A DNA stretch of 64,000 nt from assembly GCF_964194155.1 (NCBI RefSeq), contig NC_135888.1:27962001-28026000 (forward strand), written 5' to 3'. Made by a program: the position numbers and the translations under genes. The notes under the pieces were generated by a model, which was given only the letters and a program-made list of their open reading frames with translations, did not search any database and was not told where the DNA came from. The stretch comes from Cetorhinus maximus (lineage: Eukaryota). Below, piece by piece: positions 1 to 64,000 of the stretch; within the stretch, counting starts at the first letter, position 1, and each line of letters opens with the position of its first letter.

Positions 1-800
1 GTATAAGACACTTGTTAGACCTCATATAGAGTACTGCGTCCTGTACTGAGCGCCATACTTGAGGAAGGATGTGAAGGCATTGGAGAGAGTACAGAGAGGA
101 TTCACAAAAATGATTCCAGGGATAAACAACTGTAGCTATCTGGATAGTTTGGAGAGGCTGGGACTGTTTTCCTTGGAGAAAAGGCAGCTGAGAGGACACT
201 TGACAGAGGTATTCAATATCCTGAGGGGTATGGACAGGGTAAATAGTGAGAAACTGTTCCCACTCAGGAGTACATCAAGACCTAGAAGGCATAGATTTAA
301 AATAATGGGCGAAAGGAGTAGAAGTGACGTGAGGAAATTTTTTTTCACCTAGAGGGTGGTTGGAGTCTGGAATGAACTTCCTGAGAGGGTGGTGGAGGCA
401 GGTTTGATCGAGGTATTCAAAAGGGAATTGGATTGCTAGCTGAAAATTGAGAATGTGCAAGGTTACAGGGATAAGGCAAGGGAGTGGGATTATGTAGAAT
501 GCTCTTTCAGTGAGCCAGTGTAGACTCGATTGGTCGAATGGCCTCCTTCTGCACTGTAAAGATTCTGTGATACTGTGACCAGCATTCAAGTATGTGACCC
601 AAAGGACTGTGCTCAGTCATTGAGTATATTCAAGACAGAGATTGATAGATTTCTAGATATTAAAAGATATCAAGGGACATGGGGATAGTGCAGGAAAATG
701 GTGTTGAGGTAGGAGATCAGCCATGATCTAGTTAAATGGCTGAACAAGCTCAAAGGACCGAATGGCCTACTCCTGCTCCTATTTCCTGTGTTCCGATAAC
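1..800 (+). mobile_element. CR1-type LINE 3' fragments (ORF2 C-terminus and 3' UTR)
   Basis: ORF 59..352 (RKDVKALERVQRGFTKMIPG...LGLFSLEKRQLRG) is typical CR1 ORF2 C-terminus. It is followed by CR1-like 3' UTR motifs (gaatggcctccttctg, aatggcctactcctgctcct). Confidence 0.9.
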
Positions 801-2191
801 AGGAGGTCCTATCTTCCTTCTGCATCTGTGCTTCGCATATCTCAGTCTACACCTGGGTGGGTGCATTTTAGTTCAAGATTCCTTCGGCCATCAGTTTCCT
901 TTTCCTGGTTAAAAAGGATTTATCTTCATTAAGGGCAACTATGTGAGAGGGAGTAGCTGTCCAAAGCAGAGACAAACTTCTTGAAAATGTTAGTGATGCA
1001 AAGGTCACATGTAAACATGGACTAGATCATCATACATTCATGGAATTGACCATTGTGACCCCACTTATCTGAGTCAGCATTTACTTGAAGTTAAAATGTA
1101 TATTAAAAGGTGAAGTAACAAATATGTTCATGTTTTTATAATCAGATGTCACAGTGATGTATACCATATCATTGTACCCGTGGTGTAGGAAATCCATCAT
1201 CTAAATTTTGTTTCCATCACTAAATCCATTCGTGTATAAACTAACTGGGGGGTAAGATTTGATAAGCACATTCCCACTACAAATTTTCTCCTGAATCCAT
1301 TGATGTGGAAAACAGAACAGTACTGTAAGATCCGTCACAAGTTGATCTCACAACTGTGCACATAAAGAGAACTGCCAAGTGAAGTCTTGGTATATCCCCA
1401 AAGCAAGAACGAGAATCAGAGAGAGAGTTGCTTAGGATATTCCCTGGCATCACTTTGAAAGCAGTTCATGGTGGAGACCTGAGAGGGAAGGAACAATTTT
1501 ACTGAATGCACATCTAGCATATCTTTGAGTTTCCAAAAATAATTGCTTTTATTACATTACTGAAATTTCTAGGATTGTGCTCAAGTTAAAATCTTGAATC
1601 TTGTCCATTTTATTCTAACCTCGGTTTTCTTCCAAAAATGTTTTGCATCCAATTGCGAACCTGATTATCCCATGCATATGCCATAGTAACTAATTCCTGT
1701 TTTGACCACATTTCTAACCCTGAATGAATGACCCACAACCACACAATAGGGAACCTTGCACTGCTCAATGATCATGAATTAAGACTATTCTGTCATGTGG
1801 AATCCATTTCCTTCAAATACTGATATGGTCAACATTGAAATACATTTTTAAATGGCTCCATTATTTTCCAGAATCACAATTTCTGTTCTGGGAATTCCAA
1901 CTCTGTGTTTAAATGATATTGGCAGGTGAAATAACAAAGACATTTTGCTCCTGGAACAGACAGGCAACCTTTGTGCTGCCTGCTCATATCCATGATTGTG
2001 GCATATAGCCCACTACCAAACATGTTGAAAGGCTGCATGCTTAGCTGAGGGCCCAAGTTTGTGCAGGGCTAGCACTAACTGAAGCTAGCCTACACTTCTT
2101 AAAGCCAGCAAGCACCTCTTAAAGGCAAGCTGCATTCTGGCTTCAGCAGCTGGCTGGGAAAGACATTAGAAATAGGGGTAAAAACAAAGTA

Positions 2192-2383
2192 TTGGAGTCA
2201 AAGGCCAGAAAGAGGGCTCTAAGATTCTCAGATGCAGTATTGGAAACCTTAAAGCAGGAGGTTGAAAGGAGGAGTGAGTTCATCATTCTTCAGGGGTACA
2301 GACAGTCCTCCAGACACATACCTCGAAGGCAGAACAGATTGACAGGGAGGTCAATGCTAGGAATATGCTTAGAGAGAAAATAA
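2192..2383 (+). mobile_element. Decayed Harbinger/PIF Myb/SANT-like ORF fragment
   Basis: RKRALRFSDAVLETLKQEVERR resembles the N-terminus of Harbinger Myb/SANT-like proteins. It lies convergent with a transposase fragment. Confidence 0.65.
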
Positions 2384-2480
2384 TGACGTCCCTGCTCCTG
2401 ACATACAGGACCTCAGTAACCACCTGGGTACAGCAATGAAGGGTGAGCTACAATATGCTGGTGACGGCACCTATTCTAGT

Positions 2481-2760
2481 CTAGAAGGATCCACAAGTGT
2501 AGATATTGAGGGCCACAGTCGCCTTGTCGACCACTAGCAACACCACCCTACTCTGAGGCTGTAGGTCATTCAGGTGGCACAGTTCCATGTGTGTCTCCTT
2601 GGTGATGTTCAGCCAACAAATGCACTGCCCCTGACTGGGGTGCACATGCGATAAGTGTTCTCTGAAGGCTCTGCATGGGCATAGCATCCCGCTGATAGCC
2701 CCTCTCTGCTGCCTCTTCTCCATTTCATTGTGATGCTGCAGTCTAAGGGGAACTGCAACT
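2481..2760 (-). mobile_element. Decayed Harbinger (HARBI1-like) transposase N-terminal fragment
   Basis: ITKETHMELCHLNDLQPQSR...KATVALNIYTCGSF matches the HTH region of HARBI1-like transposases (V..AL.F.A.GS.Q pattern). Confidence 0.7.
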
Positions 2761-3110
2761 ATGGCCTCTGTGACTGGTGTACTTGGAGGCCTTTCAAAAG
2801 CCCACATCTCTTTCCAAAGGCCCAGAACAACTTCCTTCAGACTTACAGAACTTCTGTCAACTCCTCCAACCATGCAGTACTTACACAAACGGCAGCAGCA
2901 AACAGATAGCCAAAAGCATTTGCAAGTTGAATCATGATGCCTTTAAATGCAGTTGTTGTGGGTCCTTGGCTAGTTGAAAACATACTCAGCTGCATGTATT
3001 TAAGAGCGGGCAGCAAAGTTAAAAATGGCAGGCAGGACGTCAAATCAACTGATGTCACGATCTGCCCATTCTGCATGCCTCGGCACACTATGCCACACCA
3101 CACCACAACA

Positions 3111-3226
3111 TGGGGCAGAATTTTATGGCCCCGTTTCGGCGGGGTCGGGGCTGTAAAATGCGGCGAGCCATTATAATCCCCATTGACTTCAGCGGGAACG
3201 CAAAATCCCACTGTCATAAAATTCTG
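3111..3226. mobile_element. Short MITE (Harbinger-like TIRs)
   Basis: Begins ggggcagaattttatg and ends cataaaattctg (inverted termini). CpG-rich core. Confidence 0.65.
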
Positions 3227-4081
3227 TTCATGGTGATTGGCATGTGGGCTGTGCAGGGTGTCAGTGGACTCCCCCATTTATTTTCCCTCAACTCCTGTGG
3301 CACTGAAACTAGCAGTGATATGGAGCCACATTTTGCAGCCATAAACACTAATTATGAATCTCCAATGAGGAAGCTACATGCTAAGGGGCTGAGAAGATAA
3401 ATAATATGAAATGCTTGCAGTTTGGTGTCAGCTGAACCCTGATGCTTCGTAATACATTCTCAGGCGACAATCATTCTCTGTCAACAAATCTTCATTTTTG
3501 TAGCACTGTTTTCAGATACTGGTTTAATATTTGTATCTACTATATTGTTTAATCATCCATATGTATAATACATGTTGAACAATATCATTTTTTTAGTGTT
3601 GTACAAAAATGTCTTGATTTTCTCAAAACCACATCAGTGTGTACCAGACCTTCCTCCAACTTATTTAGTTTAGTCCAACAGCTACTTGATGGCTAATTGG
3701 ATGAAAATTAGAAGGGGACTTTCCCACATGAAAGGTTATGGCTTGTTGAAAATGTAATGTTCCATTAATAAGGTAAAATGACCTCAGCCCTTTCTTTCCT
3801 GAAGCTTAAATACAGCATCTAAGTCAATATATTTTTCCAAACAAGTTTATCTGACACAAAGATTGATAGGTCAGATCAGTATTGATGGGTTGAAACTTAA
3901 GTATTTCAAATTAGTAGCTTTAAATTTATAAATAAAAAAATACGTGTAATTCTGATGACTTCTGTATTATAAGACAGTTACTGAAGTAGTTTTGAGATAT
4001 TTTAGCATTGAAAAGTTTTCATTTGGAAACTCAAAGTCGCTTCAAATTGATAAAGATGTGTTTACATATTTATAATGGAAG

Positions 4082-4101
4082 CACACACACACACACACAC
4101 A
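4082..4101. repeat. (CA)n microsatellite
   Basis: About 10 consecutive CA units. Confidence 0.9.
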
Positions 4102-4204
4102 AACACTACTGCATTCCCTATGCTATTTCTCACTATGATTCATAAAACATGCTGTTTTATAGTATAGGAATAGACAGTTTGCACACGCAAACATGCAAAT
4201 TGAG

Positions 4205-4820
4205 AGCAGAGGAGTAGGTCATTCAGCCCCTCGAGCCTGTTATGCCATTTAGTGAGATCACAGCTGATTGTGGCCTCAACTCCACATTCCTCCTATCCCG
4301 ATAACCTTTGACTCCCTTATTAGTCAAGAATCTATCCATCTCTGCCTTAAAAATATCTAATCATCCTGCCTCCACTGCTCTCCAGGGAAGAGAGTTCCAA
4401 TTACTCATGACAAAAAAAAATTCTCTTCATCTCCGCCTTAAATTTTTAAAACTGTGTCACCTAGTTCTTGTCTCTCCCACAAGAGGAAACATCCTTTTAA
4501 CATCCACCCTGTCAAGTCCTCTTGGGATCTTGTATAGCTCAATAAGATCGCCTCTTGTTCTTCCTAACTCGAATGGATACAGGCCCAGTCTGTCCAATCT
4601 TTCTTCATAAGATAATCCCCTCGTCCTAGGTGTCAGAACCTTCTCTGAACTGCTTCTAATGCATTTATATCCTTTCTTAAATAAGGAGAAGGGCCTGTTC
4701 CTGTGCTGTACTTATCTTTGTTCTTTGAGACCAAAACTGTACACAATACTCCAGATGTGGTCTTACCAATGCCATGTACAACTGTAGCAAGACATCCCTA
4801 CTTTTATATTCCATTCCCTA
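4205..4820 (-). mobile_element. CR1 LINE 3' fragment
   Basis: Reverse complement of CR1 3' UTR (aggagtaggtcattcagccc...) and decayed ORF2 end (caatactccagatgtggtctt = RPHLEYC on minus strand). Confidence 0.85.
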
Positions 4821-5496
4821 TACTGAGAAATCAGTGGGATCTGTCTTGGTTACATCCGCTATTTAATTAGTAATGAGTGTGCTCGACCACAGTTTGCAGG
4901 TTAGTTCACATTTACATCATGCTAACACCAAATGTACAAATGTAAAGAGTACAAAGTAAATATTGTAAATTGTCTCATCATTTTGACTTTTCAAAGTTTA
5001 TTTTGTTTGATCAAAAACCATGAAATCTTGTGGTTTTTTCTCTTAGCATGTCTCTTGGATCTCAAGTTTTGTTCACTTTAAACAGATCTTTACATAAATT
5101 TTCGGGCCCAGTGCAGAACCATAACAATACTAAGTAGAAGAGCTCCTGTAATGCTGCTTAGTGACTTGGAAGCTTTCTAAGAACTTAGACTTATACTAAA
5201 GATATAACCAAGGACATTGCCTTCTCACAGAAATGGTCCCGAGATCCCTCGAAGGGAGTTCAGGATCTTACAGTAATGTAATAGAGTATCAGGGTCTAAC
5301 AGTGTATCAGGGAGGCAATCTTGGAGTACTGGCAGGAGAGATCCCAAGAACGATGGAGATGGAGACGGTAGCAACAATGAAGCAGATCCTGGATCACAGA
5401 AGCACACAAGGATCTAAACATGTTGGGCAGAGAAACTAAAGGTCTGGAAGAAGTGGGATAATTCTCAGATCAGGGAGAATGGGGAATGCAGACCAT

Positions 5497-6290
5497 GGGA
5501 AAAACTTTTCACTTGTTGGCGGGGAGGGGGGGTGGAAGTGCGGGAGCGGGCGTGCCTCCAATCGGCGCTCCCAGTTGGGGGTGCCGCCATTTTACATGGG
5601 AGGGCCAATCAAGGCCCACCCAGTATGACGTCTGCCAGGAAGCACTATGCGCTCTCTGTGCGGGCTGGCGGGGGGGTTCCCTCAGCCAGGAGTGCGCTCT
5701 TTTGCTCATGCACACGAAAGAGCACACAGATCTCCCTGAGGCAAAGTGCTGCCTCAGGGAGATTGGCTCCAATTTAGAACTTTGAATAAAGATTAGAAAA
5801 AAAATTCCCTGCCATGTCCCCTCATGTGACACTGTCACATGAGTTGAGACGTGTCCATAACTTTTATTGTAAAATATTCTGCATTTTTAAAATCACTCAT
5901 GAAACCTCATTCCACCCGTGGATGAGGTTTCATGTTTTTTCACAAGCCCGCCTGGGCTCCTGGCCTGCCCGCTAACCTTAAGGTTGGACGGGCAGGTCCA
6001 TTAATGAGTTCAATTGGTTTTTTAATGGCCTTAATAGGCCGCTGACAGGTCGGTGGGCGTGCATCCCAGTTGGATGCGCGCCCGCCGAACTGACAATCTA
6101 AATGTCCTGATGTCACCCCACGTCATTTTACGCGTCGGTGAGTGGGCCCCACCCCCGCTTGCCGACCGGAAGATGCTGGCCTACGGGTTGAATTTAATGG
6201 CCATGGTGATGGTACCATTCACCAGCCAGAAAGCTAGGGTGGGGCGGGGGGGAGGGGAACCCCGCCATGGCCAATTTTGGAAGCCCTGAT
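5497..6290. mobile_element. Non-autonomous palindromic DNA transposon (MITE-like)
   Basis: GC/CpG-rich block with internal hairpins ctcatgtgacactgtcacatgag (5821-5843) and catgaaacctcat...atgaggtttcatg (~5898-5934). A related copy lies at 11722-12320. Confidence 0.6.
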
Positions 6291-6439
6291 GGAATTCAAT
6301 GGCAATCAGGCAGTTAACTGCCTGCCAAGGGGGCTTCCACCCCCAAAAGCTGCCGGCCAATCAGAAGGAGCAGTGGCCACAGCTGGTACTGCAACAGGCC
6401 TGAACTAGCCACCATGGAGGAGGGCCCAGAGTTGAGTTT

Positions 6440-6930
6440 TTGAGGCTCGCCAGAACCATTCAAACAGGCTCTTCAACCTCAGGAACCTTCAAGGCAACTT
6501 CTCTTTGTATTGCAAGGTTGTGGAGCAAGCAGCCAACGATTATAAATCTTGATGGGCATTCTGGGTGATAGCCATGGGCTGAGCGGATAATCCTCAACTC
6601 CCAGTAGTTAGGCCGAGGGCTTGTGAGTTATGAAAGAGTCATATCTATTGCCAGGAAGCAAGATACAGATGTGTGTTCTGCCTGTGGTCACCAATAAGTC
6701 TCCTTGAATGGAAAACCTTCCTGCTGCGAAACAGTGCTGGTTTGTGATGGGGAACACACAGGACTATGTGATTAGAGCCTATGATCCCCTATACCTGTGG
6801 AACCCAGTGCTCTTCCTTCCTTTTAGCCTCCATGGCGATGCCAATAAGCTGCTTGTACATCTGTGACCTGCCGGATGGTCATGTGAATAAGAAGCTAACT
6901 GATGTTGCCAATGTATCATCAGAAAAGTTG
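6440..6930 (-). mobile_element. Decayed Harbinger transposase catalytic (DDE) region
   Basis: Minus-strand translation across stops and frameshifts gives PQV*GIIGSNHIVLCVPHHKPALFRSRKVFHS...LPGNRYDSFI...GYPLSPWL, matching HARBI1 motifs G.IDG.H, NRKG.HS, PGS.HD and GYPL.PWL. Confidence 0.7.
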
Positions 6931-7180
6931 GGAAGCAGCCTGCTCAAAAGAAGATTCACATATGGAACATAAAGCAATCAGGGTCAGTTCCTTTAACTGG
7001 TGTTGAAGAAAGATCTCTAGTTGTGATAGGAATTGAAGATTATGGGGAAAGTTGCAGATGACCACATACTGTGGAAGCAGTTAATGCAATTCCTAAGGCT
7101 CTGCAGTATAAGCTATGCTTTCCCTCAAATGCCTGTATGATCAAATTGTGACTCATTCTACACCAATTTTAAAACACATT

Positions 7181-8395
7181 GGGCGGCATTGTCCCAGATT
7201 TGCAATAAGTGCGGTAGTAGGCGATAAAAAAAACATTTTATCCTCTGGCCGCAAAGGCGGCTTTTCACGTTGTTTCATCCCAATCCTGCCTCATTACTCA
7301 TGCATTCCTGGGTAATGTGCCATTTTGATGGACGGGCGGGTTCTCATTCGCCCAACATGCCATCACCTCGCCGCTTCCTCACACTGGGTGCCATATTGAA
7401 AGTGCAGCTGTGCGCACACCTCTCAGTGCTTCCAGCCCAGGACCCCTCACAACACTTACTCCTTCCTCCCCCGGACTCCTTCTTCCCCCCCACGCCCCCC
7501 CAGACTCCTCCCCTCCTCCGAACTCCTTCCTCCCCCCGAAGTCCTAGAGCTCAGAGGGGGGTGAGCAGGACTTTGAACCCCGTCCTGCCCCGAAGTCCTG
7601 CCCCCCTCTGAAATCCTTCCTCCACCCAAAGTGCTTCTCCCCCGAGCTCCTTACCCCCTCAGAACTCCTTCCGCTTACACTTTCCTCCCCCTTTACGCCT
7701 ATCTCCCCAGTTGCCGTGTTCTCTACCATTACACCCTCCTCCCCCTGTACTCTCTCTTCCCTCCCAACCTCACTCCTGCCCAACACCATCATTCCCTCCC
7801 TCCCAACCTCAACCCCTGACACACCTTCCTTTCCCATTCAAACCTAGACCTTCCTCTCCGACCCCACCCCGGTACATCCTCCTCTCCCACTCACAGCTGG
7901 ACCTTCCTCTCCACGTCCTTGACGATCATCTTTGGCAGAATATGGCCAAGACAATTGTGTCCCGAAGAAGACCCTCAATGGTGACCTTCCACCTTCCATG
8001 AGCTGCTTTGCAGCGGAGCCATCAGAATTCACGTAGCATGAGATGCACGTTCTTCAGGGTCTGCTAACGGTAGGGCTCCAGCGTCTTCTGCTCTTTGGAT
8101 GTCCACGATGTGATTAAGGCCCTGATGGTAAGTCCCAACTTGTGCACGTCACACTTGTCAAAACGTGTTCTGCACTGGCCTGTTTTCCTGCCGACATGGG
8201 TGGTAAATTTGACATTCTGGCAATCTGGGCTTATAGTGATATGCAGATGTATTAAAATGAAGTTCCCAACATGTGACAGCCCATCATTAACGGGTAGAGC
8301 GGATTGCTATCTGGTTTCACGATGTTGTAAAATCAGTTTTTGGCCTTTCCCCCATCTTGACCATTCACGCCCACCATGACACCTGACGTCAATGG
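7181..8395. mobile_element. Non-autonomous Harbinger-family element with a pyrimidine-rich low-complexity core (~7450-7920)
   Basis: The first ~150 bp align by eye with the start of the Myb/SANT-bearing element at 14701 (ttgtcccag.tttgca...tttcatcccaatcctgcc...atgcattcc). Confidence 0.55.
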
Positions 8396-9704
8396 CAAGT
8401 CAAATAATACAATATTACCTCCTTACAAATTAGATTACATTAGTCTTTCAGATTTTTTAGATTTTGCAATTTGAGTCATTTACCCTAAAGGTACAACACA
8501 CATTTTACAGTTTCTAGACATAAAAATTCAAATAGAACATCAACAAGGATTGATTTCATGACTAAATGTATGTAAATTAATTTAAATTGAATAACTTTAT
8601 TTTCATTACATTTAAATATGATCAAAACTTACTTTAGCTGTCTTAACTATTTTTTTCTATTCGCCCAACCCTATCATGCTTGAATAAGCACATTTAGGTA
8701 AAGGTCCTCCAGTTCAATCTTGAAGATATGAATAATCTTTAACTCAATACTAATTTTTCTTATGAATGTGAATAAAAAATTGCACTAATGAAAGAAAAAT
8801 TTTCAAGATTTGAATTTGAGAGTTATTTCACTCACTGATTCACTTAATCATTGCTACATAAGCCCACAGCACCAATTAGTCATCAGTTACTAATTTCATT
8901 CACTGGAACTAGATTCAAATCTGCCCCACCTGAAACCAATTAAAAATAATAAATCACCACTCAATTTTTCATCAATGATGAAAACTTTAAGCAACCTTGT
9001 TAAACTGGCATGTATACATTGCAATCTTCAGCAAAGCAACCTCAAAGTGACGGTCCACTGAGAAACTTGTCAGAGGCTACTCTGAGGTTACTCATGAAGC
9101 AGCATTGTGCAAGTGTGCTTGGGTGTGCAGCTTTCTACTGGGCCAGAATTGTACATCATTTGGTGTAAACTTAACACCATGTGAGGCTACCCGCTGGAGT
9201 GGTCTTGCCACTTTTGCTTGAGTGTATCTATAAGGCAGATTGCCAATCTGCTGCCCCAAATCATGGAGCATTTGGGCCAATATTGGGCCTGCCACTTTCC
9301 AAAATGGGTGCGGGTGGACCGGAAGGGGAGGGGGTAATGGGAGTTCAACTGGGGAAATTTGAGCACATCAGTAATCTTGAAGCAAGTTGATCCCAATATC
9401 TACATCTGGAGTCCTTGTAAAGGTATAGAATGATGGCTGACTGCTTTGCCCTCATGTGAATTTCTTTGACTTCAAATGATGGCAGAATAACACTAAACAC
9501 TCAATTGTGGCATAGACTTTTTTCCTAACAAATTTATTAAACAGTAAATGGATAAATGACCAGTAGCAATGATACACTGCATATTATACTGATGTTGTAA
9601 GCTTGAACATTTTCTCTAGTAAATAGAAAATAGTCATGATAATTAGGCTAGTTGATAATGTATAAATATTTTTCTTACTCTGCATGAAAGATATTGTTAA
9701 CAGC

Positions 9705-10700
9705 ACTGTCCCTCTCTCCTTAAAAACTTCTATTATCATCTTTCCATTCAAAAAAAACAACCCTTGACCCTCACCATCCTTGCAAACTACTATCCCATCT
9801 TAATCCTCCCTTTCCTCTCCAAAATCTGTGAACATGCTGTGCCCATCTTTCTTGGAACTCTATGTTTGAATCCCTCCAGTCAGAGTACACAATATCAAAA
9901 ATGCTCTTATCAAAATCATAATGGCAATCTGTAACTATGCCAGAAGTAAACTATCCCCCTTTGCCCTTCTTGACCTGTCTGCTGCCCTTGACATGGTTGA
10001 CCACACCATCTTCCTCTAATGGCTCTTCACTGTCAGCCAGCTGGGTGGGACTGCTCTCACCTGGTTCTATTCTTATCTATCTAATTGTAGCTAGAGTATC
10101 ATTTGCAAGGACTTCTCTTCTCAATCCCACATTGTCACCTCTGCTACTCCCCAAGGATCTATCTGTGGCACCCTCCTATTTCTCATCTAGATGCTGCCCA
10201 TCCACCCCCACCCACCCAGTGCCATCACCCAAAAAGACAGTATTAGTTTTCTAATGTACGTTGATGACATCTAGTTCTACCTCATCTCATCTCTCTTGAC
10301 TGCTCTATTGCTGTTAAGTTATCAGATTGCTTACCTGATATCCAGTACCGGATGAACAGAAATTTCCTTCAATTAAATATTGGGAAGATTGACGTCATTG
10401 TATTTGGTCCCTACTTCAAACACCATTCCCTAGCTACTGACTCATCCCTCTCCCTGACAACAGTTTGAGGTTAATCGAGTCTGCTTGAAACCTTGATGTC
10501 ACATTTGATCCCAAGGTGAGCTTCCAATTTCAAATTCATGCCTCTACTAAGACCGCTTACCTCTTTGCCCGACTTTGCCCCTGTCTCAGCTCATCTGCTC
10601 CTAAAACCTCATTCACCCCTTCGTTACCTTTAGACTTGACTATTCCAATGTGCTCCTGGCTAGCCTCCCATGTTCTATACTCCGCATATTTGAGGTATAT
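9705..10700 (+). mobile_element. Decayed L2-type LINE (RT region)
   Basis: Traces of KK..LDP..LANY.PI..LPFLSK, LLDLSAA.D.VDH, PQGS...LLF and YxDD (tacgttgatgac) motifs with many frameshifts. Confidence 0.75.
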
Positions 10701-11721
10701 TTGAGAGCGGTACATTGGCTAATATTACAGTTCATCTCTATTCTAGCCTGGAAGAAGGCCAAAGTAAAAAAAAAGAGTGGAGTGACCTCAACTCCTATTG
10801 ACATTGCCTTGATTCCACATGTCCTTGCACAAAACTTCAACTAACCTTTGTGCTGTTCTGAAGCTTGGGGGAGTCCTCTCCTCTGGCTATTGGCAGCTAA
10901 ATGTCCTATGAGATGTTAGTGTACTTTGAGACATACTGATGGGTGTGTGCTGTCTGGCTGAGACATCTTCTAATTCCCTGGTGGTTTTTTTTTCATCTTG
11001 TTCAAAGAAAACACTGTATATTGGACACTTACTTACATATCCTGTGGCTCCCATGCAAATTTGCATTGTGAGGGCTCATTTCTCATATTCCCAATGTTAC
11101 TATTTATTATTTCCTCTGAAATATTGTAATTGCTTTCGTTACAACAACTCTCATTGAATTAGAAGACATTTTGGTGTTTTAAAATTCCACATAAACATTA
11201 CATACTATCAGCAGTTTAATTTTAAAATATGAAATATTGTTCTCATATATGCCAGAAAACATCAACAAAACCAATACTAACATGTACTGCGCAACTGAAA
11301 AATGAAACATGGGCTTTGAGTGGGAGAAGCACGGAAATTCATTGTTAGGAAATGGCAGTTCACTGAAGGAAGTGAACAAGCAAGTTTCCCAATACTATTG
11401 GGGATATTGTTCAGCGCTACACAGACACATCCCTGTCCATGCAGACTGCAAAAACCTTCAGTGAACATGGACACATACCAACCTACGGGCCAATATAGAA
11501 TTAGACATCAGGGTGTGTCAATATATGACTGTTCCTGAAGCATTATGCAGAGAAATATTGCCAGCCATAAAAATATTCCTAATATTGGTGTCTTCTCCAT
11601 AGAGGATATTCACATAAATGCTCAAACCAACATCACTTTCAATTTTCTATAAAACTCCTTCCCATAACCACCAATTAAGACATGACCATGTCAACTGTTG
11701 TCCTTTCTACAAAATACACTC

Positions 11722-12320
11722 GGGGCAGAACTTTATGTTCGCCGTGTGGGCGCGTGCCCGACACACTTGAGCGTGAAATATCGTGCAATGGCGTCAGGCG
11801 AGCGTCCCGACGTCATCGCGCAATATTTCAGCCAGCGGGCACACGCATGAGTCGGCATTGCCCCCGCTGACAATTAAGGGGCCTACTAAGGCCATTAAAG
11901 TTGAAATTGACAGTGATTTTTTGCTGCCCATCCAACGTTATGGTTGGCGGGCGGGCAATTCGGCCAGGCATTTTTTTTTGCATTTTTGAGGAAACCTCAT
12001 CCAAGGGCGGGATGAGGTTTCCGTGATAGATTTTAAAAAAGATTAAAATGTTTTGAAAAAATCTGCATCCGTACATTGAGGTGTGTCATTCTGACGTGTG
12101 GACATTTTTTTCCCAATTTTGCATTCTGTTTTCATTGATTTTAAATTCATCAGATCCCTGAGGCAGCTCTCTGCCTTCAGGGAGCTTTCCTTCCGCGCTC
12201 CCCTGCACCCGCACTGACTCGGCACTTGCCCCCCATTAACTGGCCAGCCAACGTGAAATCATGGTTGGCAGTCCGTTCCCTAGCTGCTCCCAGCCACTCA
12301 CCAACCCAAAGATTCTGCCC
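11722..12320. mobile_element. MITE, same family as 5497-6290, opposite orientation
   Basis: Termini gggcagaact... and ...attctgccc. Internal hairpin ggaaacctcatcc...ggatgaggtttcc. Confidence 0.65.
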
Positions 12321-12779
12321 TGGGGCCCTCTTCAGTACTCTTTTCTGCTGATCCAGTTAAAATTAGGTTCATCTTGTGTTTCAGGATCCAAAGCTACCAC
12401 TTTTGCAGCCTGGCTGTTCTTCTGGTTATTTATAATGCTCTCATGGCAGATTTCTAAATGAAACAATTGCTTGACATTTTATAATGTGATCTTTTTCAGG
12501 CTTACCATTAAACTTTCCCTTCAACTAATGAAATTACGGAAAAAATTTCCACATAGTACAGCCAAGCTGAAAAGCTTAGCCACAGCCTTGAAATTTTGCA
12601 AAGAGGGAATGATTAGTAGTTCAATTAGTTTTCTGAAGGAGAATTTATTTCCTGTCTGTCCCTCTTCCGGCATTCTTTCCAGCAGAAGTCTTTCATGGTG
12701 ATGTGAAGCAGATTATGTCTAACAATATGTCATTAGACATAATTTGCTTCACATCAGATCAAATGCAGGCAAGGAAACC

Positions 12780-13465
12780 TCCTGCTGATCACCTCCATGT
12801 GAACGCCATTTGGGGAAAGAAACACTGAAGGTAACGAGGGCACGGAGTTTAGTCTTTAATGTCCATCACCATAAGTGGCTTGATAGCACAACTAACAAAA
12901 AGGAAAAGCCTACTTAACCTTATCCTCGCCTATCTAATTGTTATAGATGTATCTATCCATGACGGTATTGGTAGGAGTGACCACTGCGCAATGTTTGTGG
13001 AGATGAAGCCCATCTTCACAATGAGGACACCCTTTGTTGTGCTGTGTGGCACTACCACCATTCTAAACAGGATAGATTAAGAACAGGTCTAGCACGTTAA
13101 AATTGGGAATCTATGACGCGTTGTGAGGCATCAGCAGCAGCACAATTGTATTCCATCACAATCTGTAATCATGTGGCCTGAAGAAATCCCTCACTTTATT
13201 ATCACCATCACACAGGGGCCAACTCTAGTTCAATAAAGAATGCACAGTCGCATGCCAGAAGCACCAAGTGCACTTAAAAATGAAGTGTCAGCGTGGTGAA
13301 GCTACAGCACAGGACATGCACAAGCAGCATACAATAAACAGGGCTAAGCAATCCCATAATCAGCGGATCAGATCAAAGCTCTGCAGCAGTGCCAGAGCCA
13401 GTTGTGAATGGTGGTGGACAATTAAATGACAAATGGGAGCAGGAGGCTCTATGAATATCCCTACC
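12780..13465 (+). mobile_element. Decayed LINE fragment (endonuclease and linker region)
   Basis: LLNLIL...IHDGIGRSDH matches the APE endonuclease C-terminal SDH motif. Confidence 0.6.
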
Positions 13466-13469
13466 CTCA

Positions 13470-14690
13470 ATTCTTCAATAATCTAGCCTCCACTGTTTTC
13501 TGGGGAAGACTAACCATTGTCTATGAGAAGAAATTCCTCATCTCCATCTTAATTGGGAGACCCCTCATTTTTAAACTGTGCCCCATTGTTCTGGATTCCC
13601 CCACAAGGTGAAATAACCTCCTAGCATCTATCCTGTCAAGCCCTCTGAGAATCCCATATGTTTCAGGGAGATCACTTCTCATTCTTCTAAACTCTAATGG
13701 GAATAGGCCCAATCTGCTCAACCTTTCCTCATAAGACATCCCCTTCATCCCAGGAATCAATCTAGTGAACCTTCTCGGACCAACTTCCAATGCGAGGATA
13801 TCCCTCCTTAAGTAATTGGACCAAAACTGTACACAGTACTCTACAATGCTCCAGACAGTTGTAGCAAGACTTCTCCCTTTTACACTGCAACCCCTTGCAA
13901 TAAAGACTTACATTCCATTTGCCTTCCTAATGACTTGCCGTACCTGCATGCTAACCTTTTGTGACTCATGTACAAGGACTCCCAGATCCCCCTGTGCTGC
14001 AGCATTCTGTAGTTTCTCTCCAGTTAAATAGTGTTCTGCTTCTCCATTCATCCTGTCAAAGTCGACAACCCCCCATTTTCTCACATTATACTCCATCTGT
14101 CAGTTTTTTGCCGACTCTCTATAGCCTTTTGCAGACACTTTGGGTGGAATTTTCCAGCCCCTCCTGCCGGCGGGATCTTTCAGTCCCACCGGAGTCAACG
14201 GAGATTTAAAAGGCTCGCTGCATCGGCCGTGGGGGAACCCGCCGCGTCAGGGCCGGAAAATCCCAGCCATTGTATTCTCCTCACAGCTTTCTTTCCGACC
14301 CACCTTTGGATCGTCAACAAATTTGGCTACAATACAGTTGGCCCCTTCATCCAAGTCATTAACATAGACCGTAAATAGTTGAAGCCCCAGAACTGCCCTG
14401 TGGCACATCACTTGTTACAGTTTACCAAGCTGAAAAAGACCCATTTATCCTGACTCTCTGGTTAGTTAGCCAATCCTTCTATCAATGCTAATATATCATT
14501 CCCAACACCATGAGCTCTTATCTTGTATGGTATCCTTTTTTATGGCACCTTATTGAATGCCTTTTGGAAATTCAAATACACTACATCCACGGGTTCCTCT
14601 TTATCCACCCTGCTTGTTCCATTCTCAAAGAACTCTAAAAAAGCTGGGAAGCATGATATACCTCTCACAAAGCCATGCTGACTCTGCCCG
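13470..14690 (-). mobile_element. CR1 LINE ORF2 fragment interrupted by a MITE at 14142-14268
   Basis: ORFs 13521..13790 and 13908..14096 are CR1 RT C-terminal peptides. The inserted 127-bp element has gggtggaattttcc...ggaaaatcccagcc inverted ends. Confidence 0.85.
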
Positions 14691-14700
14691 ATTTTGTTAT

Positions 14701-16378
14701 GGGGTGGAATTGTCCCAGGTTTGCACTAAGCGTGGTAATGGGCTGGAAAAACGAGGTTTTACCTGCCAGCCGCAATGGCGGCTTCTCACACCGTTTCATC
14801 CCAATCCTGCCGTATTAATTATGCATTCCCGGGAAACATGCCATTTCGATGGCATCACCAATCCAGTATGGGAGGCGGCAGCAGTGGTCATCGCCAATAT
14901 CCTGCAAAAGAAGACAGCCACCTAGTGCCCCAAGAGGATGAACCATCGCCTCCATTCCACCAGGGTAAGTCACTCTTCTCATTACTCTCAACTCACACAC
15001 TCACAAACCCATCACACATCCACAGGGACCTCACTCACTGCTGGTTCAAGGACATCGCCATTCACTCTCTCATACACACCTTCATTGTCCTCATCCCGTC
15101 CATGGGACCACTCACCACCCACACACGCCAGGCAAACTCATCATCTGGCCTGGCAGGCGTCCTGCTTACACTCTCTCCATCTCTATTCATGCAGGTCAAG
15201 CTGGCACACAACAAGATGGAGAGGCCGCAGACTGGTGGAGAAATGCCTGAAATCAAGGTCCTCAAAGACTTTGAAAACAGAGCCATCTAGCTGGCTGACG
15301 AGGATCTGGACCATTCCTGTGCTGACAGTGAAGTCAGCAGTGCTCTACTAAGTGAGAATTCAGGAGTGCAATATCCATCAGACAACCATGCCGTGAGTGG
15401 TGGGTCCTGTTTCACAGGCCAGTGCCATGCACTAATTATCTCTCCTTGCTTTTGCAAGGTCCACAATTCAGGGCTTCTAATCAAGCCCGAAAGAAACCTC
15501 TGAAAAGGAATCTGGAGGCACCCTCCTTGAAGACCCATCACAGTGCTCACCCACATCCTCCACCTGAGCAGAGACACACACCACGGTGGGACCTAGCTTT
15601 AGAGTAGCCTCAGGGTCAAACTCTGGTGAGCACATCACACTCTGATCCACAGCAGGTGATGACAGGGACTTCCCTGGTGCCTGGCACTTGGAGGACTGCT
15701 GGAGGCCAGAAATTTGCTGAGTCTGAGTCAGATGATGAGCCTCTGGATTCAGTTCTCCCTCAGTTGCTGGAGCTGCAAAGACAATCACGGGAACATCAGG
15801 AAGAGATGTCCGCTGCACTCCTCAGATTGCAAGGGGCGATGGTGTAGTCTGTCCGCCTTCAGGCTGAGCTGAGAGCGCCGGCATGCCAACAAACCAAGGT
15901 CAACAGTGGTAGGATGGTGGCTGTCATAGAGACCATGGCAGGACATCGCTCCTGCACTGCTGTGCAGACTGAGCTCCTTCGCTGACGCCATAGTTGGCCT
16001 CCAACAGTGAACACCAGAGGGGTGCGGGGCAGCTCAATCTCACTCCAGCTTCCCTTCCCCTCAAGGAATCAGCCAAAAGCCCTTGGGCACCCAAAACGAG
16101 GAGGATCAGCAGGTGCACACACCAGGGTCATCCACCCAGGAGACTCCAGACCATCTGAATCCCCTCTTCCTGTGACCCCAGCAGCTTCTGCTCCACAGAT
16201 CGAGGAGGGTGCCATTGCCACACAGCAGGACCCCGAAAGCAGGCCGGGGCCCTCCAGAGGATGCCCATCAAGGTCATCAAAGGCAGGGCATAGCAGTTAG
16301 CAGGCTGCCTCCACCTCTGCTGTCGATGTCTAGGGAGCATAAAGACATAGCGGCAGGGTTAGGAAGGTTAAGAAGATG
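14701..16378 (+). mobile_element. Harbinger element remnant carrying a decayed, intron-containing Myb/SANT-like gene
   Basis: WEAAAVVIAN...TAT*CPKRMN...R followed by a gtaagt donor (~14964). After a cag acceptor (~15194) it continues KLAHNKMERPQTGG...FENRAI, typical of Harbinger Myb/SANT-like proteins. Confidence 0.7.
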
Positions 16379-16384
16379 TAATTC

Positions 16385-17605
16385 TTTTGAGTCAACCAAA
16401 TAAACTAAATTAACAAAATCAGGTAGAAAGTAAAAAGCAGCCCCTTAAAGGGAAACTGCAAAAAAAAAGACAACATTTAAAGGAAACTTTAAATCAAAAT
16501 GTGAGCAAAAGGGTCCATAAAGCACCTCAAACCACCGAGCATGGAAGGCCTCGATGGTGCCGGCAGACACCGCGTGCTCCCTCTCCAGGGACACCCGGCT
16601 GCGGAAATAGCCACGGAAGAGGGGCAGACAGTCGGGCCGGACAACCCCCTTGATCGCCCGCTGCCTGGACCTGTTAATGGCCAACTTGGCCAGGCCCAGG
16701 AGCAGGTTCATGAGGTGGTCCTCCTCCCTCCCGGCCCCCCTCCGCACTGGGTGTCTGTAGATCAGGAGCGTGGGACTGAAGTGAAAACAAAACAATAGTA
16801 AAATGTTTTACAAGAAAATAAAAAGGTGGTGCAGCCTACAACAAATCATATATATGATCCACGGACTCCACAAGGCTGCAAAAGATGCAGGTATCTTTGG
16901 AGTCCGTGAACCGACACAACCTATGGTTGTATGGGACTGCTACGTGCAACACCCTCCACCCCAGCTCCCTGATGGAAAATGGGAGGACACCCCATAGAGG
17001 GGCCCACTTGGGGACTTCCACCACCAGACGGCAACAAGGCATGCCAGGGGTGGCAGGTGAGGGCAAGGAAGGGTGTGCAGCAGCAGCCCATACCAGAAAC
17101 CTCTCTGCACTGTGTTAAAGGGCACGGAGGGCATTTCCGTGATGCGGCTCAGGCTGTGGGGCACCGGTTCCTGAGGGAGGGTTTGGGTCTTGGGGCCAAT
17201 GTGGGATTTCGTCCGAATAGGCATATGCTCAGACGGAAGACCATTGCGCACCTGTGCCACTGCGAGGCCCAGGATGACGTCCAGGCCAAGCACGACCATC
17301 CTAAGGCCTTGAATGGCATTGGCCATGAGCCATACGTGCATGGACGCGTGATGCACCAACTCCTGTGGTATCATCCAGCCCACTCCTCCGCCACACAATA
17401 TGTCCCCAATTCTGGCCACCCCGGCAGCTACAGCCTTCCTTGCTGCCAGCCACTGAAAAGGCCGGAGGTGCAGAATCCTGAGCAGCGGCTCTCTGACGAC
17501 AGCCGCTACTCCTGACGGCGGAGAGCTGCGTCACAAGGCGACCATGTTCCAGACTTTGATCAAGTCCTGGTAAAAGATGGGCAACATCTGCAAGGAGCCA
17601 CAAAG
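16385..17605 (-). mobile_element. Tx1 (L1-clade) non-LTR retrotransposon 3' fragment
   Basis: LGWRVLH.AV...C.FC...ESVDH (zf-RVT-like) and NLLLGLAKLAINRSR...FRGY.RSRVSLERE are characteristic of the Tx1 ORF2 C-terminus. Confidence 0.8.
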
Positions 17606-17684
17606 GCCCCTTGAATTAAATTTCAATTCCATTGTCTGCTGTGGGGGATTACCAGTCAGAGACATTATCACTGTGCCACCGAGC

Positions 17685-17955
17685 CAAGAGTCAACTGCAT
17701 TGTTGTGGGTCTGGAGTCACATATAGGCCAGACCAGGTAAGGGCGGCAGATCTCCTTCCCTATAGGGCATTAGTGTAACCAGTTGGGTTTTTACAACAAT
17801 GGTTTCGTGGTCATCAGACTTTTAATTCCAGGTTTTTATTGAATTTAAATTTCACCATCTGCCATGGTGGGATTTGAATCCGGGTCCCCAGAGAATTACC
17901 CTGGGTCTCTAGAATACTAGTCCAGTGACAATATCACAATGCCACCACCTCCTCC
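17685..17955 (-). mobile_element. tRNA-derived SINE (same family as 45484-45975)
   Basis: Reverse complement of the SINE head and body (gtgggatttgaatccgggtcccc...tagtccagtgacaat). Confidence 0.75.
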
Positions 17956-19924
17956 CCCTTTTTTTCTTTTTTTTGAAATATCTCCTTAAATATCTACCAC
18001 TGCTTATCTACCATCCTAGCTTTTAATCTATTTTCCCAGTCCACAATAGCCAACTCTGTCTTCATACCACAGTAATTGTCTTTAAGTTTAAGGCACTAGT
18101 TTTAAACCCAGATTTTTCACCCTGCAAGTGTCTGCCCTTGACATCAAGGCAGCAGTTGACTGAGTGCGGCATCAAATAGCCCTTGTAAAGTTGAAGTCAA
18201 TGGGAATCATGAAGAAACTCCCTCCTGGATAAAACCATGCTGTATGCCACCTTGTACTTGTGTTTTCAAGACAAGACGAAAAATGCTCCTATTCAGCAAT
18301 TTTACAGGGTTGAAAATCTACAGGCAAAAAAGGATCATGATGTTAGATTTTTTGATGTATTGAAATAATGATAGCATGCACTCTACCACAATGTTGATCA
18401 AGGGACACTGAGACTGGGCACTGCAGCCCTTAAAAGCCAAGAAACTCAACCCTACTTGAGCTTACATTACCTCCTTGCTGATTTCTAATACTTAGATGTT
18501 GCAGTTTGGAATGAATTGCGAGTGCTGTTGCTTTGATGGGGATAGATCTTAAGTCAGAACATGAAGATTTGTTATCAGCAACTTGGCAGATTTCAAAATA
18601 AATGGGGAGTTAGCTTAAAGATGAGGCACTCTGTGGATGTGTGACCACCAACAACCTACATAAATCTATATCTAAAGTCTTGCATCTAGAGTTCATTGTT
18701 CACATTCAAAAAGTATTTGTTCTCCTTGACATTTATAAAAGAGTTTTAACCCAAGGGTATGAGTTGAGCACTTGAAAGCAGTAGGCAAAATTTGTGCTGC
18801 AGATACAAGAGTGCCCATCAGCAACGTCACAGGGGTCAGTGAGAACCAAACTAAAACCCAATGTTGTCATGTATGGGCAGGAACCTTTTGATTCTGCAAC
18901 AGGACAATTTTTGTTGTGAGCAGAGAGCAGGCCAGTGTAAGTATAGTGTTAATGGAGAGCTCCATTCTGCTGAAGCCCCCGGAAAATATTTTGCACTTTT
19001 ACATACAATCTAGTCACAATAAATTTTGAGACATTCATATCATTTTAATCTTTGATGATATCATGGTGCCCAATAACTATGATGTATCGAATTTGAATCT
19101 GATTACTCACAAATGTGGAAGACTTAACTGACTCTATTGATTGTTATGACTTTACTTTCTATTATATGTATGTAAACTATTAAAATGTGAAACAAACTTT
19201 CCCCTAAATTCACAGAGTTCAACCTGCTGAAAGTCAGAAGAAATTGGGGTAGAAAACTGTTTTCCCCTGCTGCTGATAATCCTGTGAGCTCTATTCAAAC
19301 CGAATGGCCTGGAAATTTGGCTGTGTAGCGTCAGATTTTCTGTGTTAACTGGCCGACTAAGTCCCCAATATGGTGGGCAGCAAGTCTGTGCACATTGCTG
19401 GCTGGCATTGTGTCACCCGTCATACTGGGAAAGGAAATTACACTGACGATAGAACCCTTCACCCGCCACGTTTAAAGGCAAGAATAATTTATCTCAAATA
19501 AGAAAAAAGAAGCAGCTAGAGATACTCAGCAGGTTATGGCAGCATCTGTGGAGAGAGAAGCAGAGTTAATGGGTGGAATTTTACGCTGGCGGGATTTTAC
19601 GATCTCGCCGAAGTCAATGGAGTTTTGAATGGCTCATCACATTTTACCACGGCGGGACTGCAAGATTTCCCCCAGTGTTTCAAGTCTGAACTAGGAAAAG
19701 TTAGAAATGTAATAGATTTTAAGCAGCGGGGTGGGTGGGCAAAGCCAGCATTCATTCGCCATCCCCAATTGCCCTAGAGACAGTGGTGGTGATTACCCTC
19801 TTAAACTGATGTAGGTCCACCCAAAGTGCTTTTAGGATCTATTTTGGACCTCTAAGGACATCCCTTGGATGCTATGCATCCAAATTTGGGGGCCTAGTTT
19901 TGTAACAATGCGAAGTTCCCTTAG

Positions 19925-22125
19925 TACTGACATGTCAGCCCATGTCCAAATGCAGCAAGACCTGGACAATATCCAGTTGTGGGCTGACAAGTTGCAAGTA
20001 ACATTTGCAACACACAAGTGCCGGGAAATGACCACACCCAACAAGAGAGAATCTAACCATCTCCCCTTGACATTCAATGGCATTACCATTGCTGAATCCA
20101 TAAGACCATATGAGCAGAAATTAGGCCATTTGGCCCATCGAGTCTGCTTCGCCATTCAATCATGGCTGATAAGTTTCTCAACCTCATTCTCCCCATAACC
20201 TTTCATCCCCTTACCAATCAAGAACCTATCTATCTCGGTCTTAAATACACTCAATGACCTGGCCTCCACAGCCTTCTGTGGCAATGAATTCCATAGATTC
20301 ATCATTCTCTGGCTAAAGAAGTTTCTCCTCATCTCTGTTCTAAAAGGTCTTCCCTTTACTCTGAGGGTGTGCCCTCGGGTCCTAGTCTCTCCTACTAATG
20401 GAAACATCTTCCCCACGTCCACTCTATCCAGGCCTTTCAGTATTCTGTAAGTTTCAATCAGATCCCCCCTCATCCTTCCGAACTCCATCGAGTATAGACC
20501 CAGAGTCCTCAAACGTTCCTCATATGTTAAGCCTTTCATTCCTGGGATCATTCTTGTGAACCTGCTCTGGACCCTCTCCAGGGCCGGCACATCCTTCCTG
20601 AGAAACGGGGCCCAGAACTGCTCACAATATTCTAAATGTGGTCTGAAAAGAGCCTTATAAAGCTTCAGCAGCACATCCCTGCTTTTATATTCTAGTCCTC
20701 TCGAAATAAATGCCAACATTGCATTTGCCTTCCTAACTATCGACTCAACCTGCAAGTTAACCTTAAGAGAAACCTGGACTAGGACTCCCAAGTCCCTTTG
20801 CACTCCAGATTTCTGAATTCTCTCCCCATTTAGAAAATAGTCTATGCCTCTATTCTTCCTACCAAAGTGCATGACTTCACACTTCCCCATGTTGTATTCC
20901 ATCTGCCACTTCTTTGCTCATTCTCCTAATCTGTCTAAATCCTTCTGCAGCCTCCCCGCCTCCTCAATACTACCTGTCCCTCCACCTATATTTGTATCAT
21001 CTGCAAACTTAGCCAGAATGCCCTCAGTTCCTTCATCTAGATCATTAATATATAAAGTGAAAAGCTGTGGTCCCAACACTGACCCTTGCGGAACTCCATT
21101 AGTCACCGGCCATCATCCTGAGAAGGACCCCCCTTGTCCCCACTCTCTGCCTCCTGCCAGACAGCCAATCTTCCATCCATGCTAGTACCTTGCCGCTTAA
21201 CACCATGGGCTCTTATCTTACTGAGCAGCCTCCTGTGCGGCACCTTGTCAAAGGCCTTCTGGGAGTCCAAGTAGATAACATCCATTGGCTCTCCTTTGTC
21301 TAACCTGCTTGTTACCTCCTCAAAGAATTCTAACAGATTTGTCATGCATGACCTCCCCTTGATGAAACCATGCTGACTTTGCCCTATTTTACCACGCACT
21401 TCCAAGTATTCTGAAATCTCATCCTTAATAATCCCACACTACCAACATCCTGGGGGTTACCATTGACCAGAAACTGAACTAGACCAGCCAGATAAATACT
21501 GTGGCTACAAGAGCAAGTCAGAGGCTAGGAATCCTGAAGCGAATAACTCATCTCCTGACTCCCCAAATACTGTCCACTATCTACAAGGCACAAGTCAGGA
21601 GTGTGATGGAATACTCTCCACTTGCCTGGATGAGTGCAGACCCAACAACACTCAAAAAGCTTGACACCATCCAGGACAAAGCAGCCTGCATAATTGGCAC
21701 TCCTTCCACAAACATTCACTCACTCCACCACAAACATTCACTCCCTCCACCACCAATGAACAGTGGCAGCAGTGTGTACCATCTACAAGATGCACTGCAG
21801 AAACTCACCAAGGCTCTTTAGGCAGCACCTTCCAAACCCACAACCGCTACCATCAAGAAGGACAAGGGCAGCAGACACGCCACCACCTGGAAGTTTCCCC
21901 CCCTGAAGCCACTCACCATCCTGACTTGGAAATATATTGCTGTTCCTTCACTGTCGTTGGGTCAAAATCCTGGAACTCCCTTCCCTAACAGCACTATGGG
22001 TGTACCTACACCACATGGATTGCAGCAGTTCAAGAAGGCAGCTCACCACCACCTTTGTAAAGGCAATTATGGATGGGCAATAAATGCTGGCTCAGCCAGT
22101 AATGCCCACATGCCGTTAATGAATT
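19925..22125 (+). mobile_element. LINE 3' part (CR1/L2-group, Crack-like) split by a younger CR1 insertion
   Basis: MQQDLDNIQLWADKLQVTF...NGITIAES (19925-20099) resumes at ~21430 as ILGVTIDQKL...IYKAQVRSVMEYSPLAW and continues into a 3' UTR. aatcc is repeated at both junctions. Confidence 0.8.
20100..21429 (-). mobile_element. Young 5'-truncated CR1 LINE
   Basis: ORFs 21103..21405, 20918..21106 ([13 protein letters not shown]...KFADDT) and 20156..20902 give RT and C-terminus. Short tandem tail at ~20100. Confidence 0.95.
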
Positions 22126-25099
22126 TTTAAAAATTGTGCGCTTGAGTTCTGGAGTGGGTCTTGAACCTACAACCTTCTGCTTCAGAGGCAAAACTGTTAC
22201 ATCTGAGCCATGAGTGACACTCAAAACACATCACTTTTTTAAAATGTCAAACGTGGCAGGTGCTGCTAATTATTTTAATAATTTAGTCCATACTAGTTGC
22301 TAATTTCGCATAATCAATGCATATCTTTACATGGGAACCTTATGTTTCCAGACATAAACCATTCAAGTATTACTTATGTGATTTCCTTCATTGGTCGACA
22401 TAATATACAATATATCTTTTATTTTGTAAACATTAAGCTCTGGAATTTTTCTTATACATTTGGGCACAAAAAAATGAAAATTTTGAGGATTTATACTGAA
22501 GTAAAAATAATGACAACCTACGTTAGTGATAAAGCACCCATTTTTATATGGACTCTTTTCAAACGGTGTATTGTATCTGTAAACTTCTCGTATAGTGATC
22601 CACGAATCAGAATATACGTATTTCCATCACCTGTAAAGAATATTCAATCACAAAGCAGTTAATTATACAGAACATCTTCCAATATGAAATTCAAGCATGG
22701 GCTTAGGGAAATCCATTCAGTCTTTAAATCACACTTGTAAGAAAACAGCACATCCAATCTGCAGAATCATAAGTGAATCCAATATATTTAACCTTTCGAA
22801 CAAGCTGAATAACCATGTGAAAAAAATATAAGGTAGAAATATGTGAGAAACTGTTCCCTAACTCATGTCATGAAGGGAAAAGCCCAGGACACAAATTTAC
22901 CACCATAATCTGCATGTTTCACCAGACCAGTTATCGTCCCAGGCACCATATTAGTATCATAACGTCTCAAGAGTATTCAGCTATTTCTGTCAGTATTTCA
23001 ATTCCACCTTGCATTATGCGTTTGTCACATTTCTTCATTAAAAGATTAAATCAAATAAACAATAGCCTCTTTTGAAGTGATTTCATTGCACATTATCTAC
23101 AATATGGGGAGAAAACTTCTTCTAATTTGGTGTTTTGTTTAACTGCATAATTGTACCTCCAGTTACCTAACTATAGTTAAGTAACCTGTTTAAATCCATT
23201 TAATCCCCACATTACAGCAATTAACAATGTTGCTTCTCAATCTGTTTTGTTCTACCAGCCTTTCTTTGTTACGTACTGTCCCAAGTCCTCTGTCCCAAAA
23301 TTGAAGCCAATGTTCCAAATGAGACCTCATTAATGAGTTAATATTGCCCTTCATAAAACTTTTCCTATACATTATCTGCTTCTGCTTTCCATTATCAATG
23401 TGACTTTCTTTTCAGTGAATGCATCATTCATTCTTTGGTGCCTCATTAGTGGACTGTACAACATAACCATCTGAAGAGAAGTATGTCTCAAGGATTAAAG
23501 TCATTACCTTGCAATTAAATAGTTTTTCTGTTCCCCCATTTCAAACTACCAAGGATGAATCTGAACTCCTAAAAACAGTTTGGAATTGGGTCAGAAGTTA
23601 AAAAGCAAAAAAATCTGGAACAGGGACTGAACCCGCCACTTCCGGTATCATGGTGACAGGACAAGTGCAGGAAGCAGTTTGGTCACCTAAATATTAAATT
23701 AGGCCACGTGCCTTTATTTTAACAGCATTCTATTTTCAACCACAAGCGATCAGTTTCTGAGGCCTCAGGAAACCTGGCAGCTGAAAGGATGTGAAAAGGG
23801 AAGACTCCACAAACTAAGTGTCTTTACAGCATTGCTTGTGGGTCAGGGAAAGCAGGGATGCTTCCTCCAGGTCCAACAAGTTGTCCAGTAAACCTTGATT
23901 CACCACTGTCAGCTCCCCCCGCACCATCAGAAACCACCCCCCGCCCCCTTGCCACCCCACCAATCACCATTGGATCCCCTGACTCCCACCTCGTTCTGTT
24001 CTGACCACCTTTGGGCTCCCACCCCCTGAAATTGTGAACCCCCAGGCTACTAATTGATCTCTTTCCCCCTCACTGTATGCGCCCCCACTGATCTCTCTCA
24101 CTTCCCCACTGCAACTTCTCTCATAGGTTTTGGCCTTGTGAAGTCACCTTCCTGCCAGTAAGACCTCCAGCCTGTTAATCAGGTTGCATGTTGGTGGGAA
24201 TCCCACAGGGGAAAAAAAAATATGGCTGCCCTGCAGTTAAATTCTGCAAGACATTTGGAAAACGTCTCCTTCTGGGTTTCACAACTTCATATCAGCACTC
24301 CGGCCCCAACCCCATTCCCATATAGAATTTGCCTCCAAGTTCAAATCCAGGCCTTAAACCTGTTTAGGGAGGTACAGGCATGTTTACAGAGTTCAATTAG
24401 AGAAGAAATGGAAGGAGGGGGAAATTGCTGAATAACTCAGATTATATTTACGTGTTGGAAACTCTTGTCTAAACACGATGGTCCAGAAATGTCATAGAAC
24501 ACAAAATGGTGAGACAGTAACTTACAAAGATGGCGACATATAATAATCTCTATTTGTATGTATTAGGCAGGGCTGCATTGTACATCAGGAGATAAAAATA
24601 AAATTAAGATATTAAATAAATTCAAAACTCCCAGAGGTGCAAGCAACAATGGGGTGGTGGTGCAGTGTGGGATTTACTAAATTTATTTGCATAAAAGCTG
24701 GAAATGTTGAATGTGTTTTGACTACTTTTTAATGAATGCAGATGATATCTGAACAGCTGGAACTGTTTTCCAACAGATGTTATCCTTAAGTCAGGAAAGT
24801 ACAATGTCTAAGTATGCATGACTCACTGTGATATACAGTATTGAAATTCTGTCCTAGCAGTAGTAAGTGAAAATTGTAGAAGACTCCAGATATCAATGTT
24901 TCCTGGAAGGCTGGACTTCTGGCATTAAAAATGTACAGGAACAGTTTGGTCCAAATGATGTGTTATGCCATTGGCTCCATAAGGCAACCCTCAGATTTTG
25001 AAACATTACTTCCAAATAGCGCTTGGAGGAGCAACGACCGTGGACAGCTCTAGAACTGCTACCATAGCCATCATACAGCTGCTAATAAATGTGGAAAAA

Positions 25100-25500
25100 G
25101 ACTTAACATTTGTATAGTACTTTTTATCTCCTCCGGCCATCTCAAAACGCTATACAGCAAATTAAGTCATTTTGAAGTCTAGTCTCTGTGGTATGATGGG
25201 AAATGCACTGCACTGCAAGGTTCCAGAAACAGCCAAGTGATAAATGAACAGATTATCTGTTTCAGTGATAAATATTAGTCAGGACACTACGAATAGCACC
25301 ATGGGATCATTTACATCCACCCAGGTGGAGGTATGGGACCTCAGTTTAATGCTTCATCTGAGAGACCAAACCAGAGACATTGTAGTGTTTCCATGGTACT
25401 GCGTCAGGTTCGATTATGTGGTCAAGTCTCCATAACAGGACTTGAACCCATGACATTCTGGCTCTGAGGCATGAGTGCGACCATCTGAGTCATGGCTGAC
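25100..25500 (-). mobile_element. Deu-domain SINE (decayed)
   Basis: Reverse complement of the Deu core (ccatgggatcatttacatccacc) and a tRNA-like head (ggacttgaacccatgac...ccatctgag). Confidence 0.6.
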
Positions 25501-28500
25501 ATCTAACATGTAATAATCTATTTATTAATAAAAGCTCAAGACACATCTATTACACAAATGCAAGTTAAAAAGGATTTACCTTCCAGTGACAATGCATAAG
25601 AAACCACAAGTATTCAAGTACATATCATTGCCCAATCACAGGGCAACACTATAGTAGATAACGCTAAAATGCAAAACAGACACCACATAAATAAACTGAT
25701 AAGAATACTGCAATTTGGTCTCAATGAGAAATTCTTTAATAACAGGAATTCCAAGTCTTTCTTCGACTAGAATGTTACATTTTACAACAGGACACTGAAG
25801 AAAACAGAGAGTAGACATAAAGATTTTCACTCAGAATATTGATGATTTGAAGGAAACAGACATAATATTAAGAATTTCAAAATCAAGACTGAAAGAACAA
25901 GAGCCAAAGCCATCAACTTCTTACATATCTTTTAATATGCTAGGCAAGGAAGACAGGGATAATACTTTTAATTCAATAAGAACTATCTCTAAACCCCAGA
26001 AAGAAAGAAAAAAGATTCAATAGAAAATAAAAATTGAAGATAAAAACAGTACTTTTCAAAAAATCTCTAGTGGTAGAATAAAGATAACAATGCAGAATGG
26101 CCAAACAGATCTCAACAATTGATTTGCCCCGTTCTAAAAGCAATGAAAAGGTGACTCAGAACAAGAACCCCACACAATCAAATGAACTTCCTGGCAATTC
26201 TAGGCATATGAAAAAAAAAACTTTGAACAAAGAATTTGGGAACTCACAAATTTACCATCTCATCAAATTAAAGTTGGGAAAGCAATGTAAAAATACTCAA
26301 ATCAATGAACTGAATATTAACATTTCACATAAATTTTACATGAAAGGATATCCAGATCCACACAGCCTTCAACCCACGATTATAATATAGCATTACAAAC
26401 TATTAATTTTGGATTGAAAGTAAATGAATTCCACATGAAATAGGGAATTAATCTATTAATCATAGCCAACTATACTAACTATATCATCTGTAATAGTTGT
26501 CAATTGAGGGACGGGCAGACAAAAGGTAATGCAAAACATAATAACGTGGAGACCTAAAGTGTATGCAGCCATCATACATCTATAAACTAAGAGGGTCAGC
26601 ACGAATTACCTATCCATTAACAACATCCATCAATAACTCAGCCTAAGTACACACCTCATGATAGATCTGTATCACTAGCTGCAGACTCCAGGAATGATAA
26701 CCAACATAGTCAACAATTATAGAGGCAACTTAAACACAAGCGATACTGGCCACAAAAATACAATGAGCTCAAACTTTCTATTTTCATATCTTCCACTAAA
26801 CATCAAAACCCCTAAAGATGCAGGAGGCGGCAGAATGAAAACAGTAAAAACTACACAAGAAGTAAATATAACTACAAAATAAACACACACAAATGCCTTT
26901 ACAAGCAAAAGCCTAAAGCAAAAACTTAATCATAGCAATTTACCACCCACCCAGACTGCACAATCTACAGACGCAAGTGCACCAACACAAACTGCAGAAT
27001 ATTTATGCCAGACTTAAACACACATAAGTGGTGCATCTTTGCAAATGTTATACCTAGTGTCTTTAATGTTGCCTGCACAGAAAATCACAGACAAAAATGT
27101 CAGACAAACAGCAATGTTAATGCTATCTTCCTATTTGGCATTTCAGGTGATGTACATTTAATGTAATAGAATTGCAATCACTGTTGCTTCTGCAGAAATT
27201 AGGAAAAGCCCTTGACAATCAATTGCTGCAGGGAGGCCAAAAATTGTTTTCAATTTTAAAGAATCTTCAGCAATACTTTTAAAAAGAACATTGTATTACA
27301 TTTTACAAATATTTCCAGTTGTTACTAAGAATAATATCCTGTTTATTTTCAGAAAATATAATTCAATTTGCATTGAATAGCATCTAAAATGGGAATTTGC
27401 TGCTATACACAAAGACTGTACATAAAAGAATATTTCCAATAAAAGCATTGAAATAAACACCATTTTTCTCCTCATGAATATGTCCATTATCATCAGAAAA
27501 ATGCAGTTTGCTTTCAGTTTCTTCACACTTCAAACCATTTCATCGGCAGTCTGCCACTTATTTACTTCATATTCAGCATTTCCTGCATGGAAACCATGGT
27601 GTAAACAGAAGCAATAAGCTGTTCCAGGATCACAAAGTATGTGTGACTGTACTGATCGCCTACTATGTGTGTGTTTGGCCAAATACAGTAGACAATGGAT
27701 TTCCAAACACACATGCTACATATAAAAAATACCACATTGCCTGGAGTATGCTATAAGGCAATAGCCCAACAAGGGATTAAGCTAATGCCATACTGAAATG
27801 GATCAACTCTTAAATGCCCCTATATATTGAGAGAATTCATGTAGTTAGAATGGTTTGTAGGTGGAGCAGCATTTATACCACAGTGGACAACCTTGTGTTG
27901 GTGGAATCCGTAGTTAGTTAGTGATAGTGATCATTTATCTAAGTGCTTGCTGAATGTAAAAAAAAATGTTAGCATTACACTTCAAACATCATAGGACAAA
28001 CAGCATAGTACAAGTTACGTGATTTAATCTGGAAGCACTAAACACATGACAAATTGAAGTGCATTATTTGAAGCACAGCCTGAATATTAAAAAAAACACA
28101 AATGTTGTTAATCCTAAAATACAACCAGAAAATGCTGAAAATACACAAGTCAGTCAACATCTCTACAGAGATTGGCAGATTGTTTTGGATTTTATCCATT
28201 TTCAAAACTGAAGGCTAAAAGAGAAGAAAACATTTTAGTAAAGTTGGAATACAAATGGAATGTGGAATTAAGAAATACTTCACTCCTGAAAAGGGAGTTA
28301 ATCTGTAAATTGTTTATAGAAATCATTTAGATTGCATAATCAGTGAGATGATGTAAGTATATAAACCTAGCAAAAGGAAACTTAAATAGTTTGTATTTAA
28401 TTTAATTTTAGATGCGCTGCATTTGCAGTTCTCCATCTCTTTCCCCCATTTTCCATTCTTGTTTATTATTTTTTTCTCTGCCGTACCCATATCTTGTCAC

Positions 28501-29493
28501 TTTCTTAAATATTTGCACATGGTTTTGTCCTCTTTAAGTCTTCCTGTCAACTCACTAACAAGATCAGTCAAGTAATGTGCAGTAACATCCAACACGATTC
28601 TACCAAGGTGCAGCTTTCTGTAATTTGTCCAGCAATGCTGTTATCTTTTATCTCACTAACCTTTTCCCCCTTTTGAGTCGTCATTCAACAATCCAAAATA
28701 TGGATAGGTGTAAATTTTTTATCAATACTATTCCCAACCTAGCCACTGTGAACTGCACAAGAGGCTTTGAGTCATTCCTTGCAAGGAAGGATTTCCTCCT
28801 TCTCGCTCATCTGACATCAAACTATTCATAGAAGCCTAGGAGGCCATTCAAGCCCAAGGCACCTGTTTCAATCTTTGAAAATGTTATCCAAATAGTCCTG
28901 TGCCCCACTTTTCCCCCATAGTCCTACAATAACCCCTCCCCTTTTCAAGTATTTATCCAATTCCCTTTTGAAAATTATTACTGAACTTGTTTCCACCACT
29001 CTTTCCGGTCATAAATTACAGATCATAGTAACTTCTGTGTAAAAGAAAATTCCTCAATTCTCCCCTCTGGTTCTTTTACCAATTGTCTTAAATCTGTGTA
29101 CTCTGGTCACTGGTCCTTCAGCCAATGGAAACCCTTTACAGTTTCTAACAACTCTATGAAGTTTCACCTGTAACCACTTTCGCTCCCAAGGAAAACCATC
29201 CAGCTGTTAGTCTCAAATCCATCATCTCGAGTATCATTCTGCTAAATCTCCAATGCATGGGAGAAAATCGCAAGCCTTTATCTAGACAAGCTTGCTGGCT
29301 TGGCAAGACCAAAACATCTGAGTGAGGCCTTGGGAATCTGTGTTCGGGCCTCCCTGGATTAAAATAAAAAGCAAAAACCGTACTACCAAATTAAAGGGAT
29401 TATGACAGACAAGAGAACTATTTTTAAGGTGCATTTCTATTCCGCATGGAAAATAAATAAATACGTATAATAAACCCTAAAGTAAGTCTTGAG

Positions 29494-29848
29494 TGAATTC
29501 CCCCTCGCTCGCTACTCTTTCTAGTACAGTGTAAGAAGACCATGTGGGTGTTTGAAAAATTCTTTGATGTGAAGACAATACTTTCACTCTTGTGCCTTGT
29601 TAGCTCCAAACTGGCCGCCACTGTGTTGTCGTCTTTTCAATCCGAACGAGGTTTGAAGTGTGTTGATATCTTGATAAAGGTTCCTGTTGCTGGGACTTTC
29701 CAGTTTTCATTGAGGGGTGGGGGGGGGGGAAGCAGTTAAAATACAACATTAGAAAAAAACACAGCTTGCTTCGAGTTTCGTATCGTAGGCGGCATTCCCT
29801 GTACGGATTCCCCACGTCACAGCTCCTTAGGAAAGCTACAGTTTATAT
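29494..29848 (+). promoter_or_regulatory. TNFSF15 proximal promoter: NF-kB sites, CRE-like site, TATA-like box
   Basis: Perfect GGGACTTTCC at 29692-29701. kB-like sites at 29494-29503, 29790-29799 and 29804-29813 (minus strand). TGACGTG (minus) at 29813-29819 and TTTATAT at 29842-29848. CpG-rich through exon 1. Confidence 0.6.
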
Positions 29849-29934
29849 GTCGGGGGAGCTAACGACAAGAAATCAAATCGCCACCTCTTCGAGCAAAGCG
29901 AGACCCCCCCGGGTGACACACCGCTACAGCGCTG

Positions 29935-30105
29935 ATGGATGTAAGGGGCGAGGACGCCGTGGCTATGATGGGACAGGCGGGCGAGCTGCAGCTGCAGGGG
30001 GCTCGGTGGAAGCGCACTCGCCTGCTCCTCGCTTGCTGCGTGAGCTGCTGCTTCCTGCTCGCAGCGCTCAGCGTTTACCTGCTTCTCCAGCACGTCGCTC
30101 AGAAG
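29935..30105 (+). CDS. TNFSF15: TNFSF15/TL1A exon 1 (cytoplasmic tail and type II TM helix). Full CDS join(29935..30105,30537..30567,30709..30753,31983..32404), 222 aa
   Basis: MDVRGEDAVAMMGQAGELQLQGARWKRTRLLLACCVSCCFLLAALSVYLLLQHVAQK followed by a gtaag donor (phase 0). The TM resembles human TL1A (R..W.L.CC...FLA.L..YLL). Confidence 0.85.
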
Positions 30106-30167
30106 GTAAGACCAGTAAAATTCACCTTCTACCACGCTGAGGATTTCTAACGAGCTGAACACGGAAG

Positions 30168-30432
30168 TTTGATACTGATTATGAAATGTGTGTACGGTTG
30201 GACATTGATTGTAATTCTAAGTTTAACATCGCCAATTTTAAGTTTGACATTGTACATTTTAAGCTTAATATTGATTCTAAATTTTCTCATGTCTGACATT
30301 AATTGCAAATTTTATCTTAAATTTGACGTTAATTGTAATTCAGTGTTTTACATAGTAAATTTCGAGTTCGATATTGGTTGTAACTTTGCCTTGTGGTTGA
30401 CATTACTTGTAATTTTATCTTAGTTTGGCATT
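30168..30432 (+). repeat. Degenerate minisatellite in TNFSF15 intron 1
   Basis: About 11 imperfect units of ~21-30 nt with consensus near TTTGACATTRATTGTAATTTTAAG. Confidence 0.6.
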
Positions 30433-30536
30433 TAAGTTAAAATAAAATCCAAGACAAGGATTTCCAGCACTGAATGTCTTACTTGTTTAAAGCAATGCGT
30501 GCACTCCATAAATACCACACGTTTGTTTTGTTTCAG

Positions 30537-30567
30537 GGTGAAACACAGACTGGTTCCGAAATGCTTC
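30537..30567 (+). CDS. TNFSF15: TNFSF15 exon 2 (stalk, 31 nt)
   Basis: ttttgtttcag acceptor, GETQTGSEML, gtaagt donor. Phase 0 to 1 keeps the frame into exon 3. Confidence 0.75.
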
Positions 30568-30708
30568 GTAAGTATTCTTAAATGATGTTACATATGCAAC
30601 TTTCAAAAAAAAGCTTTCACAACGAAAATCTGATTCGTTGTGTTCTGATTTGTCGAATTAACAATTGTTCCTTGATGCTGACAACACTTCAATCCTTTTT
30701 TCTCCCAG

Positions 30709-30753
30709 GACAACCTTTCGATACCGCTGACAAACCAAGGGCACATCTGACAG
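30709..30753 (+). CDS. TNFSF15: TNFSF15 exon 3 (start of TNF homology domain)
   Basis: tttctcccag acceptor, (R)QPFDTADKPRAHLT, gtaag donor. DKPRAHLT is identical to human TL1A. Confidence 0.9.
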
Positions 30754-31982
30754 GTAAGAGCTGCTGTTGTTTTCAATTGCATCGGGTTAATCAACGTGGT
30801 TATTATTTTTTTTAAGATTACTTTCCCAAAATATCAACTCTTTAAAAAGATCACCCTGACAATTAGAGCTTAAAAAAAGAGTTTGCTTCGTCCCATCAGT
30901 AGAAAAATTCGTGCGTTGCCTTGGCTTTTAACTCTCATCTGAACGTTATAGGCCGCTCACCATTTCATCATATCCAGATAGGAGTGATTGGTTGATTGAT
31001 ATGAACTCATTCAAAGACAGTTAGAAAAAAAAAATCTATAACAAAGTGCTTATTGTAGAATTGTTTGTAAATTATATGAGCAATATTAAGATATATGAAT
31101 CAATTCTGCCATTTTCAAGTCTGAATATATGATTATATGTATATGCTCCAGTGTAGTCAAAACCACTGAAGTGTACATTCCATTGAAGCTCAGGAGTAGT
31201 CCTGCTTATTAATAAGTTTCTGTTGGACTATGTCACATTGTGATCATCATAAAGCTGTTGGAAAATATGCCTTAGTCCAAAATTATGATCTCATGTTGCT
31301 TGGATTGCTGGATTTTGTAGTACGAGTTTGTATTAGTTTATCAAATGCCTTGTTCACCAACAGCTTCCTTCTAATAAATTCAAAAGCATCATTTTAACAA
31401 TCAGTGCAATTACTCAAAAAATATCCAGCAGGGATAAGTGGCCTCTAGTGTTCCTCAAGAAAAAAAATCTCACATTCCACAAATACCAATTAGAAAGTGC
31501 TAAGTGCACATTCTGTTGCAATATCTGAGTTACATTTCTTCATAAAAGTGACAGTATTGCCAGACGGTGTTTTCTGTGAGTTGATGTCATCACCACATTA
31601 GCATTGAGAGTTACAAAAGACTGACAAAGTTTCATTCATTTTGATGGATTCAAATGCCTAGGTTAACATTTAGACCCTAAAATTGGATAGCTGTCATAAA
31701 TAATAGTCACAAATGCCAACCAGAATTGTGACTGTATCATATCCATCGTAGGTTTTGTGCTGTTTAAGTAGCTAAATATTAATCAATGACCTATAATTAT
31801 ACAAAACAGGCCTAATGCTTTTGTAGTCTAGTTTTGTTTGTCCACCACTGGACAAGTAAAGCTTAGCTCAAATCAAGCTATAATGTATAATTGCTAAGAC
31901 TGAAGAACATTGGTTTCTTCAAAATATTTTTTCATGTAAACAGGAAAGCTTTAAATAACTAGCTTTTTATTTTTAATTTTAG

Positions 31983-32404
31983 CCAAAGAGACTCTCCCTG
32001 ATAAGATTGATGGTCAATACTTCGCTCTCCAATGGGAAGACAAGAATGGACTTGCTTTTACTAAGGGCAGCCTAAATTATCAGAACCGGGCACTTACTAT
32101 TCCTAGAAAAGGAGACTACTTCGTCTACTCACAGGTCTCATTTAGAGGCACTAGAAGCAACAAGTTAAAAAACATTACTCATATCACTCATATCATTACT
32201 AAATTGACTTTAAGTTATCCTGATCCCACACAGCTACTGAGTTCCACCAGATCTATCAATGGAGATCCATGGCATGTGGCTATCTATTTAGGGGCAGTAT
32301 TTCACCTAGAGCAAGGGGACAGGATAGTAGTAAATGTCAGCTCTGTGAATCAAGTGGATTTTACCAATGATCATAAAACTTACTTTGGTGCCTTTTTACT
32401 ATGA
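31983..32404 (+). CDS. TNFSF15: TNFSF15 exon 4 (TNF homology domain)
   Basis: ttttag acceptor, then open frame FALQWEDKNGLAFTK...IPRKGDYFVYSQVSFRG...ITKLTLSYPDPTQLL...IYLGAVFHLEQGD...VNVS...KTYFGAFLL*, closely matching TL1A motifs. Confidence 0.92.
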
Positions 32405-33714
32405 TAGCTCAGTTAAATAGGAAGTGCTGTATTCATTAATTAGGGGAGTTAAACAGATAGTTGGAGGGCTATATATGACACCTTACTTGAAGTTCTATTT
32501 ACCCCATCCAATTAAGATGTCTGGCTCACTAGCACAAATTTTTGAAGCAGAAGTTTTTCGTTGACGGACTTTTAAATAATGTTATATAGGCACAAAGTCA
32601 ACTTGTGAACTGGGGAATACAGTGAAGGGTTGCCCATGTCAGATGGAGGTTTCCAACCTTGCCATTTGAATTGAATAAATTGGCCTCCTGGCACATTGTT
32701 GAAAAGTGACAGACCAAGAAATCCAACACTGGGATGCTGGAGCAGCTGCACCGAAAGTGTGCAGTCTTAAGAATTGATCTGCCCGACAATGGAAATGAGG
32801 ACAATGCGAAACAGCCAACAAGAACACAGCAAAAACACCGAGAAGAGTAAAGGATTAAGCTGACCTATCTGCCTGCCTTCTGTGGTGTTCTAATTGAATC
32901 ACTGTGGCCCTTATATGATGTGAATTTGACACCCCTCTTTTAGATCATTCCACTGTTAACAGCTGGAAATAAACTCCTGCATTTATATTTAGAACATTTT
33001 GTGCCCAGTCTTCAAATGCAGTAACAATGACACTAAAATGCAAAGGAAAGCAGTGAATATTCAGTCAACAGAGCAGATAGAACAGAGTCAGTTCCACGTT
33101 CTGTTATATTGCTGTGTGCTTTTCTTGACACAAGGAAACATTTCCAGACCAGTGCATATTTTCAATTTAAGTTCTCAAATTTATGATGTGAATTATGTTG
33201 CTATGTAATAGTCAATTTTCATATATATTTATGTACTATCAAATGTTGATAACTAATTAGAATAATATACACCACTCAAAGAATGCAGAGCTTAGAGCTG
33301 AGTACATCATATTTAGTGGGAAATGTCCCTGATATTGTTAGTTGTACTTATGTGTATGCGTCAAGAGATAGGTATGCATGTACAGGACCAACTGAATGTT
33401 CAGCAGCCACTTCATTTGCTACAAAGGTTAGCCCATCATCTATTCCTTATTATGATCTGCACCTAAGCTACAGATTGTTTTATATTAAAACCTATTTTAT
33501 TTAGTGACACATTTTACATATTGTATGATCATGTCAAAATACCTATCTGGTACTGTAGAAATTCTTTGGACTAACTACTATTTATCTATTGAATCTTTAT
33601 CAAGATTCTGGATTTTTAACTAGTTTGTAGGATGTATATTCATTCCAATAGCACTAATTTCAAACACATGTTCTCCTCATGGTTCATGGAATTTATCTAA
33701 CAATTAATCACATC

Positions 33715-34050
33715 ATACAAATCAGGAAGATCCCAAATTTGACAAATTAATTCAGCTTTGAAAGCTGCAGTGGACCATGTTTGGGGGGGTGTGGGGTTTG
33801 AAGGGAAAAAATCAACCCAACCTCCTGCTTCTGATGCTATCTAGTGACCCCCAGTTAGAAATGCACATGCTGCGAACATTGGATGAGAACAGGGTAAGGC
33901 TTAAGTTCTGCCACTCCCACAGTTGAATAGCCTGCCAACACTCACAGATGAATAATTGTGAAGTGGGTAAGGAGGGTGCTCCCAATGGAACTGTAGTCTA
34001 ATAAGGAGTCAATGTTTTGCGAGGAAGGGAGAAGCTGTGAGAAAAATTCT
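33715..34050 (+). mobile_element. LF-SINE-like element (decayed)
   Basis: Ordered matches to the LF-SINE consensus as I recall it: caggaag.tccca, gggaaaaaatca, ctgat.gctatc.agtgacccc, gaatagcctgcc.acactcac, tggaactgta, gagtca. Confidence 0.65.
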
Positions 34051-34329
34051 ATAAATTACATTTTTATGTTGCATTTAACATATTGTACACCTGGTTGTTA
34101 ATATCGTGATTTAATATTCATCTAAAAAAGTTAATATTTAATGAAATAAAGGCTGAAATTAAGGTCATTTTTGTGAATATTTCTTTTTCTTTGCTTAAAG
34201 CCCATATTTATTTTGTTTCACCATTTTTAGTGAAAAAGTAAATGTGAATAAAGAGTGATGTAAAATCAGGAGAAATCATTCATTTCTCAGGTACTATCCC
34301 CCTGCTCTGCAAATCTGCCATCATCACCC

Positions 34330-35270
34330 TGTCAACAACTGGTATTTATACAGTGCTTTTAATGTAATAAAACAACCCAAGATGACTACAGAAGTGTTAT
34401 AAAGCACAATTTGTCTTAGAGCCACATAAAGTATTAAAATAGATGTCCAAACACTTGGTCAAAAGCGATAGGTTTTAAGGAATGTCTTGAAGGAAGAAAT
34501 ATGGATAGCAAGTTGGAGAGATTTAGGAAGGGAATTCCAGAGCTCAGAGTCTAGGCAACTGAAGGCACCGTCTGTCACCAATGGTGGAGTGATTAAAATT
34601 ACAAATGCTCAAGAGGCCAGAATGAGAGGAGCACAGATAGGTTATATAGATTAGTGCTAAACAACAACTTGTATCTAGATGAACAGAGTTTCAGGTGCAG
34701 ATGAGCTGCGGCATGGTCAGACTTGGGTGATCTTACAGAGGTGGAAGTGGGTGGGCTTGGGGATGGCATGGATATGTGGTCAATGCTCACCTTGGAGTCA
34801 GATACAACATCAAAGTTACAAATGGCTTGGTTCAGCTTCAGGGAGTGGCCGGGGAGAGCAAAGGAGTTGGTGACTACATAACAGGATTTATGGTGGGGAC
34901 TGAAGAAAATAGTTTCAGTCCATCTAATGTTTATTTGGAGGAAATTCTGTTCATCTGGTACTCAAGTGTTAAACAAGCAATCTGACAAATTAGAGGCAGC
35001 GGAGGGGATGAGAAAGTCGGTGAGATAGAACCGGGTGACATCAGTGTACATGTGGAAAGATGCAACCTCGAAGGGTTGTGGGTCTACAGAAGTTACAAAT
35101 GAGAATTTAAAAATAATCAGGAGTCAATATAGGTCAGCAGGGATGGGGTGATGAGTGAATGGAACTTTGTGTGATTTAGGGCATGGGCAATAGACTTTTA
35201 GATGACCTCAAGTTTACAGCCAGTAGAACATGGGAGGTTGGCCAGATGTGCATTGGAATAGTCAAATATT
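34330..35270 (-). mobile_element. L2-type LINE 3' fragments
   Basis: Reverse complement of an L2-like tail (caacaact.gtatttata.agtgctttt) and RT remnants (tcagtgtacat = MYTD). Confidence 0.65.
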
Positions 35271-35277
35271 GACCTAA

Positions 35278-35560
35278 AAAAAAACACCCTTGACCCCACC
35301 CCATCTGTGCAAATTACCACCCTAACTCCAACCTGCCTATCCTCTCCAAATTACCTAAGTGTGCTGTTGCCTTTCATATATGTGCCCACCTTTCCCAGAA
35401 AAAACATGTTTGAATCCCTCAAGTTAGGTTTCTGCACCAGCCACTGTATTGAAATGGCTCTTATGAAAGTCACAAATGACATCCTATGTGATTGTGACCA
35501 TGGTAAGTTATTCCTCTCCGTCTTTTGTAACCTGTCACATGATCACCCTCCTCCTACATG
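35278..35560 (+). mobile_element. L2-type LINE RT fragment
   Basis: KK.TLDP...ANY.P...HCIEMALMKVTNDILCDCD. Confidence 0.65.
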
Positions 35561-38500
35561 TCTCCAAATCAGAAATAATAAGCAAAGTTATCCAAATCAT
35601 TAGGATTACGTTGATTCTTCTCATTTTGCGATGCTCTGTCACATCAATGCCGTTCTTTATATTCTTGGTGACCATCCTCAATCACCAAATTTCTCACGGT
35701 GGTCACCACTGTATTTTGGTTCATAAAAGTAATTCTTTTGAATTTGGCTAAGGCATTTTGCATGATTATTGCATAATTCCCCGCTGCATTAATTTTTTTG
35801 ATATTTAGATTGGTTAAATAGTTTTAATCAGGAGCATGAGAAGCATTAAAGAATTGTTCTTGATGACTATTCTTGCCACATATCTTTAGCATTTAATTTT
35901 GTTTATTCATAAAACTGCTTTCTCAGAAAGCATATTTCAGAACTGCATGCAATTATTCAGTCACAAATTTTGATTAAAATAGGTATACACAAAACAAAGA
36001 AAGGCATAATTTACCATCTGATTAATAACAAAATCTCCTACCATAAAATAGAGCAGGGTGATATTTCTTTCACTAATTCTTGGGATGTGAGCACTGCAAG
36101 CAATGCTGACACTTATTGTCCATCTCTAATGGAGGTGATGGGGGCCCTTCTTCTTGACCCATTGTAATGGGTCTTTTGTGTCAAAAGTACTCCTACAACG
36201 TAGTTAGGTAACGAGTTCCAGGGTTTTGACCCAACACCAATGAAAGGATGGTGAAATAAGCAAAGACAGAGAAATAAAGGATTTGTTAATGCCAAGTGTG
36301 CAAGAAAATCTCAGCAGTTCTGAGGACTTCTTCGGTAACATTTTTAATGTTATACACCTGTACCCATAAGTAACATTATTCATTGCATTTGCAAAACAGT
36401 ATGGTACACAAATTGTCTTTGCAGGGTGATGATCTGGCCTGAGTGTAAAAGTTTGGGCCAGGTCCATTCCCAAGTCTGTCCAGATCCTGTAGCTGCAACC
36501 TAAATATTTACATCAACCTTACAACATCAAGGTAACTGACTGGAAGCCCATATAGGCATTCCTGTTTGTTTAGTCCTAAGGTAGATTTGTTTAAGGATCA
36601 AACTTGAAGTACTTTATATAGTAATTCACATTTGTGATATAAATTAATGACTGTAATGTTTTAAGAACATTTGGCCATGATTTTACTTTATATAAACAAA
36701 CACAATTTTTCCACATTATTTAGGGGACTGCCAGTCAGAAAAAGAATAAGTAACTGAACTGGCGCCAAAATATTTGGCCACAGAATCATCTATAAAGGAT
36801 GTATGTGGCATGGTCTCAACTCTTAAAGGATTGCTTGAGCACAAGTGAGAGAGAAAGAGAACGGAAGCACCTCAGTTCTCCCAAGGTTTAGCTATATCTA
36901 GTTCTACCTTGTAACTTCAAAGTAACTGATGAGGCAAACCACAGAGGGAAAGAAAATGATGGGAATTTCACAGAGAAAAAAAAGCTTTTCATTTGATTGA
37001 TAATCCTTCCTAGTTCCTGTAAATGTGTCACATAAGCAGAAAGACTGCACAACCACAAAGCACCTAACAAGTGAACACAATTCGCATTCTAAATCTATGG
37101 TTCAAAACTCATGTTATACAATGTACGCAGTAGAAATTTCCATTTGGTTATGGATGTGTTAAATAAATTTAGAAATGTTTGAAGGTATAGTAGTTTGACA
37201 TTGCAAAGGTCATGAATTTATGATCCCCCCTATGACAAGATGTGGAACTGATCACAAACAATCTTGTAATATGTGGCCGTCAGAACAAACAGACTGTTTT
37301 AAGAACCCAACCAATGTCCTTCAGGGAGTGGAGCTATCAGTCCTAATTAGTTTGGCCTACACTTTTTTTTTGCCCCAAACTGAAACGGTTGAATCTTAAT
37401 GCTCTAAGAGCAATAAATCTTGGCTTGGCAGGCTCACCCACATCCCACAAACAAGTTAAAAAAGAATGAACCATATTCTGTGCAGAAGGAGGATTTCTTG
37501 GGAAGAGTTGGCAATGTCACTTTAACAAAAGTGAAAGCAAGTTTTCAAGTCAAAAATACTTAGAGAAACAAAACTTTGTCTAACTTGGAATACAACTTGA
37601 AATATTTGTATGTACTTGATAAATAAGGGGGTGAAAGAATATCCGGGGTAGGTGGGAGGTTACAGTCAGATCAGCCATGATTTTATTGAATGGCGGTGCA
37701 GGCTCGAAGGGCCAAGTGGCCTACTCCTGCTTCTAACTCATATGTCCTTGATGAAGTTGGAATAAAAACAGAAAATGCTGGAAATACTCAGATCAGGAAG
37801 CACCTGTGGAGAGAGAAACAGAGTTAACCTTTCAGGTCAAGGGCCTCTCATCAATGGGACTACTCTGCTTGGATGAATTCAGATGGACCAAATTGCATCT
37901 CTCACCTGTAAGTACGTGGTGAGTCCTATCTAATAAACACTGTTTTAAGAGATGTGGGAGAAGAGCTGGAAGTGGGACTAATTTGGATTGCTCTTTAAAA
38001 GAAACGGTACAGAATCGATGGGCCAAATGATCTCCTTTTGTGCTGTACAGTTCTATGATTCTATGATACTAAAAGTCAGTTTGACTTAATTCATAGCATT
38101 CTTATCGCCGAGTCAGAGACCTATTTTCAAATTTCATTATGCACTTGAATAGATACACCAACAAGAATAAATTATATGTTTATTCATTTGCTGATCTTTT
38201 TGGGATCTCGTTGTACACAAATTGATGTATGTATTTGCCTACATAACAGCTGTGACTATACTTCAAAGTGTAAACCATTGTAAAGCACTTTGAGATATCC
38301 TGAGGATGTGGTAAAGTGCTAAATCAATATGGATTGCTTTCTTTACAGAACAGATTCAACAGAGGAATGGTTTTATTATTTTCAAAGAGTCAATGCAACC
38401 AAGTTCCAATGACAGACAAATTGTTAACAATTTTAAATGAAGCTTTAACTGGATTTAATCGATCATTTGTATTTCAAACTTTGAAAAATTAAACTGGTTA

Positions 38501-40075
38501 CTTTATGAGTATAATATTTTTATTCACTGATAAACTGTACTCCTTTAAGTTTTATGATTGTTAATGAGAAAATTTCCAGTATACCAATTAATCTCCTTTA
38601 GAGACCAGTTTCTCAGTAAATAATCTATTGCCCATTAAAAAACCCCAAAGGATCACTTTTAGAAACCTTTATCACATTATGAATTGAACTAAGGCAACAT
38701 TCAGAAACAAAAAGTCCCTTTCTATAAAAAGGAGAAAAATGCATTCGGTCATCTCTATGAATAAAGTAATGTTACTGAAGTGACGTTTGTTTTTTAAAAA
38801 AAAGTAATTCTGTACCATACTTGCTGTTGCCTAATTTTGTAGTCATCACAAACACACAGTTTGTGGGTCAATTTCCGGAAATTAAACTTTAACCTGGCAT
38901 CTCTCAATAAACCAACTTCCTCTTAAAGAATAACAAGCTGATAAAGCTGCTGTGACATGACTTATCCTGCACAGGAAAGGATGAAATGGATGAGACAAAG
39001 CAACTGTTGTGCTACAGTTTCTCTTCCAATAAGTGCAGTTTTCATAATAGACCCAGACCTCCTTTGCATGTTCTGTAAATGGTTACATGCGTGCCATTCC
39101 ACTTTACAGTGATGTTTGCATGGAGGTTGCCTAGGTTGTCCTCTTTAACAGTTGTCAAGGCATATCATTCAAGCTAAAACATCACATTTATTTACTTGAT
39201 TAATCACACATAACTAAATAATCAGCAACACAAGGCTTGACAAACGCAATAATTTAAAGGGTCTCATAATATTAATTTTTGAAATATCGCAATCAGTTTA
39301 GATTCTTTTAACTGAAACCACCTGGGAATTGCTGCAGTGCACGGTCTTCCATCAAGCAGCAGCAGCAACATGAAATCACAAGTCTGAAGCAGGGGGGTGC
39401 CTTTAGCACAGGGAAAGCCAATAGCACCTACTTTACTTTGGGTTTTTGACATTCAAGATCAAAACAGTTCTCGCACACTCAGCGTCTAAATATATGATCA
39501 GTTTTGCCTTTCAGGAAAGATTAAATAGGCTGCCGCTGTTTTCTCTGTAAAATAGAATGCTGAGGAGTAACCTGATAGAAGTCTTTAAGTCTATGAAAGT
39601 GTTTGATGGGGTAGACATAGGAAAAGGAGTAGGCCATTTGGCCCTTCAAGCGTTCTCTGCCATTTATTTAGATCATGGCAGATCTGTTTGTGGTTTCAAC
39701 TCCATTTTCCTATCTGCCCTCCATTTCCCTTGACATATAGAAAACATTTCCATTTTCAAGGAGATCAGAACTAGGGGCCACAGATATAAGGTAGTCACAA
39801 ATAAATCCAATAGGAATTCAGTAGAAATTTATTAACCAAAGAGACTATCTAGAGAGGTTAGGATGTTAAATTATGTCTCCACAGGGAGCAGTTCAAGTGA
39901 ATAGAAGGGATGCAACTAAGGAGAAGCTAATCACAAAGACACAAAGGAATAGAAGGATCACAGAACCCCAGAATGATAGAATTCTTACAGCACAGGAGGC
40001 CATTCGTCTCATTGTGTCTGCACCAGTTCTCCGAATGAACAATTCACTTAATGCCATTCTCCCATCTTCTCCCCC

Positions 40076-40385
40076 TGTGGTAATTTAATGTGTAATATAC
40101 ATTTAAGAAGAATGTTGTATTGGAGGATCACATGATCTTAGTATCCGATAGGGAGTAGCGTGGGCTACGTCAGTAGTCTATAGTCAGAGTCAGTAGTGTG
40201 GAGACAGGCTTTGAGTTGAAAGCACACAAGTGTTGCTGCTGAATACCCTTGTAAATAAACAGAATGTGTTCCACTTAAGAAATGTCTGCTGATCAACTCT
40301 GTCTATTGTACCAACCTGGCCATCCCAAAACAAGTGTGCAACCTGGATCCATAAGTCCCAACAAACTGGTGACTAGGATCCAACA
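40076..40385 (+). mobile_element. Solo LTR inserted in a CR1 3' fragment
   Basis: 310 bp bounded by TG...CA (tgtgg...caaca), flanked by cccc on both sides, with an internal AATAAA (~40254). The flanks rejoin as CR1 3' UTR (minus strand). Confidence 0.6.
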
Positions 40386-41419
40386 CCCCTGCACCTTCTT
40401 CCTTTTCAGATAACAGTCTAATTCCATGTAAATGCTTCGACTGAACCTGCCTCCACCATACCTAAATGAGATTAGATGAAGACGGGCGGGAGGAAATGGG
40501 TGTGGAGCAAGAATACTGGCACGGGACTGCTGGGCTGGATGTTATCTAAATTTGTCATGATTACATATGTCACTGCAACTAGGACAGTTTTTAAAAACAA
40601 ATAAAATGGAGGAAAATGACAAGAAGCAGGAAGCACAACAACAAATTGAAAGAGAAACACAAATAAGTATAGGTTAATATTGTGGTTTCAAATTTATCCT
40701 GGGGCTATACACAGACAAGCCAATAGGCCAATCAAACAAAATCATTAAATTCTTGAGTTACTTGCTTTCATAAAAAGAGTAATACAACACAATGGGGAAG
40801 TAAAACACAAGGAGTGGTTAGTGTTCAGCTTCAGCTCCAAAATATTTTGCCCACAAAATTCCAGAAATGCAAGCTGATAACAGCCTAACAAGGGCAACAG
40901 GGCACCTGGGACTCTGATGAATAATGGAACAATAGTGTATTCACTTAACCAATGAAATTTAAGGATTAAGAAATTAACGAAGGAAGGATCGAGAAGAGGT
41001 GGGGAATGAACTAGGGTGGGCAAATTTCTTGTCAAATTAGGTAAAGAAAGATAAATAAGGTAAGGGAAAGAAAGATTGAATTAAAAGAAAAGAGATAAAG
41101 AGAAAAAGAAAAAAGTGCATTTAAAATTTTACACTTATAATTTGGCAGTAACAATTTACTACGTCGAGGAATAAGAATAAGTTCACTATCTGGGGCAAAA
41201 GAGCTCGATTAACAACCATTAACAATAATCATAACATTAAAAGGGCACTTAAACTATTAATTACCAGATTTAACTTCCTGTGATAAGCTGAATGGGATAT
41301 AATGCAGCAAATGACGTGAAAATCACAGGGACATTATGGGCAAAATGTTCTTTATGCAAAGCCAACTGCTAGGGTGATAAAAATCACCAGAAAATTTGGA
41401 TAATCAAAATTCACAGGTA

Positions 41420-42660
41420 TCTCTTCCTCCCTTGCTGATGTGCACACTGATAACAATACATTCTTAGCCCTCTACTATTTCTGATCCATATACTGCCCCT
41501 CAGCAACATCATCCAAAACCAAAATGTCAGGCAGCACAGGTAAGCTGATGATACCCAGCTCTTTCTCACTTCCATCTCTCCTGAACCTTTCACCACCTCT
41601 AATTTGTCACACTCCCGGTGTCACACCTAGATATGCAGAAATGTTTTCTAAAGAAATATTGGGAAGAACTCAGACACTGGGACTGAATCCACCCTAGGGC
41701 GTAACAGTCACTGGCTGGAATTTTGATAAGTGTGCCTCCTTAATTGGCACTGAGACAGGTTTGCTGTCCAATTAAGGGTGGTGGGCAGGCTCTTAAAGCT
41801 GGAGGGCCAATCAGAGGTGCATCTAGCTGCAGTAGAAGGTGAGTAACAGAGGGAGTGTCAACAGGAAGGTGCTCTCTCAAAGTTTAATTTAAAAAAATAG
41901 AAGTAGTTAGGAGGTAGATTTGTTTTGAACCTACCTTGGTCAAAATGGCTAATGCCAAGAATGGGGTTAGGAAATTGGCATGCTGCCTATGCCAGTGTTT
42001 TGGGTCCTATCTGCCTTTGTTTCTGGCCTTAGTGACACCTGAAAATCCTGTCGTTTTTTTTTTTCAGTCCTCACCACAAACTCTATTCCCTGATCAGTAT
42101 CTCCATCTTTTTTTCCCCCCAGCAAACGTCTGAAGCCAACAGGTCTGTTCACAACCTTGGCATCCCATTTTACCCCAAGATGTGTTTCTGACCTTATATT
42201 TCCATCATATTGCCTGAGTCTGCCCCTACTCATCTGCTACTGAAACCTTTGTCCATGCCATTGTTACTCGACGTTATTACTCCAGTGCTCTTCTGGCTAG
42301 CTTCTCACCTTGCACACATGGTAAACTTGAGCTTATCCAAAACTCTGCAGCCTGTATCTTAACTTGCTTCCCCACCCGGTTCACCCACCTCCCTTGTGCT
42401 CACTAACTGGTATGGGTGCCTGGTACAGGAAAACCTAATTCTCAACCTTGTTTTCAAATCCCTTCCTACCCTCCTATCTCTGTAACCTCCTACGACCTTC
42501 CGGAAGGTCTCTGTGGTCCTCCAATTCTTGCCTTTTGTGTATCCTTGATTCTCAGCATTGACCAGAGGCCCCAACCTAAATTACCTCTCCGCCTCCAAGA
42601 CGCTCCTTCAAACCTGCCTCTTTGACTAAGCTTCTCGTCATCTATTCTAACATCTATTAC
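41420..42660 (+). mobile_element. Decayed L2-type LINE fragments with an intervening MITE-like insert
   Basis: Remnants of LSPLLFLI..LPL...ADDTQL and LELIQNSAA, plus an L2-like 3' end. Confidence 0.55.
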
Positions 42661-42859
42661 TTAATTGGCAAAAAGATGCGAAGTCTCTTGTTGTTTTTGT
42701 AAGTCATTTTGAGGTTTTTCAGAGGGCGATTATTTTTTTTCCCCCAGCAAGGACAAATGGGATGACAGGAAAGTCACAACAATCAACACGAACACTTATA
42801 GCTGCTTTATAATTTGTTTTCCGTAATACCAGTCTTTACACCTTCCAATCCCCCCTCCT

Positions 42860-43256
42860 CTCTCCGATGATGACTGTGCAAGTCGTGTGACGCGCGTGAA
42901 TTTTTTTTTAAACCCCTCCCCCCCCCCCCCAAAAAAAAAAGAAGTGAAATTAATGGGAGCGAGTTTGTCTGGAGGAAACTGACCGGATTGAAAGCGGTGG
43001 CATTTCAGGCAGGCAGGCAGGCAGGAGGAAGGAAGGGAGGGGGGTGGGGGGTGAGGAAGGGGCTGGCCGGTCCGCACTCACTCTGAGCGGAGCAAGCCAG
43101 CGAAGGGCAGCGGCTGCTCGGAAAGCCCCGGCGAGCGGAACTGCGGCGGGGACGGTGATCAAGCCTGACTGTGGATGGGGCAGCGTGGCTCTCCGAGTCA
43201 GCCTCCATCCAAGACCCGAAGCTTTTAAAACCCCAAATGATAATACATGTATTAAA
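42860..43256 (+). promoter_or_regulatory. CpG-rich promoter and 5' leader of the second TNFSF gene
   Basis: CpG-dense island directly upstream of exon 1. GTGACGCG at ~42887, IRF-like AAGTGAAA at ~42942, G-rich tract at 43035-43062. Confidence 0.5.
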
Positions 43257-43373
43257 ATGAAACCAGACTGCTTCCGATGTTTTCGCCTGAACTGCCTCTG
43301 TGCGGCTCTTCTACTTGTCGCCTCCCTCACATTTCTCATCCTCAAGAAGCAAAACTCTGCCGGCTTCCTATTG
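43257..43373 (+). CDS. Second TNFSF ligand (TNFSF15-like paralogue) exon 1. Predicted CDS join(43257..43373,43497..43530,47887..47937,49455..49864), ~203 aa
   Basis: MKPDCFRCFRLNCLCAALLLVASLTFLILKKQNSAGFLL contains a type II TM helix and ends at TTG/GCAAGT (GC donor, phase 0). The start codon choice is inferred. Confidence 0.65.
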
Positions 43374-43496
43374 GCAAGTTCACGCTTTCGCTAACTTTAA
43401 AACAAAACAAAAAAATGATTTGCTGTCTATTTATTTGAACGTGTGTATGGTTTCTGGTGTGTTGAAACAATGGCCTGTTCTCATCCTCTTTTTCAG

Positions 43497-43530
43497 GAAG
43501 ATGAAGAAGTGGAAGGTTCCGTTCTGAAAG
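43497..43530 (+). CDS. Second TNFSF gene exon 2 (acidic stalk, 34 nt)
   Basis: ctctttttcag acceptor, EDEEVEGSVLK, AAG/gtaaga donor. Phase 0 to 1, as in TNFSF15 exon 2. Confidence 0.7.
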
Positions 43531-45116
43531 GTAAGAACCTCTTTTACATCTTCAGATAGATGTTCCTGCTGAAGGTCTCCGGAAACTTTAAATTTAAAAA
43601 CAGAAAAGGAGCAAAGTTGTGTTTGGGTGATGAGGGGGATGTTGCTACTTTATCACGACACAACCCTCGGAAGAACAAAAATGTTCCTTCATGCTGATGA
43701 AATAACTTGTGTGGGTGGGCAGATTTATTTAGAACAGTTTGGGGATGTGGGGGGGGTGACCCGCTTAAAAATGATCAGACTGCAGCCTGACTCTGACGCC
43801 ATAAAATAGGCATTTGTTGTTTAAATCCTAACTAAGGGGTCAAGGCCAGTGCAAGGCTTCACCTAGAATGGAGAGCTGAGCTAATCAGAGTAGAAATTGG
43901 GTGATGCCAAGTGTTGCTTTTAACGCCTTTGGGTTGTAGTAGAATTTTTTTTAGAAACCCAGGGCACTAAATAGTTTGAGATTCTGGAAAAGGGATAAAT
44001 TAGGGTAGAGAAGCACAAATGACTTTAAATCATACTGGTCATATGAAAATTGGAGATGAAAAACATGCTTCACTATGGCAATAGATATGGGTACAGATGG
44101 CAAGCCACAGAGATTAGAAAGGATAATCAAAGAGTTGGATTTTCATTAAGTTTTTAAAAGTCATTAGTAGTGCAGTGGGGGTGTGAGGGGCAGCTCTGTA
44201 CAGTGGGCTAACACAGCTGAGGTTCTGCCACCAAGAGGTGCACAAAATGTCAGTTTTGGAAGAATGCTGAAGGTCAGAATTAATAAGCCAGCAGAGAATG
44301 ACTAAATAAAGTAATAAGGAGGGAGAGATTAGAGTATGAGAGAAAGCTAGCTGGAAACAGGAAAAAAAAGATAGTAAAAGTTTCTACAAGTATTTAAAAA
44401 GAGAGTAACTAAAGTAAGTATGGGTCCTTTAGAGAGAGCCTGGGGAATTAATAATGGGGAAATAAGGAAATGGCAGAAGCGTTGAACAGATATTTTGCAT
44501 CCGTCTTCACCGTAGAAGACACAAATGGACCATCACAGAATACTTGTAAATCAGGAGGTGCAAGGGAGAGAGGAACTTAAAACAATTACAATCACCAGGA
44601 AAAGGATACAGAAAAAGCTATTAGTACTAAAGGCTGACCAGTTCCCAGGTCCTGATCGACTTCATCCTAGAGTCCTAAAAGAAGTCACTGCCAATAGAGT
44701 GTATATTGGTTCTAATTTTCCAAAATTCCCTTGATTCTGGAAAGGTGCCATCAGGTTGGAAAATAGCAAATGTAACTCCTCTATTCAAGAAAGGAAGGCG
44801 ATAGAAAGCGGGTAACTACAGGCCTGTTAGCATAACATCTGTCATAGGCAAAATGCTGGAATCTATAATTAAGGAGACTGACTATAGAAAGGCACTTGGA
44901 GAATCTGAATGCAATTAAGCAGCGTCAATATGGTTTTGTTAAAGGGAAATCCTGTTGCACTAATTTATTGGGGTCCTTTGATGGAGTAACAAGCAACATT
45001 GGTAAAGGGGAACCTGTAGATATGGTCTGGTTGGCTTTCCAAAATGTGTTTGATAAGGTGCCACATCAAAGTTACTGCACAAACTAAGAGTTCATGGCAT
45101 AGGAGACGACCATAAT

Positions 45117-46258
45117 GGGCCATAACTTCCGAGCTCTAGGGTGTCTTACCTGGTGGGCACCACAGGGGCAACAAGACACCTTCCCCCCAACCCCACCGCC
45201 CCCTCCCCCCCCCCGGGAAGTTCCCAGGTGAGGATTGCACAGCAATAGCCTGGGTAGTGCAAACTTCCCATGGGCAATTGCCCTGCACTGGGAACCATCT
45301 GAAAATTGCGATTTAGATCGTAAACTTTGGATGGCTCAGACTGTCATACAGCAATTGTTCCCTAGGAAAAGTTAGAATTAAAACCACTTCTAGCTTCTGG
45401 GTAACTATTATACAGATCCATACTGAACTTCCCCCATACCTCTGACTTCTTCCAACTCCCACGACTGGCTGAACACCCCAATGGGGAGGCGATGGCATAG
45501 TGGTATTGTCACTTGACTAGTAATCCAGAGACTGATGGCGGGATTTTCTGCACCTGCCCACCACTGTGTCTTCCGGTCCCACCGCAAGTCAGTGGACTTC
45601 TGGCAGGAGCGCTGCCTCGCCCACGGTGGGTCCTGCCCATGACGGGGCTGGAAAATCCCAGCCCTACGGTAGGACCTGGGTTCGAATCCTGCCACGACAG
45701 ATGGTGGAATTTGAATTCAATAAAAAAAAAAATCTGGAATTAAAAGCCTAATGATGACCATGAAACCATTGTCGATTTGTTGTTTAAAAACTCATCTGGT
45801 TCACTAATGTCCTTTAGGGAAGGAAATCTGCTGTCCTTACCTGGTCTGGCCTACATGTGACTCCAGACCCACAGCAACATGGTTGACTCTTAAATGCCCT
45901 CTCAACAAGGGCAGTTAGGGATGGGCAATAAATTCTAGCCTAGCCAGCGATGCCCATATCCCATGAATAAATAATAAATCCTAACTTACTGAGAAATCTA
46001 CCTTCGTCTTGGCTTGAAAGTGGCTGGACCTTTAAACTCAATTGATTTATGGCAGCCAGTGCCATAGAAATAGGGGGCATGACCTCTTGGCCTCTGATTC
46101 AGCAGCGCTCGACTGAAAGCCTTAGGAATCTGCTGCCCTGCACAATTCTCACCCAGCCTGAGTCGGAAGGTAGGGCAAGACAGGATCGGAAACGTTTCAA
46201 GGTAAGGAAGTAGAAGTGGAGTGGCAATCTAACTCCGATTGCTGAGAATTTCAGGCCC
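45117..46258. mobile_element. MITE nested in CR1
   Basis: Termini gggccataactt... and ...aatttcaggccc. The CR1 sequence resumes on both sides. Confidence 0.6.
45484..45975 (+). mobile_element. tRNA-derived SINE, itself interrupted by a 128-bp MITE (45537-45664)
   Basis: A-box-like tggcatagtgg and B-box ggttcgaatcc. The 3' tail matches the LINE end at 22060-22125, followed by an A-rich end. Confidence 0.75.
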
Positions 46259-47886
46259 ATTATCATGGATGGAGGATTGGTTGGCTAACAGGAACCCCAG
46301 AGTAGGGATAAATAGGCCATTTTCAGGTTGGCAAGCTGTAACCATGGAGTGCCTCAGGGATGAGTTCTTGGACCTCAACTAGTTACGGTCTATATAAATG
46401 ACTTGGACGAAGGACTGAATATATATTTTCTAAATTTGCTGATGACGCAAAAATGGGCAGAAAAGTAGATATTGAGGACATAGTATACAAAGGGATTAGA
46501 TAGGTTAAGTGAATGGGCAAAAAAATTGGCTGATGGAATATAATGTGGAAAAAGTGAACTCATCCACTTTGGCAGGAAGAATAGTATAGCAGTATACTAT
46601 TTATATGGAGAAAGATTGCAAAACTCCATGGTGTAATGGGATCTGAATCTCTTGGTACATGAATCACAAAAGTTAGTATATAGGTACAGCAAGTGATTAG
46701 GAGATGAATGGAATGTTGACATTTTATTGCAAGGGGAATGGGATATAAAAGTAGGTAAGTTTGCTACAATTGCATTGGGCATTGGTGAGACCATATCTGG
46801 AATTCTGTGTGCAGATTTGGTATCCTTATTTGAAAAGGAATATAACAGCAGTAGAAGCAGTTCTGAGAAGCTTCACTTGACTGATTCCTGAAATGAGGGG
46901 GGTTATCTTGTGAGGAAAGTTTGGGCAGGTTAGGCCTGTATCCATTGTAGTTTAGAAGAATGAGATGCGATATAAGTTTGCAAGGGGACTTGACAGGTTG
47001 GATGCTGAGAGCATGTTTCCCCTTGTGGGAGAGACTAAAACTAGGAGACAGAGATAAGGAGAATCTTTTGAGTGTCATTGGTCTGTGGAATTCTCTTCCC
47101 CAGAGAGCAGTGTAGGCAGAGTCATTGAATATTTTTAGGGTGAGTTAGATAGATTCTTGACTGACAAGGCAGTTAAAGGGTATAGAAGGTAGACAGGATA
47201 GTGGTGTTCATGTCACAGTCAGATCAACCATGATCTTATTAAATGGCGGAGCCGGTTCGAGAGGCCGAATGGCCTAACCCTGTTCCTAATTCGTATGATG
47301 TCAGACTGGATAGGGTGAGAGGCCCTGAGAAAATTTGAGAACAAAGGAGGTGGGGAATTTTAAAGACAAAGAAGGAATTTTAATATAATTTCTTAGATGA
47401 CAGGAAGCCAATACAGGTCAACGAAGGAGGGGTGGGCTGGTGATGAATAATTAGGACTCCTCGAGAAACAAGATAGGGCAATAATATTGATTTCAACTGT
47501 GAATATGCAGGAAGGGAGAATTTGTTTGCGATGGAGTATTTGTAGCTTTGAAGAAAGAGGAAAAGTAGTTCAGGATAGCATTGGCTGCAATGATTTTGAT
47601 AAATATAGATTATGATAGATGGAGATTAGAACTGAAGGAGAAACCATCATCTATTATATGGATAGCAAGGAATGTGGAAGCATTCCAACACCAATAAACA
47701 GCTAGGAAAATGGGGGGCAATACTTAGGTCTGCACACACACCACCATACATCTATTCTTGTTTGTGCAGTTGAACAAAGGAATTTATGTAAACTTTGTGA
47801 ACAAACCATATATTTTTTAAAAACTGCAGCCAAAAAAATGGTGAATTGTTGGGATCAGTAATGAATATTTATTGTTTTATATGTAG

Positions 47887-47937
47887 CTTCAGATCCCATT
47901 CTGTATCACTCTGAAAGACCTGTGGCCCATCTTACCG
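47887..47937 (+). CDS. Second TNFSF gene exon 3
   Basis: (A)SDPILYHSERPVAHLT followed by G/gtaagt. P.AHLT is the TNF strand A motif. An alternative in-frame acceptor lies at 47893. Confidence 0.85.
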
Positions 47938-48704
47938 GTAAGTGTGCCATTCAGTCATGAGCAGGATAGATAAATATTCAAGGAAGTATCCAAAATTTGC
48001 AAATGTTATTATATAGAGAAATTGTGTATTTAAAAAAAGGAAAATTCCTATATGTAACAGTAGAATGTCTTCATAATAATGAGATTCTGGCATTTGTGTG
48101 CCCTTCCTGTCAAGTTTTTTTATTTGCATTTTCCATGCCCATACTCATTATGGTAGCTACTTATGTAAACTTGTCACAGCAATTACATCTTTCAAACAGT
48201 GGTGGTGCTGTAGAACCTTGTGCTTGCATCTCACAACTCATCAACCTGCACTGCAAAGAAACTTCAGTGCTCTAATCAACTCTATCACTTATAAATGTAG
48301 CAATTTGTGAATATTTAACTGTAAATATAAAATCAAATGTTATGTAAAATTAAGGACAGAATGTACAAAGCTATCTTCTGCCTTCTAATCCCCACTTCAC
48401 ATGATGATTGCAATTAGCCTTTAATCCCCAATTCTGTTGCATGGGAGATTGATCAGTTCAGTGCTAAATACAATTGAGTCATAGCTGGAACTCTGGATCA
48501 AAATGATGATCTGACAGAGCATAATATAGTAGGTTATCTAAATTGTTACAAAACAACTTCTACATGGTTAAACGGATTGCTCTGTCAAATGCAAAGTGCC
48601 TGAGCACTGAATTGAACCATTGTTTTTGCAGCATTGCTCAATGGATCAGCTTTTTGAAGTAGTGTTTCTCACCCCCACGAACCTATATGCTTGTTATTTT
48701 CAGC

Positions 48705-49125
48705 ATCAGCTTGGCTCAGTGGTAGCATTGTCACTTCAGAGTCCAAAAGTTGTGAATTCATGTCCCGCTTGAAGACTTGAGCCAATAATCAAGGCTGACA
48801 CTTCATTGGAGAACCGACGGGTTGCTAGAATGTTAGAACTGTTGTCTTTCAGATAAGACTTTAAAACGAGGCCCCATCTGCCTGCTCAGGTGGACATAAA
48901 AGATCCCATGGCATCATTCACTGGAAGAGTCCCTTCTTCAATGTCTTGGATAACTCTTTCCCCTTGGAAGCATCACCAAAGTAGTTTAACTGTTGCTTTA
49001 TCTCATTACTGTTTGTGGAACCTTGTGTGCACATTAGCTGCTGCATTTCTCTACATGAGTGACCATAACTCAGAGCAACCAATTGACTATGATGCACTTT
49101 GGGACATCCTATGGATGTGAAAAGT
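48705..49125 (+). mobile_element. Deu-domain SINE in intron 3
   Basis: tRNA-like head (tggctcagtggtagc) and Deu core ccatctgcctgctcaggtggacataaaagatcccatggca. Confidence 0.75.
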
Positions 49126-49454
49126 TCTTTATTTCTCTATGTTTCATTCACTTTTTTTTTTCAATATCACAAAGGAAGAGGAAAACTAACAGACAATCTC
49201 ACAGTCACAAAATAATATTACATTGATATAGATGAGGGAAAAAAGCACTGCAAAACTATTTTGAAAGGAAACCACCTTGGTGTCACCCCTGGCAATAATG
49301 TAATCACCCAAACTAGATTCTGTGTAGTGTATCTATTAGATCAGTTCTATATGTAATTGTTATGGGTTTTACTATAAAAATAACTGTGTCCAAAACTCTC
49401 TGCAAGAAGATTGATGTAAGCATTTTTGTCAATTAACTTGTCTTTTTTGTAAAG

Positions 49455-49864
49455 GAACAAAATCAAGTGATGGACGTCTCAGATATATGGAATGGGAAAC
49501 TGAGAAGGACCTGGCATTCATCAAAAATGGATTCATTTACCAAAATGGCAGTTTGATTGTACCTGTCACTGGACAGTACTTTGTGTACTCTCAGGTTTAC
49601 CTACGTGCTAAAAACTGTGTGGAAAGCAATACCTTCATTAGACATACAATCAACAAAAGAATACGAACAGATTTGGCTCCCATGACACTAATTAGCAAGA
49701 CCGTTCAGTGTCAACCTAACATAGGTGATTTCTGGTTTCAAACAAACTATGTAGGGGGAAAATTTACTTTGAACAAGGGAGATGAACTGTTTGCCAATAT
49801 TTCTGATTTGGCATTGTTGGGTAATGATGAAAATCAAACATTCTTTGGAGCACTGTTACTATAA
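49455..49864 (+). CDS. Second TNFSF gene exon 4 (TNF homology domain)
   Basis: ttttttgtaaag acceptor, then open frame MEWETEKDLAFIKNGFIYQNGSLIVPVTGQYFVYSQV...WFQTNYVGGKFTLNKGDELFANIS...QTFFGALLL*. Confidence 0.92.
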
Positions 49865-50294
49865 ATCATGTGTGCACAGCTAGACTAAACCACATTCAGT
49901 GCTGAAAATTGTAAAGCAAAATTTATGTTATTCAGAAGCATTAAACAGTGTTACCAATATTGGTTAATATGCTGAAATTTGTGAAATTAAGATTAATAGT
50001 GGAACAGCTGATGTTTTGTCCTAATTTTCTATACCATTTTTAGATGATTCATATTTTGGTATGGTTTGCGTGATGATTGCCCGTTCCTGATTTGGTGTAG
50101 TAACCTGAAGGAGAATGCATGTTCAAAATACTGTGGAGAAGAGGGCTGAACCTAGTACCTTTAATATATTTTAATATGTATGAAGTATGTGCTTGCATGT
50201 ATTTAGAACATGCTTATTATGGTACTAGAATTAGAAGTAATATGTTTTTATATAGGACAATACACCATATACAACCATTCATCTTAGCATTTGG

Positions 50295-50846
50295 ATTCCT
50301 TTGAACACAGAATATTGGGTTACAGCCTTCCGGACTGAATATTGAACTCAACAACTTTAGATCTTGAACTCCCTCCTCCATCCCCACCCCCTTCTGTTTC
50401 TTCCCCCTCCCGTTTGTTTTTTCCAATAATTTATATAGATTTTTCTTTTCCCACCTATTTCCATTATTTTTAAATCTATACCTGTAATGCTCTGTCAGTC
50501 TTTCCACCCCACCCCCAATAGAGCTGTACCTTGAGTGTCCTGCCATCCATTCTTAATTAGCACATTCTCTTAGATAATATCACCACCTTTAACACCTCTC
50601 TGTTCCTTTGTCTGTGACATCTTTTGATTATCTGCCCATATCACTGCTTGCTTGTCCCTAAAACCACCCCCCTCAACTTCTCTCCCCCCACCCACCCCTT
50701 ACCTTAAACCAGCTTATATTTCACCCCTCTCCTAACTTTACTCAGTTCTATTGAAGGGTCATGAGGACTCGAAACGTCAACTCTTTTCTTCTCTGCCGAT
50801 GCTGCCAGACCTGCTTAGTTTTTCCAGATAATTCTGTTTTTGTTTA
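50295..50846 (+). mobile_element. Penelope-like element terminal fragment
   Basis: End of a GIY-YIG-type ORF (LQPSGLNIELNNFR) and the typical terminus gaagggtc...cgaaacgtcaactc...gatgctgccagacctgct. Confidence 0.65.
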
Positions 50847-50850
50847 AGAT

Positions 50851-52478
50851 TGTTTTGGGACTGTATTAATTTTGTGAAGGGTGTCGTGTGACCTGTTCTG
50901 AAGTCTGCCTAACAAGCATGGGTGACGAGGCTAATAAAGATTAAAAGGAGGTCTGGGTTGTTTTGCTGGAAAGAAGGTGTAAGGTGTTCACAGTTTGAGA
51001 TGATGGTGGCAGCAGCACCACTACCACCACCCATCTGTAAACAAAGGCATTTTTGATTTCCCCTTTATAAGTGGTGGCGTAATTTCCCCAGCACTTTAGT
51101 TTTTGGAATGATACAATCTATTAATCCCCATAGCATGATGGGAGGAGCACGTAGAGATGAATCAGCCTTGCAGCAGGCATGTTCTACTAGAAAACAGCGT
51201 AGATGAGGACCAAGCAATTTAAACTTCTGTTTCTACTGCTGCTTTGTTGATGGAAGATGGCAGATAAAGGCAGGCTGCTAGCCTGGAGCCCATTTTTCTC
51301 TCCTGAGGTTAAACCGCAACTGAAGACAGAATTCAAAAGCTGTACAATTAAAGCAATTCAAACAGCTCCAGTCTCAGTCATGTGATAGGGCATTTTTGGG
51401 TCGAGCCATTCAGCTAACCAAGAACCCTTATTAAAACCCATTGTATTTTGAGCAGGTAACTGTAGAACCATCAGCACAAAGTTGGAGATGAGTCCCAATA
51501 GCTCTGCCTTTTTCTAGAGCTAACTGGTGCATATGTTTCGTCTACTAATCCTTTGTGTTGGCTTGGCTGGAATGTTTATACAATGCAAGGAGTGTTACGT
51601 TCCAGGAATTTGAGTTAGCCTTTGTCCATTTTTAAACTGCTCAAACTTCCAGAGCTACGATTATAAGGTCAGCTGCAGCCATTTTATCAGTCCAGCCGTT
51701 TGTCCTTTTTCTAAAAAAAAACAATTTAAACGAGAATATAGAAGAGAAATACATTTAAAAAAAATTTTTTTGGTGGTCTTGGCAGGATAGTGGTTAGACT
51801 GTTGGACTCCATGAAGTCCCAAGAAGGAATTGAGAATGTTGGATTGTAAACATTTATGCTTTAAACTGTCCACTTAATCAGCATTTCAATGGATGCAAGC
51901 CCCATATGATTCACATTACCAAGGAAATGGGATTTGCGAGGAAAAGGGTTTCTAAGAAATCCCTGAAACACTCAGAGACAAAGCAGAATCCAGGAGACAG
52001 GAAGTAGCTAGTGGATGAAAGTCTCTCTGGTTCACCGCACAGAAATGTGAGTGCGTGCTTGCACTTGGATTGGAAAGACCAAATTCATGAGGATTGGAAA
52101 CGAGGCTGGAAGATTCACTCTAGGAAAAAATCTTCACCATGGAAGGCTGTTCTGGCATTAAAAGTTACCAGGCTGGGAAAGGAAAGAAGTAAATCCTTGG
52201 GAGCTAAGAATCACTTTGGACTGGGCCCATGAAAATTAAATGATTTCTTAAGAGACAGTGTAAAGTATACCTGTGAAGTGGGTTTTTTGGTTGTGTTAAA
52301 AGTAAGAGAGGGATATTCTGTTCTGTAGTTTGAAGTATAAGTTGCCTACAAAAACTGTTTAGACAACAATGCTTTTAGTCAGTTTGTTGCAGTAAAAGTC
52401 TTAACATCTTTTTGCGTCAGCTTTCAACTAGAAATTCAATTTTTTTTATAGTTAGCAGTCTGATAAGGGATTATAACA
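50851..52478. mobile_element. Possible LTR-like repeat
   Basis: Starts near tgtt... and ends gggattataaca. No target-site duplication found, so boundaries are uncertain. Confidence 0.3.
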
Positions 52479-52819
52479 GTTTTTTCTTAAAGGAAGTTTT
52501 TTTTTAAATGTTGAGCTTTTGAAAGAAATATATTTGACAGATAAGTGCCAGTGATGGATTCACAAGTGAACTTTGTGTCACCTTGTTAACAATTCCATAG
52601 TCTATCCTAATACATGCTGATTACACATTGGCAAAATTTTCAATGTATGGTTACACAAATTAGTTTGTGCATTTCAAGGTGGGTTATTACTCAAAAGTAT
52701 AATATGATACGATAGAACACTGTCCCAAAGTTTGAGAACTAAATGATTCCAGCAAATACATTTTTTAACATGCTCATGATAAATATTTTTAAATTACGTC
52801 TGTATTGCCTGGAGATTAT

Positions 52820-52948
52820 GGGCGGGAATTTTTGCACCCTCCTGCCACCGGGATCTTCCGGTCCTGCCGCAGGTCAATGGATTTCTGGCTGGGGTGCCGC
52901 CTCGCCCATGGCAGGTCCCATCCATGATGGGGCCGGAATATCCCAGCC
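52820..52948. mobile_element. Short MITE (same family as 45537-45664 and 14142-14268)
   Basis: gggcgggaattttt...ggaatatcccagcc, with a shared core (ccggtcc..ccgca.gtca.tgga.ttctggc). Confidence 0.7.
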
Positions 52949-53169
52949 GATATTTCTCATTAAGTAAAAAGCAGCCAAACTTCTTGAACTGTAGCCTGGA
53001 ATTAGTCCAATTCAATTTTTGGCAAAGATCCATAGTGGTATCTAATTTGGCAGAAGACTCATGATGTTTATGTATCACAAACTCGCACAGCACAAGGATT
53101 TTTTTTTTTTGTTTATGGGAGTTAATGACAAGGCCAACTGATTTTGGACCAACTTAATTTGTTACTCAC

Positions 53170-53670
53170 CCCTGATTTGCTCTGAGAAGTTGTGTGAGCT
53201 TTTGGAATCCAGATATACCCGCAATGCTGTTAGGGAGGGAAATCTCAGATTTTGACCAATGACAGTGAATGATTGTCAATATATTTCCAAATCAGGATAG
53301 GGAGGGGAACTTGTATGTTGAATTCCCATACATCATCTGCCCTTGCTCTTCTAGGTAGCAGAAGTCGCAGGTGTGGAAGGAACCTTTTCGAGTTGTTGCA
53401 ATACATCTTGTAGATGGTACACACTACTGATACTGAGCACTGGTAGTGGAAGGAGGGAAGGTTCAAGGTGGTGGATTGGTGTCAGCCAAGTGGGCTGCTT
53501 TGCCCTGGATGGTTTCATGGTCATCATTGGACTTCTAATTCCAGATTTTTTATTGAATTCAAATTCTACCATCTGCCATTGCAGGATTCAAACCTCAGTC
53601 CCCAGAACATTACCCTGGGTCTCTGGATTACTAGTCCACCGACACACCAGAAAGCCATTACCTCCCCTTA
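53170..53670 (-). mobile_element. LINE 3' fragment plus tRNA-SINE head
   Basis: Reverse complement of the LINE 3' region seen at 21770-22000 and the SINE head seen at 45484. Confidence 0.65.
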
Positions 53671-54689
53671 AGTTGAATAGTTAAGATTAGAGTCCAGCAA
53701 GGGCAGTCCCACTGAAATGGACAATGGGGTATAGGCTTCAATTTTCAAATTAATTAGTCCCTCCCCACCACTACAGTATAATATCTCCATTTCTTGCATT
53801 TGAGAATTTCCAAAGTGTGACATGTTATGGACAGTTTGTATAAACTATTAGGATCCATCAGGAACTAATTTTGGACCAATTTAATTCATTTACGACGTCA
53901 AAGAGAGAAAATGTTTATCATCCCTTATCCTGTTTAAAACTTGTTTCATTTCACTATCCAGACTTTGTTTATAGTTTAGCATTGATCCTTACAGTATCTG
54001 TATGGTTACTCACCATCAAAACTTGCAGAATCACATAGAACAATTATAAAGAAGTTAATATTCATCAGCTAAGAGCTATTGATTAAATAAACCCTAAAAA
54101 CCATGTTATTCCAGAAATAAATATATTACTTTTGAAAAAATTGAACGGTTTTCAAGTAAGCCTTTAGAAACATTATCAACATGAATTCTTGAATTCAATT
54201 AGAGCAAGTGCTTGTTCCCATCCTGCCCCCCCACCAAAAGAAGTACACTTTGTATTGGAAGTTGGCATTTCATCAGTACCGCTTGCATGGTGAACAGTGC
54301 CATATTGCCATAACTGTATGAGGCATCCTTTAATTCTTGGTGACTGTACTTCACCTCAACACAACTTCACTGCATAGTACATGAATAGAGTCAATGGAGT
54401 ATTAAGTGCATATGAAACAAACTATAGATGTGTTTGGGCTAATTAACTTGCTATAGAGGATTACATCAACATTGTTACAATCGCAAACATAATTCCAGTT
54501 CATAACGTAAGAACAGAGAAATCAATGTTATTGTCATTCGAGGTAACCTGTTTAAAAAAAATAATAAAATGCTTGGTTGAGATAAGCTGCTCATTGTAGC
54601 TCTGAACAGAGCAGGTCGACCCTGTCCCAAGCAAACTGAACACATCAGGTTAACAATAACCATCAATCTTTCCTTCTGATGGAATTTAA

Positions 54690-54978
54690 AAAAAATTCAT
54701 TTCATGGAGATGCGGGCATTGCTGGCTATGCCAGCATTTGCCCCTTGTTCAGGGGGTATTTTAAGAGTCAATAATATGGGTCTGGAGTCACAGCAGATTT
54801 CCTTCCAGGTGGGTTTTTATGACAATGGTTTTCATTAGACTTTTAATTCCATATTTTTATTGAATTCAAATTCCACTATCTGCTATATGGTGGGATTTGA
54901 ACCCAAGTTCCCAGAGCATTACCCTGGGTCTCTGGAATATCAGTCCAACAACCATACCACTATGCCATCAGCTCCCCT
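54690..54978 (-). mobile_element. tRNA-derived SINE (internally deleted)
   Basis: Reverse complement of the same SINE head and tail as 45484-45975. Confidence 0.7.
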
Positions 54979-55892
54979 GAGGAAAAAGTCAGGCTGGTAC
55001 CAATTGCAAGAATTAGATGTGTAGTTAATCATAAGAGGTCAGTTGTAGAGGTAAAGCTACAGAGAAATGTTGGTTGGGTTACTACTCTACTGTTCAGCTA
55101 TAATAGTTATTACTTGAGCATCACTCAACAAAAAACCTCACCACCACCCATAAGGTCTTAGGGTTGGTTACATTACAATATTCTTATTCCCAAAATACAC
55201 CCAGTTGTGTGATCTTTCAATGAGTTTGACGAAGTGGTATAATCTGGAATGAAGCAACTTTGCAATAGCTTTAGTGAAAGGCAAGGGGTATGCTGGTTTC
55301 AGTAAATAAACAGTCGAGACAGTGAATTAGCATTTCTTCCCCGTTTTATTTTTCTGCTTAAATTATAGAATTGAGGAGAATAAAAGGCAACTTGGCACAG
55401 TATAATCCAATGTTTATGAAGTTCGGATGGATATTGTTTCTACTTACTACAAACCTGCTTTCCTAGGTTGGCAGACAATGGAAAGTGAAAATAAACTGTG
55501 TCACCCAGGTTGGAATGGCCATGCATTTGGATATTCTGGCTTCCTCTGAATTTGAGATGAGTATCACAGATACAGAGATATGGGCAATGTTATGCATTAT
55601 GTATATAACATGAGTTTTGGATTGTGCAATTAGTAATGTCTGCTGATACAATTTATGGAGATGAGAAAATGTTGCTTTTGGTGTCTGGATTCACAATTCA
55701 TGGAATTTACAGCAAGTTACAGGAGTCCTGATTACATCAGCTAAATATTGATCATCTCCTTATGTGTCAGTCAGGAAACTCTATGAAATGCTGTGGCCAA
55801 TGTTAGAAAATTCTGCTATCATTATCATCTTTATTTCCTTCATGTAATTCTACTTACAAAATCTGTTACAATAATTACAAACTGAGAAAACA

Positions 55893-57035
55893 TTGATAAG
55901 ATCGCATGGAGTTAGGGGTAATATATTAGCTTGGATAGAAGATTGGCTAACCAATAGAAAGCAGAGAGTCGGGATAAATGGTTCTTTTTCTGGATGGCAA
56001 GCTGTAACTAATGAGGTGCCACAGGGTTCAGTCCTTGGGCCCCAACTATTTACAATCTATATTAATGACTTGGATTCAGGGGTAGAAGGCACTATAGCTA
56101 AATTTGCAGATGACACCAAAATAAGTGGGAAAGTAAGTTGCAATGAAGAAATAAGAAATTTACAAATGGATATGGACAGGTTAGGTGAATGGGCCAAAAT
56201 TTGGCAGATGGAGTTTAACTTGGTTAAGTATGAGGTTATCCATTTTTGTCGGAAGAATAAAAAGGCGACTTATTATTTAAATGGAGAGAAACTTCAGAAT
56301 GCTTCAGTGCAGAGGGATCTGGATGTCCTCGTGCATGAATCGCTGAATGTTATTATGCAGGTACAGCAGGTAATAAGGAAGGCAAATGGAATTTTGGCAT
56401 TATTGCCAAAGGAATAGAGTATAAAAATAGGGAAGTGTTGTTGCAACTGTACAAGGCATTGGTGAGACCGCACTTGGAGTACTGTGCACAGTTTTGGTCC
56501 ACTTACTTGAGGAAGGATGTAGTTGCATCGGAGGCGGTTCAGAGGAGGTTCACTAGATTGATTCCAGAGATGTGGGGCTTGTCTTATGAGGAGAGATTGA
56601 GCAGTTTAGGCCTATACTCGCTAGAGTTTAGAAGGATGAGAGGAGATCTAATTGAGGTATACAAGATGCTAAAGGGGATAGACAAAGTAGATGTGGAGCG
56701 GATGTTTCCCCCTGTGGGGCATAATGAGAGGCCATAGTTTTAGGCTAAGGGGCAATAGATTTAAATCAGAGATGAGGAGGAATTACTTTTCTCAAAGGGT
56801 CGTCAATCTGTGGAATTCACTACCTCAGAGTGCAGTGGATGCCGGGAAGCTGAATAAATTTAAGGAGGAGATAGACAGATTTTTAATTAGTAACGGGTTG
56901 AAAGGTTATGGGGAGAGGGCAGGAAATTGGATTTGAGACCGAAATGAGATTAGCCATGATCGTATTGAATGGCGGGGCAGACTCGAGGGGCTGAATTGCC
57001 TACTCCTGCTCCTAGTTCTTATGTTTGTATGTTCT
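55893..57035 (+). mobile_element. 5'-truncated CR1 LINE
   Basis: ORFs 55893..56417 ([12 protein letters not shown]...KFADDTK), 56435..56737 and 56691..56936, followed by a CR1 3' UTR with tatgtt tail. Confidence 0.95.
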
Positions 57036-58629
57036 AATATATCCTTAATGCATGCATTTCGATGAGATATTATTGATTAAAGTGCCCCCAGATATATGAT
57101 TATTTTCTACATAATGCATATTTATTTGGTTACTTCTCAGTCATAAGCAAGCTCCAGATGAAATATCCACTTCACGATGCCACATCTAATTTGGGCTTTG
57201 CATCAGGTCTTAAGTTTACAGTGTTTGATTGTTTTTGCCTAGGCCTGTTGAGTACAATCATTTTCACAATTCAATCCAGAAGGGAAGGAGGATCTGATTC
57301 TAGAAAGGTGCAAGGATGAAAGTCTACAGAGAAGAAGTGTAACAACTAAACTTGTTTTCTGTGAGTTGAAATCTTTGTGCAAATATTCACATAAATAAAC
57401 ACACATCTGGGAGCGAAACCTTGAATGGCTATTTGGATTCTTACACAACAGAACTCACAATGAATCAATAGCGATTAATCACTAGGCTTGGAAGATCCCC
57501 ACAGGACGGCCACAGCAGCCAGTCAAGGCAACTAACTATCTGGGATGACCTCTGGGTCAGGTAATTTTTCCTGCCCGAAACAGGTGGAAAGTCAGGCAAT
57601 GGGATTTAGATGTGGCCCAGGAGGTAAACTACACCATGCCTCTATTTGTGGAGCAGCAGGAGATTCACCCACTGAAAACTGGCTCAGTGTTAAAATCAGT
57701 GTTGCTTTCCTGCTTGTTCCCCAGTGGTACTACAATCCATTCACGTTCAGTTGATGGATATTTGGTAATTTAACGAAAGCAACCTAATTACAATATTTTG
57801 CCCTACACCCATGTGATTCCTTGTGAATGTGATAGGTGAATGGTGCACACTTCCCAGATATGATGCCTTTTAAATGGGAGAATACACAATGTACAATAAA
57901 AGAAATTTATTAAGCACTTCTCTTTCTCACCTCCCCCTTTCCCCCCCGCCACATCAAAAAACAAATGAGCCTGAAGCATTGTCATTTGTGTGTCTTGAAC
58001 TAAAGCTAATAGTCTGTTGCAAATGTTGAACTATTGTTTATGTCACAAAATATTCAAAGCAGACCTTGAGGAGACTCTGTCAAGATAAATATGGTAATGC
58101 TATATCAATTATGTAGCAGTTGGTTTTATATGACCAAACAGCCACAAAGCTCCACAATGACTCCTAAAAGTCAGCCTGTGATCTGATTGTGACAGCACAC
58201 CAGGCTTGTCATACTAATGTTTCACCACGCATCTCTTTTAACATAGCATGAAATCCAACATCAGGAGGGGTCAATGAAGGGACACAACTTGAACTGAAAA
58301 AACACCCAGCTAATTCCAGTCAGGAAAGTATGCCATGAACATTCCTTTTACAGCACAGCCAGTCACTCATTAACCATTAGTTCCAGCCTCCACCATGCTA
58401 TGACCTCTGATTCCAAATTCCATTATATTTTAATCAGTTTATTGAGGTGTCCCAAATTGAAGCCAGTAGCCAGTAACTGATAGTTTATTTTTTGACATGC
58501 ATGCAGGTGTACTTGTGTACATACCTGTCAATATTTCAGTGGGGAAATGTTGATCAGATGTTCCCGATCTTCTGTGTCATCCTTCTTGCAATGGTGTTTC
58601 AGAGCAGGAAATCTTTTGTGCATAAAGTA

Positions 58630-59924
58630 AGGTTTCATCAAGGGGAGGTCTTGCCTGACAAATCTGTTAGAATTCTTTGAGGTGGTAATGAGTAGGTTAG
58701 ACAAAGGAGAGCCAATGGATGTTATCTACTTGGACTTCCAGAAGGCCTTTGACAAGGTGCTGCAGAGGAGGCTGCTCAGTAAGATAAGAGCCCATGGTGT
58801 TAAGAGGCAAGGTACTAGCATGGATAGAAGATTGGCTGTCTGGCAGGAGGCAGAGAGTGGGGATACGGGGGTCCTTCTCACGATGGCGGCCGGTGACTAG
58901 TGGAGTTTCGCAGGGGTCAGTGTTGGGACCACAACTTTTCACTTTATACATTAATGATCTAGAAGAAGGAACTGAGGGCATCCTGGCTAAATTTGCAGAT
59001 GATACAAAGATAGGTGGAGGGACAGGTAGTATTGAGGAGGCGGGGAGGCTGCAGAAGGATTTGGACAGGTTAGGAGAATGGGCAAAGAAGTGGCAGATGG
59101 AATACAACGTGGGGAAGTGTGAGGTCATGCACTTTGGTAGGAAGAATAGAGGCATAGACTATTTTCTAAATGGGGAGAGAATTCAGAAATCTGGAGTGCA
59201 AAGGGACTTGGGAGTCCTAGTCCAGGATTTCTTAAGGTTAACTTGCAGGTTGAGTCGGTAGTTAGGAAGGCAAATGCAATGTTGGCATTTATTTCGAGAG
59301 GACTAGAATATAAAAGCAGGGATGTGCTGCTGAGGCTTTATAAGGCTCTGGTCAGACCAAATTTAGAATATTGTGAGCAATTTTGGGCCCCGTATCTCAG
59401 GAAGGATGTGCTGGCCCTGGAGAGGGTCCAGAGGAGGTTCACAAGAATGATCCCAGGAATGAAAGGCTTAACATATGAGGAATGTTTGAGGACTCTGGGT
59501 CTATACTCGATGGAGTTTAGAGGGATGAGGGGGGATCTGATTGAAACTTACAGAATACTGAAAGGCCTGGATAGAGTGGACATGGGGAAGATGTTTCCAT
59601 TAGTAGGAGAGACTAGGACCCGAGGGCACAGCCTCAGAGTAAAGGGAAGACCTTTTAGAACAGAGATGAGGAGAAACTTCTTTAGCTAGAGAGTGGTGAA
59701 TCTATGGAATTCATTGCCACAGAAGGCTGTGTAGGCCAGGTCATTGAGTGTATTTAAGACCGAGATAGATAGGTTCTTGATTGGTAAGGGGATGAAAGGT
59801 TACAGGGAGAAGGCGGGAGAATGGGGTTGAGAAACTTATCAGCCATGATTGAATGGCGGAGCAGACCCGATGGGCCGAATGGCCTAATTTCTGCTCCTAT
59901 GTCTTATGGTCTTATGGTCTTATG
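58630..59924 (+). mobile_element. Young 5'-truncated CR1 LINE, near-identical to 20100-21429
   Basis: ORFs 58682, 58794 and 59243 encode RT and C-terminus. Tail of (tcttatgg)n. Confidence 0.95.
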
Positions 59925-62900
59925 ATCCCCTCAACCTCCTGCCCCTTACCTTAAATCTATGCCCTCTGGTTATTGATCCCTCCACCAAGGGGAAAAGTTC
60001 CTTCCTGTCTACCCTATCTATGCCCCTCATAATATTATACACCTCAATCATGTCCCCCCCCTTCAATCTCCTCTGCTCCAGGGAAAATAACCCCCGTCTA
60101 TCCAATCTCTCCTCATAACTAAAACTCTCCAGCCCAGGCAACATCCTGGTAAATCTCCTCTGCACTGTCTCTAGTGCCCTCACATCCTTCCTATAATGCG
60201 GATTCCAGAACTGCATGCAATACTCTAACTGTGGCCTAACCAGCATTTTATACAGTTCCAGCATAACCTCCCTGCTCTTATATACTATGCCTCAGCTAAT
60301 AAAGGCAAGTGTCCCATATTCCTTCTTAACCACCTTATCTACCTGTCTCGCTACCGTAAGGGATTAGTGGACATTCACACTAAGGTCCCTCTGATCCTCG
60401 GTACTTCCCAGGGTCCAACCATTTATCGTGTATTCCCGTGCCTTGTTTGTCCTGCCCAAGTTCATCACCTCACACTTATCCGGATTAAATTCCATTTGCC
60501 ACTGATCAGCCCATCTGACCAGGCTGTCTATACCCTCCTGTAATCTAAGACTATCTTCCTCACCATTTACCACCCCACCAATTTTCGTGTCATCCGCGAA
60601 CTTACTGATCAATCCTCCTACATTCAAGTCTAAATTGTTTATATATATCACAAACAGCAGTGGACCCAACACTGATCCCTGTGGAACCTCACTGGACACA
60701 GGCATTCAGTCACAAAAACACCCCTCAACCATCACCCTCTGCTTCCTGCCACTCAGCTAATTCTGGATCCAATTTGCCAAATTGCCTTGGATCCCATGGG
60801 TTCTTACCTTTGTTATCAGTCTCCCATGCAGGATCTTATCAAAAGCCTTGCTGAAGTCCAAGTAGACTACGTCAAATGCATTGCCCTCATCTACACACCT
60901 CATTGAAAAATTCAATCAAATTGGTCAGACATGACCTCCCCTTAACAAAGCCATGCTGACTGTCCTAGATTAATCCCTGCCTCTCTAAGTGTAGATTAAT
61001 TCTGTCCCTCAGAATTGCTTCCAATAGTTTCCCCACCACTGAGGTTAGACTGACTGGCCTGTAGTTCTTTGGTTTATCCCTTCCTCCCTTCTTTAATAAC
61101 AGTATCACATTGGCTGCCCTCCAGTCCTCTGGCACCTCTCCTGTGGCCAGAGAGGTATTGAAAATTATTGCCAGCGCCCCTGCTACCTCGTCCCTTGCCT
61201 CACTCAACAGCCTGGGATACATTTCACCTGGGCTTGGAGATTTATCTACTTTTAAGCCTGCCAGACCACTTAGAACCTCCACCCTTTCTGTGCTAATTTC
61301 TTTAATTATATCCCAATCCTTCTGCCCAATTTCCATACCCACGTTGTCCTTCTCATTTGTGAACACCAACACAAAGTATTCATTTAGAACCCTACCTACG
61401 TCTTCCGGCTGCACACGCACATTACCACTATGGTCCTTAACGGACCCTACTCTTTCCCTAGTTATACTCTTAATCTTAATGTACTTGTAAAATAACTTTG
61501 GATTTTCCTTTATTTTACCTTCCAATATTTTTTCATGCCCCGTTTTTGCTCTCCTAATTTTCTTTTTTAAGCTCCCCCCTACACATTCTATACTCCTCTA
61601 GGGCTTCCACTGTTTTGAGCTTTCGGTATCTGCCATAAGCCTCCTTTTTTCTCTTTATCCAATCCTGTATATCCCTCAACATCCAGGGTTCCCTGGATTT
61701 GTCAGTCTCACCCTTTATCTTTACTGGAATATGTTGGCCCTATACTCTCCCTGTTTCCTTCTTGAATGAGTCCCACTGCTGTGGCGCAGATTTATCTAAA
61801 AATAGCTGCTCCCAGTCCACTCTGGCCAAATCATATCTGAACTTATTAAAATCGGCCTTCCCCCAATTTAGAACTCTGATTTCTGGCCCATCCTTGTCCT
61901 TTCCCATAACAACCTTGAATCTAACAGAGTTATGATCACTATCTGCAAAATGCTCCCCCACTGATAACTGTACCACTTGCCCAGCTTCATTCCCTAAAAT
62001 TAAGTCCAGGATCGCCCCCTCTCTTGTAGGACCTTCTACGTACTGGCTTAAAAAGCTCTCCTGGATGCATTTTAAGAACGCTGCTCCTTCTAAACCCATC
62101 ACACTCTGACTAACCCAGTTAATGTTGGTGAAGTTGAAATCCCCCACTATTACTACCCTATTATTTTTACACTTCTCTGAAATTTGCCTACATATCTGCT
62201 CTTCTATTTCCCTCTGACTGTTTGGGGGCCTATAGTACAGTCCCAGCAATGTGATTGCTCCTTTTTTGTTTTTAAGTTCTACCCATATGGCTTCATTTGA
62301 GGAGCCTCCTAAAATGTCATCCCTCCTTACTGCTGTAATTGATTCCCTGATCAATATTGCGATACCCCCTCCTCTTTAACCTCCTTCCCTGTCTCGCCTG
62401 AAGATCCTATGTCCTGGAATAATGAGCTGGCAATCCTGCCCCTCTCTCAACCATGTCTCTGTGACAACAATGACATCATACTTCCGTATGTTAATTTGTG
62501 CCCTCAACTCATCTGCCTTATTCATTAGACTCTTTGCATTAAAATAAATACCATCCAACCTTGCCAAACTTCCTTGTGCCTTAACTGGCCTATAATTTCT
62601 ATGCCTTCCAGACTCATTTGCTCTCTCTTCTAATTTTGGCTGTGCATCTCCCCCTGCTGAACCTCCTCTCAGAATCCCATCCCCCTGCCAAGTTAGTTTA
62701 TACCCTCCCCAGCAGCACTAGCAAACCTCCCTGGAAGGATGTTGGTCCCATTCCTATTCAGGTGCAACCTGTCTGCCTTGTACAGGTCCCACCATCCCCA
62801 GAAATGGTCCCAATGTCGCAGAAATCTAAAGCCCTCCCTCCTGCACCATCTCTCCAGCCACGCATTCATCTGGACTAACCTAGTTCTATACTCACTAGCG

Positions 62901-63345
62901 CATGGCACCAGAAGTAATTGAGAGATTACTACCTTTGAGGCCCTGTTTTTTAATCTGCTTCCTAGATCCCTAAATTCTGCTTGCAGGACCTCATCCTTCT
63001 TACTACCTATGTCATTGGTACCAATATGTACCACGATCTCTGTCTGTTAGAATATAAGAACTTTAAAAACTCCCCCTTTGGAATGCCCTGCAGCCGTTCA
63101 GTGACATCCTTGATTTTGGCACCAGGGAGGCAACATACCATCCTGGAGTCATGCCTAAGGCCGCAGAAATGCTTGTCTGTTCCCCTTACTATTGAGTCTC
63201 CTACCATTATTGCTGTTCCCCTCTTTTTCCTCTCCCCCTGTGCAGCTGAGCCACTCACTGTGCCATGAGCGTGGCTGCACTCCCCAGAGGAACCATCACT
63301 CTCACTGTTTTCCAACACAGAAAAACAGTTCTCAAGCGAGATGCT
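59925..63345 (-). mobile_element. Near full-length CR1 LINE (ORF1 SGNH esterase-like; ORF2 APE endonuclease and RT), disrupted
   Basis: ORF1: VGDSIVRG, VHIGTNDIG, DRLHLN. ORF2: [50 protein letters not shown]. Multiple stops and frameshifts. Confidence 0.95.
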
Positions 63346-64000
63346 TTGATTGATTTGATTTGGACAAGCTGAGTCAGTGGACAAATGCATGGCAGATGCA
63401 GTATAATGTGGATAAATGTGAGGTTATCCACTTTGGTAGCAAAAACAGGAAGGCAGATTATTATCCGGCTATAAATTGAGGGTAATGTGCAACGAGACCT
63501 GTGTGTCCTCATGCACCAGTTGCTGAAGGTAAGCATGCAAGTGCAGCAGGCAGTGAAGAGGGCAAATGGTTTGCTGGCCTTTGTAGTGAGAGGATTCAAG
63601 TACAGGAGCAGGGATATCTTGCTGCAATTATACAGGGCCTTGTTGAGACCGCACCTGGAATATTGTGTGCAGTTTTGGTCTCCTTATCTGAGGAAGGATG
63701 TTCTTGCTATAGAGGGAGTGCGGCGAAGGTTTACCAGACTGATTCCTGGGATGGCGGGACTGACATATGAGGAGAGATTGAGTCAGTTAGGATTATATTT
63801 GCTGGAGTTCAGAAGAGTGAAGGGGGATCTCATAGAAACCTATAAAATTCCAACAGGCCTAGACAGGGTAGATGCAGGAAGGATGTTCCCAATGGTGGAG
63901 GAGTCCAGAACCAGGGGCCTCAGTCTGAGGATACGGTATAGACCATTTAGGACTGAGATGAGGAGAAATTTCTTCACCCAGGGAGTAGTGAGCCTGTGGA
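63346..64000 (+). mobile_element. CR1 LINE ORF2 C-terminal fragment running off the window
   Basis: WQMQYNVDKCEVIHFG...[18 protein letters not shown] remnants. Confidence 0.9.

What the first reader, a model, noticed from the sequence alone, without database searches (positions are those of the whole stretch)
29935..49864. Tandem pair of TNF-superfamily ligands: TL1A plus a divergent sister gene
Seen: two intact four-exon type II membrane TNF ligands on the same strand, about 11 kb apart, with identical intron phases (0,1,1) and similar exon sizes (31/34, 45/45-51, 422/410 nt). Established: in mammals TNFSF15 neighbours TNFSF8 (CD30L), whose THD lacks the AHLT, YSQV and FFGA motifs that gene 2 has, so gene 2 is not CD30L-like. 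Inference: gene 2 is an old tandem paralogue with no direct mammalian counterpart. It may be an uncharacterised cytokine, or a heterotrimer partner by analogy with the clustered LTA/LTB genes. It may already be catalogued among fish-specific TNFSF genes; I cannot check this.
Basis: partly seen in the sequence, partly recalled or inferred. Interest (0 to 1): 0.72.

Follow-up and report, generated by a model that had tools for sequence, protein, structure and literature searches.

The report
Shark TL1A beside known neighbour TNFSF30
These are two real, already catalogued shark immune-signalling genes, TL1A and its neighbour TNFSF30 (not found in mammals); TNFSF30 is spliced in two forms and likely works as a membrane-bound trimeric cytokine with a receptor preference of its own, so the locus is ordinary apart from that untested function.

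Summary
Both four-exon genes are intact and match RefSeq shark proteins letter for letter. Gene 1 is TNFSF15/TL1A (tree 98/95). Gene 2 is already named: TNFSF30 in RefSeq, TNFSF-Fish2 in Marín 2020/2025. It forms a 100/95 clade with shark, chimaera and coelacanth genes. The pair is the middle of a published four-gene tandem (TNFSF-other, TNFSF15, Fish2, Fish5, then TMEM268 and ATP6V1G1), which this genome repeats. RNA contigs of related species show gene 2 spliced through a GC-AG first intron. I found no functional study. TNFSF30 keeps most trimer-core residues but lacks the DE-loop tyrosine (0 of 9, against 76 of 90 other ligands), so it is likely a homotrimer with its own receptor mode. The heterotrimer idea is untested. 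One point I did not find described: an in-frame exon-3-skipped form, seen in five species' records and 1 of 7 RNA runs. In it the unusually conserved end of exon 2 is predicted to replace beta-strand A. Verdict: already known, interest 0.2.

The parts
29935..30105 (+). Gene 1 (TNFSF15/TL1A) coding exon 1: cytoplasmic tail and signal-anchor (hydrophobic peak aa 30-48)
   Evidence: RNA contigs over 29905-30103 in X2 and X3
30537..30567 (+). Gene 1 exon 2 (31 nt, stalk)
   Evidence: RefSeq match
30709..30753 (+). Gene 1 exon 3 (45 nt, phase 1-1; encodes beta-strand A)
   Evidence: RefSeq match
31983..32404 (+). Gene 1 exon 4: TNF homology domain with DE-loop Tyr161; no cysteine in the domain
32405..34167 (+). 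Gene 1 3' UTR, about 1.8 kb, with many ATTTA pentamers; AATAAA at 34145
   Evidence: RNA contigs end at 34153-34167 in X1, X2 and X3; motifs
43075..43256 (+). Gene 2 5' leader: upstream out-of-frame ATGs at 43175, 43237 and 43247; in-frame GTG at 43185 that is ATG in three related species
43257..43373 (+). Gene 2 (TNFSF30 / TNFSF-Fish2) coding exon 1: about 10-aa tail and hydrophobic segment aa 11-29
43374..43496 (+). Gene 2 intron 1, non-canonical GC-AG, 123 nt
   Evidence: 123-nt joint in 4 of 4 runs from 3 organisms
43497..43530 (+). Gene 2 exon 2 (34 nt); strongly conserved; its end is the predicted substitute strand A in the skipped form
47887..47937 (+). Gene 2 exon 3 (51 nt, phase 1-1, cassette exon; distal stalk and beta-strand A)
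   Evidence: included in 6 of 7 runs, skipped in 1 of 7
49455..49864 (+). Gene 2 exon 4: TNF homology domain; Cys122 and Cys153; three N-glycosylation sequons; no DE-loop tyrosine

Best explanation
The stretch holds shark TL1A (TNFSF15) and the already named TNFSF30 (TNFSF-Fish2), two spliced TNF-family ligand genes inside a four-gene tandem, and TNFSF30 likely works as a type II membrane homotrimer that signals through a TNF-receptor-family partner by contacts other than the usual DE-loop tyrosine. Shown: gene structure, identity, orthology, synteny, splicing of gene 2 in related sharks, and two splice forms. Predicted: the jelly-roll fold of both forms. Inferred from the family: membrane insertion, trimer formation, shedding, and signalling to NF-kB or cell death. 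Gene 1 keeps the DE-loop tyrosine and would bind DR3/DcR3-type receptors as in mammals. The 10-residue tail of gene 2 would leave little room for reverse signalling. Skipping exon 3 would shorten the stalk by 17 residues and swap strand A, probably tuning shedding or activity.
For: Identity: the 203-aa model equals XP_078406398.1 and clusters with NP_001409676.1 'TNF superfamily member 30', 141 of 143 residues identical over the domain. The coelacanth member carries XP_006012425, the record Marín labels TNFSF-Fish2. Trees: TNFSF30 clade 99/97 (52 rows) and 100/95 (44 rows); TNFSF15 clade 98/95. Synteny: laminin-EGF exons at C10:27.58 and 27.79 Mb, four PF00229 genes at 27.945-28.051 Mb, DUF4481 at 28.31-28.33 Mb, V-ATPase G at 28.34 Mb, the order published for whale and white shark. 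Fold: AlphaFold2 pLDDT 82; top PDB matches are TL1A, FASL and LIGHT. Trimer core by alignment: strand-A Ala-His in 9 of 9 TNFSF30, C-strand Tyr in 9 of 9, F-strand Tyr in 8 of 9, H-strand aromatic in 9 of 9 (the assignment of these columns to the core is recalled from TNF). DE-loop Tyr: 0 of 9 TNFSF30 against 76 of 90 other ligands in alignment A2, rows chosen by me. PMC8558838 (passages) says this Tyr matters for receptor binding in FasL, TL1A, TRAIL, TNF, LTa and LIGHT, and is absent in RANKL, OX40L, CD40L and 4-1BBL.
Against: No trimer, receptor, shedding or activity was tested. One core column is polar in 8 of 9 TNFSF30 (Lys or Thr; Met in the ninth) where others are mostly Val, Leu, Ile or Met (81 of 90), which could weaken a homotrimer. 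The deep position of TNFSF30 is unresolved: unions with TNFSF15, FASL/LIGHT or TNF are all not rejected (AU p 0.31, 0.49, 0.21). Topology rests on hydropathy only; a cleaved signal peptide is not excluded. All RNA evidence is from contigs of related organisms (A, B, C), not from the window's species.
Confidence: 0.65

Rival explanations
1. TNFSF30 is a partner subunit that forms mixed trimers with TL1A, as LTb does with LTa, and so changes receptor specificity.
For: Adjacent, same strand, same exon plan. Contigs of both genes occur in the same runs X1, X2 and X3. A polar residue at one core column and the loss of the DE-loop Tyr would suit a partner subunit. Heterotrimers are reported for LTa/LTb and APRIL/BAFF (PMC7674686 passages).
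Against: The domains are only 54 of 140 identical, and the other core residues are of the homotrimer type. TL1A persists in skate, ray-finned fish, lungfish and tetrapods where TNFSF30 is listed as absent. Adjacency alone is weak: two more TNFSF genes flank the pair.
Confidence: 0.12
2. TNFSF30 is a secreted cytokine like LTa: its N-terminal hydrophobic segment is a cleaved signal peptide, not an anchor.
For: Very short N-terminus in all 8 aligned orthologues. Small residues follow the hydrophobic segment in this species.
Against: The hydrophobic segment is about 19 aa and is modelled as one long helix, aa 9-34. The small-residue stretch is missing in Pristiophorus. Three related species have an in-frame upstream ATG that would lengthen the tail by 24 aa. 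No signal-peptide predictor was available.
Confidence: 0.13
3. TNFSF30 is a functionally redundant copy that uses the receptors of TL1A or FASL (DR3, Fas, DcR3), which would explain its repeated loss.
For: Best matches are FASL (79 bits, an engineered mutant; 74 bits for the next FASL chain) and TL1A (73 bits). All 11 hits after the TNFSF30 group are named TNFSF15. Ligands of this ancestry share DcR3 in mammals (PMC11762692 section 3.7).
Against: The DE-loop Tyr used by those ligands is absent in 9 of 9. The domain is conserved across sharks at least as well as that of TL1A (75% against 71% in the same three species), which argues for a constraint of its own.
Confidence: 0.1

Closest known systems
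TNFSF30 (RefSeq NP_001409676.1, NP_001409673.1, NP_001279173.1, NP_001409680.1) = TNFSF-Fish2/F2 of Marín 2020, 2025
   Same: Gene 2 is this gene: 98.6% identical over the domain to the white shark protein, same clade, same position between TNFSF15 and TNFSF-Fish5.
   Different: Nothing at gene level. In the passages and supplement parts I saw, those papers do not discuss its function, its exon-3-skipped form or its GC donor; 'isoform' occurs 0 times in the main text of PMC11762692.
TNFSF15 / TL1A
   Same: Gene 1 is its orthologue: PDB TL1A 138.7 bits against 73.3 for the next family member; DE-loop Tyr kept.
   Different: The shark domain has no cysteine, whereas a CD-EF disulfide is described for classical ligands including TL1A (PMC8484739). 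Gene 2 shares only 39% with it.
FASL / LIGHT
   Same: Gene 2's top PDB sequence hits are FASL, hence automatic names such as 'TNFSF6-like'.
   Different: The genome has separate FASL (C18) and LIGHT (C29) genes that form their own 97/90 clade.
TNFSF8 / CD30L
   Same: Also a tandem neighbour of TNFSF15, in sarcopterygians.
   Different: It lies on the side away from TMEM268. The shark gene at that position is L021 ('TNFSF-other'; Redmond's putative CD30L as reported by Marín), not gene 2.
delta-BAFF (exon-3-skipped BAFF)
   Same: An in-frame skip of a short exon near the start of the TNF domain (existence: PMC2212784 passage).
   Different: Its inhibitory action is recalled, not read. In TNFSF30 the skip removes strand A itself, and exon 2 is predicted to replace it.

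Membership tests
TNF ligand superfamily (both genes) | C-terminal TNF homology domain, PF00229 above cut-off | tested here: met
   112.6 and 89.9 bits against 23; jelly-roll model of gene 2
TNF ligand superfamily (both genes) | Single N-terminal hydrophobic anchor (type II) | tested here: inconclusive
   One hydrophobic segment each (mean hydropathy 2.45 and 2.49); anchor versus cleaved signal not resolved for gene 2
TNF ligand superfamily (both genes) | Trimer formation and binding to a TNF-receptor-family protein | not tested
   No complex prediction could be run; needs experiment
TNFSF15/TL1A orthologue (gene 1) | Clade with tetrapod TNFSF15 | tested here: met
   98/95 without long branches; 84/61 with them
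TNFSF15/TL1A orthologue (gene 1) | Locus beside TMEM268 and ATP6V1G1 | tested here: met
   DUF4481 and V-ATPase G exons 0.3 Mb downstream on C10; the equation DUF4481 = TMEM268 is recalled
TNFSF15/TL1A orthologue (gene 1) | Binds DR3 and DcR3 | not testable with these tools
   DE-loop Tyr161 present; binding untested
TNFSF30 / TNFSF-Fish2 (gene 2) | Clade with Callorhinchus and Latimeria members | tested here: met
   99/97, 100/95; no unnamed representative fell inside it in a 180-row FastTree
TNFSF30 / TNFSF-Fish2 (gene 2) | Position between TNFSF15 and TNFSF-Fish5 | tested here: met
   the flanking genes were matched to the published Rhincodon sequences by eye
FASL, LIGHT or TNF/LTA orthologue (gene 2) | Groups inside that orthogroup | tested here: not met
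   Each has its own genes on C18, C29 and C22 and its own clade; a sister relation to FASL/LIGHT is not rejected
CD30L / TNFSF8 orthologue (gene 2) | Position on the TNC/MEGF9 side of TNFSF15 | tested here: not met
   Gene 2 lies on the TMEM268 side; no TNFSF8 sequence was in my trees
LTa/LTb-type heterotrimer pair | The two products co-assemble | not tested
   Needs co-expression and pull-down

The most novel reading that the evidence does not exclude
TNFSF30 makes two folded ligands from one gene by swapping its first beta-strand through splicing. When exon 3 is skipped, the end of exon 2 takes the place of strand A, giving a trimer that lacks the invariant Ala-His, sits 17 residues closer to the membrane and is shed or bound differently. 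The form is recorded in five shark species from two orders and is the unbranched contig in one RNA run. The stalk exons are 88-90% conserved, against 30-33% in TL1A. Bird TL1A records show a similar skip, so this could be a general, overlooked switch in this branch of the TNF family.
Probability: 0.25. Interest if true: 0.5.

Novelty: already known. Interest (0 to 1): 0.2.

Why it matters
As a discovery it matters little: the gene, its name, its neighbours and its distribution are published or curated. What remains open is function. TNFSF30 is a ligand of the jawed-vertebrate ancestor, kept in sharks, chimaera and coelacanth and listed as lost elsewhere, with no receptor found in my searches. 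The missing DE-loop tyrosine and the conserved exon-3 skip give two concrete, testable handles. If the strand-swap form folds and signals differently, it would be a new way in which splicing tunes a TNF ligand.

Tried and rejected
Read-through fusion (TL1A exon 1 joined to TNFSF30 exons 2-4, as in the Chiloscyllium model GCC31576.1): no support. Gene 2 contigs run unbroken from its own exon 1 in the 7 runs laid, and no loose end lies before exon 2 in 4 of 4. It is probably a prediction error at the GC donor; contigs drop rare forms, so it is not excluded. The 45-nt exon 3 acceptor was not seen. kB-like sites at 29692 and 43120: 11 matches in the window against 8.7 expected, 26 of 100 shuffles as high, so not evidence. 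Run X4 holds gene 2 without cover of gene 1's coding exons; a hole in contigs proves nothing. No TNFSF30 record from rays, carcharhiniform sharks, ray-finned fish, lungfish or tetrapods appeared (only 7,998 candidates scored, clusters at 50%), which is not proof of absence. Literature: 'TNFSF30' 0 papers; 'TNFSF-Fish2' 1 paper; TNFSF29-33 one relevant paper of 2. Redmond et al. 2022 (J Immunol 209:1713) and Gavin et al. 2003 are not held, and Redmond may describe isoforms or expression. The Newick tree in Marín's supplement was cut. Three look-ups of earlier scan findings returned nothing. Rows left out of trees: fragment L023 always; long-branch rows L011, L016, L021, L022, L024, L025, L026 and duplicate P0145; L006-L008 also; P0163.
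Full report
Observation. I rebuilt both genes from the window. Gene 1 has exons 29935-30105, 30537-30567, 30709-30753 and 31983-32404, giving 222 aa. Gene 2 has exons 43257-43373, 43497-43530, 47887-47937 and 49455-49864, giving 203 aa. Phases are 0,1,1 in both. All introns are GT-AG except intron 1 of gene 2, which is GC-AG. Both last exons score far above the PF00229 cut-off. The two translations, and the exon-3-skipped form of gene 2, equal RefSeq models labelled Cetorhinus maximus letter for letter.

Gene 1 is TL1A. Its best solved relative is human TL1A at 138.7 bits, against 73.3 for the next family member. Of the 120 listed homologues, every one with a gene name is named TNFSF15; the rest are unnamed or 'hypothetical'. 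It sits in a TNFSF15 clade with tetrapods at 98/95 when long branches are removed, and at 84/61 with them.

Gene 2 is TNFSF30, alias TNFSF-Fish2. Its cluster contains NP_001409676.1 'TNF superfamily member 30'. The two other clusters with E below 1e-30 among 598 hits are Callorhinchus and Latimeria proteins also named TNFSF30. The Latimeria record is XP_006012425, which Marín 2020 labels TNFSF-Fish2 (supplement rows). These nine sequences form one clade at 99/97 and 100/95. A profile search returned 12 members, all from sharks, chimaera or coelacanth, at 295 bits or more; the other 11 of 23 hits were TNFSF15, at 124 bits or less. That the name TNFSF30 comes from Redmond et al. 2022 is my inference; that paper is not held.

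The pair is the middle of a four-gene tandem. Genome G000 has 26 PF00229 matches among 29 candidates, four of them on contig C10 within 106 kb and on one strand. Upstream lie laminin-EGF exons (MEGF9-like); downstream lie DUF4481 and V-ATPase G exons. Marín's tables give MEGF9, TNFSF-other, TNFSF15, Fish2, Fish5, TMEM268, ATP6V1G1 for whale and white shark. They list Fish2 as absent in skate, ray-finned fish, lungfish and tetrapods. By eye, the outer genes L021 and L022 match the published 'other' and Fish5 sequences. CD30L occupies the upstream position in tetrapods, so gene 2 is not its positional counterpart. FASL, LIGHT and TNF/LTA have their own genes on C18, C29 and C22. Where TNFSF30 joins the tree is unresolved: unions with TNFSF15, FASL/LIGHT or TNF are not rejected (AU p 0.31, 0.49, 0.21). 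A hagfish gene is its weakly supported sister (93/81).

Transcripts. I laid 7 of the 22 runs listed, all contigs from related organisms A, B and C and marked 'RNA?' by the tool; the spliced joints show RNA. The 123-nt first intron is removed in 4 of 4 runs. Exon 3 follows exon 2 in X7, X9 and X10 by direct letters. In X1, X2 and X3 there are 85 letters between exons 1 and 4, which is 34 plus 51. In X4 exon 2 runs straight into exon 4. The skipped form is also on record for five species, and the 186-aa Rhincodon record carries the curated-type accession NP_001409680.1.

Mechanism. Shown: two expressed TNF-family genes and two splice forms of gene 2. Predicted: AlphaFold2 gives the full form a long N-terminal helix and a complete jelly roll (pLDDT 82), nearest to TL1A, FASL and LIGHT. 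Inferred: a type II membrane homotrimer. Most core columns are kept, with one polar exception on strand F. The DE-loop tyrosine is absent in 9 of 9 TNFSF30 and present in 76 of 90 other ligands of my alignment. PMC8558838 describes this residue as important for receptor binding in FasL, TL1A, TRAIL, TNF, LTa and LIGHT. So TNFSF30 probably does not simply share the receptors of TL1A. It has the CD-EF cysteine pair of classical ligands (PMC8484739), which shark TL1A lacks. I put this reading at 0.65, a TL1A heterotrimer at 0.12, a secreted LTa-like form at 0.13 and redundancy at 0.10.

The skipped form. It loses the Ala-His-Leu-Thr of strand A, yet the model places the end of exon 2 as a strand at residues 47-52. 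Local pLDDT is about 76, against 94 for the normal strand. The model aligns to LIGHT over 139 of 143 residues (Z 21.7, rmsd 1.9). Against this: the input alignment had already put exon 2 in register with strand A, so the model is biased. For it: in the same three sharks, exon 2 and the exon-3 stalk of TNFSF30 are 29 of 33 and 27 of 30 identical, above its own domain (306 of 408), while those of TL1A are 9 of 30 and 8 of 24. That constraint could also reflect a cleavage site or splicing signals. Any phase 1-1 exon of this length skips in frame. Of 103 membrane-type TL1A records, 17 lack the strand-A motif, 11 of them bird models that look by eye like the same skip, so the event is not special to this gene. 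The nearest precedent is delta-BAFF (existence read in PMC2212784; its inhibitory role is recalled).

Papers seen. PMC7674686: passages and supplement search rows. PMC11762692: passages, section 3.6, part 1 of 2 of section 3.7, supplement parts 1, 19 and 20 of 23 and search rows; its tree file was cut. PMC8558838, PMC8484739, PMC8781899, PMC2212784 and PMC2954241: passages only. Redmond 2022 and Gavin 2003: not seen, only cited by others; they and their supplements may bear on isoforms and function. The searches for TNFSF30 and TNFSF-Fish2 found 0 and 1 papers, in a library that lacks most subscription journals.

Verdict. A real, well-described feature that is already known. Interest 0.2. What remains of interest is an orphan ancient ligand and a possible splice-driven strand swap (probability 0.25, interest 0.5 if true).

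Noticed in passing
window 43185-43187: An in-frame GTG in strong context is ATG in organisms A, B and C; the white shark model XP_041050142.1 uses it for a tail 24 aa longer. Possible lost or near-cognate start here.
   Followed up: partly
window 43175-43260: Three upstream out-of-frame ATGs in the leader of gene 2; the uORF from 43237 ends on a stop that overlaps the main ATG. Possible translational damping.
   Followed up: no
P0004 (Chiloscyllium GCC31576.1): A database model joins TL1A exon 1 to TNFSF30 exons 2-4 in frame; no RNA contig supported such a fusion.
   Followed up: partly
G000:C10:27945585-27945932 (L021): Divergent TNFSF gene upstream of TL1A, at the position of tetrapod CD30L; disputed in print as CD30L (Redmond, as reported by Marín) or a TL1A duplicate (Marín).
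   Followed up: partly
G000:C10:28047590-28051483 (L031, L022): TNFSF-Fish5: probable exon 1, strand-A exon and domain exon lie 21-25 kb beyond the window end.
   Followed up: partly
G000:C22:6.5-7.4 Mb: Eight TNFSF matches (six TNF/LTA-like) followed by V-ATPase G and a second DUF4481 gene: the MHC paralogon mirrors the C10 cluster.
   Followed up: no
window 32405-34167: Long 3' UTR of TL1A with about a dozen ATTTA pentamers, as is usual for short-lived cytokine mRNAs (recalled); no chance control run.
   Followed up: no
window 29692-29701 and 43120-43129: kB-like decamers near both starts; not above chance over the whole window.
   Followed up: yes
window 30539-30738: A contig in run X2 retains intron 2 of gene 1; pre-mRNA or DNA.
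   Followed up: no
P0024, P0042-P0044, P0051, P0081, P0089, P0108, P0110, P0119, P0120: Bird TL1A models that lack the strand-A exon; in them the end of exon 2 also resembles strand A.
   Followed up: partly
window about 44350-47300, 55800-64000 and elsewhere: Broken reverse-transcriptase-like reading frames of LINE type (family recalled, not tested) fill intron 2 of gene 2 and much of the window.
   Followed up: no
Mustelus, Scyliorhinus and rays gave TL1A records but no TNFSF30 record; loss or missing annotation was not tested.
   Followed up: no
P0131 (Callorhinchus TNFSF30): Carries an 18-residue C-terminal extension beyond strand H that the other members lack.
   Followed up: no
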